A stretch of DNA of 48,520 bases, taken from positions 1 through 48,520 of the forward strand of contig CAZJUS010000002.1 in NCBI GenBank assembly GCA_964549355.1. The letters run 5' to 3'. Origin of the DNA: Candidatus Undinarchaeota archaeon (lineage in GTDB: Archaea; SpSt-1190). Each line of letters starts with the position of its first letter. Within the stretch, counting starts at the first letter, position 1. This document shows, in pieces, positions 1-48,520 of the stretch. Below the pieces are notes generated by a model. That model had not been told where the DNA came from. It searched no databases and worked only from the letters and a program-made list of their open reading frames with translations. Made by a program: the position numbers and the translations under genes.

Positions 1-42
1 AACGCTACGGCGTTCGACCACGTGGCCTGCCTCCGGCAGGCC
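1..42. repeat. Double-hairpin element, copy A (truncated by window edge; reads outward on minus strand)
   Basis: The reverse complement GGCCTGCCGGAGGCAGGCCACGTGGT + AACGC-CGTA-GCGTT aligns with 48469-48512. It has an 8-bp hairpin, a CCACGTGG palindrome and a second tetraloop hairpin. Confidence 0.5.
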
Positions 43-54
43 GAACAGTTTTGC

Positions 55-84
55 GCTTCGCGGCTCAGCAGGCAGAGTAGTTTT
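55..84. repeat. 30-nt conserved motif, copy A (gcttcgcggctcagcaggcagaGtagtttt)
   Basis: 29/30 identical to 39273-39302, which lies upstream of tRNA-Lys. In minus orientation it is preceded by the hairpin cggcttt-tacg-aaagccg (about 102-119). Confidence 0.55.
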
Positions 85-186
85 TGGCCAAGCTTTGCGA
101 ACGGCTTTTACGAAAGCCGGCAACGGTGGCCATCCCTCGCCCCGCTCCGCGGGCTCGGTGTTCACTACCCCCGTGTCAAGGAACAG

Positions 187-195
187 TTTTATTAA
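187..195 (+). promoter_or_regulatory. TATA-like box (ttttattaa) upstream of the FKBP gene
   Basis: AT-rich box centred about 25 nt upstream of the GTG at 216, which is leaderless-type spacing. The reverse strand also reads as TATA-like (cttaataaaa). Confidence 0.35.
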
Positions 196-215
196 GCCTG
201 AATTTTGGGAAGAAA

Positions 216-875
216 GTGAAAATAGGCCAGTTCGTTGAAATTGAATACAGCGGACGACTTGAGACCGGGGAGATTTTTGATTCAACCGACCCGAAGGAGT
301 TCAAGGAAGCAGGAGGCCCCGTCACCATTATCATGGGTGCGGGCCACCTCATCAAGGGCATAGAGAAGGCCATGCTGGAAATGAAGCCGGGCGAGGAGCG
401 CGATCTGGACATACCTCCTGAGGACGGCTTCGGCAGGAGGGACCCCAAACTCATCAAGCTTTTCAAAGTGAAGGAGTTCCGAAAGCAGGATGTAGTCCCC
501 TACCCTGGACTGCGGGTGACTATAGACAGCAAGCTGGGTTCGGTGGTGAGCGTCAATTCCGGGAGGATCATTGTTGACTTCAACAACCCCCTGGCGGGGC
601 GCAGGCTCATCTATAAAATAAAAATCAACAGAGAAGTCAAGGACTTGGACGAGCAGCTGAAAGGGTTGCTGAAGTTCCACTTTGGAAAAGCCCTGGCATA
701 CAAGAAAGAGGGGGACAAAATCCTGATAGAGGATGTCCCTGACTTTGCCCGGGAGCGTCTGCGGACTGAGCTGCTGACATACACAGCTTTTAAAACTGTG
801 GAGTTTATTGATAGGAAGACTGGTGATATGAATGAAAAAAATGATCAAACAGGCAAAAATGACCAAAAAAAGTAA
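216..875 (+). CDS. FKBP-type peptidyl-prolyl cis-trans isomerase (long archaeal type)
   Basis: VKIGQFVEIEYSGRLETGEIFDSTD...GAGHLIKGIEKAMLEMKPGE...DFNNPLAGR is typical of archaeal FKBP/SlyD. A GTG at 216 is preferred over the 84 ATG because 84-215 has no FKBP similarity and contains the TATA box. Confidence 0.85.
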   Translation: MKIGQFVEIEYSGRLETGEIFDSTDPKEFKEAGGPVTIIMGAGHLIKGIEKAMLEMKPGEERDLDIPPEDGFGRRDPKLIKLFKVKEFRKQDVVPYPGLRVTIDSKLGSVVSVNSGRIIVDFNNPLAGRRLIYKIKINREVKDLDEQLKGLLKFHFGKALAYKKEGDKILIEDVPDFARERLRTELLTYTAFKTVEFIDRKTGDMNEKNDQTGKNDQKK

Positions 876-1926
876 AGAGGAATACGAGAAGTTCCTGAAC
901 AACCACAAGCCCAATATCAAGGTGCTTGGTGTCGGCGGTGCCGGGGGCAACACTGTTGTAAGGCTTTTGGAGATGGGTGTTGAGGGCACTGAGATGGTGG
1001 CCATCAATACAGACGCCCAGGATTTGGCCAAGATTGAAGCGCCTGAAAAGGTGCTCATCGGCAGGGAGCTGACCCGCGGTCTGGGTGCAGGTTCTGATCC
1101 GAATGTCGGCGAGCAGGCGGCCAAGGAGGATTCAGCACTCCTCAAGAAGGCCATAGGCAACCCCGACCTGGCTTTTGTGACATGCGGTCTGGGTGGTGGC
1201 ACCGGCTCCGGTGCAGCACCCATAGTGGCCGAGCTGGCCAAAAAATCCGGGGCTCTGACAATAGCAGTGGTCACCCTCCCTTTCAACAACGAAGGCATAC
1301 TGAGGTGGGAGAACGCCCGCTACGGCCTTGAGCGCATCAAGAACCATGTCGATGCAGTCATTGTAATCCCCAACCAGAAACTGCTGGAGATAGTGCCTGA
1401 CCTTCCGCTTATAACAGCTTTCCGCGTGGCTGACGAGGTGCTCTCCAACGCAGTCCGTGCAATTACAGTCATGGTCACCAGCCAGGGCATGGTCAATGTG
1501 GACTTTGCCGATTTGAGGGCGGTCATGACCGGTGCAGGGACCGCCTTGATCGGCGTCGGCGAAAGCGACTCGGAGAAGAGGGCGGAGGAAGCAGTCTTCA
1601 AGGCTGTCAACAACCCCCTGCTGGATGTGGAGCTGTCAGGCGCCAAGGGGGCTTTGATTTACATTGAAGGGGGCAAGTCCCTCAAGCTGGAGGAGTCCTA
1701 CAATATAATAGACCTGATAAGCAAATACCTGAGCAGCGATGCCAAGATGATTTGGGGTGTCGGCCTGCCCGACGAGAGTCTGGGCAATACAGTCCGGGTC
1801 CTGGTCATCCTTACCGGCGCCAATATCGGCAAATTCTACTACCCTGAGGGGGAGTCGATGGAGGCCCGGGAGAAGGAAAGGATGGGAGATGAGCTCGGCA
1901 TTGAGTTCGTAGAGGTCGAAGAATGA
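832..1926 (+). CDS. ftsZ: Cell division GTPase FtsZ
   Basis: Contains GVGGAGGNTV and the tubulin signature GGGTGSGAAP. In-frame alternative ATGs lie at 841 and 859. Confidence 0.95.
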   Translation: MKKMIKQAKMTKKSKEEYEKFLNNHKPNIKVLGVGGAGGNTVVRLLEMGVEGTEMVAINTDAQDLAKIEAPEKVLIGRELTRGLGAGSDPNVGEQAAKEDSALLKKAIGNPDLAFVTCGLGGGTGSGAAPIVAELAKKSGALTIAVVTLPFNNEGILRWENARYGLERIKNHVDAVIVIPNQKLLEIVPDLPLITAFRVADEVLSNAVRAITVMVTSQGMVNVDFADLRAVMTGAGTALIGVGESDSEKRAEEAVFKAVNNPLLDVELSGAKGALIYIEGGKSLKLEESYNIIDLISKYLSSDAKMIWGVGLPDESLGNTVRVLVILTGANIGKFYYPEGESMEAREKERMGDELGIEFVEVEE

Positions 1927-2078
1927 GCTGGAAGGACTACAAACGGGTAATCAAGATAGCCCGCAAGCCGACATGGCAGGAGTTCAAGCAGTCTGCTGTC
2001 GTGGTGGGCCTGGGCATGATTGCCATCGGCCTGATTGGCATGCTTTTCAGCTTTGTGTTCAGCTGGATTGGGATTTGA
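1923..2078 (+). CDS. secE: Preprotein translocase subunit SecE / Sec61-gamma (51 aa, below the ORF-track cutoff)
   Basis: My translation is MSWKDYKRVIKIARKPTWQEFKQSAVVVGLGMIAIGLIGMLFSFVFSWIGI. It has one C-terminal TM helix, an ATGA overlap with the ftsZ stop, and the canonical position before spt5-rpl11. Confidence 0.8.
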   Translation: MSWKDYKRVIKIARKPTWQEFKQSAVVVGLGMIAIGLIGMLFSFVFSWIGI

Positions 2079-2098
2079 GACACTGAAAAGGTGAAAAA

Positions 2099-2539
2099 AT
2101 GATATTTGCGGTAAGAACGACGCTGGGGAGGGAGTATGCGGTGGTTGAAAATATAGCAACCGCCACGAGGAAGTTCGGCTACAAAATTTATTCTGCTTTT
2201 GTGCCCAAGGATGTGAAAGGCTATGTTTTTGTGGAGGCCCCCAGCTCTTCCGATGTGCGCGAAGCCGTCACGGGCATACACAATGCCCGTGGCGTGGTCG
2301 ACAAGCCGGTCACTATTGACGAGGTTGCAAACAGCATTGAGTCCAAGCAGGTTGAAGTCAAGCTCAAGAAAGGCGACCTGGTTGAGATAGTGAGCGACCC
2401 GTTCCGGGGCGAGAAGGCAAAAGTTATAAGGGTTGATGAGGTCAAGAGGGAGGTCACAGTCGAAATGATAGAGGCTGCGATTCCAATCCCGACCACCCTG
2501 CCGGTGGAGACGGTGAGGATAATCAAGTCCGCAGAATGA
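2099..2539 (+). CDS. spt5: Transcription elongation factor Spt5 (archaeal NusG)
   Basis: NGN-like N-terminus IFAVRTTLGRE...GYVFVEA, followed by the KOW motif KKGDLVEIVSDPFRGEKAKV. It sits in secE-spt5-rpl11 synteny. Confidence 0.92.
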   Translation: MIFAVRTTLGREYAVVENIATATRKFGYKIYSAFVPKDVKGYVFVEAPSSSDVREAVTGIHNARGVVDKPVTIDEVANSIESKQVEVKLKKGDLVEIVSDPFRGEKAKVIRVDEVKREVTVEMIEAAIPIPTTLPVETVRIIKSAE

Positions 2540-2551
2540 GCAGGTGATGAG

Positions 2552-2992
2552 ATGTCAATGAAGGTAATGGTGTTCCAGATTCCCGCAGGGGAGGCCACTC
2601 CAGGCCCGCCTCTGGGCACTGTCCTGGGGCCTCTCGGTGTTCCGACGCCGCAGATAGTGGCCAAGATGAATGAGGCCACCAAAGAGTTCAAGGGCATGAA
2701 GATGCCGGTCACCCTCAAGGTCGACATGGACACCAAGCAGTTCGAGGTGGAGGTCGGCTCCCCCCCGACTGCAGGCCTGATAAAAAGGCTCATCGGCCTC
2801 GAGAAAGGCACTGCCGACGGCTCTGTCGTGGGCGACATCACCATGGAGCAGGTGAAGGAAGTGGCCCGGCAGAAGATGAAATTCATGAATGCCCCGGATG
2901 AGGAGGCGGCTGTCCGCGAGGTGCTCGGCACATGCAGGAGCATTGGCTTGACTGTGGACGGGAAGCCGGTGAAGGAGCTCCTGAAATCCTGA
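2552..2992 (+). CDS. rpl11: 50S ribosomal protein uL11
   Basis: PAGEATPGPPLGTVLGPLGVPTPQIVAKMNEATKEF is the classic L11 N-terminal domain. Confidence 0.95.
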   Translation: MSMKVMVFQIPAGEATPGPPLGTVLGPLGVPTPQIVAKMNEATKEFKGMKMPVTLKVDMDTKQFEVEVGSPPTAGLIKRLIGLEKGTADGSVVGDITMEQVKEVARQKMKFMNAPDEEAAVREVLGTCRSIGLTVDGKPVKELLKS

Positions 2993-2997
2993 GCCGG

Positions 2998-3519
2998 TTA
3001 TATGAGTGTTTTTTGGCGGTATTCGGGTTGGCCTTTCCTTATGAACAGCTTTTCCACATCAAAGCACTCGTCCAGAATTTCCCTCCACTGCGAAACGCCT
3101 GCAACCTTTGACACATCCGTTGCGAAATCGCCCACGTAGGCTAAAAAAATTTCCGGTTTTTCATGGCCGCCGTAGTCCATATCCTCGTCCCATCCGATTT
3201 GTATTGTCACCGCTTCTATTTCATCCCTTCTGATATTGTACGATTGCCCCACCTCCCCCACTCTGAAGCTGTGGAATTTTTTTGGGTCGAAGACAAACCC
3301 CCTCGCCTGCCGGTGCATATCGTATTTTTCCAACTGCAGTGCTCTGAGATGCTCAAACACCTGCATCAGCTTGTCTCTGAACTTCTCGAAATAAGTTGCG
3401 TCCAGCCCTCCCTGCCGGTATTCGGAAAAACAAGGCATGGCCTCTGCCATTGCATCCAGCTCCCCGGGGGCAGGGGCGGGAAGATATCCGCCGTCCATGG
3501 AAAGGCGTCCGCCGTCCAT
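2998..3519 (-). CDS. Hypothetical protein (173 aa), no recognisable family
   Basis: Long ORF with its own TATA-like box (ttttaaaaata, about 3537-3547 read on the minus strand) about 23 nt upstream of the ATG. The N-terminus is duplicated (MDGGRLS-MDGGYL). Confidence 0.6.
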   Translation of the reverse strand: MDGGRLSMDGGYLPAPAPGELDAMAEAMPCFSEYRQGGLDATYFEKFRDKLMQVFEHLRALQLEKYDMHRQARGFVFDPKKFHSFRVGEVGQSYNIRRDEIEAVTIQIGWDEDMDYGGHEKPEIFLAYVGDFATDVSKVAGVSQWREILDECFDVEKLFIRKGQPEYRQKTLI

Positions 3520-3560
3520 GGAGTCTTTGGAGAGCCTATTTTTAAAATGAGCGGGGCGCC

Positions 3561-3755
3561 TCAGGCGTCCCTGTAATTTTCGTCCAAAGTTTCCCGCTCC
3601 ACCAGGCGCATCGGCACACCTGAAAAAATGCTCATGGGGTCCTCCTGGTATGACCTTATCAAGTCGTATTTTTCCAATTCCCGGTACGGGGAGGCTCCGC
3701 CGTCGCCCGCACCGCCATCAACACCGGCATATTGTCCTCTTTTTTCTTTTTCCAT
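3561..3755 (-). CDS. Hypothetical small protein (64 aa)
   Basis: ORF co-directional with 2998-3519 and immediately upstream of it. It has an acidic, Gly-rich N-terminus and no recognisable family. Confidence 0.4.
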   Translation of the reverse strand: MEKEKRGQYAGVDGGAGDGGASPYRELEKYDLIRSYQEDPMSIFSGVPMRLVERETLDENYRDA

Positions 3756-3906
3756 TTGATCACCGAAGAAAACAGCGGTGACCCTACCGCAACAGCATAA
3801 TAAGCATGTCGAGGCAGAGTCTGCTTTGCATTGTGGAGTGTTGGTCCCGCGGTATATAAATGTTTACGCACCGACAACCATATTATTCCCTGCCGTCAGC
3901 CTTTCT

Positions 3907-4116
3907 ATGCAGATTCTCGTTGCCATAGATGAGCTCAGGAAGATAGAGGCCGAAACCGGCCTGAAGCTCAGGCGCCTTAAAAAGGCCGGCCTCAAGTGGC
4001 GCATGCCCCCCGACTGGGACGAAAAGAAGTTCGACGCCCTGGTGGTGGAGGTGCCGGACGATGCTGCGCCCGGCATTTTCGAGAAGTATAAAATTAAATT
4101 TTTGAGGAAGGTTTAA
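3907..4116 (+). CDS. Hypothetical small protein (69 aa)
   Basis: An internal ATG of ORF 3778-4116 gives MQILVAIDELRKIEAETGLKLRRLKK. A tatataaa box lies at 3853-3860, about 50 nt upstream. Confidence 0.4.
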   Translation: MQILVAIDELRKIEAETGLKLRRLKKAGLKWRMPPDWDEKKFDALVVEVPDDAAPGIFEKYKIKFLRKV

Positions 4117-4162
4117 TTTTGCGGAAATTGCCGGCATGAATTAATGGCATGTCAATCTTAAA

Positions 4163-4170
4163 TTATATAA
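4163..4170 (+). promoter_or_regulatory. TATA box (ttatataa) for the 4193 gene
   Basis: It lies in a very AT-rich spacer and is centred about 26 nt upstream of the ATG at 4193. Confidence 0.4.
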
Positions 4171-4192
4171 ACTTATATAATATATTAACACC

Positions 4193-4471
4193 ATGGTTGA
4201 AGTTCAAAAACCAATTTTACACTATCCCCGCTTGGACACTGTCCTGATGATTGAAAAATTCATTAAGGAAAACAGCGGGGACTTCAAGAAGAGCAAGTTG
4301 TGGAAAAGTCTGCCGAAAAAAGTGATGTATCAAACTTTTTGTGTGGTTATTGATTATCTTATTGAATCCGGAAAAGTTGGAGTGGACCGCGAAGGTCATA
4401 TTGCCTGGATTTACAACCCCGAACTGGTAAAAAAATACACTGCCGGGCAAAATTTGCTTTGGAGGTCATAG
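4193..4471 (+). CDS. Hypothetical protein, possible antitoxin partner of the downstream RelE-like gene
   Basis: 92 aa from a low-GC segment. The stop at 4471 is 1 nt before the GTG of the next ORF. The role is inferred from position only. Confidence 0.45.
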   Translation: MVEVQKPILHYPRLDTVLMIEKFIKENSGDFKKSKLWKSLPKKVMYQTFCVVIDYLIESGKVGVDREGHIAWIYNPELVKKYTAGQNLLWRS

Positions 4472-4472
4472 T

Positions 4473-4762
4473 GTGGAACAACCATCGCGGCTGGTTTTCG
4501 CTGACGCCAAACTCAAAAAAGCCTTTGAAGACCTGAAAAATTCTACAGAAGAGGGTAAGCGACTCTTCCGATTCCTAATACAGGCATTTGAAAATTTGGA
4601 GAAAAATGCTCTCAAAAGTATCAAATTGATAATTGTTGGAAGTATAATCTCCCCAATGCATGGAGATTGATTTATTCAGTCGCAAGAGACGAGGTCATAG
4701 TAATAAGTATTGTCTTGGAGTGGTTGGATCATAAAAACTACGAAAGGAGATTCAAATACTGA
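4473..4762 (+). pseudogene. RelE/ParE-superfamily-like toxin gene, frameshifted
   Basis: The N-terminal part is in frame 0 (MEQPSRLVFADAKLKKAFEDLKNS...ENLEKNA). The C-terminal part is in another frame (4592-4762): KYQIDNCWKYNLPNAWRLIYSVARDEVIVISIVLEWLDHKNYERRFKY. Confidence 0.55.
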
Positions 4763-4801
4763 ACTGCACAAGTGTTTAATACTTCCGCGCTTTAGCTTTC
4801 C

Positions 4802-5887
4802 GTGGTCCAGCCCTTCACCTACGCCGTCGGCACCTTCATCGGCATCGGGGTCCTGATACTGCCCATGCTCTTCCAGCAGGCGGGCATCATACTCGGGACT
4901 GCAGGGCTTCTCTTCTCTGCGCTGCTCCTTTTATTCCTGGCATTCATAGTCATGGATTTGATCAGGCTGGCCAAGAAGGACCTGCCCGGCTCGGTGGAGC
5001 AGTATCTTGGAGGGGGCAGGCCTTTGGTCCGCATATCCTTGGCGGTCTTCACCTACGGTGCGCTGGTGGCCTATGTGGTGGGGGCGGGCAGCCAGATGGC
5101 GGCGCTCGCCGGAGGCATGGGGGCCCAGTACTGGGGGGCCCTTTTCTTTGTGCTCGCAGCCATACCAGTCCTCCAGGACAGCAGGACTTTCGGCAAGCTT
5201 GCAGTATACCTTTCTGTTGTCCTCCTGCTCACCCTTGCCCTCCTGATTCCCATGAACATCTCGGCATCGGCATTTTCACCGCCCGCCTTCGGCAGCTGGA
5301 CCGTTGTGCCCTTCCTGCTTTCGGTCTCCATATTCTCCCTTTTCGGCCACACCTCAATCCACAGGATAAGCAGGATGTGCGGGAAGGAGCAGGAGATGAA
5401 GGCCAAGTTTTTCGGCGCATTCTTCCTTTCACTAATAATTTATCTTTTCTACACAACAACCTCAAGCTCAGTCGGGCCGATGGGCGATTTAAGCACAGTC
5501 TCCCTCCTCTTCTATTACGGGCCCTTCATCAGAACCCTGATAACTCTGGTGGCTGTCCTGGCTTTCTACACTTCTTTTGTCAACATTTCCTTGGATTTCG
5601 TTAAGCCCCTTGAGGCGTCCAGGCGCATGCAGTCGGGGGCAGCCCTTTCCCTCCTTTTCTTCCCGACGGCGGTCCTCTATGTCCTGGTGCATCAGTTCGG
5701 CATAATGACCCTGGCTGAGCTGGTGGCCAGGTTCTGCGGTGTCGGCATTGTCATATTTGCCATGACGGCCTGCGTGGCGCATTTCAGGGCTTCCAGAAAG
5801 CACAAAACCGCCATCCCCGGATGGCTGTCGGCAGTCCTGGCTTTTGTGTTTGTGGCCGTTGCAGCCTTCAACATTTTACCGGTCTGA
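4802..5887 (+). CDS. Amino-acid permease-like membrane transporter
   Basis: About 11 predicted hydrophobic segments. The N-terminal GTFIGIGVLILP motif resembles Trp/Tyr-permease and Aa_trans families. It has a GTG start with tttaata about 24 nt upstream. Confidence 0.7.
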   Translation: MVQPFTYAVGTFIGIGVLILPMLFQQAGIILGTAGLLFSALLLLFLAFIVMDLIRLAKKDLPGSVEQYLGGGRPLVRISLAVFTYGALVAYVVGAGSQMAALAGGMGAQYWGALFFVLAAIPVLQDSRTFGKLAVYLSVVLLLTLALLIPMNISASAFSPPAFGSWTVVPFLLSVSIFSLFGHTSIHRISRMCGKEQEMKAKFFGAFFLSLIIYLFYTTTSSSVGPMGDLSTVSLLFYYGPFIRTLITLVAVLAFYTSFVNISLDFVKPLEASRRMQSGAALSLLFFPTAVLYVLVHQFGIMTLAELVARFCGVGIVIFAMTACVAHFRASRKHKTAIPGWLSAVLAFVFVAVAAFNILPV

Positions 5888-6605
5888 GCCCCAATTCAGT
5901 TGCCCAATCCCTTGTTTTCTGCCTCAGCCCGCCCGGCGTTCCTTTCCAGTCAATCCAGACTTCCTCCGGCTTTGGCATGGTTTTTTCTATCATCTGCTCC
6001 AGCATTTCCCGCGTCAAAAAATCAGAGGCATATTTTGGGCAGATGTGGCCGAAATTCATGCCTTCCAGCACTTTTTTGGTAAAATACGGTGTGTAGTGGG
6101 TTCCTCCTACGCCAATCACCGAACTGCCTTCCAGCTCCGCATCAAGCAGATGGACTATCACATCGGCTGCAGTCCGGACAGCTTCCCTGTCCTGCCACTG
6201 TTTTTCCGAGCTTCCAACCTCGACAAAGACAATGGGCACCCCGAAGCTCGGCCCGTGGTGGGTGGCTTCAAGGGAGACTTCATACGGCAGGCTTCTGGCG
6301 GCTCTCAGCCTCTCAAATTCCCTGACAGCCTCGCTGACATAAAGGGCAGGATTGATTGAAAGCACCCCCGGCTCCCCGCCCATGCCGGCGGGCCCGAAGT
6401 TCCCCGGCGTGTGCGCAGTCAGGGTCGGCCTGCCTGAGGCGCTCTTGTGCGAGCTTGCCACTATGACCAGATCCGCAGTCAAGTCCAGGCCCTCCAAATC
6501 AACAATTTTTGAATTAAGCAGGTCGACTTCAGCCCGCCCGTCCAGGGCTCCAGCGATGTTCCGGCTTGCCAGGTTTTCCGCAGAGCCGACTACGATTTTC
6601 TTCAC
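5868..6605 (-). CDS. dtdA: D-aminoacyl-tRNA deacylase, archaeal type
   Basis: SHKSASGRPTLTAHTPGNF...GG.P and LEATHHGPS are motifs typical of the DtdA family. Confidence 0.85.
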   Translation of the reverse strand: MKKIVVGSAENLASRNIAGALDGRAEVDLLNSKIVDLEGLDLTADLVIVASSHKSASGRPTLTAHTPGNFGPAGMGGEPGVLSINPALYVSEAVREFERLRAARSLPYEVSLEATHHGPSFGVPIVFVEVGSSEKQWQDREAVRTAADVIVHLLDAELEGSSVIGVGGTHYTPYFTKKVLEGMNFGHICPKYASDFLTREMLEQMIEKTMPKPEEVWIDWKGTPGGLRQKTRDWATELGLRPVKC

Positions 6606-6672
6606 TCATGCCTTTTTTCAAGGAAGTATTTTTGCCTTGGGAATTTTTTTAAGTGGCGCTCCACCCTACTGT

Positions 6673-7732
6673 ATGAAGAGGCTCGAGAGGAAACTGAGGG
6701 AGATTTACAGTCCCGAGTTGGCAAAACTTATCGTCGGGCGCGAGAAGGCCGCCAAAGGAATTCAAAGGCAAAGGAAGAGGCAGGCGCGGAAGGATAGGCG
6801 CAGTTACCGCCGTGATGTGCCTTTTTTAGCCAGGGAGTATATGGCATCCCGCAGGGCCGGTTTTGATATCCCGGAGGTGGATTTCAAGAAAACCTACGAT
6901 TTTTTTTCCCGGGAGCATGTTGCGGAGATACTGAAGACTGCCGAAGGTCGCGGTGTCGATGCCCAGGAGTATGTTGATTTGATTATTGAATCGTCAGGCC
7001 ACATCCCGCGGCCGGCCGACATGGACAGGGTTTGCGGGGTCTCTTCACTTATTATGCCCTCAGCGGGGGGGGGAATACTCCTGGGAAGACTTTGATGCCT
7101 TTTTCAAAAATTTGATGTCCGCTTCACGGAGTAGATATGGATGGGGCAACGGCGTAAATCCGGACGGACGCCACATCAAAGCCCGAGTTCGTCTGACAAC
7201 TATTCCTCCTTTCTGCTATGAGGAATTTCAGGATGGACGCCACAGCAAAGGGTTGGAAATGGCGTGTCATTTTCTGGAATCTCTGATACGTAAAGGCAGG
7301 GTCGAGAGGGCCCTGGAATTGTCTGAGCGCTTCAAAGAGGGGACAGGACAGCTCAGTTCGCTGGTTCGTATGAGTTGGGTTTATGCACATGTTCCGGACC
7401 ATATGGTGGATACCCTCCTGGACAAATATTCTAACTCCAAAGCAGATGGTCTTTCACTAGATAACGCAGATTCCAGATTCTATGATTTTGTGATTGATGA
7501 AGAAATGGTTGAAACAATTGCGCAGTATAAGGACCTTTCGGAAGGAGGATTTTCAAAAATGGCGGATGTGATTTTTGACATGGTTGTATATGATGTATGT
7601 TCATACGACGATCTTCAAGATCTGCTGTCCAATCCAAACATGAAGCAATTAATATACTGTGCAGATTCGGAAAACCATTTGGACGAATTGTTTCAGATAG
7701 TCCTAAATTTATACAACACCCGCCAATTTTAA
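6673..7732 (+). pseudogene. Orphan gene split by a frameshift at a G9 homopolymer
   Basis: ORF 6673-7095 and ORF 6986-7732 overlap. Removing one G from the run 7065-7073 joins them into a roughly 352-aa ORF. No family was recognised. Confidence 0.55.
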
Positions 7733-7733
7733 G

Positions 7734-7849
7734 GTGGAAATCCGGAAAGTCTCCAATGTCCAGTTGATTATGCTTCTGAAAAGCTCTTGGAGCTGATGCA
7801 CAACGACAGAACGCTTCAGTAGATCATGATGTTGCGGTGCTTCCAGGAT
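7734..7849 (+). pseudogene. Decayed 5' fragment of an rtcB homologue
   Basis: Reads VEIRKVSNVQ...YASEKLLELMHNDRTLQ*I..VAVLPG, compared with the intact RtcB VEVRRVGRVQ...YATEKIMEMMHHDRTLQQIVDVAALPG. It carries an internal deletion, a stop and a 1-nt frameshift. Confidence 0.7.
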
Positions 7850-7910
7850 GGGCTCCAGCGATGTTCCGGCTTGCCAGGTTTTCCGCAGAGCCCACCACTA
7901 TTTTCCTCAT
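7850..7910 (-). pseudogene. Orphaned 5' end of dtdA (codons 1 to about 20)
   Basis: The minus strand reads ATG AGG AAA ATA GTG GTG GGC..., giving MRKIVVGSAENLASRNIAGA. Positions 7850-7892 are identical to 6545-6587 inside intact dtdA. Confidence 0.75.
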
Positions 7911-7930
7911 GAAAGCTCCAGTGAAACTGA

Positions 7931-7937
7931 TTTATAG
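7931..7937 (+). promoter_or_regulatory. TATA-like box (tttatag) for rtcB
   Basis: It lies 20-23 nt upstream of the TTG/GTG start at 7954/7957. Confidence 0.3.
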
Positions 7938-7953
7938 CTTTGACATATAGTCC

Positions 7954-9357
7954 TTGGTGGAGGTTCGCAGGGTCGGCAGGGTGCAGTGGGAGATTCCGAA
8001 GGCAGGGGCGATGAGGGTTCCTGTCCGCATCTATGCAACTGAGAAGATTATGGAGATGATGCACCACGACCGCACCCTCCAGCAGATTGTGGATGTTGCG
8101 GCGCTCCCGGGCATCCACAGGCATGCGCTCCTGATGCCCGACGGCCACGAAGGCTACGGCTTCCCCATCGGCGGGGTGGCCGCTTTCCGGGAGGAGGACG
8201 GCGTTGTCAGCCCCGGAGGAATCGGCTACGACATCAACTGCGGGATGAGGCTCCTGGTCTCTGAGCTTTCAATTGAAGATGTGGAAGGCAAAATTCCCAG
8301 CCTTCTTGAGGAGATTTTCAGAAAGGTTCCGAGCGGGCTCGGCGAAGGCTCCGGCCAGACAATGGACAGGTCCGACTTTCTGGAGCTGGTGTCTGAAGGG
8401 GCCAGGTGGGCCCTGAAGCAGGGGCTTGCGGTTCCGGACGACCTCCGGCATATGGAGGAAGGGGGCAGTATGCCTGCGGACCCGTCGCATCTCAGCCAGA
8501 AGGCAGTCGCCCGCGGGCTGAAGCAGGTGGGCACCCTCGGGGCCGGCAACCATTTCATGGAAATCCAGAGGGTCGAGCGGGTGTTCGGGGACGGTGCTGT
8601 CGCTGAGAAATTCGGCCTCCGCCCGGACCAGATAGTGGTCATGATACACACAGGCTCCCGCGGATTCGGGCACCAGGTCGCCGATGATTACATAAAACTT
8701 ATGCTCGGCGCTGCGGGCAGGTACGGGGTGGAGCTCCCCAATAAACAGCTGGCGGCTGCACCGCTCAACACTCCCGAAGCCGACAAATATCTGGAGTCGA
8801 TGAAGTGTGCTGTGAATTACGCCTTTGTGAACCGGCAGAAAATTGCATTCACTGTCCGGGAGATATTCGACAGTATGCTTGGGGCCAAACTCAAACTGCT
8901 TTATGATGTGGCCCACAATATAGGCAAGTATGAGATTCACAATGGGGAGAAAGTTTTCATCCACCGGAAAGGGGCCACCCGGGCTTTCGGCCCGGGGCGC
9001 GGGGACATCCCCGGCGATTTCCGCTTGGTCGGCCAGCCTGTCATAATCCCGGGTTCAATGGGGACTGCCAGCTATGTCATGGTTGGGCTGGGCAATCCGG
9101 GGAGCTTCGAAAGCAGCTGCCACGGGGCGGGCAGGGTGATGAGCAGGGGCGAAGCCATGCGCCGTCTCGGCAGGGTCTCCATAAAGGGCCAGCTCGAGGT
9201 CAAGGGCATAAGGGTGCGCACGGCCAACCTGCGCAATCTGGCCCAGGAGGCCCCGCAGGCCTACAAGGACATTGATGAGGTTGTGAGGACTGTCCACGAG
9301 TCCGGGATTTCGTCCCCCGTGGCCCGCATGGTGCCCCTCGGGGTCGTCAAGGGCTAA
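7954..9357 (+). CDS. rtcB: RNA-splicing ligase RtcB (3'-phosphate/5'-hydroxyl ligase)
   Basis: Contains GIGYDINCG, GSRGFGHQV, HRKGAT, PGSMGTASY and CHGAGR motifs. The start is either TTG 7954 or GTG 7957. Confidence 0.95.
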   Translation: MVEVRRVGRVQWEIPKAGAMRVPVRIYATEKIMEMMHHDRTLQQIVDVAALPGIHRHALLMPDGHEGYGFPIGGVAAFREEDGVVSPGGIGYDINCGMRLLVSELSIEDVEGKIPSLLEEIFRKVPSGLGEGSGQTMDRSDFLELVSEGARWALKQGLAVPDDLRHMEEGGSMPADPSHLSQKAVARGLKQVGTLGAGNHFMEIQRVERVFGDGAVAEKFGLRPDQIVVMIHTGSRGFGHQVADDYIKLMLGAAGRYGVELPNKQLAAAPLNTPEADKYLESMKCAVNYAFVNRQKIAFTVREIFDSMLGAKLKLLYDVAHNIGKYEIHNGEKVFIHRKGATRAFGPGRGDIPGDFRLVGQPVIIPGSMGTASYVMVGLGNPGSFESSCHGAGRVMSRGEAMRRLGRVSIKGQLEVKGIRVRTANLRNLAQEAPQAYKDIDEVVRTVHESGISSPVARMVPLGVVKG

Positions 9358-9387
9358 ACTCTTTAAGGCCGAAATGCGGGAGAATAT

Positions 9388-9528
9388 ATGAACTACAGCA
9401 CCAGTGTGAGCTTCAAGAACACTTCCGGCCCATTCTCAGCTTTCCTGGTCATGTGCGCCGGATACTTTTTCTTCAGTCTTTTTCTGGTGCTCTCCGTCTG
9501 CGCCCTCTTCGGCCTGATAGACTTTTAA
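9388..9528 (+). CDS. Possible small membrane protein (46 aa, not in the ORF track)
   Basis: My translation is MNYSTSVSFKNTSGPFSAFLVMCAGYFFFSLFLVLSVCALFGLIDF. It has one hydrophobic helix and fills an otherwise empty 190-nt gap. Confidence 0.3.
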   Translation: MNYSTSVSFKNTSGPFSAFLVMCAGYFFFSLFLVLSVCALFGLIDF

Positions 9529-9549
9529 TGCGGTAGTTTTAGGTTTGGG

Positions 9550-10236
9550 GTGGCCATCCTTTCAATCAAAAAAGTCTGGAAAGAATACAAATTTGTGAAT
9601 GCGTTGCGCGGTGTGGATTTGGACATCAATGAAGGCGAGTTTTTGTTCATAATCGGTCCGAGCGGTTCCGGCAAAAGCACACTTCTTCATATTGCAGGCC
9701 TGCTCGATGCCCCTACAAGGGGGCATGTTGAAATCAACGGAAAACTGGTCCCCCGCGATGAGGACCTCAGGGCGAAGCTCCGGCTGAAATTCATGGGTTT
9801 TGTCTTCCAGGATTTCGGGCTTATGTCGTCCCTCAATGCTTTTGAAAACATAGTCCTGCCCTCCGCCTTCTCCGGGAAGCCCCGGCGGGAAAGGGCCCGC
9901 AGGATTGCAGAGGAGCTCGGCATCGGGAACAGGCTCACCCACTATATCGGCCAGCTCAGCGGGGGCGAGAAGCAGAGGGTTGCCATTGCGCGCGCCCTCA
10001 TCAATGACCCGAAGCTGATTATGGCTGACGAACCGACAGGCAATCTGGACAGCAGGACGGGCCTGAAAGTCATGGAGATTCTCCGTGGCCTTGCAAAGCA
10101 AGGCAAGACTGTGGTGGTGGTCTCCCACAACCCGGAGCACATCAAATTTGCCGACAGGGTTGTCCATTTGAGAGACGGAAAAATTGAAAAAATTCAGAAA
10201 GTGAGGATTGCAAAACCAAAAAATAGTATTAAATAG
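9550..10236 (+). CDS. ABC transporter ATP-binding protein (MacB/LolD-like)
   Basis: Walker A GPSGSGKST, signature LSGGEKQRVAIARAL and Walker B LIMADEPTGNLD. Confidence 0.93.
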   Translation: MAILSIKKVWKEYKFVNALRGVDLDINEGEFLFIIGPSGSGKSTLLHIAGLLDAPTRGHVEINGKLVPRDEDLRAKLRLKFMGFVFQDFGLMSSLNAFENIVLPSAFSGKPRRERARRIAEELGIGNRLTHYIGQLSGGEKQRVAIARALINDPKLIMADEPTGNLDSRTGLKVMEILRGLAKQGKTVVVVSHNPEHIKFADRVVHLRDGKIEKIQKVRIAKPKNSIK

Positions 10237-10249
10237 GGAGGCGGGAGAA

Positions 10250-11533
10250 ATGAATATGAGAAAAGAAATCGCATTGTTGTTCATGATGATGGTTGCAGGT
10301 TTCTCTGCAACCCTGGATTACAGTTCAATTGCCACTTCGCCGAGCACCCTTGATGAGCAAGGCTACGTTTATCTGACTTTCTGCTCCGACAAGGTTGATT
10401 TTGTGAAGTTCAAATTTTCCGCCACTGATTTTGAGGTCCTGCCGGCCTCAATTGATGTGGCTTTTTCGGGGACGACTGCTTCACCGGACTGTGAACAGCT
10501 GGTGGTGTTTGTAAAGTCCAGCCGGCCCGGCCAGTTTCTGCTGAAAGTCACAGGAGACTCCGACGAGTGGCAGGTGCCTGTGGTTTTTGAGAAGAAGCTC
10601 CCGTTTTCCGTTTCAGTCAAGGATTCAGTGGTCCACACCGGCTACACCAGCACCTACCTCACAGTGTCCGGGGAAGGCAGGGACGTCTGGATGGACATAG
10701 ACGGCAATGTCGTCGGCCTTGATTCAATCTACCGCAGCACCCTGCCCGCAAATTTTCCGGTCACTTTTTATTTTGAGCGGGCGGGCTTCTATCAACTGCC
10801 CGTTACATTCACTTATCTTTACGGCAACTCGACTATGACCCGGACTTTCAACCTGGGCCTGCGGGTGGAGGAGGCGCCGGTCAAGATTGGCGACGGCATA
10901 GAAGTTCCGTCAGGAGGGCGGGCCAACCTTTCAATATACATTGAATCCCCTGAGACCCTTTACAGCCCCGCCATTTCTTTATCCTCCCCCTGCCTTGAGG
11001 GCGAGCTCCAGAAGTATCCCGAAGTTTTCACAAAAGGGACAGTCAGCTTCAACGTAAAGTCGACATGCGACCCGGGCATATACCCCCTTACTGTTTCAGT
11101 CGGCGACTTTGTCCGGAATGTTTCAATGGAGGTTACAGGCCCTGAGGGGTATGAACTTTTCTTCAACCCGGATATAGTCAAAGGTGAATCAAGCCTGGAG
11201 GTGGTTATTGCCAACAAGGGAAGCAACGACATGAAGGCTGTTTCAGTCAGGCTGCTGGACGGGGAGTATACCAAAGTGAAGGAAGGCAGTTTTCTGGGCG
11301 ACCTTGAAAGCGGGGATTATGATTCAACCACTTTGAGATTCATCCCGAAAAGAAACCCGGTGGCTGTCAATTTTGTGATATCCTACAATCAAGAAGGACA
11401 GAGGCACAATATAACCCGGAGTCTGACCTTCAGCAGAGTCAAGGCGGGCGTCAGTCCATACCTCATTGTGTTGCTTATAGGAGTTGCTTTCTTTGGGTAT
11501 CATAAATTTAGAAATAGGCGCGCTGGTAATTAA
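10250..11533 (+). CDS. Secreted/anchored beta-rich protein encoded between the ABC ATPase and the permease
   Basis: N-terminal hydrophobic signal (IALLFMMMVAGFSA) and a C-terminal TM anchor with a basic tail (LIVLLIGVAFFGYHKFRNRRAGN). A ggagg lies upstream of the ATG at 10250. Confidence 0.7.
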   Translation: MNMRKEIALLFMMMVAGFSATLDYSSIATSPSTLDEQGYVYLTFCSDKVDFVKFKFSATDFEVLPASIDVAFSGTTASPDCEQLVVFVKSSRPGQFLLKVTGDSDEWQVPVVFEKKLPFSVSVKDSVVHTGYTSTYLTVSGEGRDVWMDIDGNVVGLDSIYRSTLPANFPVTFYFERAGFYQLPVTFTYLYGNSTMTRTFNLGLRVEEAPVKIGDGIEVPSGGRANLSIYIESPETLYSPAISLSSPCLEGELQKYPEVFTKGTVSFNVKSTCDPGIYPLTVSVGDFVRNVSMEVTGPEGYELFFNPDIVKGESSLEVVIANKGSNDMKAVSVRLLDGEYTKVKEGSFLGDLESGDYDSTTLRFIPKRNPVAVNFVISYNQEGQRHNITRSLTFSRVKAGVSPYLIVLLIGVAFFGYHKFRNRRAGN

Positions 11534-12668
11534 ATCCCTGCTCCACCGCAAAATCAGGACCTTCCTGACGACGCTGGGAATTGTCATAGGCGTCGCCCTC
11601 GTTTTCAGCTTGATAAGCTTGAATGCAGGAATGAAGGAGAGCCTTGTCGAGCAGATTAATATGATAGGGGCTGACATGATAACCATCACCACCAAGCTGG
11701 TTCCCGGCATGGGGTTTGCCGGCGGAAAATTCACTTCAGACGACCTCGAAGCAGTCGAGCGCGTATCCGTTGTTGATTCCGTCATAGGCATGTATTACAC
11801 AGGTGCGGAGATAAAGGTCAGAGACGAAACCATATTCAAGTCGGTCATTGGCATTGAATCCGGCAAAATAAGCCAGCTCATGGAGATGTACTCGGGCTAT
11901 GGTGTGAAAGAGGGGCGGTTCATCAACGACAATGAAAGGGGCAAGGCAGTCATAGGGCCGTTGTTTGCAGAAGACCACAATATCGGAGTGGGCAATCGGA
12001 TTATTATTGACGGACGGACGTTCAGGGTGGTCGGCATAACCAAACCGGTCGGCAATGGAGATGACGACAGGAATATCATGATGAGCGCGGAGGACTTGTG
12101 GGAGCTTACAGGAACAGAAGATGAATTCACTATGATTCTGGGCAAAGTTCATGAGCTTAGGATTGACCCCATCGAGCGGGCGCTCAAAAAGCAGAGGGGC
12201 TCGGAGGACTTTGAGATTATGACCTCCGAGAATATGATGGACACCATGAACAATGTCCTGTCCGTTGTGAATGCAGTATTCCTGGCAGTGGCGTCAATCA
12301 GCATACTGGTCGGCAGCATTGGAGTGGCAAACACCATGTATGTTTCCGTCCTGGAAAGGGTCCGCGAGATTGGAGTCTTGAAGTCAATCGGAGCCACAAA
12401 ACTTCAGATTCTGCTGATGTTTGTATTTGAAGCGGGGCTGGTCGGCATGGCCGGAGGGGTTGTCGGTGTTGTGCTGGGATATCTGATTGCCTTTGGTTTT
12501 ACATATGCAGCAACCGCTTCAGGCTTCATTGGCATACACCCTGTAATAACCCCCTCTCTTTTCCTGATTTCTGCGGGCATTTCCTTTGCAGTGGGGATTG
12601 TTGCCGGATTTCTGCCGGCCCGATGGGCCGCCAATCTTGAGCCGGTTGAGGCCCTCCGCTACGAATAG
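11484..12668 (+). CDS. ABC transporter permease, MacB/FtsX family
   Basis: The topology is TM1, a large extracytoplasmic domain, then 3 C-terminal TM helices. The N-terminal KSLLHRKIRTFLTTLGIVIGV is typical of the family. The start codon is uncertain (TTG 11484). Confidence 0.88.
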   Translation: MLSLGIINLEIGALVIKSLLHRKIRTFLTTLGIVIGVALVFSLISLNAGMKESLVEQINMIGADMITITTKLVPGMGFAGGKFTSDDLEAVERVSVVDSVIGMYYTGAEIKVRDETIFKSVIGIESGKISQLMEMYSGYGVKEGRFINDNERGKAVIGPLFAEDHNIGVGNRIIIDGRTFRVVGITKPVGNGDDDRNIMMSAEDLWELTGTEDEFTMILGKVHELRIDPIERALKKQRGSEDFEIMTSENMMDTMNNVLSVVNAVFLAVASISILVGSIGVANTMYVSVLERVREIGVLKSIGATKLQILLMFVFEAGLVGMAGGVVGVVLGYLIAFGFTYAATASGFIGIHPVITPSLFLISAGISFAVGIVAGFLPARWAANLEPVEALRYE

Positions 12669-12696
12669 TATTTAACCGCCACCATGGCGGAATTTT

Positions 12697-12894
12697 ATGA
12701 AAGTCGCTGTTGAGCTTGAAGGCAAATCCAAACAGGTCGAGTTCTCCGGAAAAACCGTGAAGGATTTGATGGAGCACCTGGACCTTGTATTGGATGAATA
12801 CATCCCCATACTGAACGGTTCTGTGGTGACTGAGCTGGAGCTTCTGTCCGAAGGTGCGTCCGTGAAATTTGTCCGGGTGTGGTCCGGTGGCTGA
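12697..12894 (+). CDS. ThiS/MoaD-fold ubiquitin-like sulfur carrier (ends in -GG)
   Basis: 65 aa with the C-terminal VRVWSGG followed by a stop. A tatttaa box lies 22-28 nt upstream. It is adjacent to a tRNA thiolase gene. Confidence 0.75.
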   Translation: MKVAVELEGKSKQVEFSGKTVKDLMEHLDLVLDEYIPILNGSVVTELELLSEGASVKFVRVWSGG

Positions 12895-13801
12895 AAGGCC
12901 GGTTTATATCCATGACGGCAGGGCAATGCCCAGAAGGGAGTTTGAGGAGTGGATGCAGGGGCAGGTTTTTTCGGAGCTCGACAAATTCATAAAACCGAAT
13001 GACAAGCTTGCAGTTGCGGCTTCCGGCGGAAAGGATTCGACATTCCTCCTTGACATGGTCCACAGATGGTCGGAAAACAAAAATCTTCAGCCCATCACTG
13101 CAATTATTATCGACGAGGGCATCCGCGGGTACCGCGAATTCACACTCCAATTCCTGAAAAAATTTTGTGAATCAAAAGAAATTCCATTGCACATTGTTTC
13201 ATTCAAAGACGAAACGGGAGCAAGCCTCGATGAAATTATTCAAAAGCGGGACAGGAGGAAGCTCACTGAAACCTATGGGTCCTGCACTATGTGCGGGGCT
13301 TTCCGGCGCTATCTGCTGAACAAGACTGCGCGCGGGCTTGGAGCCACCAAACTGCTGGTCGGCCACAATCTTGACGACGAAGTGCAGACGCTTCTCATGA
13401 ATCTTTTTGTCGGCAATATCGGACAGGTGGGCAGGAAGGGGGAGCTGGCAGGCATAGTGGAAAGCCCTGATTTTGTTGTCCGCTTCAAACCTTTGATTTG
13501 GCTGCCGGAAAAGGCCATAGCCGTCTATGCTCTTCTCAATTACCCGGGGATCCCAGGCAATGAGTGCCCGTATCTCCGCGAGAGCCTCCGGCACAACATG
13601 AGGAAGATGGTCAACAATCTGGAGCTCCAGTGGCCGGGTTTCAAGCACAGGGTCATGAAAACTTATGTAAATAAAATACTCCCCAACCTGAAAAAGATGA
13701 AAAATGGAAAACTTGTTAAATGCGAAATTTGCCGGGAGCCGTCTTCACAAAAAATTTGCAAGGTTTGTGAATTGAAGCAGGAACTGGAACTCAAACTTTG
13801 A
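12869..13801 (+). CDS. TtuA/NcsA-family tRNA 2-thiolation PP-loop ATPase
   Basis: PP-loop AASGGKDS, candidate Fe-S cysteines (SCTMCGAF, ECPYL) and a C-terminal zinc ribbon CEICREPSSQKICKVCE. The start is uncertain: TTG 12869, GTG 12887 or an internal ATG. Confidence 0.85.
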   Translation: MSGCGPVAERPVYIHDGRAMPRREFEEWMQGQVFSELDKFIKPNDKLAVAASGGKDSTFLLDMVHRWSENKNLQPITAIIIDEGIRGYREFTLQFLKKFCESKEIPLHIVSFKDETGASLDEIIQKRDRRKLTETYGSCTMCGAFRRYLLNKTARGLGATKLLVGHNLDDEVQTLLMNLFVGNIGQVGRKGELAGIVESPDFVVRFKPLIWLPEKAIAVYALLNYPGIPGNECPYLRESLRHNMRKMVNNLELQWPGFKHRVMKTYVNKILPNLKKMKNGKLVKCEICREPSSQKICKVCELKQELELKL

Positions 13802-14069
13802 TTCTGTTTGTTATTTCTTTGCACAATTCACAGATTTCCTTTTGTTTTATTTTTGATTTATCTGCAATCTTACAAATTTTTTTTAGCTCACTTTTCGACA
13901 GACTGAAGTGCCCCCTCTTTCCTGATATATACTGGCTGATGGCAGCAGGAGTGGTGTCCAAAAGTTTTGCTATCTCGCCTGTTTTTTTACCCCGCGCCTT
14001 CATGGCAACAGCCAGTTCTTTCCGGATTATTGGAAGAACCTTCCGGGCCGAGACTTCACATTTGAACAT
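13791..14069 (-). CDS. Small HTH transcriptional regulator
   Basis: GEIAKLLDTTPAAISQYISGKRG is a helix-turn-helix, followed by a C-terminal CxxC. The gene is low in GC. Confidence 0.7.
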   Translation of the reverse strand: MFKCEVSARKVLPIIRKELAVAMKARGKKTGEIAKLLDTTPAAISQYISGKRGHFSLSKSELKKICKIADKSKIKQKEICELCKEITNRIKV

Positions 14070-14107
14070 GCAACTAGGGTGTCTGCAGATTTAAAGTCTT
14101 AACGACG

Positions 14108-14809
14108 TTAAATTCTTTTTGGGTCAAAGAACAGTCTGCAGAGGCAGTGGCCGTCCCTTTTGATTTCGTCCAGGTGCCACTTGCATGGGCAGATTTTGTC
14201 TTTGTCTTTTTTCAGGTCGCCGGTGACTGTCCTGCATGGGCAGAAGCGGTAGCCGTATTTTTCCTGATTGGCGGCCAGCCCGGCAATCACTTCCCCAAGC
14301 CTGGGAGGGTCCGGATTCAAGATGAAGTTTTTGGCGTCGGCGTATCTTTTTGAAGCCTCCAGTATCTGCTTGTATTTTTTGCCGGAGGCCGAAAGCGCTG
14401 AAAAAGCCTTGGAGATGCACCTGTCCTCGATGACCCGGGCTCCGTGGCTTTCCATGATTCTCCGGGCTTCCGCACTCCTCAGCCCTTCCTGCATCCAGAA
14501 AATTTTCGGCACCCTTCCGCTTTCGAGCAGTTTTTTTGCGATAGCCGGGATTTCATCCGGAGGCCTGAAGACCACTACAATTTCGAACATCTCTTTTGGA
14601 ACGTCTTCCACCGATTTGAAGGTCTTCTGCCCGAATATCTCATCAGCATTGGGATTCACACATGCCACTTGGAATCCATGGTCTTTCATATTTTTTGGAA
14701 CCGCATGTGCTTCTTTTTCGGGGTGCCTTGAGCATCCAACCACCACCATCCTGTTGAGCAGGTGCAGGAAGCCGAAATCCTCTCCGCCGGCTGAAAATCC
14801 AAATTCCAC
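14108..14809 (-). CDS. Fusion protein: CoA-binding domain + ferredoxin:thioredoxin-reductase catalytic (FTRc)-like domain
   Basis: The N-terminal part VVVGCSRHPEKEAH...VNP...VVVFRPP...WMQEG resembles CoA_binding_2. The C-terminal part has CPCR-x14-CPC-x12-CLC. GTG 14809 is preferred. An ATG at 14860 is also in frame but would overlap the prs ATG head-to-head. Confidence 0.75.
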   Translation of the reverse strand: MEFGFSAGGEDFGFLHLLNRMVVVGCSRHPEKEAHAVPKNMKDHGFQVACVNPNADEIFGQKTFKSVEDVPKEMFEIVVVFRPPDEIPAIAKKLLESGRVPKIFWMQEGLRSAEARRIMESHGARVIEDRCISKAFSALSASGKKYKQILEASKRYADAKNFILNPDPPRLGEVIAGLAANQEKYGYRFCPCRTVTGDLKKDKDKICPCKWHLDEIKRDGHCLCRLFFDPKRI

Positions 14810-14826
14810 ATCTTTTATTGACTCGT

Positions 14827-14838
14827 TATCTTTTAATA
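14827..14838. promoter_or_regulatory. Shared bidirectional AT-rich box (tatcttttaata) between divergent genes
   Basis: It is centred about 24 nt from the prs ATG (14859) and about 23 nt from the minus-strand GTG (14809). Confidence 0.35.
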
Positions 14839-14858
14839 CCTCTGCTTCACAGTCTTTC

Positions 14859-15746
14859 ATGCTTGTCGGGGACGATTTCGGGAAAAAAATTGCGGAGCGG
14901 TTGGGGATGGCTTTTGTGCCTTTTGAAGACCGGAAATTCACGGACGGGGAAATCTGCCCCCGTATTTTGTTCAAGGAGGTGCCCAAAGCAGGGGACGATA
15001 TTGTGTTGGCCATAAACAAGCATGCGGATGAGAGCATCAACGACTATACTTTGAAGGTGTATTTTATGGCAAGGACCTTGTATGACATGGGGCTCAAAAT
15101 TAAACTGGTCTTCCCTTATTTTTCATATGCAAGGCAGGACAAAGTCTTCAGGCAGGGGGAGCCGCTCAGCTCGAACTATGTTGCACAGATGTTTGACCCG
15201 ATTGTTGCTGATTTCATAACAGTCACTGCACATCTCCAGAGGCGTGCCAGCATCGCCCCCCTTTTCAAGCACGCCAGAGCCACTAATGTTTCGGGGGTTC
15301 CGGCCCTGATCCGGGGACTGCCGAAAATCGAAAATCCCTATATCCTCGGCCCCGACACAGAATCCATCCACCAGTCGAAGAAGATGGCAGAGATGATGGG
15401 GGCTTCGGACTACGGTGCATTCACAAAGGTGCGCGATGTGGATACCGGGGCAATACATGTTTCAACAGGGGACATACAACTGGAGGGCCGGAATGTGGTG
15501 ATAGTGGATGATATGGTCTCGACCGGCGGGACCGTGCTGAAGGGCATTGAATTGGCCAGAAAGCTCGGGGCAAGGCAAATCCACATTGCATTCGTCCATG
15601 CAATACTCGCCGGCAGGGCCCTGGAGAAAATAAAAAACATGAAGCCGGATTCAATAGTAGGGGCCAACACTATGGAGAGTCCGGTTTCAGTTGCAGATGT
15701 GACGCCGGAGATTGCCGGGGAGCTTAAAAAAATGGTGAGTGGATAA
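14859..15746 (+). CDS. prs: Ribose-phosphate pyrophosphokinase
   Basis: Contains KFTDGEI, PYFSYARQD and the PRPP loop VVIVDDMVSTGGT. The internal ATG was chosen because the upstream part of ORF 14268 is antisense to the FTRc gene. Confidence 0.9.
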   Translation: MLVGDDFGKKIAERLGMAFVPFEDRKFTDGEICPRILFKEVPKAGDDIVLAINKHADESINDYTLKVYFMARTLYDMGLKIKLVFPYFSYARQDKVFRQGEPLSSNYVAQMFDPIVADFITVTAHLQRRASIAPLFKHARATNVSGVPALIRGLPKIENPYILGPDTESIHQSKKMAEMMGASDYGAFTKVRDVDTGAIHVSTGDIQLEGRNVVIVDDMVSTGGTVLKGIELARKLGARQIHIAFVHAILAGRALEKIKNMKPDSIVGANTMESPVSVADVTPEIAGELKKMVSG

Positions 15747-15747
15747 T

Positions 15748-16338
15748 ATGCTGGCGGTGTTTGATTTCGACGGGACGATTTCCGATGTCTTTTCCTCTTT
15801 CCTGATATTCAGGCATCTGAATATTTTTCAGATTATGAAAATCGGCACGAGTCTGGTCTGGGAGAAACTGACCGGCCGGGGGGATTACCAGCGGAAGCTT
15901 GTCGAAATTTTGAAGGGCATGAAGCGCGAAACTTTGGTCGACATCGGGAAGCACATGCCGGAGATTGAAGCCAGCATGGAGCTTTTGAGGAAACTGCAGG
16001 AATTCGGCCATGAAGTCCTCATAATCAGCTACGGGCTGAAGCCCGTTATTGAGAGCTTCTTTGAGCACAGGGGGGTTAAAGTGGAAGTGATCGCCATTGA
16101 TTTGGAGTTTGAGGACGGGAAAGTGAAAGGGCCTGCCGACGATTCCATGACCCAGCTGCTTCTGGCGGATCCGCATTATGCCAAGCAAAGGATTGTCCGC
16201 TTGAAAAAACTCAAACCGGAGTTTTCAGTAGGCGACAGCGAGAAAAGGGACAAATTCAGCAGGCATTATCTGGCGGTCCAGACTTTCTCCGGCCCCTTCC
16301 TCCGCGTCCGCCAGCTTGCCCGCTCTATTTTCGGCTGA
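15748..16338 (+). CDS. HAD-superfamily hydrolase (phosphoserine-phosphatase-like)
   Basis: The N-terminal motif I is LAVFDFDGTISD. Confidence 0.75.
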   Translation: MLAVFDFDGTISDVFSSFLIFRHLNIFQIMKIGTSLVWEKLTGRGDYQRKLVEILKGMKRETLVDIGKHMPEIEASMELLRKLQEFGHEVLIISYGLKPVIESFFEHRGVKVEVIAIDLEFEDGKVKGPADDSMTQLLLADPHYAKQRIVRLKKLKPEFSVGDSEKRDKFSRHYLAVQTFSGPFLRVRQLARSIFG

Positions 16339-16344
16339 CGCATA

Positions 16345-17499
16345 TCATGCCCGGATGTAATCCACAAGCCTCTGCTGTTTTGAAATCAGCGGGAGCAGAC
16401 GGCTCCGGGTTTTCCAGGCTTCCAGACCGCCGAGCTTCTCGCCGACCCTTGCAAGTGCAGTTTCCAAATCCCCGAATTTTTCAGGGCGCCCTGCCAGGGC
16501 TTCCCTGATGCTGTCTCTTACATGCCAAACACCAACAGGAAAAACGTATCCCGGCCCTATCCTGCGGAATACAAAAACAGCAGCCCTCCTCCTGCGGTTT
16601 TCCAGCTGCTTGAGGACCTCCATTCTTGCGGAATAGTAGGCCCCTGTGATATTGCCGGCATAGTCCTTCTTCAGCCTGCCGTATTCATGGTCCTGGGCAA
16701 TCCCGCCCCCCCAGACTGAGCCCCTATGCCAGCTTTCCATCATTTCGAAGGCCCAGCCCCAGGGCGCCATCAATATCACAAACTGGTTGTCCCAGTGGGT
16801 TGTTTCATAAATTTCAAAGTCTGGAATCTCATCATATCTCCGGACTTTTTCAAACAGTTTTTTTGCAATAATGGAGTCGACCGCGGTTATGGCCCACCTT
16901 GTTGGGACCATTTTCCGTTCACTTTTTACGCCGATATTGCCTGTGCTCAAGACGCGGACAGCATAGTCGAATCCAAATTTGCTGTCAAGAAAATCCACAG
17001 CATATTCTGCTTTCAAATCGCAGCTGTCTACAATTTCAAAAATTTTTCCGGGAATCTTTGGAGTATCTTCAAGTGTGATTTTTTTTGCGGCGACAGCCGG
17101 AACTTGGCCGAGGTCAAAATCATTTATTCTAAGGATGGTTTTTAGTTCTGCATTCATCATGACAGGGCGGATGCTGAGGGCGGCTTCTTCAGCAGACCGG
17201 ATGTCCTTCACTTTGAAAGGCCGGACCTGCGCCGATTGGCCTGCAATAAATTCACTCATCGGGATATCCATTGATTTCTCAACAGGATTTCCATTCACAG
17301 ACAGGTGGGGGCCGACTGCAACCCGGGGGTAGTTTTTCCAGGAAACCAGATAGAAAGGGGGCGAAGGCGCCTCGATGTTTTTTTTGTACTTGATGCGCCT
17401 CAAAGTCCTGGCCCTGTCGTAGACCGGGCACCTCGGGAGCCCGCACCACAGCCTGCCCTTGCACCTTATGCATGTCCCTGGACTTATTGAGGCCGCCAC
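16345..17499 (-). CDS. Nre-family (DUF650/DUF651) archaeal DNA-repair-associated protein
   Basis: The N-terminal CIRCKGRLWCGLPRCP zinc motif is characteristic of Nre proteins. The C-terminal QQRLVDYI resembles a PCNA-interacting PIP box. Confidence 0.7.
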   Translation of the reverse strand: MAASISPGTCIRCKGRLWCGLPRCPVYDRARTLRRIKYKKNIEAPSPPFYLVSWKNYPRVAVGPHLSVNGNPVEKSMDIPMSEFIAGQSAQVRPFKVKDIRSAEEAALSIRPVMMNAELKTILRINDFDLGQVPAVAAKKITLEDTPKIPGKIFEIVDSCDLKAEYAVDFLDSKFGFDYAVRVLSTGNIGVKSERKMVPTRWAITAVDSIIAKKLFEKVRRYDEIPDFEIYETTHWDNQFVILMAPWGWAFEMMESWHRGSVWGGGIAQDHEYGRLKKDYAGNITGAYYSARMEVLKQLENRRRRAAVFVFRRIGPGYVFPVGVWHVRDSIREALAGRPEKFGDLETALARVGEKLGGLEAWKTRSRLLPLISKQQRLVDYIRA

Positions 17500-17602
17500 G
17501 CAAGGCCTCTATGCAGATGGTTTAAAGGCATGAGTCTGCCGTGCCGATGATGCGCTAAATCCACAGTCTAAAACCTCTTTTTGGCCTTATTTCTGCAGAA
17601 AA

Positions 17603-17610
17603 CTTTATAA
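17603..17610 (+). promoter_or_regulatory. TATA box (ctttataa) for tfs
   Basis: It is centred about 27 nt upstream of the ATG at 17633. Confidence 0.4.
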
Positions 17611-17632
17611 TATTATTTAAATCTAAAGGGGC

Positions 17633-17968
17633 ATGCCCATAAAATTCTGCCCCAAGTGCGGAGGCATGATGATTCCGGACAAAAGGGAGGGCAAGCTGGT
17701 CTGGGTGTGCCGTAGCTGTGGCAAGGTCCAGAGAGGCAACAAGGAGCAGAAGCTCGTTTTGTCCCAGGAAATAAATGAAAAGAAAGGCATCCCCATTGTT
17801 GATGCGGACAAGGAGAAGGAAAAATTGTCCGTGATTGACATCAAGTGCCATAAGTGCGGCAACAACAAAGCCATGTGGTGGCTCCAGCAGACGCGGGCCG
17901 GCGATGAAGCAGCTACGCGGTTTTACAAATGCATTGAATGCGGTTACACCTGGCGTGAAAATTCATAG
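17633..17968 (+). CDS. tfs: Transcription cleavage factor TFS (RpoM/TFIIS-like)
   Basis: N-terminal Zn ribbon CPKCGG...CRSCG and C-terminal ribbon CHKCG...QTRAGDEAATRFYKCIECGYTWR. Confidence 0.92.
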   Translation: MPIKFCPKCGGMMIPDKREGKLVWVCRSCGKVQRGNKEQKLVLSQEINEKKGIPIVDADKEKEKLSVIDIKCHKCGNNKAMWWLQQTRAGDEAATRFYKCIECGYTWRENS

Positions 17969-18937
17969 GACCCAAATCAGAATTGCAAAGACTGCAAAAA
18001 CTGCCCAGACTCTTTTCACTATTTGGCTCTCGGTGTATTTTCCATTCATCCAAAAATGCGGAATTGAATATATTCCCGGATATCTTTTCACAATTTTTCC
18101 TTTTTCATTTTTTCCAACCGTCGGCATTTTCAGTTTCCCCCTGAGTTTCAGGAAGAATTCAATTGCGAATGGAATGGACAGTATGATGACAGCTTTTTCG
18201 ACGTTCCCAATGATGGCGATATTAGCCAAAACAGCACCCATGAAATAAGTGAAGCTGTCGCCCGTCAGCATTTTTGCCGGAAACTTGTTGAAAGGAAAGA
18301 AGCCCAGGACAGCGCCCAATGCAGTGAATGCAATTACTTTTGCAGCGAGGCTGGTGCTGTGAACATAGGTGAAGAATGCCAAGGATGTCAGGTAAATCAA
18401 AGGGGCCCCCGCTTCGAGCCCATTCATGCCCGCCAGCAGGTTGACCATATTGGCGCCCACCATGATTCCGAGGGGGATGAGCAGGAGGGGGTATGCCAGC
18501 CCCAGCTCCACTGCACCGACAAAAGGCAGGGTTACCATGGTGGTGCCCAGCTTGACGGCCATCAGCGGCAGGGCCGCCGGGAGGCTCATCAAAGGCTTTT
18601 CCCACTGCTTTAGGCCGGTCCTTATAGAGCCTTTGACATTGATATCGTCCAGGAAGCCGATGAGGGTGATGATGCTGATGGACAGCACGGCAGCCGTGAT
18701 TTCATACAAACCCTCGCCGGATTTCAGAAAATAAGTGATGAGGAATGCATAAAGCATTACAGAGAAAAAGAAGCCCAGAAAAACCGGCACGCCACCGCTG
18801 GTCGGCAGAATGGGTTTTCTAGGTTTGTGCACATCTTCTGCAACGATTCCAGACCGGAAAAAGTAGTTTTTCAGCCATTTGGTGATGAGGAAGGTAATCA
18901 CTGCGGAAAACAAAAAGATTAATGTGAAACTCTCCAT
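17963..18937 (-). CDS. Glycosyltransferase family 4 (MraY/WecA/AglH-like) dolichyl-phosphate HexNAc-1-P transferase
   Basis: Polytopic membrane protein with GFLDDI and NLLAGMNGLEAG motifs. Confidence 0.85.
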   Translation of the reverse strand: MESFTLIFLFSAVITFLITKWLKNYFFRSGIVAEDVHKPRKPILPTSGGVPVFLGFFFSVMLYAFLITYFLKSGEGLYEITAAVLSISIITLIGFLDDINVKGSIRTGLKQWEKPLMSLPAALPLMAVKLGTTMVTLPFVGAVELGLAYPLLLIPLGIMVGANMVNLLAGMNGLEAGAPLIYLTSLAFFTYVHSTSLAAKVIAFTALGAVLGFFPFNKFPAKMLTGDSFTYFMGAVLANIAIIGNVEKAVIILSIPFAIEFFLKLRGKLKMPTVGKNEKGKIVKRYPGIYSIPHFWMNGKYTESQIVKRVWAVFAVFAILIWVL

Positions 18938-18974
18938 GTATGGCTTTAGTTCCGGCCTTTAAAATACCACCAAC

Positions 18975-18982
18975 TTAATATA
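18975..18982 (+). promoter_or_regulatory. TATA-like box (ttaatata) for the 19004 operon
   Basis: It is centred about 25 nt upstream of the GTG at 19004. Confidence 0.35.
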
Positions 18983-19003
18983 GCCCCGAACCCATATGAT
19001 ACT

Positions 19004-20893
19004 GTGGCCGAAGGCAAAAAGGGAGCAGTAGGATCCACAGTCGCACCTCCAGACCAGAATGCCGATTTTCTCACGCAAATCCAGAACACATTCGAGCGGG
19101 GGGTCGTGAGCGCCGAAGTGGACCTCGGAGGGCTCTTTGCCCAGGATGACAAAGGCGGGGGGGGCAGTGTCAAGACCCTTTGGGGGGAGGCCACCCGCAT
19201 CACCACAGGTCCGGCGGGCGCCCAGGAGCAGCTCCTGAAGAAAATGAAGACTATTGCAGATACCTTCGGCGGCAGATTCACAGCCCATGCGCCGATGCAG
19301 GCCGACCCTTCCGAGCTCATGTCCATCAGCAGGACCCGGGCCGCCAACATACTGAAGACTTCAATAAAATACTCTGACAAAATCGGGGCCTCCGTCCTCA
19401 CTGTCCATCCCATAGGGCAGATGCAGTATTACTTCATCGAGCCGTTCACAAATCAAAGGATGCCGGTGCAGAGTCCATTCATGCTGGCCAGAGACGAAAA
19501 AGAGCTTGACAATCTTTTTAAAAAGTACAAAGTGAAGGACTCACTCCTCAAGAAGCAAATCAAAAGTGAATGGGAAAATTTCATTCAGGTCCTCCCGACA
19601 TTCTTCGCTGAAAAATACGGCGCCCAGGCTGCTCAGCTTTTTGACACCTTTGCCATGAGGGCTGCCCAGAAAAATGTCCTGGGAATCGTCGACAGGTTCG
19701 GCGGGGATGTTGACAAGGCATATGATTACGTAAAAAAAGCCAGCGTCCATTACGATCCTCGAGTCGCTCAAAGCATGGAGAACGAGATGCTGAAGATAAA
19801 AGGCAACAACAAGTATTTGGCGAAGCTCAAGAGCGACAGAAGGACTATAGACAGTCATCTGAAAACGCTGTGGCCCAAGATTGCAATAACCACCCTTGAG
19901 CCTATTGATGAGCAAGGGCGCCCGGTCACACTGCCCGAGAATTTCAACTCTTTATCGCCTTCTGAGCAAAGAGAGGTGCACCGCAATGCACGTTTGAAAG
20001 TGGTGAAGAAAGGGTGGGCTGCAATCACCTCGCAGGGCAGGTTCGGGCCTTTTGATGAAGCCATCAAGGATATCGAGCATTCCGTCAAGGACACTTTCCG
20101 CAGATTGCTCTCAGACAAGGAAGTCAAAAAAATACTGAGGAAGGGCAAATTGAAAATCGGCATTGAGAATCTCTTCCCTGCCGTGCCTGAGAAGGGATAC
20201 ATGCAGGGGTTCGCCCACTTTTACAAGCCGGAGCACATGGCCAAGCTGGTGAAGGATGTGAGGGCGATTGCGAGGGCGAACGGCATCCCCGACGATGCCA
20301 TCACCATCACTTTTGATGTGGGCCATGCAGCGGCTTCAGGCGTAAAGCCCAGCAAATTTTTGGCGGAGCTGAAGAAGCGCGGTGTCAAGCCGGGCCATGT
20401 CCACCTGGTCGGAGGCCCCGGATACGGCCACGGCCATATCGCATGGGGCGACTGGCTTGATGAGGTGAGCAGGATGGACCCCGGCATAATCGCCAAGCTC
20501 ACCGACATGGGAGTCATTAATATTGAAGGCGGTGCCGGCCTCTACGACACCGAGGTAACACTCAACGCCATGTGGAACGAGGGTGTGCCCCTTGAAGCTT
20601 TGATGGCTATGGCGGGCGGACCCCAGCCAAGCATGGGGGATCTGCGGTATGCCGGATTCAAAGCTCCGCCGTATTGGGCGGAAGTTGCGGAGAGGTTCCG
20701 CGGGACTGGGTTTGCCCAGAGAGCATTTTATTCCTTCAGCACGGAAACAATGGGGGCCCCCATGCGGACGGCGTTCGGTTCATATTCCATGCCGGGCATG
20801 TACGGCGGGGGATATTCACTGGGTCCCGGGCTCACCCCCCGCATATGGGGCGGAGCCCAGCCTCTACTGTATTCGGCGAAGAAAAAAGGTTGA
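19004..20893 (+). CDS. Large xylose-isomerase/Endo-IV-like TIM-barrel protein with a long internal insertion and a Gly/Tyr/Pro-rich tail
   Basis: Metal-ligand-like motifs appear in family order: TAHAPM, LTVHPIG, IGIENL, FDVGHAAASG, HVHLVGG..GHGH. About 230 aa lie between TVHP and IGIEN. The tail is SMPGMYGGGYSLGPGLTPRIWGG. Confidence 0.6.
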   Translation: MAEGKKGAVGSTVAPPDQNADFLTQIQNTFERGVVSAEVDLGGLFAQDDKGGGGSVKTLWGEATRITTGPAGAQEQLLKKMKTIADTFGGRFTAHAPMQADPSELMSISRTRAANILKTSIKYSDKIGASVLTVHPIGQMQYYFIEPFTNQRMPVQSPFMLARDEKELDNLFKKYKVKDSLLKKQIKSEWENFIQVLPTFFAEKYGAQAAQLFDTFAMRAAQKNVLGIVDRFGGDVDKAYDYVKKASVHYDPRVAQSMENEMLKIKGNNKYLAKLKSDRRTIDSHLKTLWPKIAITTLEPIDEQGRPVTLPENFNSLSPSEQREVHRNARLKVVKKGWAAITSQGRFGPFDEAIKDIEHSVKDTFRRLLSDKEVKKILRKGKLKIGIENLFPAVPEKGYMQGFAHFYKPEHMAKLVKDVRAIARANGIPDDAITITFDVGHAAASGVKPSKFLAELKKRGVKPGHVHLVGGPGYGHGHIAWGDWLDEVSRMDPGIIAKLTDMGVINIEGGAGLYDTEVTLNAMWNEGVPLEALMAMAGGPQPSMGDLRYAGFKAPPYWAEVAERFRGTGFAQRAFYSFSTETMGAPMRTAFGSYSMPGMYGGGYSLGPGLTPRIWGGAQPLLYSAKKKG

Positions 20894-20897
20894 TGAT

Positions 20898-21767
20898 ATG
20901 GAAATAAGAAAAAAACAAGATGTGGTTGACGAAGCGGCCAAAAAGCAGCTTCGTGCGGAGGACGTTTCAAAGGTCTATGACTTCACGGCTGAAGTCGCAA
21001 AAAAATTCGGCACTTTCATAAAGGCGGTCGTTGTCTTCGGCTCCTTTGCAAGGGAGCGGAAGGAGGCCAGCAACGATATTGACATAATGGTCATAGTGGA
21101 CGATTCCTTCGCCCCGCTCGACCAGGCCCTGCTGATTGCCTTCCAGAATGAGATGGGGAGGCTGATGAAGGATTACCCCCAGATGCACATAAACTCAGTC
21201 ACCATAAGCCAGTTCTGGGACTCGGTCCGGAGAGGGGACCCTCTGGTCATTTCAGTGCTGAAGGACGCCATACCTGTTTTCGATTTGGGCTTCTTTTCAC
21301 CGCTCCAGAGGCTGCTGATGCAGGGCAAAATCAGGCCCACTCAGGAGGCGGTCAATGTGGCGGTGTCCCGTGCGTTCTTCAACCTCAACAGCTATTCGCA
21401 CATAGTGAACAACGCCCTCCTGGCCCTGTACAACGCAGCGGTCGAGGCAGCCCATGCAGCGGTCATGTCCTACGGCAGGATTCCGGGCTCCCACAGGGAG
21501 GTGGCCGGCCTGCTCAGGGAAACTGCAGTGAAGGACGGCAAGCTGACGGAGGAGGACGTGAAAGTTTATGAGGAGCTTTTTGACACCATGAAAAAAATTG
21601 AGAAGGGGGAGCTAGATTATATAAAACCCGACCGCTTGGAAGAGATCCACAAGAAAACTGTGGATTTCGTAGGCAAAATTGAAAGCTCAATCAACCTTGA
21701 AGCTTTGAAGCAGGCCACAGAAAAGCAGGAGCCTCCCGCCGACGAATCAAAGACAAAGGAAGTGTGA
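20898..21767 (+). CDS. Nucleotidyltransferase (Pol-beta/MNT-type) + HEPN fusion protein, paralogue 1
   Basis: The NTase motif is GSFARERKEASNDIDIMVIVDD. The C-terminal helical domain carries an R-x4-H motif (GRIPGSH). Confidence 0.75.
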   Translation: MEIRKKQDVVDEAAKKQLRAEDVSKVYDFTAEVAKKFGTFIKAVVVFGSFARERKEASNDIDIMVIVDDSFAPLDQALLIAFQNEMGRLMKDYPQMHINSVTISQFWDSVRRGDPLVISVLKDAIPVFDLGFFSPLQRLLMQGKIRPTQEAVNVAVSRAFFNLNSYSHIVNNALLALYNAAVEAAHAAVMSYGRIPGSHREVAGLLRETAVKDGKLTEEDVKVYEELFDTMKKIEKGELDYIKPDRLEEIHKKTVDFVGKIESSINLEALKQATEKQEPPADESKTKEV

Positions 21768-23062
21768 AGATGGTTAAAGCGACACCAACAGCCAGAGGCC
21801 AGAAACAGATTGAAGTCAAGGACGGCTCCAGCCCCCTGGAAGCTGAAGATAAAGCTTTTGAGCAGAAGGAAGCGAAAAGACGGATTTCCAGCAGGCAGGT
21901 CGAGGCAGCCAAGAAGAAGCAGAAGACCTTCTACAAAATGAAGATGAAGGCCGTCGAGCGCTTCTCCGTCGCAGCCCGCCAGAAGCTGGGCGCCATGCTC
22001 AAGGGCGTTGCGGTAATTGGCAGTCTGGCCCGCGGGGACTTTGTGCCCGGCTCCGATATAGATGTCCTCGTTGTAGTTGATGACACCAAGCGCGAGGTCC
22101 CGAGCGAGCTGAAGGAGAAGCTCCTGGCCATGCTCAACGACATGGGCAGGAAGATAGACAAAAAAATGCAGGTGCAGATCCACACCCTCACTGAGATGTT
22201 CCAGTTCGCCAAGGAGGGCGACAATATAATCTACAATTTCCTCCGCCACATGAAGATAGTCTATGACGGCGGCGTGCTGACGCCTTTCACCCGCCTGCTC
22301 AAGACCGGCGAAATAAAGCCCACTAAGGAGGCTATGATGCGCAGCCTGGACGGTGCGGAGTACTATATGAAGAAAATCGAGCAGTACATAGAGTGGATTC
22401 TTGAAAGATATTACCGCGGAGTTACGTGGTCCGCCAATGCCTACATTATGAGTCTGGGCGAGAGCCCCGCTGCGGTGCCGGAGATTCCCATAGTCCTCCA
22501 GAGCAAAGTTGATGAAGGCCTCCTGCCCCCGGAAATTCCAGCCATTGCAGCAGAGACCATCAAAGTTTTCAAGGCGGTCGAGCATGGGGACGGAAAGCCC
22601 GAGCTGAAAGTGGCTTTTGAGCTTGAACCCAAAGTCCGCCATTTTATTGCAGTCCTGAAGAAGGAAGTGGTGGGCTCTCTGGTCAGCAAGAGCGTCGGCA
22701 CTGCTGTCAAATCCAAAATCAAAACCATGCCTAAAATCATATTTGAGTTCAGCAAGCACAGGGCTTTTGTCTGGCTGCTGGACGGGGGCATCTATATGGC
22801 AGTCTACCGCGGAGGCAAGCTCAGCAAGGTCTACAAGGCGCAGATAAAGGACGGGGTAGTGGCCAGCTTCAAGGCCACCAAGAACGACGCCCTCTTCAAG
22901 GCCATGGAGCAGAGCTCCCTCAAGCCTTTGGTAAACGGCAAGCTCATCAAGAAGATTTACAGCAAGCTGCCCGCCGATGTGAAGGCTCCGGTGAAGAAGC
23001 TGGCGGTTGAATACCCCGGCAGGGCCATGCTGGATTTGACGGGCTCAATCAAGCTGGCGTAA
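21764..23062 (+). CDS. Nucleotidyltransferase + HEPN-like fusion protein, paralogue 2, with a roughly 130-aa C-terminal extension
   Basis: The NTase motif is GSLARGDFVPGSDIDVLVVVDD. It is collinear with paralogue 1 (LKTGEIKPTKEAM vs LMQGKIRPTQEAV), but the R-x4-H position reads LGESPAAV. It has a GTGA overlap with the upstream gene. Confidence 0.75.
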   Translation: MKMVKATPTARGQKQIEVKDGSSPLEAEDKAFEQKEAKRRISSRQVEAAKKKQKTFYKMKMKAVERFSVAARQKLGAMLKGVAVIGSLARGDFVPGSDIDVLVVVDDTKREVPSELKEKLLAMLNDMGRKIDKKMQVQIHTLTEMFQFAKEGDNIIYNFLRHMKIVYDGGVLTPFTRLLKTGEIKPTKEAMMRSLDGAEYYMKKIEQYIEWILERYYRGVTWSANAYIMSLGESPAAVPEIPIVLQSKVDEGLLPPEIPAIAAETIKVFKAVEHGDGKPELKVAFELEPKVRHFIAVLKKEVVGSLVSKSVGTAVKSKIKTMPKIIFEFSKHRAFVWLLDGGIYMAVYRGGKLSKVYKAQIKDGVVASFKATKNDALFKAMEQSSLKPLVNGKLIKKIYSKLPADVKAPVKKLAVEYPGRAMLDLTGSIKLA

Positions 23063-23069
23063 GGGATAA

Positions 23070-24221
23070 ATGCCCCGGGTGCTCCTGCTGTTTGTGTTCT
23101 GGTTCTGGCTCCTAGTAGCAGTCGCCTTCATAAACCTTGCCACTGCCCTTGTGTCCTTCAGAAGAAAAAGCCTGCCGGCCTTGAAAAAATACCCCTCTGT
23201 GACCATAATCTGCAGGACCTGGGACGACGACCATATAGTGGACAGGTTCATCAAAGGGTGCCTGGCCCAGGACTACAAGGGAAAGCTTGAAATTATTATT
23301 GCGGACGATGCCTCGCAGGACCGGACGCCTGAGGTCGTGAAAAAATACAAGGGTAAAATTATCTATGTCCGCGCCAAGAAGCACCGTAAATGGAAGGCCA
23401 TGTTCCTGAATCCCATCATCAAAAAACATGTGAAAAGCGAGATACTCATCAACATGGACATTGATGCAGTGATGCCCAGGGACTATGTCACCAAGATGGT
23501 GCGGAGCCTGCAGATGTATGATGCAGTGTCCTCCGCCTGCATCGGCGGCAACCCCTGGACTATGATAGCCAAAATCCGGATCATAGAGGATATCTGGGCA
23601 TACTGCACGGGCATGGCCGGCAGGGAAGTCCTGATTAAAAAATCTGGGATATACGGCGGGAGCCACGCCATCTGGATGAAGGTGCTCAGGGAAGTCGGCT
23701 ACTACGGCACCAAGACCATGGTGGAGGATGCCGAGCTGACTGTCATGCTCAACGAGAGAGGCTACAGGACGGGCTTCTGCGACGATGTGGTGGTGCTGCT
23801 GGAGGACGTGGAGACCCTGAAGCACTACCTCAATGAAAGGAAGCGGTGGGTGTACGGCCCGATGGAGGTCGCCAAAGCCTACAACGGCTTCCAGCTCTAC
23901 AATCTGATTTTCCTAATCAACATCCTTTTGAGCACGACCTCTCTGGTTTCACTGGTGCTTTCATTCTTCGACCCTATTTTTGCAATCCCTCTTGGCATGA
24001 ACCTGCTGACCCACATACTCTCCCTGAAAAGATTCCGGGCGGAACCCCGTGTGTATTCATGGATCCTGCTCTACATCTTCCTTGACCCTGTGCTGGAGGC
24101 ATTGGCCCTCCTGGGGATACTGAAGGACAGCGTCTTCGGCAAGGGGGTGAAGTGGGTGAAGGTTTCGGGGAACAAATACCATATGGGCGATGACCTGGTG
24201 CCCGTTTTCAGGAGGCAGTAG
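23070..24221 (+). CDS. Membrane-embedded family-2 glycosyltransferase (processive, NodC/cellulose-synthase-like)
   Basis: Contains IIADDASQDRT, DIDAV, VEDAELT and an ERKRWVYG (QxxRW-type) motif, plus N- and C-terminal TM helices. Confidence 0.85.
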   Translation: MPRVLLLFVFWFWLLVAVAFINLATALVSFRRKSLPALKKYPSVTIICRTWDDDHIVDRFIKGCLAQDYKGKLEIIIADDASQDRTPEVVKKYKGKIIYVRAKKHRKWKAMFLNPIIKKHVKSEILINMDIDAVMPRDYVTKMVRSLQMYDAVSSACIGGNPWTMIAKIRIIEDIWAYCTGMAGREVLIKKSGIYGGSHAIWMKVLREVGYYGTKTMVEDAELTVMLNERGYRTGFCDDVVVLLEDVETLKHYLNERKRWVYGPMEVAKAYNGFQLYNLIFLINILLSTTSLVSLVLSFFDPIFAIPLGMNLLTHILSLKRFRAEPRVYSWILLYIFLDPVLEALALLGILKDSVFGKGVKWVKVSGNKYHMGDDLVPVFRRQ

Positions 24222-24265
24222 CCCCGCCAAGGCAAACCTTTTATCCTTCCCCGGCAGTCCATCCC

Positions 24266-24880
24266 ATGAAACTTCAAGTAGCCCTGGACATGACCAGCTA
24301 TGCAGACGCCATCTCGACTGCCAAGATGGTGGCCCCTTTTGTGGATATCATTGAAGTCGGCACGCCTCTGCTGAAATCAGAAGGCATGAGGACTGTGAGG
24401 CAGCTCCGGCACCTGTTTCCGGAAGGAGTCATACTGGCGGACACCAAGACCTCAGATGTGGCTTTCCTCGAAGCCGGGCTGGCAAAGAAGGCAGGGGCCG
24501 ACTACTTCACTGTCATGGCCCTGGCGCCCCACAGCACCCTCAAAGAAGCCCTCCGGGCCAGGAAGGAGCTCGGCATAAAAGTGGCGGTGGATTTCATTGG
24601 AGTCAAGGATAAGCTTGCCAAAATCAACGACCTGAAGGGCAGGGGGTTTGACGCCTTCATCCTCCACACCGCCATCGACGAGGGGCGCTTTGAGTGCAAG
24701 GAGCTGGACAAACTCAAAAAGAAGCCGTCGGAAGCCATCTTTGTCTCGGGCGGCATAAACGCAGGGACCATCCCCAAAATTGACCGGAGCAAAGTCGATG
24801 TGGTTATTGTCGGCAGGGCCATCACCTCAACCCATGACCCTGCGGGGGTGGCCCAGATATTCAAGCGCCTGGTGGAGTGA
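24266..24880 (+). CDS. hps: 3-hexulose-6-phosphate synthase (OMP-decarboxylase superfamily)
   Basis: Contains MKLQVALD, IIEVGTPLLKSEG and LADTKTSD motifs. Confidence 0.85.
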   Translation: MKLQVALDMTSYADAISTAKMVAPFVDIIEVGTPLLKSEGMRTVRQLRHLFPEGVILADTKTSDVAFLEAGLAKKAGADYFTVMALAPHSTLKEALRARKELGIKVAVDFIGVKDKLAKINDLKGRGFDAFILHTAIDEGRFECKELDKLKKKPSEAIFVSGGINAGTIPKIDRSKVDVVIVGRAITSTHDPAGVAQIFKRLVE

Positions 24881-25368
24881 GTGTCTTGGAGTTCTTTGCG
24901 GTCCGGAGCGGAGAAGACAATCCAAAAAAATGCACTGCGGTTCGGCTGGCAAAACTGGGGGAATTGAAGCTGGTGGACTCGCCGGCCGGCCTGCTCCTCA
25001 ACCCGTTTTCAGAGCGGATTTTATGCGGGGCTTGCGGCCGTGAATATCGGCGGGTCACTGCCCTTGACGTCAGCTGGAATCTGCTTGAAGCTTTTGTTGG
25101 ATACAGACCTGCAGCCAGACTGCCGTTTCTGGTGGCGGCCAACCCGGTGAATTACGGCAAACCGCACAAGCTCTCCACTGCCGAGGCCCTGGCCTCCGCT
25201 GCATGGATTATGGGGGCTCCGGATGACGCCCGCAGGCTCATGGCTCCATTCAAATGGGGCGGACATTTCCTCGACCTCAACCGGGAGAGGCTGGATGCAT
25301 ACCGCAATGCAGCGGAAGACACCATACGGGAAGCGGAGAAGCGGATGATGAGCGTGCTCCTTGAGTAA
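24877..25368 (+). CDS. tsr3: 16S rRNA aminocarboxypropyltransferase Tsr3 (DUF367)
   Basis: Contains DNPKKCTAVRL and ANPVNYGKPHKLSTAEALASAAWIMG. It has a GTGA overlap with hps. Confidence 0.85.
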   Translation: MSVLEFFAVRSGEDNPKKCTAVRLAKLGELKLVDSPAGLLLNPFSERILCGACGREYRRVTALDVSWNLLEAFVGYRPAARLPFLVAANPVNYGKPHKLSTAEALASAAWIMGAPDDARRLMAPFKWGGHFLDLNRERLDAYRNAAEDTIREAEKRMMSVLLE

Positions 25369-25399
25369 GTGTTATAAAATCCTCTGCGAGTTCCCCTCA

Positions 25400-25573
25400 A
25401 TGACAGCTTCAGTAACCGACAGGATATTCGACAGAGTGTTCATATGCATGAAGTGCAATGCCAGCATCAGGGCGGACCCAGCCAAGGTGCGCGCCGGCAG
25501 AATCAAATGCAGGAAGTGCGGTTACAACAAGCTGAGGCCGAAAAAACGTTCCAGAAAAGGTAAGACCAAATGA
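25400..25573 (+). CDS. rpl40e: 50S ribosomal protein eL40
   Basis: 57 aa with ICMKCNASI...KCRKCGYNKLRPKK. The internal ATG of ORF 25361 was used. Confidence 0.8.
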   Translation: MTASVTDRIFDRVFICMKCNASIRADPAKVRAGRIKCRKCGYNKLRPKKRSRKGKTK

Positions 25574-26328
25574 TGGATGTATTTGCCCCGGAGAAGGCAG
25601 TGCTTTTAACTTTGTTCTCAGTGGTGGCCATTAAGCTGGCAGGGGCCAAGATGTTCCTGGTCTTCCCGCTCTTCATGTTCTTCCTGGGCTTCAACGGACT
25701 GAGCTCCTGCTCCCTGGTGGATATCGACAGGCTCTATAACCCCAAGAAAGACCTGCCCAGCGGAAAAATCGGCATACTTGACTCTTTCCGCATTTCACTT
25801 CTGCTGGTAATTTTTTCCATTCTTGCCTCAATATACTCCGATTCACTTATAGCCACTGTCGCTTTGGTCTTGATTGGGATGAGCTCTGTCGCCATTCGGC
25901 TTAACTATACTTTTCTGTCCAATCTCATTGAGAGCCTTACCTTTTTCTTTGCAATGCTTGTTCCTTCATTCACAACTTCACGCTTTATTTACAACTTTCC
26001 GCTGGCGTGGGGGGTTGCACTCATGTTCTTCTTGATGCACCTCTCCAAAGGCCTCGAAAGACCTTATGGGTTTGAAAACTTGAATCTGCCGAAAATTGTC
26101 GGGGTGGAAACCTCAAAGTATATTTTTGCAATGGTAAGCTTCCTGGCAGTTATTTGGGGGCTGGCGCCTGCAGTGCTGATGTCCCTTGGATACAACTTGG
26201 TCTATCCTTTCTCAATGTCTGCCTTGTCCATCGCAGTGTATCTGACGCTGACGGACCGGCACAAGGAGGCTGGAAGGGCTTTGAAAGCAGCGTCCGTGCT
26301 TTATCTGCTGGCATTCCTTCTTTTATAG
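25570..26328 (+). CDS. UbiA-family prenyltransferase-like membrane protein
   Basis: Polytopic membrane protein. SLVDIDRLYNPKKDLPSGKI resembles the first Asp-rich motif of UbiA/DGGGP synthases. Confidence 0.65.
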   Translation: MMDVFAPEKAVLLTLFSVVAIKLAGAKMFLVFPLFMFFLGFNGLSSCSLVDIDRLYNPKKDLPSGKIGILDSFRISLLLVIFSILASIYSDSLIATVALVLIGMSSVAIRLNYTFLSNLIESLTFFFAMLVPSFTTSRFIYNFPLAWGVALMFFLMHLSKGLERPYGFENLNLPKIVGVETSKYIFAMVSFLAVIWGLAPAVLMSLGYNLVYPFSMSALSIAVYLTLTDRHKEAGRALKAASVLYLLAFLLL

Positions 26329-27270
26329 CTTTGACAGCATTTCAGCCAGGTCTCCGAGGCTGTACCGCGCCCCATTGTGGGACCCGTCGAAGATGCGGAC
26401 ATTGTCCGGCGTAAACTTGGGCCCCGCAATCAGCATGGGCTGGTCAAGCCCGGTGTTTTCGGTTGTAGTCCCGCAGACAATCACCGTTTCCTTTTCCGAC
26501 AGGGCAATAAGAGGCAGAAGAAGCTTATCGACTTTTTCCAAACCTGATTTGGTCTTTTCGCCGAACACTGCAATTTTTTTATGAGGGCCGGCAGGCCCAA
26601 GAGCTTTATTCACACAGGCAAAGTCCTTCACTTTTTTCATTCCAAGGATTTTGATTAATCCGTTGAATTTCTGTGAATCGCAGGACATGCATGCATTCAC
26701 TTTCAAAGGGGTTTTCTTAATTTTTCCAAATCCTTTCAGGATTGGATATCTCCCTGTTTTTTCATTCAAGATGTCCGAGAAAGTCCTCAGGGCTTTTGAT
26801 GTGGCCTTTGCGCCGGCTTCAACTGGTGCAACTTTATTCACTGCACCGTCTTTGATTGTGTTCCCTGCCACATTCTCCGAGCCTTTGTAGATGACGAAGC
26901 TCTGCCCCTTGAGCGTCTTCAGCTCAAATTCAAAAGAGCCGACCCGGATTTTCATATCCTGCGGTGCTTTCAAATCTTCAAGGATTTCCATGGACTTGTT
27001 GATTTTTACAAAGTCGGCCAGCGCAACAGTTTTTCCAAACGCATTGAGTCCCCTCGACAGCGCTTCAAGGGGGCCCAAACCCGGGAATGGATCCCGGCTG
27101 GCAATCTTCCAGACGAATTCCAGACTCGGGAGTGCTTTCCAGCCGGTTGTCACGTGCCCCGTCCGTCCGAGTTCGGCCAGCCTGTCGAGTATGGGCGTCT
27201 GGGCTTCCGCCAGGCTCCCGCGGTTGCCGAGGTTCTCAATCAGGACCATCATCATGGCCACCTCATCCAC
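26323..27270 (-). CDS. ApgM / alkaline-phosphatase-superfamily-like protein, divergent
   Basis: The N-terminus MVLIENLGNRGSL..AQTPILDRLAELGRTGHV parallels the ApgM pattern (I)LDGxxD...TPxLDxLAxxG, but the acidic metal ligands are not evident. Confidence 0.4.
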   Translation of the reverse strand: MDEVAMMMVLIENLGNRGSLAEAQTPILDRLAELGRTGHVTTGWKALPSLEFVWKIASRDPFPGLGPLEALSRGLNAFGKTVALADFVKINKSMEILEDLKAPQDMKIRVGSFEFELKTLKGQSFVIYKGSENVAGNTIKDGAVNKVAPVEAGAKATSKALRTFSDILNEKTGRYPILKGFGKIKKTPLKVNACMSCDSQKFNGLIKILGMKKVKDFACVNKALGPAGPHKKIAVFGEKTKSGLEKVDKLLLPLIALSEKETVIVCGTTTENTGLDQPMLIAGPKFTPDNVRIFDGSHNGARYSLGDLAEMLSKL

Positions 27271-27340
27271 GGCGGTTTTTAAGGCATTGCCGGGCGCGCC
27301 ACTGCAGGTTGTTGCAGTATTTATAAGCCGGAAGAGAAAC

Positions 27341-27350
27341 TTTTATAAAT
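27341..27350 (+). promoter_or_regulatory. TATA box (ttttataaat) upstream of tfb
   Basis: It lies about 60 nt upstream of the ATG at 27408. A ggagg lies 10 nt before the ATG, so this gene appears to have a leader. Confidence 0.4.
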
Positions 27351-27407
27351 TAAAAATGAGGCATCTAGAAGTTGCCTTTAAAAAAATTTCTGTGGAGGAT
27401 GATATAG

Positions 27408-28376
27408 ATGGCCCTAGTCGGTGGAGATTTTGACAGCACAAAAAAATGCCCCAAATGCGGTTCAACCAGGATAAAGAAAGACAATATCCGCGGGGAAATT
27501 GTCTGTATGGATTGCGGTTATGTCATTGCCGATAATCTGATAGATTTCAGCCAGGAGTGGCGCGAGTTTGACAGCGATGATGTCAACGGCCGCAGGCGTG
27601 CAGGCGCGCCCATAAGCCTGGCCCGCCACGACAAAGGCATAAGCACTGAAATAGGCATGGGCTTCAGCGACATTTTCAAGCTCTCCCCCAAGCTCCGCCC
27701 CAAATTCCTCCGGCTCAAAAAATGGCAGCAGAGGATCAGCACTGCCATAGAGCGCAATTTGAAGTATGCTTTGGCGGAGCTGAAAAGATACACCAGCCAG
27801 CTCAGCCTCCCTCCCAGTGTGGAGGAGACAACGGCCCTGATTTACAGGCGCGCAGTGGCCAAAGAGCTGGTGCGGGGCAGGTCCATGGAGTCGGTTGTTG
27901 CTGCATCTCTTTATGCAGCCTGCCGGGAGCACGGAAGCCCCAGGACCCTTGATGAAATTGCAGCGATTGCGAATATTCCAAAGCGGGAGATTGGCAGGAC
28001 CTACCGGTTTATTGCCCGCCAGCTGGGCATTCGGATTCTGCCCACAGACCCTGCAGAGTACATCCCAAGATTCGCCAGCAACCTGAATCTGTCCGGCAAG
28101 ACAGTGACCCGGGCCTTGACCATCCTTGACAAAGCCAAACACAAAGAATTGACATCCGGCCGTGGCCCGACCGGAGTGGCCGCTGCAGTCCTCTATATCG
28201 CCGCCCAGCTGACAGGCGAGAAAAAGACGCAGCGGGAAGTGGCTGAAGTTGCAGGGGTCACCGAGGTCACCATCCGGAACAGATACAAAGAGCTCACCAA
28301 GAATTTGAAGTTTGAAGGTTTGGAAGAAGGAAAGGCCGTTCCAGCCAAGCCGGTTCTTGTGAAGGCGGAGAACTGA
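27408..28376 (+). CDS. tfb: Transcription initiation factor TFB (TFIIB)
   Basis: N-terminal Zn ribbon CPKCGS...CMDCGYV, followed by two cyclin-fold repeats. Confidence 0.95.
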   Translation: MALVGGDFDSTKKCPKCGSTRIKKDNIRGEIVCMDCGYVIADNLIDFSQEWREFDSDDVNGRRRAGAPISLARHDKGISTEIGMGFSDIFKLSPKLRPKFLRLKKWQQRISTAIERNLKYALAELKRYTSQLSLPPSVEETTALIYRRAVAKELVRGRSMESVVAASLYAACREHGSPRTLDEIAAIANIPKREIGRTYRFIARQLGIRILPTDPAEYIPRFASNLNLSGKTVTRALTILDKAKHKELTSGRGPTGVAAAVLYIAAQLTGEKKTQREVAEVAGVTEVTIRNRYKELTKNLKFEGLEEGKAVPAKPVLVKAEN

Positions 28377-28621
28377 TGAGATTCAAGAAATATGACAAAG
28401 CCCGCATGCTCAAGGAAGAGAACAAAGTCGAGTTTGAGGGCCAGATGGGGTCCTCCCTGTATTTCAAAGTTTTTTCCGGAAAGGAGGCATACTCTGTGGT
28501 CTTCCGCGGGCCGGGGAAGCAGTGGCTTTGTGAATGCCAGTATTTTGTCATAAAGGGCAAAACATGCTCCCATATTCTTGCCTGTAAGCTTTGGCTGAAG
28601 GAGCACCGCGACAAACTCTGA
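28376..28621 (+). CDS. SWIM-type zinc-finger mini-protein
   Basis: CECQYFVIKGKTCSHILA fits CxCx(n)CxH. The ATG overlaps the tfb stop by 1 nt. Confidence 0.7.
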   Translation: MRFKKYDKARMLKEENKVEFEGQMGSSLYFKVFSGKEAYSVVFRGPGKQWLCECQYFVIKGKTCSHILACKLWLKEHRDKL

Positions 28622-28682
28622 AACGGGTGGAAACCGGCGCCTGCCATGAAAAAGGTTATTTAAGTGAGGGGAGTAATACTCT

Positions 28683-28898
28683 GTGGTCAAAGTGCTGATT
28701 TTTTCGGACCTGCGCGATGTGGCCGGCAGGGACTCCGCAGAGTTTGAAGGGCCCATAATGATCCACGAAATCATACTCGACCTCGGCCTCCAGGATGAAA
28801 CTGTTATTACAGCATTGAACCACGAGCTCTGCGACAGGGATGCAGTTGCCAAACCGGGGGATGTGGTGTCCCTGATGCCCTTGTTTTCTGGTGGTTGA
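28683..28898 (+). CDS. moaD: MoaD/ThiS-fold sulfur-carrier protein (ends in -GG)
   Basis: 71 aa ending LMPLFSGG followed by a stop. It directly abuts the ATG of a moaE-like gene. Confidence 0.75.
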   Translation: MVKVLIFSDLRDVAGRDSAEFEGPIMIHEIILDLGLQDETVITALNHELCDRDAVAKPGDVVSLMPLFSGG

Positions 28899-29228
28899 AT
28901 GGATGAAGCAAATGATGCGGGGGCGAGAGTCCAGTTCACAGGCATAGTCCGAAGCGAGGGCGGCAGGCTGTGGGGGCTGGAATATGAAAGCTACGATGAG
29001 CTGGCGGTCAAGGAAATTGAGAAGCTTAGGCGGGAGGCTGTTGAAAAGTTTGGAGTCTTCAAAGTGGAGCTCCAGCAGAAAATCGGCAGGTTTCCGGCGG
29101 GGGCTCCCGTCTTCCACGTAGTGGTGTATGCGCGCAACCGGAAGGAAGCCTTTGAGGCTTGCAGCTGGCTGGTGGACCAGTTCAAGGAAAGAATCCCCGT
29201 ATGGAAGCACGAGATACCAAAAGAATAA
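28899..29228 (+). CDS. moaE: Molybdopterin synthase catalytic subunit MoaE-like (short, 109 aa)
   Basis: Contains FTGIVRSE..., LEYESY, ARNRKEAFEAC and FKERIPVWKHE (the conserved K...P.WK.E motif). Confidence 0.7.
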   Translation: MDEANDAGARVQFTGIVRSEGGRLWGLEYESYDELAVKEIEKLRREAVEKFGVFKVELQQKIGRFPAGAPVFHVVVYARNRKEAFEACSWLVDQFKERIPVWKHEIPKE

Positions 29229-29252
29229 ATCCGATACCAAAAGAATAAATCC
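29213..29252. repeat. Perfect 20-bp tandem duplication (gataccaaaagaataaatcc x2) spanning the moaE stop codon
   Basis: Read directly from the sequence: 29213-29232 equals 29233-29252. Confidence 0.95.
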
Positions 29253-29295
29253 TGCCGGGTGGGGACTTGCTGTGGACCTGCAGAAAATACGGGGG

Positions 29296-29520
29296 ATGAA
29301 AAACAAAGGGGCCAGGCTTATTACAATATCCAGCAACGGCCGGTGGATTGTCTACCATTTTGATTTTGAAGGCAGGATTCACAATTTGAAATTCCCCGCC
29401 AAAAATGTGCCCAGCATTACTAAAATTTATCCGGGTGCTGAGATGTATGAAAGGGAGATAATGGAAAAATACGGCGTCAAGTTCCGCGGCCACCCGAAGC
29501 CTTTTAAACTTTTTACATAG
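29296..29520 (+). CDS. NuoC/MbhK-like hydrogenase subunit, truncated (74 aa)
   Basis: VPSITKIYPGAEMYEREIMEKYGVKFRGHP matches the C-terminal signature of 30-kDa (NuoC-type) subunits. The N-terminal half of the domain is absent. Confidence 0.65.
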   Translation: MKNKGARLITISSNGRWIVYHFDFEGRIHNLKFPAKNVPSITKIYPGAEMYEREIMEKYGVKFRGHPKPFKLFT

Positions 29521-29527
29521 ACATTAC

Positions 29528-30328
29528 ATGACATCCGAAAAATACAAAGTCCTTGTGCTTGGAGATTTGGAAATTTTTAACCAACTGCTTGCCCGCTATG
29601 AACGGCCGGAGCCAAAAAGTGACATATCCACTCCGCTGGAAGATTTTGAATTTATTACGCAGGAATTTGAAAACCCTTATGAGGTCCATAATCACTTCAA
29701 AAAATTAGGGCCATTTTTTCCCGGGCACACATATTCGGATATTTTTGTAGTTTTTGATGGCGAAATTAATGACGAAGTGCCGGCGCTTGACAAATATGAT
29801 ACGACTGTCTGGTATTTCAACCAGGATGATGTAAAAAAATTCAACAGATTTTTTAGGCGTGGCACATCGGACAAGCTTATCAGGCATCTCAAACAGGCCA
29901 TTGCAAAACCATACATTTACAAGCTGCTGGTTTTTGACCGCAATAATACTTTTGGGGAAGCCATGAAACTGGTGCCGTATGAATTGTGTGAAAAATACTA
30001 TCATTCCTATGAGGAGGATGGGAAGCGGATGGGGGAATTTGTTTCCCCCAAGCACGGGAGGATGGAATTTGAACTACGGGACAGGCCCACCAATTCCGAC
30101 AGCGTCTGGTATGATTTTTACATTGCAGTCGGAGACAAAGGAAAACGCAACCTGCGCAGGAGCACCAAGCTCCCTGGAAGGGAAGCATACTTTCTTGAGG
30201 GAAGGCCGCATGAGGTTTCGGCTCAGATAAGTAAGATTTTAAAGCAACGGCAATTGCCCCGCAGGCCGGGTGTCCTGATAGGCGTCCGTTATCACCTTGA
30301 CGGCAGGATTTCGGGGAACTATCTGTGA
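29528..30328 (+). CDS. Orphan protein (266 aa) inserted inside the hydrogenase gene cluster
   Basis: Long ORF that looks lower in GC than its neighbours. The N-terminal KVLVLGD resembles a GTPase beta-1 strand, but no P-loop follows. No family was recognised. Confidence 0.6.
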   Translation: MTSEKYKVLVLGDLEIFNQLLARYERPEPKSDISTPLEDFEFITQEFENPYEVHNHFKKLGPFFPGHTYSDIFVVFDGEINDEVPALDKYDTTVWYFNQDDVKKFNRFFRRGTSDKLIRHLKQAIAKPYIYKLLVFDRNNTFGEAMKLVPYELCEKYYHSYEEDGKRMGEFVSPKHGRMEFELRDRPTNSDSVWYDFYIAVGDKGKRNLRRSTKLPGREAYFLEGRPHEVSAQISKILKQRQLPRRPGVLIGVRYHLDGRISGNYL

Positions 30329-30334
30329 CCAGAA

Positions 30335-30345
30335 CATATAAATTA
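30335..30345 (+). promoter_or_regulatory. TATA box (catataaatta) immediately upstream of the hydrogenase large-subunit gene
   Basis: It is centred about 25 nt upstream of the GTG at 30365. Confidence 0.4.
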
Positions 30346-30364
30346 TGCCAAGACCCACCAGTCT

Positions 30365-31489
30365 GTGCCAAAAATCTCCATTCCTTTCGGCCCATACCAT
30401 CCGGCCCTCGGCGAACCGGAATATTTTCAGGTGGTCACTGAAGGCGAAATCATAAAGATGGTGGACTTTGAGCTCGGCTACAACTACCGCGAGATTGAAA
30501 AGAAGGCCCTGACCTTCGCCTGGCCGAAGGCCATAAGTTTTCTGGGGCGGATATGCGGCATCTGTAGTTCGGCGCATACCCAGGCGTTTACACTTGCAAT
30601 GGAAAAGATAAACAGCATCGAAATTCCGCGCAAGGCGTCATGGCTCCGGGTTTTCGGGGCAGAGCTTGAGCGGATAAGCAGCCACCTGCTTTGGCTCGGG
30701 CTCATGGGGGAGATGGCAGGCTTTGAGCCATTGTTTTATCTTTCGTGGGGAGCCCGCGAGCATGTGCTCAATATAATGGAAAGATTCGGGGGCAAGCGCG
30801 TCCAGTACAGCTACATGACTTACGGTGGCGTCCTGCACAGCATAAAGGACAGGAATTTTGTCGGGCGGGAGCTGGCAGAACTCCGCAAAAAATACGGCGA
30901 AGTCAAAGCAATGGTGGTTTCAAATGAAGGTCTTGCCTCCCGCTTCAAAGGGGTTGGAAAAATTTCACAGCAGGATGTGAAGGACTACGGACTGGTTGGC
31001 CCGACTGCCCGGGGAAGCGGGGTGGACATGGATACAAGAAAGGACATGCCGTATCTTGCCTATGAAGACCTGGGATTCACAACCCGCGTTCACAATGGAG
31101 GCGACACCTATTCACGGTTGATGGTCAGGCTTGATGAGGTTGATGAAAGCATTTCACTTGCTGAAACAATTGTGAATGAGCTTCCCGGAGGCCGCCTGAA
31201 GTCGATTGAAAAATTTTACAAATCAAAGGAAGGCGAGGCGTCTCAAGCCGTCGAGGCCCCCCGCGGGGAGAATTTCCACTATGTTGTTGCAGGCAAGCTG
31301 ATGCTGAAGTTCATCAGGGTCCGCCCGCCGACCTTTGCCAATCTCTCAGTAGTGCCGAAGATGCTCAAGGGCATGACAGTTTCGGATGTGCCCGTAATCA
31401 TCAGCAGCATAGACCCCTGCTTTGCCTGCACGGATAGGGTGATACTTGTTGATGAAAAAAGCAGGACAGTCAGGGAGGTGCAGATGTGA
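30365..31489 (+). CDS. Group-4 [NiFe]-hydrogenase large subunit (NuoD/EchE/MbhL-like)
   Basis: The N-terminal RICGICSSAH and C-terminal DPCFACTDR Ni-Fe ligand motifs are both present. A 16-aa C-terminal extension follows the R cleavage position. Confidence 0.9.
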   Translation: MPKISIPFGPYHPALGEPEYFQVVTEGEIIKMVDFELGYNYREIEKKALTFAWPKAISFLGRICGICSSAHTQAFTLAMEKINSIEIPRKASWLRVFGAELERISSHLLWLGLMGEMAGFEPLFYLSWGAREHVLNIMERFGGKRVQYSYMTYGGVLHSIKDRNFVGRELAELRKKYGEVKAMVVSNEGLASRFKGVGKISQQDVKDYGLVGPTARGSGVDMDTRKDMPYLAYEDLGFTTRVHNGGDTYSRLMVRLDEVDESISLAETIVNELPGGRLKSIEKFYKSKEGEASQAVEAPRGENFHYVVAGKLMLKFIRVRPPTFANLSVVPKMLKGMTVSDVPVIISSIDPCFACTDRVILVDEKSRTVREVQM

Positions 31490-31881
31490 GTGCGAGGCAT
31501 AAATCCTTGTGGGTCTATATCCTAAGCCAGGGGTCGTGCAACGGGTGCGAGCTGGAATGCCTTGCAGCATTCGCCCCCCGCTTTGACCCTGAGCGGATAG
31601 GAGCCAAGCTTGTCCCCAGCCCCCGCCATGCGGATATAGTGCTTTTGACTGGATGCGGCACAAAAAAAGGGGCGGAGAAGGCCCACAGGGTTTTTGAGCA
31701 GGTGCCCGAGCCGAAAATTGCGGTGCAGATTGGGGCATGCGCACTGAACGGAGGCGTCTTCAAGTGCCGCGGACCCCGCATAGAAGGGCAGGTCAAAGTC
31801 GAAGGGTGCCCGCCCGACCCCACAGAAATAATTGGTGCAATAAAACAGGCAGCGGAGTTGTTGAAATGTTCAAAGTCCTGA
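31486..31881 (+). CDS. [NiFe]-hydrogenase small subunit (NuoB-like)
   Basis: Contains CNGCE, SPRHADIVLLTG, GACALNGG and GCPP, which supply four Cys for the proximal 4Fe-4S cluster. Confidence 0.9.
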   Translation: MSARHKSLWVYILSQGSCNGCELECLAAFAPRFDPERIGAKLVPSPRHADIVLLTGCGTKKGAEKAHRVFEQVPEPKIAVQIGACALNGGVFKCRGPRIEGQVKVEGCPPDPTEIIGAIKQAAELLKCSKS

Positions 31882-32129
31882 TGAATTTGTTCCGGAGGCG
31901 CGAGACCCAGGAGGGATTCACCCGCAAGTTTCCCAAAGAGCGCATGGGGCGTGTTCACTACGACAAGTCCAAGTGCATTCGTGCTTATGAATGCGTCAAA
32001 TACTGCCCTGCACAGGCTATCCGGATTGGGAAGGACAAATTCATAGAAATTGACCATGAAAAGTGCATAAGATGCGGCGTGTGCACTCTGGTATGCCCGT
32101 CGAAAGCGCTGACTATGAGGAAGAAGTGA
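31866..32129 (+). CDS. 2x[4Fe-4S] ferredoxin subunit (NuoI/MbhN-like)
   Basis: Contains CIRCGVCTLVCP and a degenerate first motif CIRAYECVKYCP. The internal ATG of ORF 31737 was used. Confidence 0.8.
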   Translation: MFKVLMNLFRRRETQEGFTRKFPKERMGRVHYDKSKCIRAYECVKYCPAQAIRIGKDKFIEIDHEKCIRCGVCTLVCPSKALTMRKK

Positions 32130-32154
32130 TGTGGATGAGGAAGAAGTGATGTAG
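32115..32154. repeat. 20-bp tandem duplication (atgaggaagaagtgatgtRg x2) spanning the ferredoxin stop codon
   Basis: Read directly from the sequence: 32115-32134 vs 32135-32154, with 19/20 identical. Confidence 0.95.
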
Positions 32155-32379
32155 ATGCCGAAAAAACCTGCACCGAAAAAAGTGAATTGGAAGCGCAAAC
32201 CTTTTGCTGCAGGGCATTATGTGAAAAGGAACCAAAAATACAGATATCTTTCATTGAGCTACAAGACCTTCCTTCTGCTGGTCTCCATTCATACGTCTAT
32301 TTTTTTGGTCCCGCGCTTTCCAATTGTGTCTATTATCCTCCTGCTTTCCCTGATAAAGGGGTGGTCGATTGCCGGCTAG
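32155..32379 (+). CDS. Possible small membrane protein (74 aa)
   Basis: Lys-rich N-terminus followed by hydrophobic segments. It fills the gap before the NuoH-like gene. A competing ORF exists in another frame, so this call is weak. Confidence 0.3.
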   Translation: MPKKPAPKKVNWKRKPFAAGHYVKRNQKYRYLSLSYKTFLLLVSIHTSIFLVPRFPIVSIILLLSLIKGWSIAG

Positions 32380-33181
32380 CCTTCCAATCCTCCCAATCCT
32401 TCTCGGGGTTCCTTTCGGCGTGGAGTGGGTCAAGCGCAAGGTGGATGCCCGGGTTGAGCGCAGGGTCGGCCCCCCTCTGCTCCAGCCGGTTTATGATTTT
32501 GTGAAGCTGTGGCAGAAGAAGACTGTGCTTCCGGAGGATGCCGGCTTCTTTTTCAGGGCAGGCCCCCCTATTTTGTTCCTTTTGGCGGTGGCTGCACTGT
32601 ATGTGGCATGGTCCCGGCCGGCTTGGGCCGTGCTGATACTGCTGGTTTTATTTTCCCTGATGACTCTTGCAAAGATGGCGATTGCTGACAGCGTGAAAAG
32701 TCCATTCACCGCGCTGGGCATGGGGAGGCTCGGCAGTATGAAGCTGGCCCTGGACCCAGCCTTCCCCCTGGCCTTCCTTGCCCCTGCCTTCGCATGGGGC
32801 TTCAGCATGGACTGGCCTGCAAAAGCCTGGCTGCTCTTTCCCGTAGCCTTGGCGGCTTCGCTGGCAGAGCTTGAACTGCCCCCTTTCGATATCTCCCACG
32901 CCAAGAGCGAAATTGTCGCGGGGTGGAAGACTGAACTCTCCGGACGGCTGCTGGCTCTGGCGGATTATGCCGAGTACGCCAAGATGGCTGCAGTTGCGTT
33001 GATGCTGGCTGCCATGTTCGGCCCTGCCTGGTCCTGGCTCAAGGCCCTTGGGGTTTTCACTGCCATGGTGGCGGTTTCAATCGCCATGCCGAGGATGAGA
33101 TTTGTTTCTGCTGTCCGGGCCCTTTCACTAATCAATATAATTGCTATGGCGGAGGTGATATTGTGCTTGAGCTTGGCTTGA
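32369..33181 (+). CDS. NuoH/EchB/MbhM-like membrane subunit
   Basis: Contains RKVDARVERRVGPPLLQPVYDFVKLWQK and ELELPPFD..AKSEIVAGW..ELSG. It has a TTG start preceded by aggggtgg. Confidence 0.88.
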   Translation: MPASLPILPILLGVPFGVEWVKRKVDARVERRVGPPLLQPVYDFVKLWQKKTVLPEDAGFFFRAGPPILFLLAVAALYVAWSRPAWAVLILLVLFSLMTLAKMAIADSVKSPFTALGMGRLGSMKLALDPAFPLAFLAPAFAWGFSMDWPAKAWLLFPVALAASLAELELPPFDISHAKSEIVAGWKTELSGRLLALADYAEYAKMAAVALMLAAMFGPAWSWLKALGVFTAMVAVSIAMPRMRFVSAVRALSLINIIAMAEVILCLSLA

Positions 33182-33375
33182 TTGTGTGCATGTTGCTGGC
33201 GGTTGTTTCACGCACCAACAATCAGCTGGTTTTGTTCTACTTCCTGTCCGGCATCATGCTTTCAGCCATACTCCTGTCCAACGGCCTGGTCCTGGTTGCC
33301 CTTGTCCAAAGCATGTCTTCGACTGCGGGCGCAGTAGCCCTTCTTCTTTTTGGAGGTGAAATAGTTGAAACATGA
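33163..33375 (+). CDS. Small integral-membrane subunit (70 aa)
   Basis: Two hydrophobic helices. It has a GTG start preceded by ggaggtga and is translationally coupled within the operon. Confidence 0.55.
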   Translation: MLELGLIVCMLLAVVSRTNNQLVLFYFLSGIMLSAILLSNGLVLVALVQSMSSTAGAVALLLFGGEIVET

Positions 33376-33526
33376 GGTAATTGCATTGCTGGCGTTTGCT
33401 TCAATGGCATTCCTGCTGGGCAACCCGTCCCCTGCCACTGCAGTCTTCGCCCCGTCCTCCCTTGAAATATCCCTTGTGTTTTCGATGGTATTCACTTTTG
33501 CAGTGGGTTTGGAGGTCATAAAATGA
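33365..33526 (+). CDS. Possible small membrane subunit (53 aa, not in the ORF track)
   Basis: My translation is LKHEVIALLAFASMAFLLGNPSPATAVFAPSSLEISLVFSMVFTFAVGLEVIK. It has a TTG start and an ATGA overlap with the next gene. Confidence 0.35.
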   Translation: MKHEVIALLAFASMAFLLGNPSPATAVFAPSSLEISLVFSMVFTFAVGLEVIK

Positions 33527-33762
33527 TAGCGGAAGCTGCCATCTTTGCCGTCTGCCTTTACGGTTTGATGAGGGAGGGCGATATACTGAAGGTGGCTGCG
33601 ATAGTGAGCTTCCTGGCATACCCCGCAATTCTGCTTTTTGCCAAGGCCGGCGCTGAGCAGGCGGTCCTGCTGATACTGGCCATAGAGGCGGTGCCTTTTG
33701 CATTCTCAATTCTGCTGCTGAAAATTGTGGGGCGGAGGAATTACAGGGTGATGTGGAAATGA
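33523..33762 (+). CDS. NuoK/MrpC-like membrane subunit
   Basis: 79 aa, with hydrophobic helices in a pattern typical of MnhC/NuoK (AIFAVCLYGLM...ILAIEAVPFAFSILLL). Confidence 0.65.
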   Translation: MIAEAAIFAVCLYGLMREGDILKVAAIVSFLAYPAILLFAKAGAEQAVLLILAIEAVPFAFSILLLKIVGRRNYRVMWK

Positions 33763-35195
33763 TAGTGGTGCTTTTGCTCTTGGTTGCCGGTGCCGTCCTG
33801 TCTTTCATAAGCCCCCTTGCTTCTGTGGTGGCTGCGGGGGCGTCGCTGGCATGGGCTTTGTTTTTTGGGGCTTCAATGACTGAGCTGATATCCCTGCTGG
33901 TGGGCTTCTCGACCCTGCTGTTCGCCCTCTGGTATCTGAAGGAGGAGCACCTGAAAAAAGAATTCTTCTCCGCCATGGCGGTTTTTCTTGCAGCCATGCT
34001 CCTTTTCCTCCAGTCTGCCGACTGGATTCAGATGTATATCGCGTGGGAGTTCATGGGCTTTTGTTCGTATATCCTGATTGCCCAGAAGTCAACAATAGCA
34101 AGCCGGAAGGCCGCCCGGAAGGCCTTCATATTCAGCAGGCTGAGCGGGGTGTGCTTCCTGGCCGCCGTTGCCCTGATTTATGCCCAGACAGGCTCCTTCA
34201 GCTTCTCGGTCATACCAGCCCTGCCGGCCGTCCTGCTCCTGGTTGCAGCTATGGCCAAATCATCCCAGTTCCCCTTTTTCTGGCTCCACGACGCCATGGA
34301 GGCCCCCACGCCCGCGTCGGCCCTGCTCCACTCCGCCACCATGGTTGCCGCCGGCCCCCTGCTCCTTGCCAGGTTCCCTGACTTTTTTGTATTCCTGCTT
34401 CCTGCCATAAAAATCTGGGCAGCGGTCTCAATTGCAGTTGCATCCTTCGCTGCCCTCGTCCAGGAGCACCAGAAGAAGGTGCTGGCATTTTCGACTGTGG
34501 CTGCCGTCGCCTTCCTTTACACCATCTTCGACTCGGCTTTGCTGCCTTGGGCCTTTTCAGTCCACGCCCTGCTGAAGTCGGCATTGTTCCTGCTGGTGGG
34601 CACTTATGCTTCGTCCGTGAATTACTCCATGGAGGTGGGCCTGGACAAGAGATCCCGCACTTCATATCTGACTTTGTTCATCATACTTGCTTTGTCGGGG
34701 GTCCCGCCTTTCGGCCTCTTTTGGTTCAAGGCTGCTGAAGGCCCCATCGCAGCTTTGACCGTGTTTTTGTCCCTGCTTTATTTCCTCCGCTCATATTTCC
34801 TGACCTTTTCCGGGGGCGTAAAACCGCAGGAGAGCATCGGCACTCTTTTGGCAGGAGTTCTTGCAGCAGTTTCAATTCCCCTCTCCATTCACTTTTTTTC
34901 AGTTCCACAGGATGTGCTGTCCTTTTTCTTGTCTGCAATAGCAATAGCGTTTGTTTCGTTCCGCTTCAGCCCGCTGCAGTTTATAGGCAATGCAGCAAAT
35001 TGGCTTGCCTCATATGAACCGCGCGTAGATTATGTGCCGGAAGGGTTGATTGACAAATGGGGGTATGATTTCGGAATCAGCGTGAGGCATGCGTCAAAGA
35101 AAATTCATTCACTGTTTACGGGGCCAGTCAGCAAAGATATCGGATATATCGCCCTTTCACTGGCTGCTCTTGCATTGGGGGTGAAATTGTGCTGA
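33753..35195 (+). CDS. NuoL/MrpA-type proton-translocating antiporter-like subunit
   Basis: Contains WEFMGFCSYILI and KSSQFPFFWLHDAMEAPTPASALLHSATMVAAG. Confidence 0.9.
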   Translation: MEMIVVLLLLVAGAVLSFISPLASVVAAGASLAWALFFGASMTELISLLVGFSTLLFALWYLKEEHLKKEFFSAMAVFLAAMLLFLQSADWIQMYIAWEFMGFCSYILIAQKSTIASRKAARKAFIFSRLSGVCFLAAVALIYAQTGSFSFSVIPALPAVLLLVAAMAKSSQFPFFWLHDAMEAPTPASALLHSATMVAAGPLLLARFPDFFVFLLPAIKIWAAVSIAVASFAALVQEHQKKVLAFSTVAAVAFLYTIFDSALLPWAFSVHALLKSALFLLVGTYASSVNYSMEVGLDKRSRTSYLTLFIILALSGVPPFGLFWFKAAEGPIAALTVFLSLLYFLRSYFLTFSGGVKPQESIGTLLAGVLAAVSIPLSIHFFSVPQDVLSFFLSAIAIAFVSFRFSPLQFIGNAANWLASYEPRVDYVPEGLIDKWGYDFGISVRHASKKIHSLFTGPVSKDIGYIALSLAALALGVKLC

Positions 35196-36334
35196 CAGTT
35201 GCAATGCTCATGGTTTCGGCTCTGGTTGCCCTGGCCCTTCCATGGCTGGCGGTGCTGATGGGCCTCATTTCGTTTTTGTTCATCCAAGTCCCGTTCACTT
35301 TTGAATGGCTTCCGGGCATAACGTTTTCATGGGGTCTTCGGCATCCCGGGCTGGCCGGGACTGCAGCTTTGCTCTCAGCAATTTCCTTGATATACGCACG
35401 CAGGATGGAGAAGCAACAGCTTTCACTTTTCCTGCTTTTCTTTGCAGGCCTTATAGGTTTTTTCGGAGCGACCGCTCCTTTGGAAGTCTTCTTCTTTTTG
35501 GAGCTTATGCTCTTTCCGGCATTTTATATTATACTCAAGGAAGACCCCTCTGCAGCCTTCAAGTATTTCGGCTTCATGCAGGTGTCTTCGGTGCTTGTGC
35601 TGGCCGGGCTGGTCGGCCAGGGCATGCTGGCTTCATTCATTCTGACAATGGGGTTTTCAATAAAAATGGGCATCTTTCCTTTTCATTCGTGGCTTCCGGA
35701 CGCCCACTCACAGGCCCCCTTCCCGTTGTCGGCCCTGCTGAGCGGTTGCGTTGTTGCGTGCGGGGCATACGGCATTCTGCGGTTTTCCACGACCCCCCTG
35801 CTTGTCCTGCCCCTCGGCGTAATCTCCGCAGTCTACGGCGCCTTCATGGCAGCTTCGGAAAAGGACGTGAAGCGCCTGCTTGCGCATTCCACTGTCTCCC
35901 AGATGGGCTATGCTGCAATTGCTCTGGCAGTGGCTCCGGAGTTCGTGGTCTTGTTCCTGGTTGCCCATGCACTTGCGAAAGCCGGCTTGTTTTATGCTGC
36001 AGGCGAGATTTTTTCGGCAACAGGCCTCCGCCAAATTCCGGACATGGGGGTTGCTTCCAAGACATTGTTTGTTTCCGCCTCCCTTTCAATTCTGTCCATG
36101 CTGGGCTTTCCGCCCCTCCTGGGCTTCTTTGCGGAGATAGGCATCATCACATCATCCTTGAGCAGTATGCCGGCATTGGTTCCTTTCCTTCTGGTTGCTT
36201 TCTTTCCGACCATCCTGTATTCCGAGCGCCTGATTTCAATATTCTTCAAGAGGTCAGAACGCAGGGTTGAGGCGGGCCTTCCCGTCATTACTGCAGTCCT
36301 GCTGTTGTTGGGGGTGTTTATGTGGATGCAATGA
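35189..36334 (+). CDS. NuoM/MrpD-type antiporter-like subunit
   Basis: Contains KMGIFPFHSWLPDAHSQAPFPLSALLSG. Confidence 0.88.
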   Translation: MLTVAMLMVSALVALALPWLAVLMGLISFLFIQVPFTFEWLPGITFSWGLRHPGLAGTAALLSAISLIYARRMEKQQLSLFLLFFAGLIGFFGATAPLEVFFFLELMLFPAFYIILKEDPSAAFKYFGFMQVSSVLVLAGLVGQGMLASFILTMGFSIKMGIFPFHSWLPDAHSQAPFPLSALLSGCVVACGAYGILRFSTTPLLVLPLGVISAVYGAFMAASEKDVKRLLAHSTVSQMGYAAIALAVAPEFVVLFLVAHALAKAGLFYAAGEIFSATGLRQIPDMGVASKTLFVSASLSILSMLGFPPLLGFFAEIGIITSSLSSMPALVPFLLVAFFPTILYSERLISIFFKRSERRVEAGLPVITAVLLLLGVFMWMQ

Positions 36335-37512
36335 TTCTGCTGGCCCTAATCCTGCCGTTCACCGGGAAGTTCCGGAAGCCCGCGACCGCCCTTGCCTTCC
36401 TGTTTGCTCTTGCCACAGCGTTCATTCACAATTACTTCATAGCTATTTTCTTTTTCATTCTTTCACTCATTGTGATATGGCTTTCAGATTGGGAAACTTA
36501 CAAGTACCCTTTGTTCTTTCTGGCAATGTTTGATTTGATGGGCATCCTGAACAGCAGCAATCTCCTGAACCTTTTTATTTATTTTGAGCTGGCAATATAC
36601 GCTTCCTATTTTTTGATTTTTGAGCACCGCGATTTGAGAGCGATAGTCCGGTATTTCATAGTGAATGCAGTTGGAAGCGCCATGATGCTTTTTTCAGTTG
36701 CCCTTTCATACTACACCACCGGTTCACTTTTGATTCTTCCCCCTGATGCTGCAATATTCTTTGCGCTGGGCCTCCTTGTAAAACTCGGAATTGCCCCCTT
36801 TCAGGACTGGCTGGTTGAAATATACAGGGAAGCTTCGCTTTCGACTATAATCTTCTTTTCGGCGGTGCTTACAGAAATCAGCCCCCTTGCACTGCTTATT
36901 GTGATAAAAGAGCCTTCCATCCCCCTGCAGGTTTTTGCGTTGTTTTCAATGCTCGTTGCCAATCTGATGCTTTTGAATGAGACCTCAATGAGGCGCATGC
37001 TTGCACTTTTTGATGCATCAAACCTCGCGTATGATTTGCTGGCCATATCGATAGCAACTACGGCGTCCCGGACTGCAGCGCTGTTCATGATGTTCTGCCA
37101 CGTGCTTGCCATGTGCTTTGCGTTCACTGCACTCTATATCTCCCAATCGAAAACCATCTTTGACCTGCGGGCGCCAAAGGGGCTGAAGCTTCCCTTTTAT
37201 GTTTCGTTCTTTGCCCTCTCGGGGCTCCCGCCTTTTCACTTGTTCCCCAGCAAGCTTATGCTGTTCTCGTCAGTTTTTTCAGCTTCGCATCCGTTCTCGT
37301 ACATCCTGCTGTTCAGTCTCATGCTTGGGGCGTTGGCAGTCCTTAGGGTTTTGTATTCAATCCGGGGAAGCCGGGAAGTGAAAGTCCCAGCCAAGGCAAA
37401 AATTTTTCTTTACGGCATGCTCATCGTTTCAATATTTTTAGGAATATTTCCTGACCCATTTTTCAAAGCAATTCGTTCACAACTCCCTCTTTTGGGCGGG
37501 GCGGGAACGTAA
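36322..37512 (+). CDS. NuoN/MrpD-type antiporter-like subunit (divergent)
   Basis: VKLGIAPFQDWLVEIYREASLSTIIFFSAV has the same architecture as the preceding gene. Confidence 0.8.
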   Translation: MDAMILLALILPFTGKFRKPATALAFLFALATAFIHNYFIAIFFFILSLIVIWLSDWETYKYPLFFLAMFDLMGILNSSNLLNLFIYFELAIYASYFLIFEHRDLRAIVRYFIVNAVGSAMMLFSVALSYYTTGSLLILPPDAAIFFALGLLVKLGIAPFQDWLVEIYREASLSTIIFFSAVLTEISPLALLIVIKEPSIPLQVFALFSMLVANLMLLNETSMRRMLALFDASNLAYDLLAISIATTASRTAALFMMFCHVLAMCFAFTALYISQSKTIFDLRAPKGLKLPFYVSFFALSGLPPFHLFPSKLMLFSSVFSASHPFSYILLFSLMLGALAVLRVLYSIRGSREVKVPAKAKIFLYGMLIVSIFLGIFPDPFFKAIRSQLPLLGGAGT

Positions 37513-38106
37513 TTATATTGTGAATTCTTTCATATCTTCTGAAAGCTTTTCAAAATCTTTCTCCGACATTTTTTCAACAACAACTCCGGCATGGACCAGG
37601 ACAAAATCTCCTTTCTTCAAGCCGGGCATTCCGAACTTAACTTTCTTCTGCTCGCCGTTGATTTCTATAATTTTTTCTTTCTCGTCTATGATTTTTGCCG
37701 GGAATGCCATGCACACTTCTACCACCTTTATTGCTTCGCGGGCGTTGGCCTTTGCCTGCCTGCTGATTTTCCCTCCAAGCCGGCGGTTATAAGTTTTTAT
37801 GCCGACCAGCCACACACGGGCCCCGGTGAATTTTTCGATTTTTTTCAGATCAAGTTTGTGCGTGTAGAAAGAGTCTGCGGGCACCTCCCTGATGATTCTG
37901 TATGGGCCGTCTCCGTCGAAATGGGCTGCATCGATTATTATTATTCTGCCGGCGCCCCGGAGCCGCCCCAGCATATTTTCCGGGGTTTCATGGGCGAAAA
38001 AAACTTTGAATCCGCGGGTTTCCAGCAGTTTCCCGGCGTAGAGTCCGACCCCGTCGTCGCCCCGCAGGTCGTTGCCCACTGCCAGAATCCTGATGTCCTG
38101 TGGCAT
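37513..38106 (-). CDS. In-frame fusion of hydrogenase maturation endopeptidase (HycI/HyaD-like) and HypC chaperone
   Basis: The N-terminal part ILAVGNDLRGDDGVG...IIIDAA is protease-like. The C-terminal part (V)CMAFPAKII...KKGDFVLVHAGVVV is HypC-like. No stop lies between them. An internal GTG at 37716 precedes the HypC Cys. Confidence 0.8.
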   Translation of the reverse strand: MPQDIRILAVGNDLRGDDGVGLYAGKLLETRGFKVFFAHETPENMLGRLRGAGRIIIIDAAHFDGDGPYRIIREVPADSFYTHKLDLKKIEKFTGARVWLVGIKTYNRRLGGKISRQAKANAREAIKVVEVCMAFPAKIIDEKEKIIEINGEQKKVKFGMPGLKKGDFVLVHAGVVVEKMSEKDFEKLSEDMKEFTI

Positions 38107-38137
38107 ACTGGTTTTATGGAAGATTATTTTAATAGAT

Positions 38138-38857
38138 ATGTCCAAACTACACTGCCGAATGCGAAGGCGGTGTCTGCCAGTGAATTACCTCAAGAATCTC
38201 CTCCAGTTTTCATATACGCCGAACAGGCTTGGGTTTTGCGGTGCCAAAAAGCCCGGCATCTATGCTTTGCTGGACAAAGACAAATGGAGCAGTGCTGATG
38301 TCCGCGAGGTGAAAGATTTTCTCGGGGGCTTTAAGGCTATGATGGCGTATTTGAAAGCCGTTTCAAAGGCATGTGGCAGGGACCTCTTCGATGAAGCAGT
38401 AGTGAATGCGTATCTTGTTGGATGGGACAGATGGAATGAATTTGACATTGCAGATATCCTTAAGGATGAACTTAAGGCTATTTCAATTCCAGAGCAGCTT
38501 GAAAGAATCAACAGGCTTCCGCACGACGGTCCGTTCACTCATAATTTTCATGTGCTTTATTTCGGCTCGGTTGCGACCGAAATCCCCGGAATAGAAAAAT
38601 TGGCAGACTACTGCAAAGTTTCACTCGGAACTTTCATTGACGGCAAGACAGTCGAGTATAATAAACTCTTGCCGGATTATAGAATCGTTTCTGGCCGGAT
38701 GGAAGTGAAGACCCCGAAGTTTTTAGCCCCGGAAAAAGGAGACCGCGCATTTATTCACTATAAGCAGGTTTTCAAAATGGCCGGACCTGAGGACACAGAG
38801 ATATACAACGATAATTTTTCACGGGTTCTGTCACTTGCCAGTTCTCTTAAAAAGTGA
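38138..38857 (+). CDS. Conserved-looking hypothetical protein
   Basis: Long ORF containing LQFSYTPNRLGFCG. An alternative start at 38159 fits the AT-rich box at 38123-38134 better. Confidence 0.6.
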   Translation: MSKLHCRMRRRCLPVNYLKNLLQFSYTPNRLGFCGAKKPGIYALLDKDKWSSADVREVKDFLGGFKAMMAYLKAVSKACGRDLFDEAVVNAYLVGWDRWNEFDIADILKDELKAISIPEQLERINRLPHDGPFTHNFHVLYFGSVATEIPGIEKLADYCKVSLGTFIDGKTVEYNKLLPDYRIVSGRMEVKTPKFLAPEKGDRAFIHYKQVFKMAGPEDTEIYNDNFSRVLSLASSLKK

Positions 38858-39160
38858 ACCCATCCACCTGAATGGTGTGAATACAATACGGACGAGTGTG
38901 CCTGCCAGATAGCCGATGAAGAGCTTGCCTCCGAAAAGCATGGCTGCCGGGGACGCGGTCCAGTTGGTCGACAGGGCATAAAAACTTGCAGGCAGTACTG
39001 CCGCCAGCAGAGAAAAGACAGAGCCCACCAATCTGCTGACGCTCCCGCGGGTGAAAAGGCCGACAGCAAGCCCGACGGCTATTGGAAGGATCAGACTGCC
39101 TGTTCCGAGATGTATTGGGATGAACCATGAGGCGAGGCCCAGCAGTATGAGTTCAAGCAT
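38831..39160 (-). CDS. Small membrane protein (109 aa)
   Basis: Three or four hydrophobic segments. The ATG (39160-39158) directly abuts the 3' end of tRNA-Lys. Confidence 0.5.
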   Translation of the reverse strand: MLELILLGLASWFIPIHLGTGSLILPIAVGLAVGLFTRGSVSRLVGSVFSLLAAVLPASFYALSTNWTASPAAMLFGGKLFIGYLAGTLVRIVFTPFRWMGSLFKRTGK

Positions 39161-39233
39161 CGGGCCCGGGGGGATTCGAACCCCCGGCCACTGGGTTAAA
39201 AGCCCAGCGCTCTACCGACTGAGCTACGAGCCC
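39161..39233 (-). tRNA. tRNA-Lys (anticodon UUU), no encoded CCA, no intron
   Basis: The minus strand reads GGGCTCG TA GCTC AGTCGGTA GAGC G CTGGG CTTTTAA CCCAG TGGCC GGGGG TTCGAAT CCCCC CGGGCCC G. This folds as a full cloverleaf with one G-U pair in the acceptor stem. Confidence 0.93.
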
Positions 39234-39272
39234 GAACTTTCACGAAGTTCGATCACGGTGCCTGCTTCGCCT

Positions 39273-39302
39273 GCTTCGCGGCTCAGCAGGCAGATTAGTT
39301 TT
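39273..39302. repeat. 30-nt conserved motif, copy B (gcttcgcggctcagcaggcagaTtagtttt), upstream of tRNA-Lys
   Basis: 29/30 identical to 55-84. It lies 39 nt upstream of the mature tRNA 5' end when read on the minus strand. Confidence 0.55.
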
Positions 39303-39305
39303 GAT

Positions 39306-39326
39306 CAACCTTTTCTTAAAAGGTTG
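39306..39326. other. Perfect 9-bp hairpin (caacctttt-ctt-aaaaggttg) flanked by an AT/T-rich run
   Basis: The inverted repeat was read directly from the sequence. In minus orientation it precedes the 30-nt motif, as the hairpin at about 102-119 does for copy A. Confidence 0.5.
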
Positions 39327-39562
39327 CTTTAAATTATTTTTTTGGAATATAAAGCATTCGGATATTTGTTTTTCAGAAAGAGTGGCAATGGAAATTGGGG
39401 GAGTGGCAACAGAAACCATATTAGCATCCTCGTCCAAGGATTGTTTGCGGTCTATCGCAACCTTTTTAAATAATCATTCAGGATTTAATCAGTGTCCGGG
39501 TTTAACTCTTTTTCTGATGGTTTTTTGGCCTCAGGACATGATTTTAAAGGAGCTGGAACAAA

Positions 39563-41167
39563 ATGACTGCATCTAGGCTTGCTGTTTTGGCGAAGGCTTT
39601 TTTTGACGAAAACGGTTTTGTAGGCCACCAGATAGACTCCTTCAACAATTTTCTCCGCAACGGGCTCCAAAAAGTCATAGATGAGGTGGGCGCGATAGAA
39701 CCCCTTGTCTTCCCGCCCGGGTATGACACCTACCGGCTGAAGTTCGGCAAGATCCGCATTCTTCCGCCTGTGGCCCGCGAGGCCGACGGCAGTTCTTCAA
39801 TGATGTACCCCATGGAGGCCAGGATCCGCCAGCTTACTTACTCCGTTCCGCTCCAGGTTGAGATTATTCCCGAAGGCAACGGTGTTGCAGGCGAAGCCAT
39901 CTGGACTGAGATCGGTTCGATACCCCTCATGGTCCGGAGTGAGCGGTGCATCCTGAGCGGGCTCAGCAATGATGAGCTGGTTGAGGTGGGTGAAGACCCT
40001 TATGACCCCGGCGGATACTTCATTATCAACGGAACCGAACGGGTGCTCATGACTATAGAAGACCTGCTGCCCAATGTGCCTCTTATTGAGAAGCCCAAGT
40101 CCGGCACTGCCGAGGAGTCTGCCCGGATTTTCAGCGAGGTCCCCGGCTTCCGCGTGCCCCACTTGTTTGAGAGGCGCAGGGACGGCATACTTTATGTTTC
40201 CTGGGCCCGCGTCCCCCGTGTGCCGATTGCAATAGTGCTTAAGGCGATGGGCCTGGACTCCGACCGCGCCATTGCAACAGCCATATCGGAGGACCCGGAT
40301 TTCATTGAAGACTTGATGGTGAACCTGGAAGTGCTTGAAGAGATAAACACCCGCGAGGATGCTTTGGATTATATCGGCAAAAAGGTGAAGGTGGGGCAGG
40401 GCTCCGAGTACCGCATCAGCAGGGCCAGGTATCTGATTGCCAAATATCTGCTCCCGCATATCGGCCGTGAAGAGGCGGACAACAAGACCAAAATCCTCTA
40501 CATGGGGATGGTGGCCGAGAAACTGCTCAAGCTCCACCACGGAAAGCACATGCAGGACGACAAGGACCATTACGGCAACAAGAGGCTCAAGCTGGCCGGC
40601 GAGCTGATGGAGCAGCTGTTCCGCGCAGCCTTCAAGACCCTGGCCAACGACATGCAGTACAGCTTCGAGCGGGTTGTGAAGAGGGGCCACGAGCCGTCGC
40701 CCGCAACCATAGTCCGGAGCCAGCTCCTGACTTCCAGGATTGAATCTGCAATGGCAACGGGCTACTGGATAGGAGGCAGGACCGGTGTGGCCCAGCATCT
40801 GCAACGCCTCAATTATTTTGATACAGTCAGCCATCTGCGGAGGGTGATGAGCCCCCTGGCAAGCAGCCAGCCCCACTTTGAGGCCCGCGAACTGCACCCC
40901 ACCCAGTGGGGCAAGCTGTGCGTGGCGGAGACGCCCGAAGGCTCGAATATAGGCCTGAGGAAAAATCTGGCGCTCTTTGCCAAGACCAGCTCAAAGTCGA
41001 ATGAAGACGATGCCATGCGGGCGGTGAAGTGGGCTTTGAGGGAAGGCAGGAAAGCTGCCAGGGCTAAGGCGCCGGCGCCCAAAGCAAAGAAAACGGCGCC
41101 GAAGGCAAAGAAAAAAGCGCCTAAAACACAAGAAAGCAGGACCAAAGGTAAGGGGAATAAGAAATGA
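39563..41167 (+). CDS. rpoB2: DNA-directed RNA polymerase subunit B'' (N-terminal part of split RpoB) with a Lys/Ala/Pro-rich C-terminal tail
   Basis: Conserved RpoB N-terminal blocks (HQIDSFNNFL, DPGGYFIINGTERV, HYGNKRLKLAGEL, TPEGSNIGLRKNLAL). An aggag lies 11 nt upstream of the start. Confidence 0.95.
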   Translation: MTASRLAVLAKAFFDENGFVGHQIDSFNNFLRNGLQKVIDEVGAIEPLVFPPGYDTYRLKFGKIRILPPVAREADGSSSMMYPMEARIRQLTYSVPLQVEIIPEGNGVAGEAIWTEIGSIPLMVRSERCILSGLSNDELVEVGEDPYDPGGYFIINGTERVLMTIEDLLPNVPLIEKPKSGTAEESARIFSEVPGFRVPHLFERRRDGILYVSWARVPRVPIAIVLKAMGLDSDRAIATAISEDPDFIEDLMVNLEVLEEINTREDALDYIGKKVKVGQGSEYRISRARYLIAKYLLPHIGREEADNKTKILYMGMVAEKLLKLHHGKHMQDDKDHYGNKRLKLAGELMEQLFRAAFKTLANDMQYSFERVVKRGHEPSPATIVRSQLLTSRIESAMATGYWIGGRTGVAQHLQRLNYFDTVSHLRRVMSPLASSQPHFEARELHPTQWGKLCVAETPEGSNIGLRKNLALFAKTSSKSNEDDAMRAVKWALREGRKAARAKAPAPKAKKTAPKAKKKAPKTQESRTKGKGNKK

Positions 41168-42968
41168 TAAACGTAATGCTCAACGGCCGGATAATCTGCC
41201 AAGTCACTCCCAAAGAAGGAGCTGCAATCGCCCAGAAACTCAGGGAGAGGAGGCGGAAGGGCAAGCTGGAACCTGAAGTTACTGTTGCCTTCATTCCTGA
41301 AAGGGATGAGCTGAGGGTTGACAGCGAAGCCGGCAGACTGCTCCGGCCCTTGATTGTGGTCAAGGACGGCAAGCCTCTTCTGACCAAGGAGGATTTGAAG
41401 GCTTTGGAAGATGGAAAGCTGACCTGGTCCAAGCTGATCAAGATGGGGAAGCTGGAATATCTGGACGGCGAAGAGGAGGAGAATGCCTTGATAGCTTTGA
41501 ATGAAAAAGAGCTCACCCCCAAACACACCCATATGGAGATCCACCCCATTATCCTGCTCGGCATCCCCGGCTCGCTCATTCCCTTTGCCAACTACTCGCG
41601 CGGTGACCGCGTGAATTACGGGACATCAAAAGGAGTCAAGCAGGGATTGGGCATCTATTCACTCAATTATCCTCTGCGCTTTGATACATTCACTAATGTT
41701 TTGTATGCACCGCAGATGCCAATTGTGAAGACCAAAATGCACGATGTGCTCGGCTTCCGGCACCACCCGGCAGGGCAGAATATGGTAGTCGCCATGATGC
41801 CCTGGGAGGGCTACAATATGGAGGATGCGGTGATAATGAACCAAGGCAGTCTGCAGAGGGCCATGGCCCGCAGCACCTACTTCAGGCCGTACAACACTTC
41901 CGAAAACCGGTACCCGGGCGGACAGGAAGACAGGATATGCATTCCTGAAAAAGACGTATCGGGCTATTCCTCTGAAGAAGACTACAGCAAGCTTGATGAG
42001 GACGGCTTGGTCTTCCCGGAGGCCTGGATGAACGGCGGAGAGGTCCTCGTCGGGCGCACTTCGCCCCCCCGCTTTCTGGGTTCAATGAGCACCTTCCGCA
42101 TGGGCGTTGAAGCCCGGAGGGATACGAGCTCCCGCGTAAGGCACGATGAGAAGGGATGGGTCGATACAGTCCTGGTAACTGAGAATGTTGAAGGCCGCAA
42201 GCTGGTCAGGGTCAGGATGCGCGAGGACCGCAGGACTGAGATCGGCGACAAGTTCAGTTCGCGCCACGGGCAGAAAGGGGTGGTCGGCCTCATACTCCGG
42301 CCTGAAGACATGCCGTTCACAGAAAGCGGTGTCGTCCCTGACATGATAACCAACCCCCACGGTATTCCGAGCCGTATGACTTTCAACCAGCTGATTGATT
42401 TCTTGGCTGGCAAAGCTTCAGCGGTTTCAGGCAGGATTTTTGACGGGACTCCTTTTGAAGGCGATCCTGTTGCGGAGGCAAAGAAAATCCTGCTGAGCAA
42501 AGGCTTCAAATCATCAGGCAACGAGGTCATGTATGACGGCGTCACGGGCAAAAAGCTGGAGGCTGAAATATTCACAGGCGTAATTTATTATCACAAGGTG
42601 CGACACATGGTGGCAAACAAGATTCATGTGCGCGCACGGGGGCCGGTGCAGATGCTCACGCGCCAGCCCACTGAGGGGCGGAGCAAGCAGGGAGGCCTCA
42701 GGATGGGGGAGATGGAAAAAGACTGCCTTGTCTCCCACGGGGCCAGCCTCCTGCTGGACGAGAGGTTCAGCTCGGACCGCACCAAAGTGCCCATCTGCAC
42801 CAAATGCGGTGTGGTTGCGGTGTACAATCAGGTGAAGGACAAAGCATTCTGCCCGCTGTGCGATGGGGAGAATATTGAATGGATTGAAATGTCTTACGCC
42901 TTCCATATAATGCTGCAGGAGCTCATCACCATGGGCATCTACCCGAAGATGGTGCTGAAGGACAAGGG

Positions 42969-42975
<7 letters not shown>
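41164..42975 (+). CDS. rpoB1: DNA-directed RNA polymerase subunit B' (C-terminal part of split RpoB)
   Basis: Contains GYNMEDAVIMN, KFSSRHGQKGV, MPDMITNPHGIPSRMT, GEMEKDCL and a C-terminal Zn ribbon. Confidence 0.97.
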
Positions 42976-46952
<3,977 letters not shown>

Positions 46953-46956
<4 letters not shown>

Positions 46957-47384
46957 AGCTGACTATCAACAATGAAACTTTTCGGTACCTTTCTGTTTTT
47001 GGCACCCTGACAGGAGTGAGCGCTGTTGATTGTTTCGAGAACGGAGACGAAGTTGTTTATGTTGTTGAGGCCGGAAAAATCGGCATTGCTGTTGGCAAAG
47101 GCGGAGTCAATATCAAAAAAGTCGAGAAGCTTTTGAAGAAAAAAGTAAGGCTTGTGGAGCATTCCCAGGATGCAGTGCGGTTCGTCCGCAATGTGCTGTT
47201 TCCTATGAAGCTCAAGAACGTTTATGTCTCCACTAAAAGCGACGGTTCGCAGGTGATCAATCTCCAGGTGGATGCACGCATGAAAAGAACGCTGATGAAA
47301 GAAAGCAAAAATCTTTATAATCTGCTCAATCAGCTTGTATCTCGGCACTTCCCCGATTTCAAAGTAGAGGTGAAGGAGCAATGA
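46953..47384 (+). CDS. nusA: Archaeal NusA-like KH-domain protein
   Basis: [21 protein letters not shown] is a KH GxxG loop. It occupies the canonical rpoA2-rpl30e-nusA-rps12 position. Confidence 0.88.
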
Positions 47385-47815
47385 AAAAAACACGCGGATA
47401 CTATGCAGCAAGAAAACTGCTCAAGAGGAGGAAGGAGCACCGCAAACTCCAGAAGACCTGGAGGCAGCGCGCCTACGGCACCAAGTGGATAAACGACCCC
47501 CTTGAGCGGTCGCCACAAGCCCGGGGCATAGTCCTGGAGAAAGTCGGCATTGAAGCCCGCCAGCCCCATTCAGGCATCCGCAAATGCGTCCGCGTCCAGC
47601 TCATGAAGAACGGCAAGCAGGTCACTGCTTTCGCCCCCCGCGACGGCGCCATAAATATGATTGAAGAGCATGATGAAGTCCTTATTGAAGGCATTGGGGG
47701 CCGCAAGGGAAGGTCGTTCGGCGACCTGCCGGGAGTCCGCTACAAAGTCATCCAGGTGAACGGGGTCTGCATGGAAATGATCCGGACCGGCCGGAAGGAA
47801 AGAAAGAGGAGATGA
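47381..47815 (+). CDS. rps12: 30S ribosomal protein uS12
   Basis: Contains [31 protein letters not shown] and [10 protein letters not shown]. Confidence 0.96.
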
Positions 47816-48456
47816 ATATGGCGCAGGAATCCCGCGACTCAACCGAAACGAATGAAATCCGGCTGTTCAGCAAGTGGTCTTTCAGCGGCATCAAAATCCG
47901 CGACCCCAGCCTGAAGGCATACATCAATCTGCGCCCCATCATCACCCCCCATACCGGAGGCAAATGGCAGAAGAAGATGTTCGGCAGGGGGAAGTACAAT
48001 ATTGTTGAGCTTTTTGTGAACAAGCTTATGGTGACCGGCCACAGCAAAGCCGGCAAAAAGCATGTATTCACAAGCGGGCGCAACACCGGCAAGAAAATGA
48101 TGGTTTTGTCGCATGTTGAAAGCGCCTTCAGCGCCATCGAGAAAAAAACACGCCAGAACCCAATTCAAATTCTCATCCGTGCGGTTGAGAATTCAGCACC
48201 CCGCATGGAAATCACAACGGTTGAATACGGCGGTATGCGGACGCCCGTTGCAGTCGATGCTTCGCCTCTCCGCAGACTCAGCTTGGCAATGTCTTTCCTG
48301 ACCAAAGGGGCAGCCAGGAAGGCCAACCTGAAGAAAACCACACTCACGCAGGCCATTGCACAGGAGCTTATTGCAGCGGCCAGCAACGATTCGTCCAACA
48401 GCTTTGCAGTGGACAGGAAGACCATGATGGAGAAGCAGGCCGAAGCCAGCCGGTGA
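47812..48456 (+). CDS. rps7: 30S ribosomal protein uS7
   Basis: Contains [23 protein letters not shown] and [17 protein letters not shown]. Confidence 0.95.
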
Positions 48457-48468
48457 TTAATCAGCCCC

Positions 48469-48520
48469 GGCCCGCCGGAGGCGGGCCACGTGGTGTCGCT
48501 TCGTTAAGCGACGGAGAAGC
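48469..48520. repeat. Double-hairpin element, copy B (12 nt after the rps7 stop, runs into the window edge)
   Basis: GGCCCGCC-GGA-GGCGGGCC ACGTGGT GTCGCTT-CGTT-AAGCGAC. It aligns with the reverse complement of 1-42 and shows a compensatory base-pair change. Confidence 0.5.

Follow-up and report, generated by a model that had tools for sequence, protein, structure and literature searches.

The two ends of the window, the 48,520-nt stretch of DNA analyzed here, carry similar pairs of short hairpins in inverted orientation, and this raises the question of what these pairs are and whether they bound a single unit. The first-pass annotation had considered the 5′ part of a multi-copy stable RNA gene, a REP-like intergenic element and a terminator module.

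The paired hairpins at the window ends

The reverse complement of positions 1-42 reads GGCCTGCCGGAGGCAGGCCACGTGGTCGAACGCCGTAGCGTT, and positions 48469-48512 read GGCCCGCCGGAGGCGGGCCACGTGGTGTCGCTTCGTTAAGCGAC. Direct reading confirmed the near-identity over 26 nt that had been claimed for the pair, as the only mismatches fall at positions 5 and 15, partners in one base pair (T-A in one copy, C-G in the other). The second hairpin, of 7 bp, likewise follows the 26-nt stretch in both end copies, with the loop CGTA on the left and CGTT on the right. A degenerate form of the 26-mer has exactly two matches in the window and none in 100 dinucleotide-preserving shuffles (3 mismatches permitted), and within the window CCACGTGG is confined to the two end copies. 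Folded as single-stranded DNA, these form two hairpins with 7-nt spacing (-18.6 and -18.7 kcal/mol, z about -5.6). Contig L002 adds 2 nt beyond the left end of the window, with which hairpin 2 of the left copy (copy A) is complete, CGAACGC-CGTA-GCGTTCG.

Four copies in the window

A scan of the window with covariance model R1 gave four copies, at 1-53(-), 100-166(-), 39231-39303(-) and 48458-48514(+). The double hairpin is therefore real at both window ends but not restricted to them. About 45 other intergenic regions of the window have no module copy according to the covariance model. The copies and their neighboring features are as follows.

1..53, minus strand: copy A, cut by the window end (covariance model R1 62.3 bits, E 2e-19, 3′-truncated; DNA fold z -5.6)
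52-43, minus strand: A-rich box of copy A, AAAACTGTTC
42-24, minus strand: hairpin 1 of copy A, GGCCTGCC-GGA-GGCAGGCC
23-17, minus strand: linker of copy A, ACGTGGT
16-1, minus strand: hairpin 2 of copy A, CGAACGC-CGTA-GCGTT[CG]
55..84, minus strand: truncated half module of B type (A-box with the 5′ arm and loop of hairpin 1), AAAACTACTCTGCCTGCTGAGCCGCGAAGC
100..166, minus strand: copy E, degenerate (covariance model R1 43.8 bits, E 5e-13; hairpin scan)
154-139, minus strand: hairpin 1 of copy E, eroded, GGA loop
127-120, minus strand: linker of copy E, ACCGTTGC
119-102, minus strand: hairpin 2 of copy E, CGGCTTT-CGTA-AAAGCCG
160..195, plus strand: constant flank of the hypervariable junction upstream of the FKBP gene (allele comparison)
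39231..39303, minus strand: copy B (covariance model 56.7 bits)
39302-39293, minus strand: A-box of copy B
39292-39259, minus strand: hairpin 1 of copy B, TGCCTGCT...AGCAGGCA
39258-39252, minus strand: linker of copy B, CCGTGAT
39251-39233, minus strand: hairpin 2 of copy B, CGAACTT-CGTGA-AAGTTCG
48429..48456, plus strand: functional 3′ end of rps7, the target or "core" repeated after the module, GGAGAAGCAGGCCGAAGCCAGCCGGTGA, ...EKQAEASR*
48457..48514, plus strand: copy C (covariance model 66.3 bits; fold z -5.6)
48457-48468, plus strand: leading segment of copy C, TTAATCAGCCCC
48469-48487, plus strand: hairpin 1 of copy C, GGCCCGCC-GGA-GGCGGGCC
48488-48494, plus strand: linker of copy C, ACGTGGT
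48495-48512, plus strand: hairpin 2 of copy C, GTCGCTT-CGTT-AAGCGAC
48513..48520, plus strand: start of the duplicated rps7 end, GGAGAAGC...

The half module at 55-84 is identical to 39273-39302 at 29 of 30 positions (repeat family D19), and copy A appears to be nested into it or joined onto it. Copy E is followed by TTCGCAAAGCTTGG, the same extension that lies behind copies H and J on other contigs. The final G of hairpin 2 of copy B is also G1 of tRNA-Lys(UUU), 39161-39233; a relative, L169, has the same tRNA-Lys without a module, with a TATA box about 50 nt upstream.

A family that conserves structure

At least 16 distinct copies were found, 4 in the window and the others on related Altiarchaeota contigs. 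Copies D, F, G, H, I, J, K, X and Y, together with two in a related species, came from contigs encoding the same proteins and from a pattern scan of metagenomes, in which five real loci were present among the matches listed (at least 120) and most of the others were chance matches, N{0,1} matching any base. A layout common to the copies spans about 58 nt. An A-rich box (AAAAnTAnTC-like) comes first, and the 8-bp GC hairpin 1 that follows has in most cases a triloop, G[G/A]A; a linker of 7 nt then leads to hairpin 2, of 7 bp, whose loop is CGTN(N). The palindrome CCACGTGG had been described as invariant; this is true of the two end copies, but the linker varies across the family, being (A/C)CGTGGT with the variants CCGTGAT, CCGTTGC and ACATGGT. 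In the L169 copies the linker is ACGTGGT and the preceding base differs.

In a model-based alignment of the 16 copies, 92.6% of the cells are paired and 13 of 15 pairs show double changes, a level of covariation that 0 of 500 shuffles attained, with slid controls at 23-40%. A MAFFT alignment of 11 copies, built before any model, gave 91.5% paired cells and changes on both sides of 13/15 pairs; again no shuffle attained the observed level, and slid controls were at 25-42%. Pairing of hairpin 2 is partly the result of selection, since some copies came from a scan that required a paired hairpin 2, whereas hairpin 1, which was never a selection criterion, covaries at 6 of its 8 pairs. In each of the six copies folded, a single-stranded linker of 7 nt separates two perfect hairpins (z -3.6 to -7.9). 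G-U occurs in 3 of 230 paired cells (1.3%). The covariation among 16 distinct copies bears out the earlier suggestion of a multi-copy element that conserves its structure, and the module is a real, uncharacterized, lineage-restricted repeat.

Its carriers belong to one clade of Candidatus Altiarchaeota, mostly from Guaymas-type samples. Among named S7 proteins, the closest come from Candidatus Altiarchaeota MAGs (best 90% identity), and the same proteins were found in JGI metagenomes and in the "DOMB18" assembly, samples that we take to be Guaymas Basin sediments. Scanning genome contigs with the pattern CCGGAGGCNGGCCACN{0,1}GTGGT gave 31 single matches, all in high-GC bacteria and none with hairpin context, the source species being unrepresented there. 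In viral contigs, the general module pattern, the rps7 core AGGCCGAAGCCAGCCGGT and the C-type hairpin 2 gave chance matches or none, and these scans provide no evidence for a virus-borne copy.

Position of the copies relative to gene ends

All of the module copies are located at insertion junctions, at a tRNA gene or at the 3′ end of a protein gene (rps7, membrane protein). In nearly every copy of known flank, hairpin 2 sits 0-5 nt from a copy of the target sequence, an arrangement that we refer to as the "module → core" rule. Hairpin 2 faces the rps7 end in copy C, the end of the membrane-protein gene (reverse strand) in copy D, a tRNA 3′ end in copy G, one of four copies of a tRNA 3′ end in copy I, and the 5′ end of tRNA-Lys in copy B. 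That of copy F (L115) faces a tRNA 3′ end and trailer; this 42-nt sequence is repeated exactly across the module, and part of it is present a third time. For copies X and Y (L098), exact 21-nt repeats of a tRNA-Met 3′ end bracket a unit of about 150 nt with inverted modules at both ends, and in L135 a tRNA 3′ end is present in four copies. The exceptions to the rule are copy J, whose hairpin 2 is shared with an inverted hairpin 1, and copy H. The modules of D, G, I and Y point toward the gene, whereas those of C, F and X point away.

Repeats of the target-gene end bracket most units, often about 20 nt long within a range of 10-42 nt (10, 13, 21, 21, about 20-27, 28 and 42 nt), such that the stop codon or tRNA 3′ end is regenerated; no flanking target repeat was detectable for copy B, on the 5′ side of tRNA-Lys, or for copy H in L129. 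Strain differences, in which units are present, absent or exchanged, map exactly to module junctions. Copies at different targets share hairpin types (C, at rps7, with G, at a tRNA; B, F and X, each at a different tRNA). The module is therefore not built from local sequence, and on the same grounds we rejected hairpin 2 as a palindromic footprint of the local target. Other short hairpin-rich inserts, unrelated in sequence, occupy equivalent array positions in L115, L135 and L169.

Strain and species differences at the rps7-EF-2 site

Contigs L001 and L038 extend past the right end of the window and read ...GCGAC GGAGAAGCCAGCCGGTAA AGCGAC..., with a TATA-like box and then the EF-2 start codon downstream; GGAGAAGCCAGCCGGTAA is a second copy of the rps7 end, including the stop codon. 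Contigs L037 and L039, from another strain, continue past the module with a longer stretch of the rps7 end, GGAGAAGCAGGCAGAAGCCAGCCGATAA, which encodes EKQAEASR* and has changed synonymously. Behind it lie a low-GC cassette of 1.45 kb, a 61-nt module copy identical to the first, and a short rps7-end copy. These two contigs thus have two identical, directly repeated 61-nt copies at rps7, whereas L038, L001 and the window have one. The last base of the window is the point at which the cassette variant of L037/L039 (...GGAGAAGC/AGGCAGAAGCCAGCCGATAA, then 1.45 kb) diverges from the cassette-free variant of L038/L001 (...GGAGAAGC/CAGCCGGTAA).

Copies of the rps7 end number from three to eight, and all contain the stop codon. 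In L172, from a more distant Altiarchaeota genome, the rps7-EF-2 spacer is 28 nt long and has no module, while that of L168 (S7 90% identical) contains two paralogous hypothetical genes and no module. In L169-L171 (S7 75% identical), an array of at least two cassettes lies behind rps7, each composed of a small ORF and a nucleotidyltransferase gene. At the end of each cassette the final 17-18 S7 codons recur in frame, and beyond the cassettes come a GC-hairpin insert, a further rps7-end copy, the module and an exact copy of the rps7 end. Seven substitutions separate the displaced rps7 ends of L169 from the functional one; every one is synonymous, the change of AGC to TCA included. Two species with only 75% identity between their S7 proteins share the last 18 nt of the functional rps7 exactly. 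Between the two L169 cassettes, identity is 54% in the cargo and, with one indel set aside, about 91% in the 3′ region that bears the module. On sequence comparison, divergence that is only synonymous fits gene ends imported by elements, over simple duplication, and the pattern at rps7 as a whole fits elements that would carry their own replacement gene end and integrate repeatedly beside the gene.

The left junction and the position of contig ends

Upstream of the FKBP gene there are three strain alleles, namely that of the window and L002 (copy E, half module and copy A), that of L003 and L004 (copy D) and that of L005 (copy K). They part at one base, directly left of GTTCAC (160-165). Positions 175-195, GTCAAGGAACAGTTTTATTAA, correspond to the displaced 3′ end and stop codon of a 391-aa membrane-protein gene that is located upstream in L003. 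In that contig, the final 21 nt of the gene are present on both sides of copy D; the two versions are identical at 19/21 positions and both encode VKEQFY*, with frame and stop codon kept.

The left ends of the window and L002 are within 2 nt of one another, and the Logan contig L179 terminates at the A-box of copy B. Contig ends therefore track modules, as module boundaries coincide with contig ends in the window, L002 and L179. The outward-pointing geometry noted for the two end copies does not reflect a 48-kb unit: the interior is ordinary chromosome, and the ends lie where variants diverge or repeats collide in assembly graphs. The window-end copies face outward because assemblers stop where variants diverge, just past hairpin 2. 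The genes of the window include those for FKBP, FtsZ, SecE, Spt5, L11, RtcB, TFB, a hydrogenase/Mrp-like cluster, rpoB''/B'/A'/A'', L30e, NusA, S12 and S7, and no recombinase, transposase, integrase or other mobility genes were seen within the 48.5 kb. Given this housekeeping content without mobility genes, we rejected the idea that inverted repeats delimit the window as a composite element; the 48.5 kb that separate the end copies, being ordinary chromosome without a recombinase or transposase, are not a mobile unit.

The module as a candidate att-proximal arm

We lean, with modest confidence, toward a reading in which small non-autonomous integrative units and gene cassettes have the module as their terminal, att-proximal arm, recognized as DNA. 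On our reading, the 3′ ends of tRNA genes and of some protein genes (rps7 and the membrane-protein gene) harbor such units, frequently in tandem. Recognition at the DNA level is suggested by the near-absence of G-U pairs, the mixed orientation, the palindromic linker and the C-G[G/A]A-G triloops. Such hairpin 1 loops are of the d(GCGAAGC) type, an unusually stable DNA mini-hairpin. Selection had earlier been placed at the level of RNA or of a cruciform or protein site; the covariation supports conservation of structure, but the scarcity of G-U argues against the RNA level.

In the mechanism that we propose, a putative trans-encoded recombinase would recognize the two hairpins and palindromic linker as DNA, extruded or single-stranded, and strand exchange would take place in the core adjoining the module. 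Successive gene-proximal integrations would displace older gene-end copies downstream, and recombination between directly repeated modules would lead to the gain or loss of cassettes. The enzyme is hypothetical, as no genes for a recombinase, transposase, integrase or Cas1 were seen in the window or the loci examined. The variable repeat length and the synonymous divergence favor conservative site-specific recombination in a shared core, while the two-ended inverted units and the occurrence of both orientations favor a transposon or casposon-like process.

The att regions of tyrosine-integrase elements resemble these loci in their direct repeats of the 3′ part of a tRNA gene (T-arm to end) or coding gene, in the supply of a replacement gene end that leaves the gene intact, in tandem arrays at one site and in the synonymous divergence of displaced gene ends. 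Repeats that reconstitute the gene were found at tRNA 3′ ends (L098, L115, L135) and at the ends of rps7 and the membrane-protein gene, with frame and stop codon. Unlike tyrosine-integrase elements, the module units are as short as about 60 nt, occur in both orientations relative to the gene and have no integrase in the units and flanks examined. Two of these points count against the att-arm reading, since both orientations relative to the target gene are unusual for tyrosine integrases and mini units of about 60 nt plus core are too short for double-stranded circles. We know of no described att site in which a covarying double hairpin lies beside the core.

Comparison with other known systems and alternative explanations

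The module matches no named family and departs from each system compared in at least one testable defining feature. REP/REPIN sequences (RAYT) and IS200/IS605-derived PATEs are similar in their short GC-rich palindromes, compensatory changes, occasional inverted pairs and probable action as DNA hairpins. A REP-like intergenic element was the nearest of the three options first considered, but the dispersal and complementary doublet halves of REP/REPIN sequences are lacking: the 4 copies in 48.5 kb are at 3 loci, all of them tRNA or gene-end junctions, and the paired modules of L129 (G/H) and L098 (X/Y) differ in their stems. In further contrast to REP sequences and PATEs, target repeats flank the units and there is no GTAG-type 5′ tetranucleotide. 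Derivation from IS200/IS605 as a PATE was rejected, given two-ended units with inverted modules and 10-42-nt flanking repeats versus same-strand end hairpins and no duplication.

Alternatively, module and gene-end core together may form the cassette-borne recombination site of an undescribed archaeal gene-capture system, analogous to integrons and unrelated to attC/IntI, which we regard as possible although unlikely. A structure-specific recombinase would then insert small cassettes, possibly as single-stranded DNA, at the 3′ ends of essential genes, for example rps7 and tRNA genes. Such units would carry nucleotidyltransferase pairs (possibly toxin-antitoxin) or secreted proteins, or would be empty 60-nt units; each insertion would regenerate the gene end, and arrays would grow at the gene-proximal side. 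Integron cassettes, known also from archaeal integrons (PMC9668308), similarly form arrays of small promoterless cassettes behind a fixed site, in which the structure of the site is conserved over its sequence and the cargo has diverged while the sites are conserved. Cassettes of the L169 type, with a nucleotidyltransferase pair that may be a toxin-antitoxin pair, are integron-like in this respect. The module differs from attC in having two independent hairpins and a linker, as opposed to one long imperfect R''L''/L'R' hairpin with extrahelical bases, a repeat consisting of a gene end of about 20 nt rather than a 7-nt core, and no conserved GTTRRRY/RYYYAAC. Membership in attC was rejected, as GTTAAGC is confined to hairpin 2 of the C, G and I type, is absent in A, B, D, E and F, and has no RYYYAAC partner. 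No IntI integrase was found within the 48.5-kb window.

In another reading, in our view rather unlikely, the module would belong to the host rather than to the incoming DNA and mark a recombination hot spot (a secondary target or att site); cassettes and mini-inserts landing beside it would duplicate it along with the gene end, and it would spread passively. The two 61-nt copies that flank the cassette of L037 are identical and direct, like a duplicated target, the triplet of gene end, module and gene end at rps7 is kept in two species, and no recombinase was found within any unit, all of which would be consistent with a hot spot. Less easily reconciled with it are the recurrence of the same hairpin-1/hairpin-2 types at unrelated targets, as described above, and the presence of the same targets without modules in more distant relatives. 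Moreover, the inverted modules at both ends of the L098 unit, within a 21-nt tRNA repeat, resemble the termini of an element.

We consider it doubtful that the units are MITEs of a casposon-like or other transposon, with the module as terminal inverted repeat (TIR) and the flanks as target-site duplications (TSDs) of a staggered cut. Casposons target the 3′ ends of tRNA genes and of a translation gene (aEF-2) and have TIRs, TSDs of 14-35 nt, tandem arrays sharing a TSD and solo TIRs (PMC4779613). The likeness extends to L098 and L129, which have inverted end modules with hairpin 2 outermost; the L098 modules lie within a 21-nt repeat, arrays share repeats, and several repeats are near 20-22 nt. 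Repeat length is nevertheless inconstant within the family (10-42 nt), and since it varies, a single fixed-stagger transposase does not fit. The displaced rps7 ends, with synonymous divergence only and a three-base switch of a serine codon, would be unexpected for a fresh duplication; the array copies of L037 and L169 are direct, not inverted; and in L129 flanking repeats are absent. Neither Cas1 nor PolB was seen, and, unlike casposon ends, the termini are hairpin pairs conserved in structure and not in sequence. As for MITEs in general, L098 fits and insertion polymorphism was seen (rps7, FKBP), but many units are one-ended and repeat length is variable. According to published surveys, Altiarchaeota are the most MITE-dense archaea and have the highest median IS content of the archaeal phyla (PMC11602168, PMC13343696), which is context and not proof.

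A functional RNA is improbable. The module would in that case be a leader, trailer, processing signal, stabilizer or insulator transcribed with the tRNAs and the rps7 operon, or possibly a mimic of a tRNA arm for RNase P or RNase Z. Covariation is strong, 8 of 13 copies are sense to the adjacent tRNA or operon, copy B adjoins the mature 5′ end of tRNA-Lys, and TTCGT in the hairpin 2 loop region loosely resembles a T-loop. Against these points, the other five copies are antisense, G-U makes up just 1.3% of paired cells, the intergenic regions without copies number about 45 in the window, and the association with repeats and strain indels would be left unexplained. With Rfam, tRNA-Lys was the sole match in the window at the gathering threshold, and at E<=1 seven module-bearing loci gave tRNAs and two chance plastid matches only, with no module family; ARAGORN found no tRNA at the modules. 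The proposal of the 5′ part of a stable RNA gene fails past the right end of the window, where L001 and L038 show the duplicated rps7 end and the EF-2 promoter and start and no RNA gene; these contigs rule out a tRNA, split-tRNA or stable-RNA gene there. Nor does the terminator proposal hold, since no T-run follows hairpin 2 in the copies read (CT..., GGAGAAGC, GGGCTCG, GGTCAAT, GTGAGAAT, TGCCCCC), unlike in a classical intrinsic terminator. Bridge RNA (IS110) and tRNA-half mimicry found no support in size, repeat structure or the Rfam tRNA model.

Finally, although both copies noted at first are at the extreme ends of the window, chance resemblance or an assembly artefact at contig ends has next to no probability, given that no shuffle matched and that the same sequences lie inside independent contigs from other samples and assemblers, which already refute it.

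Implications

Together with the "module → core" rule, the covariance model may serve to locate integration hot spots and cassette arrays in fragmented metagenome assemblies, to account for recurrent contig breaks in Altiarchaeota assemblies, and to seek the putative recombinase via phylogenetic co-occurrence. A caution for such assemblies is that inverted repeats at contig ends may be breakpoint artefacts rather than element termini. If the att-proximal-arm reading is true, the repeat would provide a sequence handle on how the uncultivated Altiarchaeota gain and lose small cassettes at essential genes that remain undisrupted.

Sequence identity at the end of rps7

The window (48439-48456) and L169 (10604-10621), from a related species with a cassette array behind this gene, agree at every one of the final 18 nt of rps7. 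Because this identity is found despite only 75% identity between the S7 proteins of the two species, and because codon choice in the same 18 nt differs in other Altiarchaeota (L168 and L172), comparison of these sequences suggests horizontal replacement of the rps7 end itself. Among named MAGs the closest is L168 (GCA_018221005.1); its rps7-EF-2 spacer lacks the module and is filled by a pair of hypothetical paralogues (4239-5363), with similar stretches of about 40 nt upstream of both. The window also carries two large neighbouring genes with nucleotidyltransferase (NTP_transf_2/Polbeta) domains (20649-23062), and small members of the same superfamily occur in the rps7-site cassettes of the related species.

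Hairpin inserts and tRNA genes

Two further types of hairpin insert were found, together with intron-containing tRNA genes that adjoin modules:

L115 3284-3400, minus strand: second short hairpin insert family
L135 ~4318-4445: second short hairpin insert family
L169 11592-11650 and 12769-12825: third hairpin insert type
L129 62-157: intron-containing tRNA gene
L135 4215-4317: intron-containing tRNA gene
L115 ~3470-3620: intron-containing tRNA gene, identified by eye only

The second family, unrelated in sequence to the module, has the pattern GGGGTTTAGAAAGG...GGGGCG[G/A]AGCCCCTTCT and lies between tRNA 3′-end repeats in arrays shared with the module, being repeat-adjacent as the module is. Third-type inserts (GTGCC-GGA-GGCAC ... 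CGGAACC-GCGCAGG-GGTTCCG) follow every displaced rps7 end in the L169 array, and their GGA triloop is shared with module hairpin 1.

ARAGORN detected none of the three tRNA genes listed; the Rfam tRNA model detects those of L129 and L135. Immediately 3′ of tRNA 3′ ends, the motif AAGCTT(TT)GG recurs in many flanks (L115, L123, L129), and it also directly follows hairpin 2 in several modules (copies A/H, E and J); it may represent a common core or trailer sequence. Copy J (L123 1850-1950) is a tail-to-tail composite in which hairpin 2 is shared with an inverted hairpin 1 on the opposite strand (GGCTGTCC-GGA-GGACAGCC), bordered by a 14-nt repeat, CGCTTCGCG(C/G)(A/C)AAA, identical at 12 of 14 positions.

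A duplicated gene start

Elsewhere in the window, a 60-nt direct repeat (6545-6604 and 7850-7909, 93% identical) encloses about 1.3 kb with two hypothetical ORFs. Each copy comprises codons 1 to ~20 of a D-aminoacyl-tRNA-deacylase-like gene on the minus strand, and the differences between them are mostly synonymous. Judged from its arrangement, this pair looks like a further insertion of the kind that duplicates gene ends, in this case with no hairpin module.

What the first reader, a model, noticed from the sequence alone, without database searches (positions are those of the whole stretch)
6545..7910. 1.3-kb block between dtdA and rtcB flanked by perfect 43-bp direct repeats
Positions 6545-6587, inside intact dtdA, are identical to 7850-7892. 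Beyond the repeat, both copies continue as dtdA 5' ends but diverge. Toward 6605 the sequence reads GTG AAG AAA ATC GTA GTC. Toward 7910 it reads ATG AGG AAA ATA GTG GTG, about 72% identity.

Between the repeats lie:
- An alternative dtdA start.
- A 67-nt spacer.
- The orphan gene 6673-7732.
- A decayed rtcB 5' fragment (7734-7849) with a deletion, an in-frame stop and a 1-nt shift.

The layout is dtdA - X - rtcB' | dtdA' - spacer - rtcB. This is what single-crossover (Campbell-type) integration would produce if a small circular DNA carrying a divergent copy of the dtdA/rtcB divergent-promoter region recombined within the 43-bp identity. A duplication followed by gene conversion is the alternative. 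Either way, dtdA now uses a replaced start codon and promoter.
Basis: seen in the sequence. Interest (0 to 1): 0.7.

Follow-up and report, generated by a model that had tools for sequence, protein, structure and literature searches.

The report
Strain-variable foreign insert between dtdA and rtcB
An uncultivated Altiarchaeota-like archaeon carries a real 1.3-kb piece of a distant relative's dtdA–rtcB region, including an extra gene with no known relatives, which some strains have and others lack; it is a neat natural case of recombination-driven gene gain, not a new kind of system.

Summary
6545-6587 equals 7850-7892 (43/43), and the match then drops to 13/18. The layout is dtdA – 67-nt spacer – orphan gene X – decayed rtcB stub | dtdA stub – 46-nt spacer – rtcB.

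It is not an assembly artefact. A second assembly spans both junctions, and two more carry the left junction plus X.

The 1,305-bp block is an insertion polymorphism. Two "empty-site" alleles of the same species (98-99.9% identical flanks) have one copy of the 43-mer and the MRKIVVGS dtdA start. One of them comes from the same metagenome as an occupied allele. All related lineages examined have dtdA and rtcB roughly 46-60 nt apart.

The insert is foreign: lower GC, a stub 71% identical to resident rtcB, and a dtdA start closest to a low-GC relative. It is an alternative version of the whole intergenic region that includes X.

X is a true ORFan. It is intact in two assemblies and frameshifted (G9 versus G8) in two.

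The topology is Campbell-like. However, both 43-mers are resident-type, and relatives are only 56-65% identical there. The repeat therefore looks like duplicated target DNA, or later homogenisation, rather than the crossover substrate.

No recombinase, transposase or terminal inverted repeats were found. Moderately interesting; a known kind of event.

The parts
5868..6605 (-). dtdA (archaeal D-aminoacyl-tRNA deacylase), intact. Codons 7-245 are resident; codons 1-6 are foreign.
   Evidence: PF04414, E=6.5e-59. 99% identical to the empty-allele protein P0002, apart from the N-terminus MKK versus MRK.
6545..6587 (.). R1, the left copy of the 43-nt direct repeat (dtdA codons 7-20, resident-type).
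   Evidence: Identical to the single copy in empty alleles L009 and L014.
6588..6605 (-). v1, the foreign first six codons of dtdA (GTG AAG AAA ATC GTA GTC = MKKIVV), now the working start.
   Evidence: 13/18 identical to the resident start and 16/18 to the low-GC relative L010. The differences are a start-codon change, one K/R change and three synonymous changes.
6606..6672 (.). Spacer 1, a 67-nt foreign divergent intergenic region. It has A/T-rich TATA-like boxes about 25 nt from the dtdA GTG (rc of 6622-6635) and from the X ATG (6644-6653).
   Evidence: No similarity to the 46-nt spacer of relatives. Promoter role is inferred from box-to-start distances only.
6673..7732 (+). Gene X, an ORFan (352 aa when intact). 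Here it is frameshifted at the G9 run 7066-7074. The N-terminal 65 aa are very basic (pI 11.5) and the C-terminal third is acidic. GC falls from 54% to 37% along the gene.
   Evidence: Intact (G8) in L002 and L015. Only one frame is open; the other five have 11-19 stops. No homologue in 5.8 G or 1.84 G proteins, Pfam, PHROGs, PADLOC, NCBIfam, PDB, IMG/VR, phages or plasmids.
7707..7712 (+). TTTATA box inside the 3' end of X, 27 nt upstream of the stub's GTG. It probably marks the donor's rtcB promoter.
   Evidence: Same box and distance as upstream of rtcB in the window and in relatives L005, L010, L011 and L012. Inferred.
7734..7849 (+). rtcB' stub, a foreign and decayed 5' fragment of an rtcB gene (about codons 1-52).
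   Evidence: 82/116 identical to resident rtcB and 63% to L005 and L011. It has a 40-nt deletion, TAG for CAG and a 1-nt deletion. GC is 47%, against 60.5% for the resident equivalent.
7850..7892 (.). R2, the right copy of the 43-nt repeat. It is part of the displaced dtdA 5' stub.
   Evidence: The junction 7849/7850 is also present in L001 and L017.
7893..7910 (-). v2, the original first six codons of dtdA (ATG AGG AAA ATA GTG GTG = MRKIVV), now an orphan stub.
   Evidence: Identical to the working dtdA start of empty alleles L009 (protein P0002) and L014.
7911..7956 (.). Spacer 2, the original 46-nt divergent promoter region. One central TATA (ATTTATAG, 7930-7937) lies about 23-26 nt from both start codons. 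It still drives rtcB.
   Evidence: The box is conserved in the closest relatives L010 and L011; L005 and L012 have TTTTAAAG at the same distance. Function is inferred.
7957..9357 (+). rtcB (tRNA-splicing ligase), resident and intact.
   Evidence: PF01139, E=2e-158. The nearest relative is 74% identical, from Candidatus Altiarchaeota.

Best explanation
The 1.3-kb block is a real, strain-polymorphic insertion of foreign DNA. It sits in the 5' end of dtdA of an uncultivated Altiarchaeota-like archaeon.

What was inserted. The foreign DNA is 6588-7849 (1,262 bp). It is a copy of the same locus from an unsampled, lower-GC related lineage in which an extra gene, X, lies between dtdA and rtcB. In order it holds:
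- the donor's first six dtdA codons;
- the donor's dtdA/X divergent promoter region;
- X;
- the donor's rtcB promoter box;
- the first ~52 codons of the donor's rtcB.

How it was joined. Host recombination joined it, not a transposase or integrase.
- The left junction is homology-guided and in frame inside dtdA, at codon 6/7.
- The right junction (7849/7850) is illegitimate. It links the donor rtcB fragment to resident dtdA 43 nt 'behind' the left junction.
- As a result, 43 nt of resident dtdA are duplicated rather than deleted.
- The outcome is topologically the same as a Campbell-type single crossover. It could arise from a circularised fragment, or from a linear fragment or template switch involving two chromosome copies.

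Consequences (inferred).
- dtdA stays intact, but uses a GTG start, Lys2 and a new upstream region.
- X gets its own TATA-like box.
- The old dtdA stub and the old shared TATA box stay in place and keep driving rtcB.
- The two 43-mers allow precise loss of the block.
- X is probably a functional but dispensable accessory gene. It is intact in some strains and knocked out by a G8-to-G9 slip in others.
For: Real structure:
- L001 (another sample, 15 SNPs from the window) spans both junctions with no differences between 6472 and 11190.
- L002 and L015 carry the left junction plus X.
- L017 starts 6 nt inside the stub and runs through R2 into rtcB.

Insertion polymorphism:
- L009 and L014 read dtdA body – one R – v2 – spacer 2 – rtcB. 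Their flanks are 98.3-99.9% identical to the window.
- L014 and the occupied L002 come from the same sample, ERZ27248407.

Ancestral state:
- dtdA and rtcB are roughly 46-60 nt apart, with conserved synteny, in L005-L008.
- L010, L011 and L012 show the same arrangement.
- L016 shows it too.

Foreign origin:
- GC and GC3 fall across X and the stub.
- The stub is 71% identical to resident rtcB.
- v1 is 16/18 identical to L010 and 13/18 to the resident start. The changes follow an orthologue-like, mostly synonymous pattern.

The block is a whole alternative intergenic region:
- A TATA box sits at the conserved distance upstream of the stub's start codon, inside the 3' end of X.

Both R copies are resident-type:
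- They are identical to the empty alleles, while relatives are 24-28/43 identical there.

No mobility machinery:
- X has no family hits.
- No terminal inverted repeats were found and no Rfam match.

X is likely constrained:
- It has no lesions in 1,059 nt in the G8 alleles. The adjacent 116-nt stub has 3 lesions (Poisson p between 1e-9 and 1e-3).

Experimental precedent:
- In E. coli, crosses designed to detect homology-facilitated illegitimate recombination mostly gave duplications of 109-950 bp. These came from single crossovers with truncated circular molecules (PMC3240628).
Against: - No donor was found. X and the dtdA–X–rtcB arrangement exist nowhere else in the databases searched, so the donor locus is inferred.
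- No reads were available, so physical linkage rests on independent assemblies.
- The right junction shows no clear microhomology. It has only a G/GG overlap, or TCCA after a 4-nt offset.
- Classical homology-facilitated illegitimate recombination deletes recipient DNA rather than duplicating it.
- The stub's three lesions sit oddly with a block that has zero substitutions among four occupied alleles. They must predate the alleles' common ancestor, or have arisen in the donor or during integration.
- Contigs with intact X break at 7733/7734 and resume at 7844 in two assemblies. This hints at further, unseen allele types.
Confidence: 0.72

Rival explanations
1. One reading: a small circular DNA (plasmid-like, or a circle excised from another host) carried X plus captured dtdA/rtcB flank sequence. 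It integrated by one homologous crossover inside a pre-existing 43-bp identity. It can leave again through the same repeats, in an in/out cycle run by host recombination.
For: - The product topology is exactly that of a single crossover: one R in empty sites and two in occupied sites.
- The block holds fragments of both flanking genes, as after an imprecise excision.
- E. coli precedent exists for circularised truncated molecules giving short duplications.
- Occupied and empty alleles coexist in one sample.
Against: - A divergent circle would not carry 43 nt identical to the host. Relatives are 56-65% identical there, with identical runs of 5 nt or less.
- A crossover within a diverged segment would leave reciprocal chimeric repeats, and both copies are purely resident-type.
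- 1.3 kb with one ORFan and no recognisable Rep makes an unlikely replicon.
- There was no hit in IMG/VR, phage or plasmid collections.
- Both empty alleles carry A at 6543 and all four occupied alleles carry C. The empties are therefore not fresh pop-outs.
Confidence: 0.17
2. In-place origin: a ~270-bp tandem duplication of the dtdA-5'/spacer/rtcB-5' region in this lineage. X then inserted into one copy, the copies diverged, and gene conversion kept the 43-mer identical.
For: The duplicated parts (dtdA 5' end and rtcB 5' end) are in the order and orientation a tandem duplication would give.
Against: - It needs about 29% divergence plus a GC drop in the stub. Meanwhile the neighbouring R2-v2 stub stays 60/60 identical to working empty alleles, and the flanks differ by 0.1-1.7%.
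- v1 resembles another lineage (L010, 16/18) more than the resident start.
- The step from 0/43 to 5/18 mismatches is abrupt.
- No related lineage has any trace of the duplication or of X.
Confidence: 0.04
3. Selfish cassette: X encodes a new kind of recombinase or homing-type nuclease. It targets the dtdA 5' end or the dtdA–rtcB promoter. The 43-mer is an att-like or cleavage-repair site, and the block replaces the displaced gene end, as phage 21 and e14 do at icd (comparison from my own knowledge).
For: - Direct repeats bound the element, and empty sites have one copy.
- The element supplies a working replacement for the displaced dtdA start.
- X has a strongly basic N-terminal helix (pI 11.5).
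- X appears constrained relative to the stub.
- The block is identical in four assemblies from at least three samples.
Against: - X matches no integrase, transposase, HNH, LAGLIDADG, GIY-YIG or PD-(D/E)xK model.
- X is seen at one locus in one species only.
- X is frameshifted in half the alleles.
- The rtcB stub has no role in a site-specific model.
- R shows no significant secondary structure (z=-0.97).
Confidence: 0.05
4. Assembly artefact: two strain variants were merged through the shared 43-60-nt repeat.
For: - The source is a metagenome with coexisting alleles.
- Contigs break near the block in two samples.
Against: - The stub|R2 junction is not present in either simple variant and is a novel joint. 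It is seen in the window, L001 and L017, from different samples and pipelines.
- L001 spans everything at k=141, longer than the repeat.
- No two-strain mixture of the dtdA–X–rtcB and dtdA–rtcB forms can yield a truncated, decayed rtcB fragment abutting dtdA codon 20.
Confidence: 0.02

Closest known systems
Single-crossover (Campbell-type) insertion-duplication by host homologous recombination, as seen with truncated circularised molecules in E. coli conjugation (PMC3240628)
   Same: - The insert is bounded by a direct duplication of target sequence.
- The empty site has one copy.
- No element-encoded recombinase is needed.
- Precise loss is possible through the repeats.
   Different: - The duplication is only 43 bp, against 109-950 bp in the experiments.
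- Both copies are resident-type although the neighbouring donor sequence is about 28% diverged.
- This is a natural event in an uncultivated archaeon, and no circle has been shown.
Homology-facilitated illegitimate recombination (Acinetobacter, S. pneumoniae, P. stutzeri; summarised in PMC3240628 and PMC6382021)
   Same: - Foreign DNA is captured with one junction in homologous sequence (in frame in dtdA) and one illegitimate junction.
- The insert is about 1 kb.
- The donor is diverged beyond the range of ordinary homologous recombination.
   Different: - Classical events delete a similar length of recipient DNA and show 3-10-bp microhomology.
- Here 43 bp are duplicated, and microhomology at 7849/7850 is at best 1-2 nt.
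- The homologous 'anchor' on the donor side cannot be seen.
Displacement arrays with orphaned gene ends (V. cholerae T6SS effector-immunity modules, PMC5361080; Rhs/CDI orphan modules)
   Same: - An incoming module enters through a conserved gene end.
- It leaves the displaced end of the resident gene as a stub next to it.
- Presence or absence varies between close strains.
   Different: - The 5' ends of housekeeping genes and a divergent promoter are involved, not toxin C-termini.
- The cargo is a single ORFan with no toxin or immunity signature (PADLOC gave none).
Integrative elements that rebuild the gene they enter (phage 21 and e14 in icd; tRNA-targeting elements) – from my own knowledge, not tested here
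   Same: The element brings a diverged replacement for the displaced gene end, so the target gene stays intact. The original end persists as a stub beside an att-like repeat.
   Different: There is no integrase. The replaced end is the 5' end together with its promoter. The element also carries a stub of the other neighbour, rtcB.

Membership tests
Campbell-type single-crossover insertion-duplication | Insert flanked by direct repeats of target sequence; empty allele with a single copy | tested here: met
   R1 equals R2 over 43/43 nt. L009 and L014 have one copy and lack the 1,305 bp.
Campbell-type single-crossover insertion-duplication | The repeat is the homology shared by circle and chromosome. 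With a diverged donor, the two copies are reciprocal donor/resident chimeras. | tested here: not met
   Both copies are identical to the empty-allele sequence. The equivalent segment in four related lineages is 24-28/43 identical. Later homogenisation could hide this.
Campbell-type single-crossover insertion-duplication | Circular intermediate | not testable with these tools
   This needs reads or PCR for a stub–R–v1 junction. No X-bearing contig was found in IMG/VR, plasmid or phage collections.
Homology-facilitated illegitimate recombination | One junction within homologous sequence | tested here: met
   The left junction, 6587/6588, lies in frame inside dtdA. The foreign side continues as dtdA codons 6-1, 13/18 identical.
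Homology-facilitated illegitimate recombination | Other junction illegitimate, with 3-10-bp microhomology | tested here: inconclusive
   7849/7850 joins rtcB codon ~52 to dtdA codon 20, in opposite orientation. Only a G/GG overlap is visible. The donor sequence beyond the joint is unknown.
Homology-facilitated illegitimate recombination | Recipient DNA between the junctions is deleted | tested here: not met
   No resident base is missing relative to L009 and L014. Instead, 43 nt are duplicated.
Site-specific integrative element (tyrosine/serine recombinase, att sites) | Element- or neighbour-encoded integrase | tested here: not met
   X is the only gene in the block. It has no Pfam, NCBIfam, PHROGs or PDB hit. 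The flanking genes are dtdA and rtcB.
Insertion sequence / transposon | Transposase, terminal inverted repeats, short target-site duplication | tested here: not met
   There is no transposase. No terminal inverted repeats lie at 6588/7849. The 43-nt duplication is far longer than the roughly 2-15 bp usual for transposases (figure from my own knowledge). The ends are gene fragments homologous to the target locus.
Free-standing homing endonuclease gene | Recognisable nuclease domain; intergenic position between conserved genes, with co-converted flanks | tested here: not met
   The position and diverged flank tracts resemble this family, but no nuclease domain was detected. The AlphaFold model is unusable (pLDDT 42).
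DtdA (PF04414) and RtcB (PF01139) gene identities | Full-length match to the family model | tested here: met
   DtdA: residues 43-241 match model positions 4-203 of 205. RtcB: residues 44-467 match model positions 1-426 of 426.

The most novel reading that the evidence does not exclude
The block may be a minimal selfish cassette that carries its own 'homology arms'. These would be the promoter-bearing stubs of dtdA and rtcB picked up from earlier hosts. X would be a new protein, such as a nuclease or recombination mediator acting on the empty dtdA–rtcB promoter, that promotes the block's own copying into empty alleles. The block would hop between Altiarchaeota lineages and leave and re-enter through the 43-bp repeats. 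The already-decayed stub and the unresolved variant region over 7735-7843 would then be traces of repeated rounds of such transfer.
Probability: 0.06. Interest if true: 0.8.

Novelty: new member of a known kind. Interest (0 to 1): 0.35.

Why it matters
It gives a clean natural example, with both occupied and empty alleles in the same community, of how an uncultivated archaeon gains an accessory gene at a housekeeping locus. The route is recombination with a diverged copy of the same locus. It leaves gene stubs and swaps the start codon and promoter of an intact housekeeping gene.

It shows that short flanking repeats in metagenome-assembled genomes can mark real recombination joints rather than assembly errors.

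It also flags a lineage-restricted ORFan that seems to be under selection yet is switched off by a G-tract slip in part of the population.

It does not reveal a new class of mobile element or mechanism.

Tried and rejected
Function and relatives of X:
- Pfam, PHROGs, PADLOC, NCBIfam and PDB sequence searches found nothing.
- The word-indexed 5.8 G protein search and the exhaustive 1.84 G HMMER search found only X itself.
- IMG/VR, phage and plasmid collections gave no match.
- The AlphaFold single-sequence model had pLDDT 42. I did not run a fold search, because the matches would be meaningless.

Looking for the donor:
- The GTDB genome scan with DtdA found only relatives at 41-46% identity.
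- I inspected the closest DtdA and RtcB relatives and their contigs. All have the empty arrangement.
- The stub's translation does not single out any sampled lineage.

Structural ideas:
- No significant hairpin or cruciform forms in or around the 43-mer or the stub.
- There is no Rfam match in 5800-8200.
- No terminal inverted repeats were found.
- No second copy of X or of the block exists in the window.

Junction microhomology and linked SNP:
- I examined a possible TCCAGG/TCCA microhomology at the right junction. It needs a 4-nt offset and is compatible with chance.
- I considered the linked SNP at 6543 as a possible extension of the donor tract and rejected it. That would require the donor to match the resident over all 43 nt.

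Full report

Yes. Positions 6545-6587 and 7850-7892 are identical over 43 nt, and the match continues to 60 nt at 93%. An exact 43-mer repeat is expected about 1.5e-17 times by chance in 48.5 kb. A self-comparison of the whole window finds only one other, unrelated 30-nt repeat.

- dtdA (5868-6605, minus strand) matches PF04414. rtcB (7954/7957-9357, plus strand) matches PF01139. Both are full-length matches.
- Beyond the repeat, the left copy continues as GTG AAG AAA ATC GTA GTC and the right copy as ATG AGG AAA ATA GTG GTG. These are 13/18 identical.
- Between the repeats lie a 67-nt spacer and an ORF (X, 6673-7732) broken by one extra G in a G9 run at 7066-7074.
- Starting 1 nt after the X stop codon is a 116-nt rtcB 5' fragment. 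It is 82/116 identical to the resident gene. It carries a 40-nt deletion, TAG in place of CAG, and a 1-nt deletion.

**2. Is it an assembly artefact?**

I could not map reads, but independent assemblies answer most of the question.

- L001 is an 11.3-kb MEGAHIT k141 contig from ENA analysis ERZ27248172. It matches window 1-11314 with 15 SNPs and no gaps. It has no difference between 6472 and 11190, so it spans both junctions.
- L002 (ERZ27248407) and L015 (JGI 3300021503) carry dtdA, the left junction and X.
- L017 (JGI, same sample as L015) starts 6 nt inside the stub and runs through R2 into rtcB.
- The joint at 7849/7850 fuses a decayed rtcB fragment to dtdA codon 20. It cannot be produced by merging a dtdA–X–rtcB strain with a dtdA–rtcB strain.
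- The final k-mer of 141 exceeds the 60-nt repeat.

I put the artefact explanation at about 2%.

**3. Insertion polymorphism**

The closest DtdA in the protein collection is P0002, 99% identical. It begins MRKIVVGS, which is the variant encoded by the orphan stub at 7893-7910.

- Its contig, L009, comes from a different project (ERZ23491060). It reads dtdA body – one copy of the 43-mer – v2 – the 46-nt spacer – rtcB, and lacks the 1,305-bp block. The flanks are 98.3-98.9% identical to the window.
- A second empty allele, L014, comes from the same sample as the occupied L002. Downstream of the repeat it is 99.9% identical to the window over 5.5 kb.
- The block is therefore present or absent among co-occurring strains of one species.
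- In every related lineage I could retrieve, dtdA and rtcB sit back to back, roughly 46-60 nt apart, with conserved neighbours. These are L005-L008 (DtdA 72% identical), L010, L011/L016 (Candidatus Altiarchaeota, RtcB 74%) and L012.
- The empty arrangement is thus ancestral.

**4. What the block is**

The foreign DNA is 6588-7849.

- GC falls from about 56-61% in dtdA and rtcB to 54% in the first part of X and 37% in its last third. The stub has 47% GC, against 60.5% for the equivalent resident stretch.
- The six foreign dtdA codons differ from the resident ones by the start codon, one Lys/Arg change and three synonymous changes. That pattern suggests an orthologue rather than decay. They match the low-GC relative L010 best (16/18).
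- The stub's translation (VEIRKVSNVQ… YASEKLLELMHNDRTLQ) looks like an ordinary diverged RtcB N-terminus.
- When the sequences upstream of rtcB start codons are aligned, the closest relatives have a TATA box (ATTTATAG, or TTTTAAAG in L005 and L012) about 26 nt upstream. The last 30 nt of the X ORF contain AAATTTATAC 27 nt upstream of the stub's GTG.
- The 67-nt spacer has its own A/T-rich boxes about 25 nt from the dtdA GTG and from the X ATG.

The block is therefore a complete alternative version of the dtdA–rtcB intergenic region: dtdA start, promoter, X, rtcB promoter, rtcB start. The simplest source is the same locus in an unsampled related lineage that has X between the two genes. The promoter roles are inferred from box positions only.

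**5. Gene X**

X is 352 aa when intact (P0001; G8 in L002 and L015) and frameshifted (G9) in the window and L001.

- The G-tract state follows the flanking SNP haplotype, so it is probably a real polymorphism rather than a sequencing error.
- Only one of six frames is open; the others have 11-19 stops.
- X has no homologue anywhere:
  - the 5.8 G-protein search returned only X itself;
  - exhaustive HMMER over 1.84 G representatives returned only its own C-terminal fragment;
  - Pfam, PHROGs, PADLOC, NCBIfam, PDB, IMG/VR, phage and plasmid searches returned nothing.
- The AlphaFold single-sequence model is unusable (pLDDT 42). It suggests a mostly helical protein.
- The first 65 residues are very basic (pI 11.5) and the last third is acidic.
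- The 116-nt stub beside X carries three disabling lesions, while 1,059 nt of X carry none in the G8 alleles. X therefore seems to have been under purifying selection, unless the stub lesions arose during the integration itself (inference).
- Its function remains unknown. My best guess is a dispensable nucleic-acid-binding accessory protein.

**6. Mechanism**

- The 43-mer is unlikely to have been the shared substrate. The equivalent segment is only 24-28/43 identical in four related lineages, with no identical run longer than 5 nt. Both copies in the window are identical to the empty alleles.
- A crossover with a diverged circle would leave reciprocal chimeras.
- I therefore favour this reading: the left joint was guided by (weak) homology within the dtdA 5' end, and the right joint was illegitimate. 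It landed 43 nt on the 'wrong' side, so resident DNA was duplicated.
- Either a circularised fragment, or a linear fragment or template switch engaging two chromosome copies, would give this result.
- Later homogenisation of both repeat copies by allelic recombination with empty alleles is also possible.
- Experimental work in E. coli shows both outcomes. Homology-facilitated illegitimate recombination proper gives a deletion with 3-10-bp microhomology. More often, truncated circular molecules gave short duplications by single crossover (PMC3240628).
- Similar one-sided events have been proposed to explain orphaned gene remnants in Vibrio cholerae T6SS clusters (PMC5361080). They have also been invoked for transformation with DNA diverged by more than 15% in Bacillus subtilis (PMC6382021).
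- There is no sign of a transposase, integrase, terminal inverted repeats, structured RNA or unusual DNA structure.

**7. Rejected alternatives**

- A tandem duplication in place followed by gene conversion fails on two counts. It would need about 29% divergence and a GC shift in the stub while the adjacent 60-nt dtdA stub stayed identical to working alleles. The foreign dtdA start also resembles another lineage more than the resident one.
- A site-specific or homing-type selfish element remains formally possible (about 5%), but nothing in X supports it.

**8. Loose ends**

- Contigs with the intact-X allele end at 7733 or 7734 in two unrelated assemblies. In the JGI sample the next contig starts at 7844. 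The 109-nt stub interior probably exists in more than one version in those populations, but I could not retrieve it.
- SNP 6543, two bases left of R1 and synonymous, is C in all four occupied alleles and A in both empty alleles. The sampled empties are therefore not recent pop-outs of the sampled occupied alleles.
- The block has no substitutions among the four occupied alleles. This fits a single, fairly recent origin of the sampled copies.

**9. Verdict**

This is a well-documented natural example of a known class of event: recombination-mediated capture of a diverged copy of the same locus, with a short target duplication, gene stubs and a promoter/start swap. It occurs in an uncultivated Altiarchaeota-like archaeon and carries a species-restricted ORFan. 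I rate the interest as moderate (0.35) and the novelty as a new member of a known kind.

Noticed in passing
window 1-85 and 39240-39305: A ~70-nt repeated element with a 29/30-identical core (55-84 = 39273-39302). The second copy lies directly 5' of tRNA-Lys(UUU) (39160-39234, minus strand). Both the window and the independent contig L001 end within 4 nt of the first copy. It is probably a multi-copy tRNA-upstream element that breaks assemblies.
   Followed up: partly
window 7735-7843 (L002 end, L015 end, L017 start): In two independent assemblies, the contigs carrying intact X stop at the X stop codon (7733 and 7734). In the JGI sample the next contig begins at 7844. This suggests that a second, unseen version of the rtcB stub coexists in those populations.
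   Followed up: partly
window 7066-7074: A G-tract length polymorphism in X. G9 (frameshift) occurs in the window and L001; G8 (intact 352-aa ORF) occurs in L002 and L015. The state tracks the flanking SNP haplotype, so it looks like a real on/off difference between strains.
   Followed up: partly
window 5508-5587 versus L009: The empty-allele strain L009 lacks 80 nt inside the 361-aa membrane-protein ORF (4802-5887). The loss is not a multiple of three, so the gene is disrupted there, or the short contig is misassembled.
   Followed up: no
window 7911-7956 and the homologous spacers in L010, L011, L012 and L005: The ancestral dtdA–rtcB spacer is about 46 nt. It has a single central TATA box (ATTTATAG or TTTTAAAG) about 23-26 nt from both start codons. 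This implies one shared box serving two divergent, probably leaderless genes.
   Followed up: partly
window 6543: A synonymous SNP two bases left of R1 (Leu CTG/CTT in dtdA). It is C in all four occupied alleles and A in both empty alleles, so it is perfectly linked to the presence of the block.
   Followed up: partly
window 3500-4800: An AT-rich stretch (GC 34-44%, against a window mean of 52%). It holds only small unannotated ORFs between the L11/Spt5/SecE cluster and the membrane-protein gene. The gene content of this interval differs from the L005 lineage.
   Followed up: no

Follow-up and report, generated by a model that had tools for sequence, protein, structure and literature searches.

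Organization of the locus and its TIM-barrel gene

Three closely packed genes on the forward strand form the locus described here, which lies in a window of 48,520 nt (the whole stretch of DNA that was analysed). The first encodes a TIM-barrel protein (TIM), and the other two, P1 and P2, encode paralogous proteins with a nucleotidyltransferase (NTase) core and a HEPN-like helical domain. The features are as follows:

18955..18985, + strand: candidate archaeal promoter elements cctttaaaata and ttaatata, read from the sequence
19004..20893, + strand: TIM gene, 629-aa endonuclease IV/MJ1311-like (AP_endonuc_2) predicted metallo-phosphoesterase (profile searches, 17 orthologues)
20898..21767, + strand: P1, 289-aa NTase with a HEPN-like four-helix bundle, kanamycin nucleotidyltransferase (KNTase)-like (Pfam, BLASTP, AF2, Foldseek)
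21039..21083, + strand: P1 catalytic motif G48-S49 ... D60-x-D62 (alignment)
21099-21104, + strand: P1 D68-D69, invariant, after the catalytic motif (alignment)
21477..21494, + strand: P1 R194-I-P-G-S-H199, the "R-x4-H" string (alignment; not conserved)
21770..23062, + strand: P2, NTase, helical bundle and extra C-terminal domain, 430 aa (432 aa from GTG 21764) (Pfam, BLASTP, AF2)
22019..22063, + strand: P2 catalytic motif G84-S85 ... D96-x-D98, numbered from ATG 21770 (alignment)
22454..22477, + strand: P2 LGESPAAV, counterpart of P1 GRIPGSH (P1/P2 alignment)
22682..23059, + strand: P2 C-terminal domain, about 125 aa (AF2, alignment of orthologues)

P1 and P2 are consecutive entries on the same strand in the list of open reading frames and share 29% identity over 233 aligned residues (BLASTP, E=7e-20), as expected from the original prediction of tandem paralogues. 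Only 4 nt separate the TIM stop codon from P1, and the packing of P1 and P2 is tight with either P2 start (2 nt apart or overlapping). The proposed translational coupling by a GTGA overlap needs P2 to begin at GTG 21764; this start was rated less likely than ATG 21770, which sits 2 nt past the P1 stop, is preceded at a distance of 7 nt by a Shine-Dalgarno-like aaggaag and is the start in the stored gene call (P0043, 430 aa, N terminus MVKATP). The candidate promoter elements fall in the 66-nt divergent intergenic region 5' of the TIM gene.

On sequence grounds, TIM is an endonuclease IV/MJ1311-like protein that appears to keep most metal ligands and is predicted to have phosphoesterase activity, consistent with the metal-dependent TIM-barrel enzyme to which the paralogues had been linked. 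The window copy scores 25.7 bits with the Pfam AP_endonuc_2 model, under the cut-off of 31.1, and the orthologues at L022 and L085 score above it (47.5 and 54 bits). Compared with PDB, the family profile matches MJ1311 (3wqo, E=1.8e-14) and endonuclease IV (8edd, E=3.4e-5). The residues invariant in 17 orthologues are D486 together with H95, H135, E388, D438, H441, H467, H478 and E508, which align with metal-ligand motifs of MJ1311 or endonuclease IV (HAP, HP, EN, D..H, H.H, H and E). The tentative mapping onto the nine ligands of the endonuclease IV trinuclear centre combines this alignment with the endonuclease IV numbering; the D229-equivalent ligand is G, E or Q in the TIM family and is not conserved.

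TIM also differs from endonuclease IV (Nfo) and MJ1311 in being double the size, with a helical, Lys/Glu-rich insertion of about 230 aa (residues ~142-372), and in a conserved C-terminal Gly/aromatic tail whose last residues are QPLLYS.KK. A canonical PIP box was considered for this tail and rejected because the aromatic pair is missing. The protein is basic (pI 9.4). MJ1311 itself reportedly has no counterpart of the DNA-binding groove seen in endonuclease IV.

Nucleotidyltransferase cores and helical domains of P1 and P2

The Pol-beta-type NTase core exceeds the Pfam cut-offs in P1 (PF18765, 33.7 versus 26.9 bits; PF01909, 31.9 versus 21) and in P2 (PF01909, 39.5 versus 21), and the G-S and D-x-D motifs are intact in both, as originally predicted. 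The family alignment covers 212 domains, 195 of which have an intact GS/DxD motif; G48-S49/D60-x-D62 is invariant in 40/40 P1 orthologues, and the corresponding motif is intact in 23/24 P2-family sequences. Across the family, G-S, D-x-D, D68-D69, D129, E150 and K232 vary little or not at all, and the third catalytic carboxylate may be D68, D69 or D129, all acidic and invariant, a choice based on alignment rather than structural assignment. From these intact residues, the NTase chemistry of the family is predicted to be active. The catalytic motif of the second module has often degenerated (P0042, P0092, P0193, P0218); in P0042, the orthologue at L006, the P2-type motif reads E-S ... P-x-E. In the clade of the window the P2 catalytic residues are intact, and P2 could therefore act alone.

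The AF2 models of P1 and P2 (pLDDT 83-84) both place a helical bundle C-terminal to the NTase, giving the duplicated ANT(4')/KNTase-like two-domain architecture that had been anticipated. Foldseek matched them to ANT(4'), AadA, AAD(9), HalB and MNT over 220-300 columns (E 1e-4 to 1e-5), with 1kny, 6p01 and 6un8 aligned over 260-300 columns, and KNTase was also the best PDB match with the family profiles. Similar to ANT(4')/KNTase, AadA, AAD(9) and LinB, each protein carries the Pol-beta NTase and then the HEPN-like domain in one chain; sequence likeness to the ANT enzymes is limited to about 55 residues around GS/DxD. KNTase itself dimerises, each active site being built from both subunits. 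None of the nearest structures (ANT, AadA, MNT) belongs to an enzyme acting on nucleic acids; their substrates are small molecules or proteins. P1 is acidic (pI 5.6), and P2 is strongly basic (pI 9.7, net charge +26), with about 36 disordered residues at its N terminus.

HalB, the oligodeoxyadenylate synthase of Hailong and one of the top structural matches, shows that such a two-domain architecture can polymerise nucleotides without a template. P1 and P2 might likewise make a nucleotide second messenger or an oligonucleotide, in the manner of HalB, CD-NTases, OAS or class I adenylate cyclase, with TIM as the degrading phosphodiesterase; signalling nucleotides typically have a paired synthase and hydrolase, family relatives weakly match Adenyl_cycl_N, and P1 and P2 weakly match CBASS/PADLOC oligonucleotide-cyclase models. 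However, these matches span only the ~30-60-aa GS/DxD core and lie far under the cut-offs (NCBIfam HalB, 17-20 bits including a score of 19.9, versus 190), and the P1/P2 locus has neither a HalA-like effector nor a defence context, nor is any effector or receptor gene co-conserved. We regard a messenger synthase as improbable.

At the level of fold, the helical domains are HEPN-like as predicted: the P1 model contains the four-helix up-and-down bundle of the HEPN superfamily and matches the HEPN protein AF0298 (2hsb; Foldseek E=4.2e-3, target TM 0.63), and P2 has the same helix pattern, its alignment with P1 running through the helical domain. Sequence scores against PF05168 (HEPN), on the other hand, are below threshold (P1, 14.0 versus 22 bits, E=0.056; P2, no match; best relative, 19.9 bits), and the sequence match to AF0298 is lost once the family profile replaces the single query.

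The literal R-x4-H of window P1 aligns with that of AF0298, and its GRIPGSH stands opposite LGESPAAV in P2 as described, but the proposed contrast between a paralogue with the motif and one lacking it breaks down: R-x4-H is not a family feature, as R and H occur together in 1/212 aligned domains, namely window P1 only. The family consensus at this site is [KR][VI]PGSP. Pro occupies position 199 in 36/40 P1 orthologues and 120/148 wider relatives; the P2 family has V there in 16/24 sequences and P in 7/24. The view of P1 as an RNase-competent HEPN beside a degenerate copy thus gives way to one in which, judging from the alignment, both helical domains are non-nuclease HEPN-like domains, as in KNTase. 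This agrees with published analysis, according to which a HEPN domain joined to MNT typically has no RNase residues and functions in substrate binding, for example in KNTase and GlnE (PMC3710099).

The loop that bears R-x4-H in true HEPNs contains S198, which is present in 38/40 P1 sequences and bears on another reading, a reversible protein nucleotidylylation switch of the GlnE/GlnD or MntA/HepT type. P1 and P2 would AMPylate or UMPylate a Ser, Thr or Tyr, either on a housekeeping protein or on one another, with TIM as the phosphodiesterase that takes the nucleotide off again. MNT-HEPN proteins are described as having been domesticated to modify proteins (PMC3710099), MNT antitoxins (7ae9, 7bxo), which AMPylate a HEPN tyrosine, are among the best structural matches, P2 weakly matches GlnD uridylyltransferase models (E~1e-6), and an NTase beside a phosphodiesterase has the logic of writer and eraser. 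Yet the GlnD matches are far under the cut-off (28 versus 519 bits), no target protein is co-conserved beyond the three genes, and the strongly basic P2 and TIM suit a polyanion better. We know of no endonuclease IV-type TIM barrel that acts as a de-AMPylase, and such a switch appears unlikely, if somewhat less so than messenger synthesis.

The predicted extra domain of P2 (residues ~305-430) was recovered as a unit of about 125 aa with AF2 pLDDT above 90, folded as a four-strand beta meander, two helices and a last strand. Its net charge is +17, and P17, K18, W31 and E110-x-P112-G-R114-A115 (domain numbering) are invariant. Neither the 16 orthologous copies against Pfam nor the domain profile against PDB sequences gave a significant match, and no match to this domain was visible in whole-chain Foldseek searches of PDB and viral models. 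No known nucleic-acid-binding domain was detected in P1, P2 or the P2 C-terminal domain with Pfam or PDB profiles.

Conservation of the triad and its wider family

The order TIM, P1, P2 is kept in 16/16 related loci with enough flanking sequence, and P1 and P2 co-occur 1:1 in all 16, so that the linkage of the TIM barrel with two NTase-HEPN genes extends well outside the window. The host genomes are labelled Altiarchaeota, Undinarchaeota and Micrarchaeum, and the neighbours are housekeeping genes (TFS, GT4, GT2, Tsr3, TFB, RtcB, RNA polymerase, L35Ae, CCA-adding enzyme, TYW3). Beyond the triad, no target, effector or receptor gene is co-conserved among the related loci compared. The triad is a vertically inherited housekeeping gene set of DPANN archaea, and because it is conserved vertically in a housekeeping chromosomal context in several DPANN lineages, the suggested defence or stress-response role, like a toxin-antitoxin role, is unlikely. 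No defence-specific model was matched either, PADLOC and NCBIfam giving only generic sub-threshold NTase matches.

The same observations bear on a fused type VII (MNT-HEPN) toxin-antitoxin or anti-virus module, in which the R-x4-H HEPN of P1 would be an RNase toxin checked by nucleotidylylation. The literal motif aligned with AF0298 would fit this reading, MntA/HepT has the NTase closest in structure (7ae2, 7ae9, 7bxo, 6m6u) and a helical domain of HEPN fold, and weak matches were obtained to the MntA_antitoxin model and, in the NTase core, to the PADLOC candidates PDC-S09 and PDC-M05A. Unlike MntA/HepT, however, P1 and P2 each hold both domains in one chain, and neither R-x4-H nor the AMPylated Tyr is conserved; the MntA model NF047752 scores 26.2 (P1) and 20.3 (P2) against a cut-off of 60. 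The triad also lacks a patchy or mobile distribution, being strictly vertical and syntenic in a core chromosomal context, no mobile-element or defence-island genes lie near it, and TIM has no PADLOC match. Conservation thus largely rules out a toxin-antitoxin module, to which we assign a very small probability.

The neighbourhood also bears on nucleotidylylation of a small molecule (a sugar, cyclitol, lipid head-group or antibiotic), with TIM as a sugar-phosphate isomerase/epimerase-type barrel and a possible tie to the flanking glycosyltransferases. Among full-length structural matches, aminoglycoside and lincosamide NTases rank highest; one TIM orthologue carries the name "sugar phosphate isomerase/epimerase" in its source, and in the window and closely related loci the triad is flanked by GT4 and GT2. 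These glycosyltransferases are, however, kept only in the close relatives (9 loci) and are gone from the diverged triad loci, and TIM keeps the endonuclease IV-specific His pair H95/H135, its profile matching endonuclease IV and MJ1311. In contrast to a resistance gene, P1 and P2 are chromosomal, vertically inherited and accompanied by a phosphoesterase, and the NCBIfam ANT models give 15-24 bits against cut-offs of 340-500 (ANT_4p_I, 20.7 for P1 and 15.3 for P2 versus 350). DPANN archaea have very little small-molecule metabolism, and a small-molecule substrate seems to us a poor prospect.

A DPANN-specific family of "MNT fused to HEPN", typically in a housekeeping context, was reported by Makarova et al. 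2019 (PMC6393860), whose survey of archaeal "dark matter" treats it as a priority target of unknown function. Matched by description, our family is probably the one flagged there: its cluster cls.004259 (NEQ050), labelled "most probably a toxin-antitoxin module", shares the MNT-HEPN fusion, DPANN hosts, housekeeping context and a conservation unusual for a toxin-antitoxin-derived gene. The passages of the survey that we consulted make no mention of an endonuclease IV-like partner, a P1/P2 pair, tandem fusions, R-x4-H loss or an extra C-terminal domain. Literature on NEQ050, MJ1311 and Undinarchaeota with nucleotidyltransferase yielded nothing specific beyond PMC6393860, PMC3710099 and a published table in which MJ1311 appears as an endonuclease IV homologue, and no earlier description appears to exist of the triad, of the pairing of the paralogues or of the additional P2 domain.

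The wider family comprises 245 clusters at E<=1e-30. Among the best 150 of these, 5 are single-chain tandem [NTase-helical]x2 fusions, and many others have the arrangement NTase-NTase-helical-helical. Most wider-family loci hold a single gene of about 270 aa, whose product is presumably a homodimer. In distant single-copy relatives, an orthologous AP_endonuc_2 gene of about 640 aa (Pfam, 54 bits; hhalign to the TIM family, 93.6% probability) lies directly upstream in just 11/38 loci with enough flank, and a TIM-like gene was present anywhere in the sequence examined in about 25/80 wider-family loci. An AP_endonuc_2-type gene also lies upstream of a single NTase-HEPN gene in Aenigmarchaeota (L023); this was not counted as an orthologous pair because its profile match to the triad TIM family was not significant. 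The only domain fusions in 20 long family members were extra NTase or helical copies and, in one relative, a weak N-terminal helix-hairpin-helix match, and the cluster names of distant members were uninformative.

Proposed role of the triad

We consider it reasonably probable that P1 and P2 form a pseudo-dimeric NTase that shares a substrate, probably a polyanion, with the metallo-phosphoesterase alongside which it works. P1 and P2 would be domesticated MNT-HEPN fusions, each a KNTase-like two-domain enzyme in which the HEPN-like bundle most likely contributes one half of a composite active site, the half that binds substrate and mediates dimerisation. A pseudo-symmetric heterodimer is suggested by the 1:1 co-occurrence, the tight gene spacing, the tandem fusions and the degenerate second modules; P1 would be its acidic catalytic subunit, and P2 a basic subunit whose extra C-terminal domain may grip the substrate. 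The pair would move an NMP onto a hydroxyl of a conserved cellular substrate, and the presumably co-transcribed endonuclease IV/MJ1311-like enzyme would prepare or remove a phosphoester on the same substrate, a link supported by TIM upstream in all 16 triad loci and in the 11 distant ones. The polyanionic nature of the substrate is suggested by the basic character of P2, its C-terminal domain and TIM, and by the helix-hairpin-helix relative. Points against this picture are the intact catalytic residues of P2, the single genes and sparser TIM linkage of the wider family, the D229 equivalent that is not conserved, the small-molecule or protein substrates of the nearest structures, the failure to detect a known nucleic-acid-binding domain and the groove reportedly missing from MJ1311.

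Nucleic-acid ends are the preferred substrate class, with 3'-end cleaning and untemplated nucleotide addition in DNA repair or in tRNA or rRNA end maintenance. More tentatively, and with the balance leaning against it, the triad may be a DPANN-wide nucleic-acid end-processing machine derived from a domesticated toxin-antitoxin module, in which TIM cleans 3' ends, P1-P2 adds nucleotides without a template and the basic domain of P2 holds the substrate. RNA modification is a possible role of the module.

DPANN genomes are among the smallest cellular genomes, yet about 4 kb is kept for the triad. A vague toxin-antitoxin-like annotation can now be replaced by a concrete enzyme-pair hypothesis, in which a non-RNase family with an intact NTase, occurring as paralogue pairs or tandem fusions, is coupled at the level of the genome to an endonuclease IV-like phosphoesterase. 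If nucleic-acid ends are the substrate, the triad would represent a new minimal repair or RNA-maintenance pathway and would clearly exemplify the domestication of a toxin-antitoxin module for a core function of the cell; the end-processing reading, if true, would make it a minimal system for repair or RNA tailing that is specific to symbiotic archaea with reduced genomes.

Gene organization and genomic context

The genes for the endonuclease IV/MJ1311-like TIM-barrel protein (TIM) and for the two nucleotidyltransferase (NTase)-HEPN-like paralogues (P1 and P2) occupy one strand of the window and are packed with almost no spacer, TIM and P1 being 4 nt apart.

Genes of the triad
19004-20893, + strand: ORF, TIM gene, 629 aa
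20898-21767, + strand: ORF, P1 gene, 289 aa
GTG 21764 or ATG 21770 to 23062, + strand: ORF, P2 gene

The two consecutive paralogous genes of the original prediction are real, whereas the GTGA overlap reported between them is probably not. This overlap arises if P2 starts at GTG 21764; the alternative, ATG 21770, lies 2 nt past the P1 stop. The stored P2 gene call (P0043, 430 aa, N terminus MVKATP) matches the ATG, and a Shine-Dalgarno-like aaggaag is located 7 nt 5' of it, both of which favor 21770 as the more likely start. TATA-like strings are present within the 66 nt 5' of TIM, a region common to the divergent GT4 gene. Downstream of the triad and GT2, an OMP-decarboxylase/HPS-family gene and a Tsr3 (Ribo_biogen_C) gene (24266-25368), which overlap each other by 4 nt, keep the orientation of these genes and are separated from them by short intervals only; a transcription unit reaching past P2 is therefore possible.

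The window is core chromosome, carrying genes for RtcB, PRPP synthase, Nre, TFS, GT4, the triad, GT2, the OMP-decarboxylase/HPS-family protein, Tsr3, TFB, Mrp-type antiporter subunits, tRNA-Lys, and RNA polymerase B/A subunits. In related loci, the triad families neighbor L35Ae, GINS, RNA polymerase L, DNA ligase, the CCA-adding enzyme, Taw1, TsaD, TYW3, and SepF. No integrases, CRISPR, or defense genes were found in the triad context, and PADLOC returned generic NTase-core matches and no match for TIM. The toxin-antitoxin or defense role that had been proposed for the paralogues is therefore unlikely.

The PRPP-synthetase-like protein (Pribosyltran_N plus Pribosyltran; 14268-15746, + strand) has an N-terminal extension of about 200 aa without a match, its first Pfam match beginning at residue 203. 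The archaeal Nre gene (Nre_N plus Nre_C; 16345-17499, - strand), three genes upstream of the triad, is syntenic in 6 close relatives only. Between 32000 and 38000, strongly negative AT skew (-0.23 to -0.31) accompanies three consecutive Mrp/Nuo-type antiporter membrane-subunit genes (33753-37512), and the T-rich codons of membrane proteins are its probable cause.

ORFs without a Pfam match and the tRNA gene of the window
10208-11533, + strand: sizeable ORF without a Pfam match
25570-26328, + strand: ORF without a Pfam match, 252-aa membrane protein that keeps its place downstream of the triad in 9 related loci
26323-27270, - strand: sizeable ORF without a Pfam match
29528-30328, + strand: sizeable ORF without a Pfam match
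39160-39234, - strand: single tRNA-Lys(UUU) gene, the sole Rfam match in the window, upstream of the RNA polymerase B''/B'/A'/A'' operon

Distribution and gene order of the triad

Word-indexed searches retrieved only about 40 P1-like, about 25 P2-like, and 18 TIM-like proteins, frequently on contigs that share the same length, and those bearing names were labeled Candidatus Altiarchaeota. When each GTDB species was represented by one genome and scanned, the P1 family turned up in MAGs labeled Ca. Altiarchaeota (DPANNHV bins), Ca. Undinarchaeota, and Micrarchaeum sp., with a relative at 28% identity in an Aenigmatarchaeota MAG. When HMMs of the three families were run over all fetched loci, the order TIM, P1, (0 to 4 unrelated genes), P2 was found in 16 of 16 distinct loci with enough flank, and it extended to pairs just 37 to 43% identical to the window. 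Co-conservation of the three genes, the absence of which was to have refuted the original prediction, is thus clear, and this order, with TIM adjoining P1, upholds the suggested link of the NTase-HEPN genes to a metal-dependent TIM-barrel enzyme. Synteny beyond the triad (GT4, TFS, a membrane protein, TFB) is confined to close relatives. In diverged triad loci, an opposite-strand gene of 240 to 310 aa lies between P1 and P2.

Genes intervening between P1 and P2, each with weak, sub-threshold Pfam matches that include coiled-coil-type families
Related locus L002, 8938-9867, - strand
Related locus L006, 6168-6902, - strand
Related locus L022, 6858-7661, - strand

Architecture of P1, P2, and TIM

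P1 and P2 are 29% identical over 233 residues (E = 7e-20); both surpass the Pfam cut-offs for Pol-beta-type NTase domains and retain the G-S and D-x-D motifs. In their AlphaFold2 models, obtained with 27 and 22 orthologues as inputs and of high confidence (mean pLDDT, 84 and 83), an NTase core of four strands leads into a long bundle of four helices. Foldseek matches in the PDB with E values of 1e-5 to 1e-3 included MNT antitoxins, the full-length two-domain enzymes ANT(4') (kanamycin nucleotidyltransferase, KNTase), AadA, AAD(9), and LinB, and the Hailong oligo-dA synthase HalB; the P1 bundle resembled the HEPN protein AF0298 (2hsb; E = 4e-3, TM 0.63). These matches bear out the predicted KNTase-like arrangement of an NTase and a HEPN-like domain.

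The contrast originally drawn between P1, with a canonical R-x4-H motif, and P2, without one, did not survive. GRIPGSH of the window's P1 is aligned by phmmer to R-x4-H of AF0298, and P1 orthologues read [KR]-[VI]-P-G-S-P or A/S-x-P-A-S-P at this site. With 212 family domains aligned to a single profile, position 199 (P1 numbering) is proline in 36 of 40 P1-family sequences and in 120 of 148 wider relatives, and R194 and H199 occur together in a single domain, the window's own P1. The AF0298 sequence match is lost with the family profile, whose best PDB match is KNTase, and against Pfam HEPN, P1 falls below the cut-off and P2 has no match. These results argue that the helical domains have the HEPN fold and are not HEPN RNases, much like the HEPN domains fused to MNT, which typically lack RNase residues and serve as the substrate-binding domain in domesticated enzymes, among them KNTase and GlnE (Anantharaman et al., PMC3710099). 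Both paralogues and the wider family share G-S, D60, D62, D68-D69, D129, G143, P147, E150, M190, P196, and K232. The helical domain has separate invariant sets in P1 and P2; the P1 set includes K144, R158, Y166, E183, and H186, and P2 has W and N at the E183 and H186 positions. Of the original interpretation, the architecture and the TIM link stand, and the emphasis on an RNase motif and on toxin-antitoxin or defense functions does not.

P2 has a disordered, Lys-rich N terminus and a C-terminal domain of about 125 aa, modeled as well folded (four-strand meander, two helices, strand) and strongly conserved among orthologues, for which no relatives appeared in Pfam, PDB sequences, or the Foldseek matches listed.

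The TIM family profile matches MJ1311 (3wqo; E = 1.8e-14) and endonuclease IV (8edd; E = 3.4e-5). Its invariant residues, H95 (HAP), H135 (HP), E388 (EN), D438/H441 (FDxGHA), H467 (HVH), H478, and E508 (IE), fall on motifs aligned to these proteins, at positions that we take to be the metal ligands of endonuclease IV. The equivalent of the endonuclease IV ligand D229 is variable in the family. TIM is best read as a predicted metal-dependent phosphoesterase and less readily as a sugar isomerase, since the H95/H135 pair typifies endonuclease IV. The barrel is interrupted by a Lys/Glu-rich helical insertion of about 230 aa, and the conserved Gly/aromatic C-terminal tail ends in QPLLYS.KK.

Wider family and a candidate mechanism

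The NTase-helical family proved far larger when its profile was run exhaustively against 1.84 billion representatives: 518 clusters reached E <= 1e-10, and 245 reached E <= 1e-30. In most of 80 metagenomic loci that are more distant, there is one NTase-helical gene of about 270 aa. About 25 of these 80 loci contain a TIM-like gene at some position, and among the 38 whose upstream flank is 2.1 kb or longer, 11 have an AP_endonuc_2 protein of about 640 aa directly upstream on the same strand (Pfam, 54 bits; hhalign to the TIM family, 93.6% probability and 41% core identity). Around the single-copy genes (loci L030-L104), TYW3 lies directly downstream in 11 loci, and other recurrent neighbors are a DUF483 protein (21 loci), a small methyltransferase (19), SepF (5), and a protein of about 476 aa (27) with weak, sub-threshold CARDB and Peptidase_M73 matches. 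The 517-aa family member P0181 has a weak HHH_5 match (E = 1e-3) N-terminal to its NTase domain, a possible hint of nucleic acid binding in one lineage.

Single-chain tandem [NTase-helical]x2 proteins occur in 5 of the best 150 clusters, many members of about 600 aa have an NTase-NTase-helical-helical layout, and many of about 400 aa have a second helical copy. Several multi-module members have one module without catalytic residues, and the P2 orthologue of L006 has lost its own (G-S to E-S, D-x-D to P-x-E). Such architectures provide Rosetta-stone evidence that two NTase-helical modules may work together. KNTase is a dimer whose active sites are formed by both subunits; given this, the tandem fusions, and the degenerate modules, P1 and P2 would form a pseudo-symmetric heterodimer.

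P1 is acidic (pI 5.6), whereas P2 (pI 9.7) has a net charge of +26, +17 of it in the extra C-terminal domain; this charge and the pI of 9.4 of TIM point to a putative polyanionic substrate. Because a predicted phosphoesterase is paired with a nucleoside monophosphate (NMP) transferase, and because HalB, of the same two-domain architecture as P1 and P2, polymerizes nucleotides, we prefer nucleic acid 3'-end processing as the candidate mechanism. TIM, as an endonuclease IV-type phosphoesterase, would clean 3' ends, and P1/P2, as a Pol-beta-superfamily NMP transferase, would add nucleotides without a template, in repair or RNA end maintenance. A cycle of protein nucleotidylylation is an unlikely alternative reading of this pairing, and we give little credence to the synthesis and degradation of a signaling nucleotide or to small-molecule modification.

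The genomic context fits the description of the DPANN-specific cluster cls.004259 (NEQ050) by Makarova, Wolf and Koonin (PMC6393860), to which the P1/P2 family would correspond; if so, the family had probably been flagged before among the uncharacterized dark matter of DPANN. What appears to be new is its coupling to a gene of the endonuclease IV type, its recurrence as paralogues and tandem fusions, and the extra basic domain, and these features open the function of the family to experiment.

Follow-up and report, generated by a model that had tools for sequence, protein, structure and literature searches.

The window (the whole 48,520-nucleotide stretch of DNA analysed here) is contig C2 of an Altiarchaeota genome of 780 kb in 49 contigs, about 93% complete and referred to below as G000. 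On its minus strand it carries a tRNA-Lys(UUU) gene, which is preceded, in minus-strand order, by TTTATATT, an A/T stretch, a 9-bp hairpin, GATCAAAA, a 30-mer and a remainder. A first-pass annotation had listed the hairpin as perfect, followed by the 30-mer and a 39-nt spacer, and this order and the perfect pairing were found to be correct. The spacer, in contrast, is not an empty one: its 38-39 nt hold the 3′ half of a variable (V) hairpin, the box ACCGTGATC and a 6-bp (H) hairpin. The hairpin, the 30-mer and the supposed spacer together form one 93-nt unit, 39326-39234 on the minus strand. The features of the locus are as follows.

39346-39353, minus strand: presumed TATA box TTTATATT of tRNA-Lys, upstream of the unit (a block conserved in three genera)
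39340-39327, minus strand: A/T stretch, TATA-like in sequence
39306-39326, minus strand: T/A hairpin, the left-end hairpin of the unit; perfect 9-bp stem (39326-39318 pairs with 39314-39306), AAG loop and T4 run
39299-39306, minus strand: box GATCAAAA, family consensus GACCAAAA from sequence comparison
39273-39302, minus strand: 30-mer, which from the fold and its copies combines the A/T linker AAAACTAAT with the V hairpin's 5′ strand and apex
39259-39292, minus strand: V hairpin, from the fold; 8-bp outer stem (39266-39259 pairs with 39292-39285), tandem GA/GA internal loop and inner GCC...GGC stem
39251-39259, minus strand: anchor box ACCGTGATC, in the family ACCGTGRTC / CACGTGGTC (alignment A1 and pattern counts)
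39234-39250, minus strand: H hairpin GAACTT-CGTGA-AAGTTC (the CTTCGNNAAG hairpin), 6 bp, its last base adjoining tRNA +1 (fold and covariation)
39161-39233, minus strand: tRNA-Lys(UUU) (ARAGORN; Rfam RF00005, 78 bits)

The RNA fold of a 97-nt stretch at this locus gives three hairpins at -34.2 kcal/mol (z = -4.3), and the architecture of the V hairpin recurs elsewhere in the family with other sequences. At gathering score the Rfam 15 covariance models returned only tRNA matches, and a search of 39140-39420 against Rfam at E < 1 found nothing credible. As had been noted previously, the 35 nt ahead of the tRNA contain no TATA-like box; the closest candidates are TTTATATT (39353-39346) and the A/T stretch (39340-39327). 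The TATA block of tRNA-Lys is conserved (GCTTTATATTCC / GGCTTATATTTC / GCTTTTATATTT) in G000, in a genome of the same genus (G001) and in one of the next genus (G002). Since the unit lies between this conserved box and +1, it would be transcribed as a leader, and the earlier proposal of a long transcribed leader is very likely to hold at tRNA-Lys. Transcription would start at about 39323, at the foot of the T/A hairpin, and the unit would then form a 5′ leader of about 90 nt to be cut off by RNase P. The T/A hairpin at this locus has only four T's, which would fit read-through. An RNase P RNA is present on contig C1 (83.5 bits, full length, E = 4e-24), so that the leader should be removable in the ordinary way and no special processing signal has to be assumed.

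The 30-mer is present twice in the window, both times on the minus strand (39273-39302 and 55-84, matching at 29/30), and none of 100 dinucleotide shuffles gave such a match. The second copy lies close to the left end of the window in the following setting.

85-230, minus strand: chained modules, namely a GC-rich hairpin, ACCGTTGCC, a hairpin at 119-102 and GGCCAAAA, between the stop of the gene at 282-1298 (minus strand) and the 30-mer
55-84, minus strand: second 30-mer copy (sequence match, 29/30), with only the 5′ half of the V hairpin and then an inserted second hairpin
1-54, minus strand: continuation of this unit, namely a linker, the hairpin GGCCTGCC-GGA-GGCAGGCC (42-24), the box ACGTGGTC (23-16) and the first hairpin of a terminal module (15-1), cut by the contig end

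After the left 30-mer, where the first-pass annotation had placed a double hairpin at the window edge, there are two further hairpins, at 42-24 and 15-1. A hairpin had also been described ahead of this 30-mer; it is indeed present at about 119-102, but it is of the type CTTTCGTAAAAG and does not have the T/A loop attributed to it. The 1-54 stretch is near-identical to C3:277-323, upstream of tRNA-Ala(GGC), and to C36:6503-6549. A metagenome contig, L082, represents a strain variant of the left part of the window (98.6% identity over 866 nt). At the stop codon of the gene at 282-1298 it carries a different unit and a 35-nt duplication where the window has other modules (159-260), and it continues past its unit into tRNA-Trp. 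The population is contained in the metagenomes Ga0190348, Ga0190359 and Ga0164311.

Related units at tRNA gene borders

A search of G000 with nhmmer (19 seeds) yielded about 56 related stretches amounting to about 5.8 kb, nearly all of which adjoin a tRNA or a contig end. A loose pattern had 33 matches, 16 of them within 200 nt of a tRNA compared with 0.85 expected at random, which bears out the suggested tie to stable-RNA genes; a genome-wide check did not reveal motif copies scattered without relation to RNA genes. The common layout at tRNA flanks is a T/A hairpin with GAYCAAAA, an A/T linker, one or two V hairpins, the anchor box and the H hairpin, after which comes either tRNA +1 or a tRNA 3′ fragment that starts in the T-loop. 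The V hairpins of the family have tandem G.A mismatches (GA/GA loops), the anchor reads ACCGTGRTC or CACGTGGTC, and the H hairpin takes the form NNNCTTCGNNAAGNNN. In G000 and its relatives a unit is typically placed between a tRNA and a 15-44 nt duplicate of the 3′ or 5′ end of that tRNA. The units are 36-170 nt in length and occur in tandem arrays as well as singly. Those upstream of a tRNA are always in the orientation of that tRNA, and antisense units are found against the 3′ ends of tRNA-Val on C4 and tRNA-Met on C20.

The right boundary of the units is precise; over 20 copies have an H hairpin whose end coincides exactly with tRNA +1 or the T-loop. The left boundary varies, which counts against reading the unit as a mobile element. 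Inverted, the right end (TGRTC+hairpin) looks similar to the left end (hairpin+GAYCA), both having GAGCTTT..AAGCTCGACCA in one example; many left ends are truncated, though, and only about 6 of 13 units have inner GAYCA/TGRTC pentamers that are a perfect match. Covariation of GAYCA...TGRTC as an RNA helix was considered and found unconvincing, the pairs being perfect in only about half of the units.

The helix of the H hairpin does covary. In 23 copies (alignment A1) 94% of the cells are paired and 23 are changed on both sides, a value that none of 500 shuffles reached. This helix was scored in columns given by hand; RNAalifold on the plain MAFFT alignment A1, in which loop lengths shift the register, reported no structure. 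Single mismatches in the stems number two G.T to six A.C on the tRNA strand, and this lack of a G.T excess fits DNA palindromes or young copies. A structure specific to the RNA strand finds no support in the same count.

A 21-nt core of the 30-mer is present in five copies in G000, all beside tRNAs or at contig ends:

before tRNA-Lys, in the window
before tRNA-Ile on C15, at the same 38-nt distance to +1, the unit being bracketed by a perfect 20-nt duplicate of tRNA positions 1-20
after tRNA-Gly(CCC) on C21, followed by a terminal hairpin and then a copy of the end of the preceding tRNA
after tRNA-Ala(GGC) on C3, followed by a terminal hairpin and then a copy of the end of the preceding tRNA
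at the left end of the window

The tRNA ends duplicated on C21 and C3 are the last 17 or 22 nt, and some of the tRNA-end duplicates in the genome differ from the functional copy by one base. The unit in the window and that on C15 are 98.8% identical over 84 nt. Across 185,000 species genomes the exact 21-mer gave chance matches in bacteria only.

Turnover of units and duplicated tRNA ends

Near-identical units are joined to unrelated targets. A 55-nt V-anchor-H unit occurs at five loci in copies that are 96-100% identical, and its targets include 3′ fragments of tRNA-Gly(GCC) on C4 and of tRNA-Thr on C46, as well as duplicated protein-gene 3′ ends on C16 and L082. The unit with the 30-mer adjoins tRNA-Lys, tRNA-Ile and fragments of tRNA-Gly(CCC) and tRNA-Ala. 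A composite of 150 nt, whose end modules are inverted, is found on C10, behind an intron-containing tRNA called tRNA-Glu(CTC) by ARAGORN, and on C20, behind tRNA-Met; the two are 94% identical and each is flanked by its own 21-nt duplicate. On C15 there is also a mosaic, in which a 34-nt piece identical to window 39247-39214 is joined to a copy of window 39326-39243.

Comparison of orthologous loci indicates that V and H have been replaced wholesale, while the adjoining promoter is about 95% identical. The tRNA-Lys leader of G001 has the same T/A hairpin as that of G000 with wholly different V and H hairpins, and in G002 the leader is a plain 20-nt hairpin and the unit is absent. In G001 a plain promoter serves tRNA-Ile, 118 nt downstream of tRNA-Cys; in G000 the same space is filled by a DUF429 gene, two units and a 5′ tRNA fragment. 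The anchor+H pattern has 15 matches in G000, four in G001 and one in G002; there were none in 14 other genomes of the phylum and none in viral contigs. An empty allele of the tRNA-Lys site was not found.

The first-pass annotation had also considered a shared regulatory or processing signal for stable-RNA genes, and this claim, in the sense of a dedicated signal, is not supported. The 21-nt core is confined to G000, two of its five copies trail tRNA genes and have tRNA 3′ fragments behind them, the V hairpin is completely different in the tRNA-Lys leader of the same genus and is missing from that of the next, and one unit of the family is placed at the 3′ end of a protein gene in the strain variant. 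With an RNase P RNA present, a special processing signal is also unneeded. The copy pattern is that of a repeat targeting tRNA borders rather than that of a conserved signal. Rather than serving tRNA-Lys as a dedicated signal, the unit belongs, as one copy among others, to a lineage-specific palindromic repeat that seeks out tRNA borders, and it is probably carried as a leader.

Copies of tRNA ends beside their own genes were counted in three genomes, together with hairpins of at least 5 bp that end at +1:

G000: 44 tRNAs; hairpin ending at +1 in 13; own 3′ end copied downstream in 11 (77-169 nt); own 5′ end copied upstream in 3 (73-111 nt)
G001: 34 tRNAs; hairpin ending at +1 in 13; 3′ copies 5; 5′ copies 0
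G002: 34 tRNAs; hairpin ending at +1 in 14; 3′ copies 9; 5′ copies 3

The duplications are 15, 17, 19, 20, 20, 21, 21, 21, 22, 22, 23, 24, 35, 37, 42 and 44 nt long, that is, mostly 20-23 nt without a fixed length. The lack of a fixed length counts against the mobile-element reading, as a classical transposase with a set stagger would produce one. The duplicated segments comprise either the first 20 or so positions of the tRNA or its 3′ part from the T-loop onward (about 53 to 73). That they reach from the acceptor end to the tRNA elbow may be a clue to the process, or may just reflect selection for intact tRNA genes. Each tRNA fragment adjoins an intact tRNA of the same identity and there is thus no need to invoke split tRNA genes. 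In G005 a 24-nt 5′ duplication surrounds a bare T/A hairpin-GACCAAAA, and minimal versions of this kind occur in more distant members of the family. A genome-wide survey of 21-nt tandem duplications as possible excision footprints was abandoned, since most proved to be 7-codon repeats inside proteins. The only possible relatives left are a pair of perfect duplications, each of 20 nt, that lie at gene borders in the window.

The enzymes that might move such units were sought in genomes that are 72-94% complete. In G000 there are no tyrosine recombinases, Y1 transposases (PF01797), TnpB, Cas1, reverse transcriptases (RVT) or DDE_Tnp_1, these being the families searched. The tyrosine recombinase PF00589 is absent from nine of ten family genomes (G000 and eight others) and present only in G004, and Cas1 (PF01867) is absent from G000, G001 and G002. 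A foreign 0.9-kb cassette with the DUF429 gene lies at one duplication site. The product of this gene, which has a nuclease fold and lies beside the C15 units, was considered as the mobilising enzyme and rejected: the gene is unique to G000 in the phylum and the units occur in at least eight genomes. It is cargo, not engine.

Origin of the units

In our view, the probable though far from certain interpretation is that the 93-nt unit is a gene-less, modular palindromic DNA repeat of one small-genome Altiarchaeota family, non-autonomous and MITE/REP-like, which spreads at tRNA borders with duplication of the tRNA end and acts as a passive leader of tRNA-Lys. As the pattern of copies suggests, units would be inserted or exchanged at tRNA gene borders and each event would duplicate a tRNA end; because of this duplication an intact tRNA gene is always left beside the insert. 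The mover may be an unrecognised nuclease or recombinase, of the host or of extrachromosomal origin, that makes staggered cuts, or it may be short-homology recombination.

The SM MITEs of Sulfolobus are an example of MITE or foldback-type non-autonomous transposons. The unit resembles elements of this type in being short, non-coding, hairpin-rich and multi-copy, in its near-identical copies at unrelated loci, in end modules that look inverted (hairpin+GAYCA ... TGRTC+hairpin), in the direct duplication of its targets and in a copy number that varies among close relatives. It differs from MITEs, whose target duplications have a fixed length of 2-10 bp, in its duplications of 15-44 nt (mostly 20-23), in its variable left boundary and in the choice of exact tRNA gene ends as targets; no parent element with a transposase was found. 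The mobile GC-cluster hairpins of yeast mitochondria offer a further comparison of the foldback type (PMC4478555). The units also share with REP/BIME (REPIN) sequences their short imperfect palindromes, a conserved box by the stem, clusters or inverted pairs after genes and a possible side role in termination or RNA stability. Unlike these, they have no RAYT/Y1 transposase and no GTAG box, belong to an archaeal lineage and are tied to tRNA borders with duplication of gene ends.

Casposons of the Aciduliprofundum boonei type are kb-sized, encode Cas1 and PolB and give a 14-15 bp duplication, and off-target events in vitro gave variable duplication lengths (PMC5137440). The units resemble them in ends that look like inverted repeats, in a duplication next to or over the tRNA 3′ end and in a target that includes the T-loop region. 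In contrast to casposons, there is no Cas1 in G000, G001 or G002, the units measure only 36-170 nt, their duplications are mostly 20-23 nt and many tRNAs are targeted. Casposons, whose target is a tRNA T-loop/3′ end, and the T-loop class of integrase sites are the nearest analogues.

The cluster of duplication lengths at 20-23 nt, the precise right boundary and the varying left boundary fit neither a classical transposase nor a one-site integrase. It is conceivable, although we consider it rather doubtful, that an undescribed DNA insertion process places the hairpin-GACCAAAA module and passenger hairpins at tRNA gene ends without calling on any known family of integrase, transposase, Cas1 or reverse transcriptase. 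A full-text literature search found no published description of this repeat system. If this reading were true, either the mobile element would be of a new kind or the recombinase would be new, perhaps one that recognises the geometry of tRNA genes, and stable-RNA genes would receive terminators, promoters and leaders in portable form from the inserted units.

The T/A hairpin-GACCAAAA module also has features that bear on a function for the host. The 16-mer AAAAGCTYGACCAAAA, which consists of the 3′ half of the T/A hairpin and GACCAAAA, occurs in eight of ten family genomes (G000, G001, G002, G004, G005, G006, G008 and G009, but not G003 or G007) at 2-16 copies each, with approximately zero matches in reversed-pattern controls, and is essentially absent from other Altiarchaeota families. 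Its conservation spans genera whose RpoB sequences are 30-37% different. This conservation, together with the hairpins that adjoin +1, could reflect a host function over selfish spread. A T/A hairpin followed by GAYCAAAA trails many tRNA genes, the motif coming directly after the 3′ end of 16 of the 44 tRNAs in G000 and of many in G001 and G002, and in 35 trailers from the three genomes the tRNA 3′ end is followed, after a few nt at most, by a T/A hairpin that carries T4-T6. Since T5-loop-A5 followed by AAAA puts T runs on both strands, this arrangement probably doubles as a two-way oligo-T terminator for the tRNA genes that it trails. A run of only four T's is found in 11 of 12 leader T/A hairpins compared with 18 of 35 in trailers (Fisher p = 0.017), a preference that fits selection for read-through in leaders. 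The leader T/A hairpins have loops of A and T only that resemble TATA boxes and lie at several loci about 27-46 nt from +1; to judge by these letters, such loops may have a promoter role.

These observations are the basis of an alternative that we regard as unlikely but take seriously, in which the units are expression cassettes selected by the host. The T/A hairpin-GACCAAAA would be a terminator or insulator, or its TTTTAAGAAAA loop a TATA box, the V-anchor-H leader would aid pre-tRNA folding, protection or RNase P cleavage, and the tRNA fragments would be by-products of local duplication. Besides the family-wide 16-mer and the motif behind tRNA 3′ ends, the hairpins that end at +1 (13/44, 13/34 and 14/34 tRNAs), the covarying H helix and the constant orientation of upstream units are what such cassettes would lead one to expect. 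However, most tRNAs, including essential single-copy ones, have no leader unit and use a plain TATA box at about -30 to -40, V and H are swapped wholesale between orthologues behind a near-constant promoter, and units also lie after tRNAs, antisense to tRNA 3′ ends and at protein-gene ends. A wobble bias toward the RNA strand is lacking, as is any match to an Rfam family. Nor do leaders pair with trailers: when the last 16 nt of each leader was compared with the first 22 nt of the trailer, runs of at least 6 bp numbered 16 versus 15.1 in mismatched tRNA pairs, and a leader-trailer processing stem, rRNA-like or of the bulge-helix-bulge kind, was rejected on this basis.

Two further explanations concern how the duplications arose, and we give little credence to either. 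In the first, the units are worn-down attL/attR arm regions of integrative plasmids or viruses whose tyrosine integrase acted in the T-loop or D-loop, and the tRNA fragments are displaced att copies. The likeness is close in several respects, with a direct repeat from the tRNA T-loop to the 3′ end, an intact tRNA regenerated and a displaced fragment on the far side of the insert. The span of the 3′ duplicates is that of the T-loop class of integrase sites, which Williams is said to have described in Nucleic Acids Research in 2002. Duplicates that are one base off the functional copy, the DUF429 cassette at one site and the integrase of G004 would be explained as well. Against this, no tyrosine recombinase was found in G000, G001, G002 or six other family genomes, the inserts are tiny, viral contigs have no match to the anchor+H pattern, and the targets extend to 5′-end duplicates (positions 1-20) and protein-gene ends. 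One and the same unit is joined to at least four different duplicated targets, so that a single insert would have many 'att' sequences, which an integrase with one attP would not produce.

The second, about equally improbable, requires no dedicated enzyme. Palindromes beside tRNA genes, which are heavily transcribed, would trigger replication slippage, template switching or single crossovers of the Campbell type, the last using 20-40 nt of homology to DNA acquired from relatives, and hairpin modules and tRNA ends would thereby be copied between tRNA loci. The variable length of the duplications (15-44 nt), the absence of known recombinases, the tandem arrays and the C15 mosaic are all in keeping with such events. 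They sit less well with a right boundary that is precise in more than 20 copies and with the clustering of duplications at 20-23 nt, and near-identical units at unrelated targets are more like the product of a defined insertion reaction.

Finally, the CUGA and tandem G.A pairs of the V hairpin, the direct contact with the tRNA and the tRNA fragments might suggest that the unit codes for a separate small RNA, be it a guide of the C/D-box or H/ACA-like kind, a ribozyme releasing the 5′ end of the tRNA or one half of a split tRNA. This is highly improbable: Rfam gave no match even with the cutoff relaxed to E < 1, the V hairpins lack sequence conservation as well as a C-box partner, RNase P RNA is present and an intact tRNA of the same identity accompanies every fragment. 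A self-cleaving ribozyme or known sRNA was rejected for want of an Rfam match and with RNase P RNA present, and split or permuted tRNA genes were rejected on the intact genes beside the fragments and on leader-trailer complementarity no higher than in controls.

Implications for small archaeal genomes

In G000, G001 and G002 up to a quarter of the tRNA genes have a copy of their own end nearby and about a third have a structured leader. This matters for annotation: tRNA fragments can be miscalled, contigs break at the repeats and tRNA sets then seem incomplete. Mobile DNA is usually assumed to be almost absent from genomes of this size. The repeat nevertheless persists and turns over in genomes of 0.6-0.9 Mb without any of the recombinase families searched for, and its persistence points to an unrecognised enzyme or host process that makes insertions with duplications of about 20 nt. 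The units also constitute a natural experiment on how far archaeal pre-tRNAs tolerate structured leaders of 50-120 nt, and on compact two-way terminators.

Repeat modules at the contig ends

The contig breaks at both ends of the window fall inside modules of the repeat family, the short, hairpin-rich palindromic units found at tRNA gene borders. At the left end, positions 17-43 form the hairpin-box part of the terminal unit, and a near copy lies inverted at the other end:

Window 48468-48494, right contig end: inverted module of the repeat family, 92.6% match to window 17-43

L082 is a metagenome contig from another sample that represents a strain variant of the left part of the window. When L082:860-1040 is compared with window 159-260 (minus strand), a differing hairpin unit is seen at the 3' end of gene 282-1298(-), which places the window's left contig end within a strain-variable module array. 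On either side of the L082 unit stands a copy of a 35-nt duplication containing the stop codon of this gene, and an intron-bearing tRNA-Trp comes next.

A DUF429 gene between two tRNA genes

Elsewhere in the source genome (G000), a protein-coding gene lies directly beside a pair of repeat units and the 5' fragment of a tRNA gene:

G000 C15:2987-3751 (= L098:388-1152), outside the window, minus strand: DUF429 protein gene (Pfam E = 2e-20)

The gene encodes 255 residues and is flanked by tRNA-Cys and tRNA-Ile; in G001, which belongs to the same genus, the gap between these two tRNA genes spans only 118 nt. Within the phylum the DUF429 family is found in G000 alone, being absent from all other genomes. 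The gene looks like a foreign cassette at a tRNA hot spot.

RNase P RNA, CRISPR and recombinases

Two further features were located in G000:

C1:10363-10663: RNase P RNA, full-length match to the archaeal model, 83.5 bits
C25:11074-11690: CRISPR array, repeat of 36-37 nt, about 10 units

The RNase P RNA score is narrowly below the Rfam gathering score for this model (84 bits), and standard annotation could overlook the gene. No Cas1 (PF01867) was found in the whole G000 assembly. The tyrosine recombinase family PF00589, which would also cover XerA, was found in only one of the ten family genomes (G000-G009), which is unusual among archaea even granting completeness of 72-94%.

Tandem duplications

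The variable hairpin upstream of tRNA-Ala(CGC) carries its 5' half three times:

G000 C15:14471-14533, variable-hairpin region 5' of tRNA-Ala(CGC): TACTGGTGAGCAAAGCGAACC, 21 nt, three tandem copies

Elsewhere in G000, 21-nt tandem repeats are mostly 7-codon protein repeats. Within the window, two duplications with directly abutting copies lie at gene borders:

29213-29252: tandem 20-nt duplication, perfect
32115-32154: tandem 20-nt duplication, 18/20 nt exact

One of the two runs across a stop codon; the other covers a start region. Both belong to the length class seen for the tRNA-end duplications of the repeat units, and they might therefore represent empty products of the process behind those duplications.
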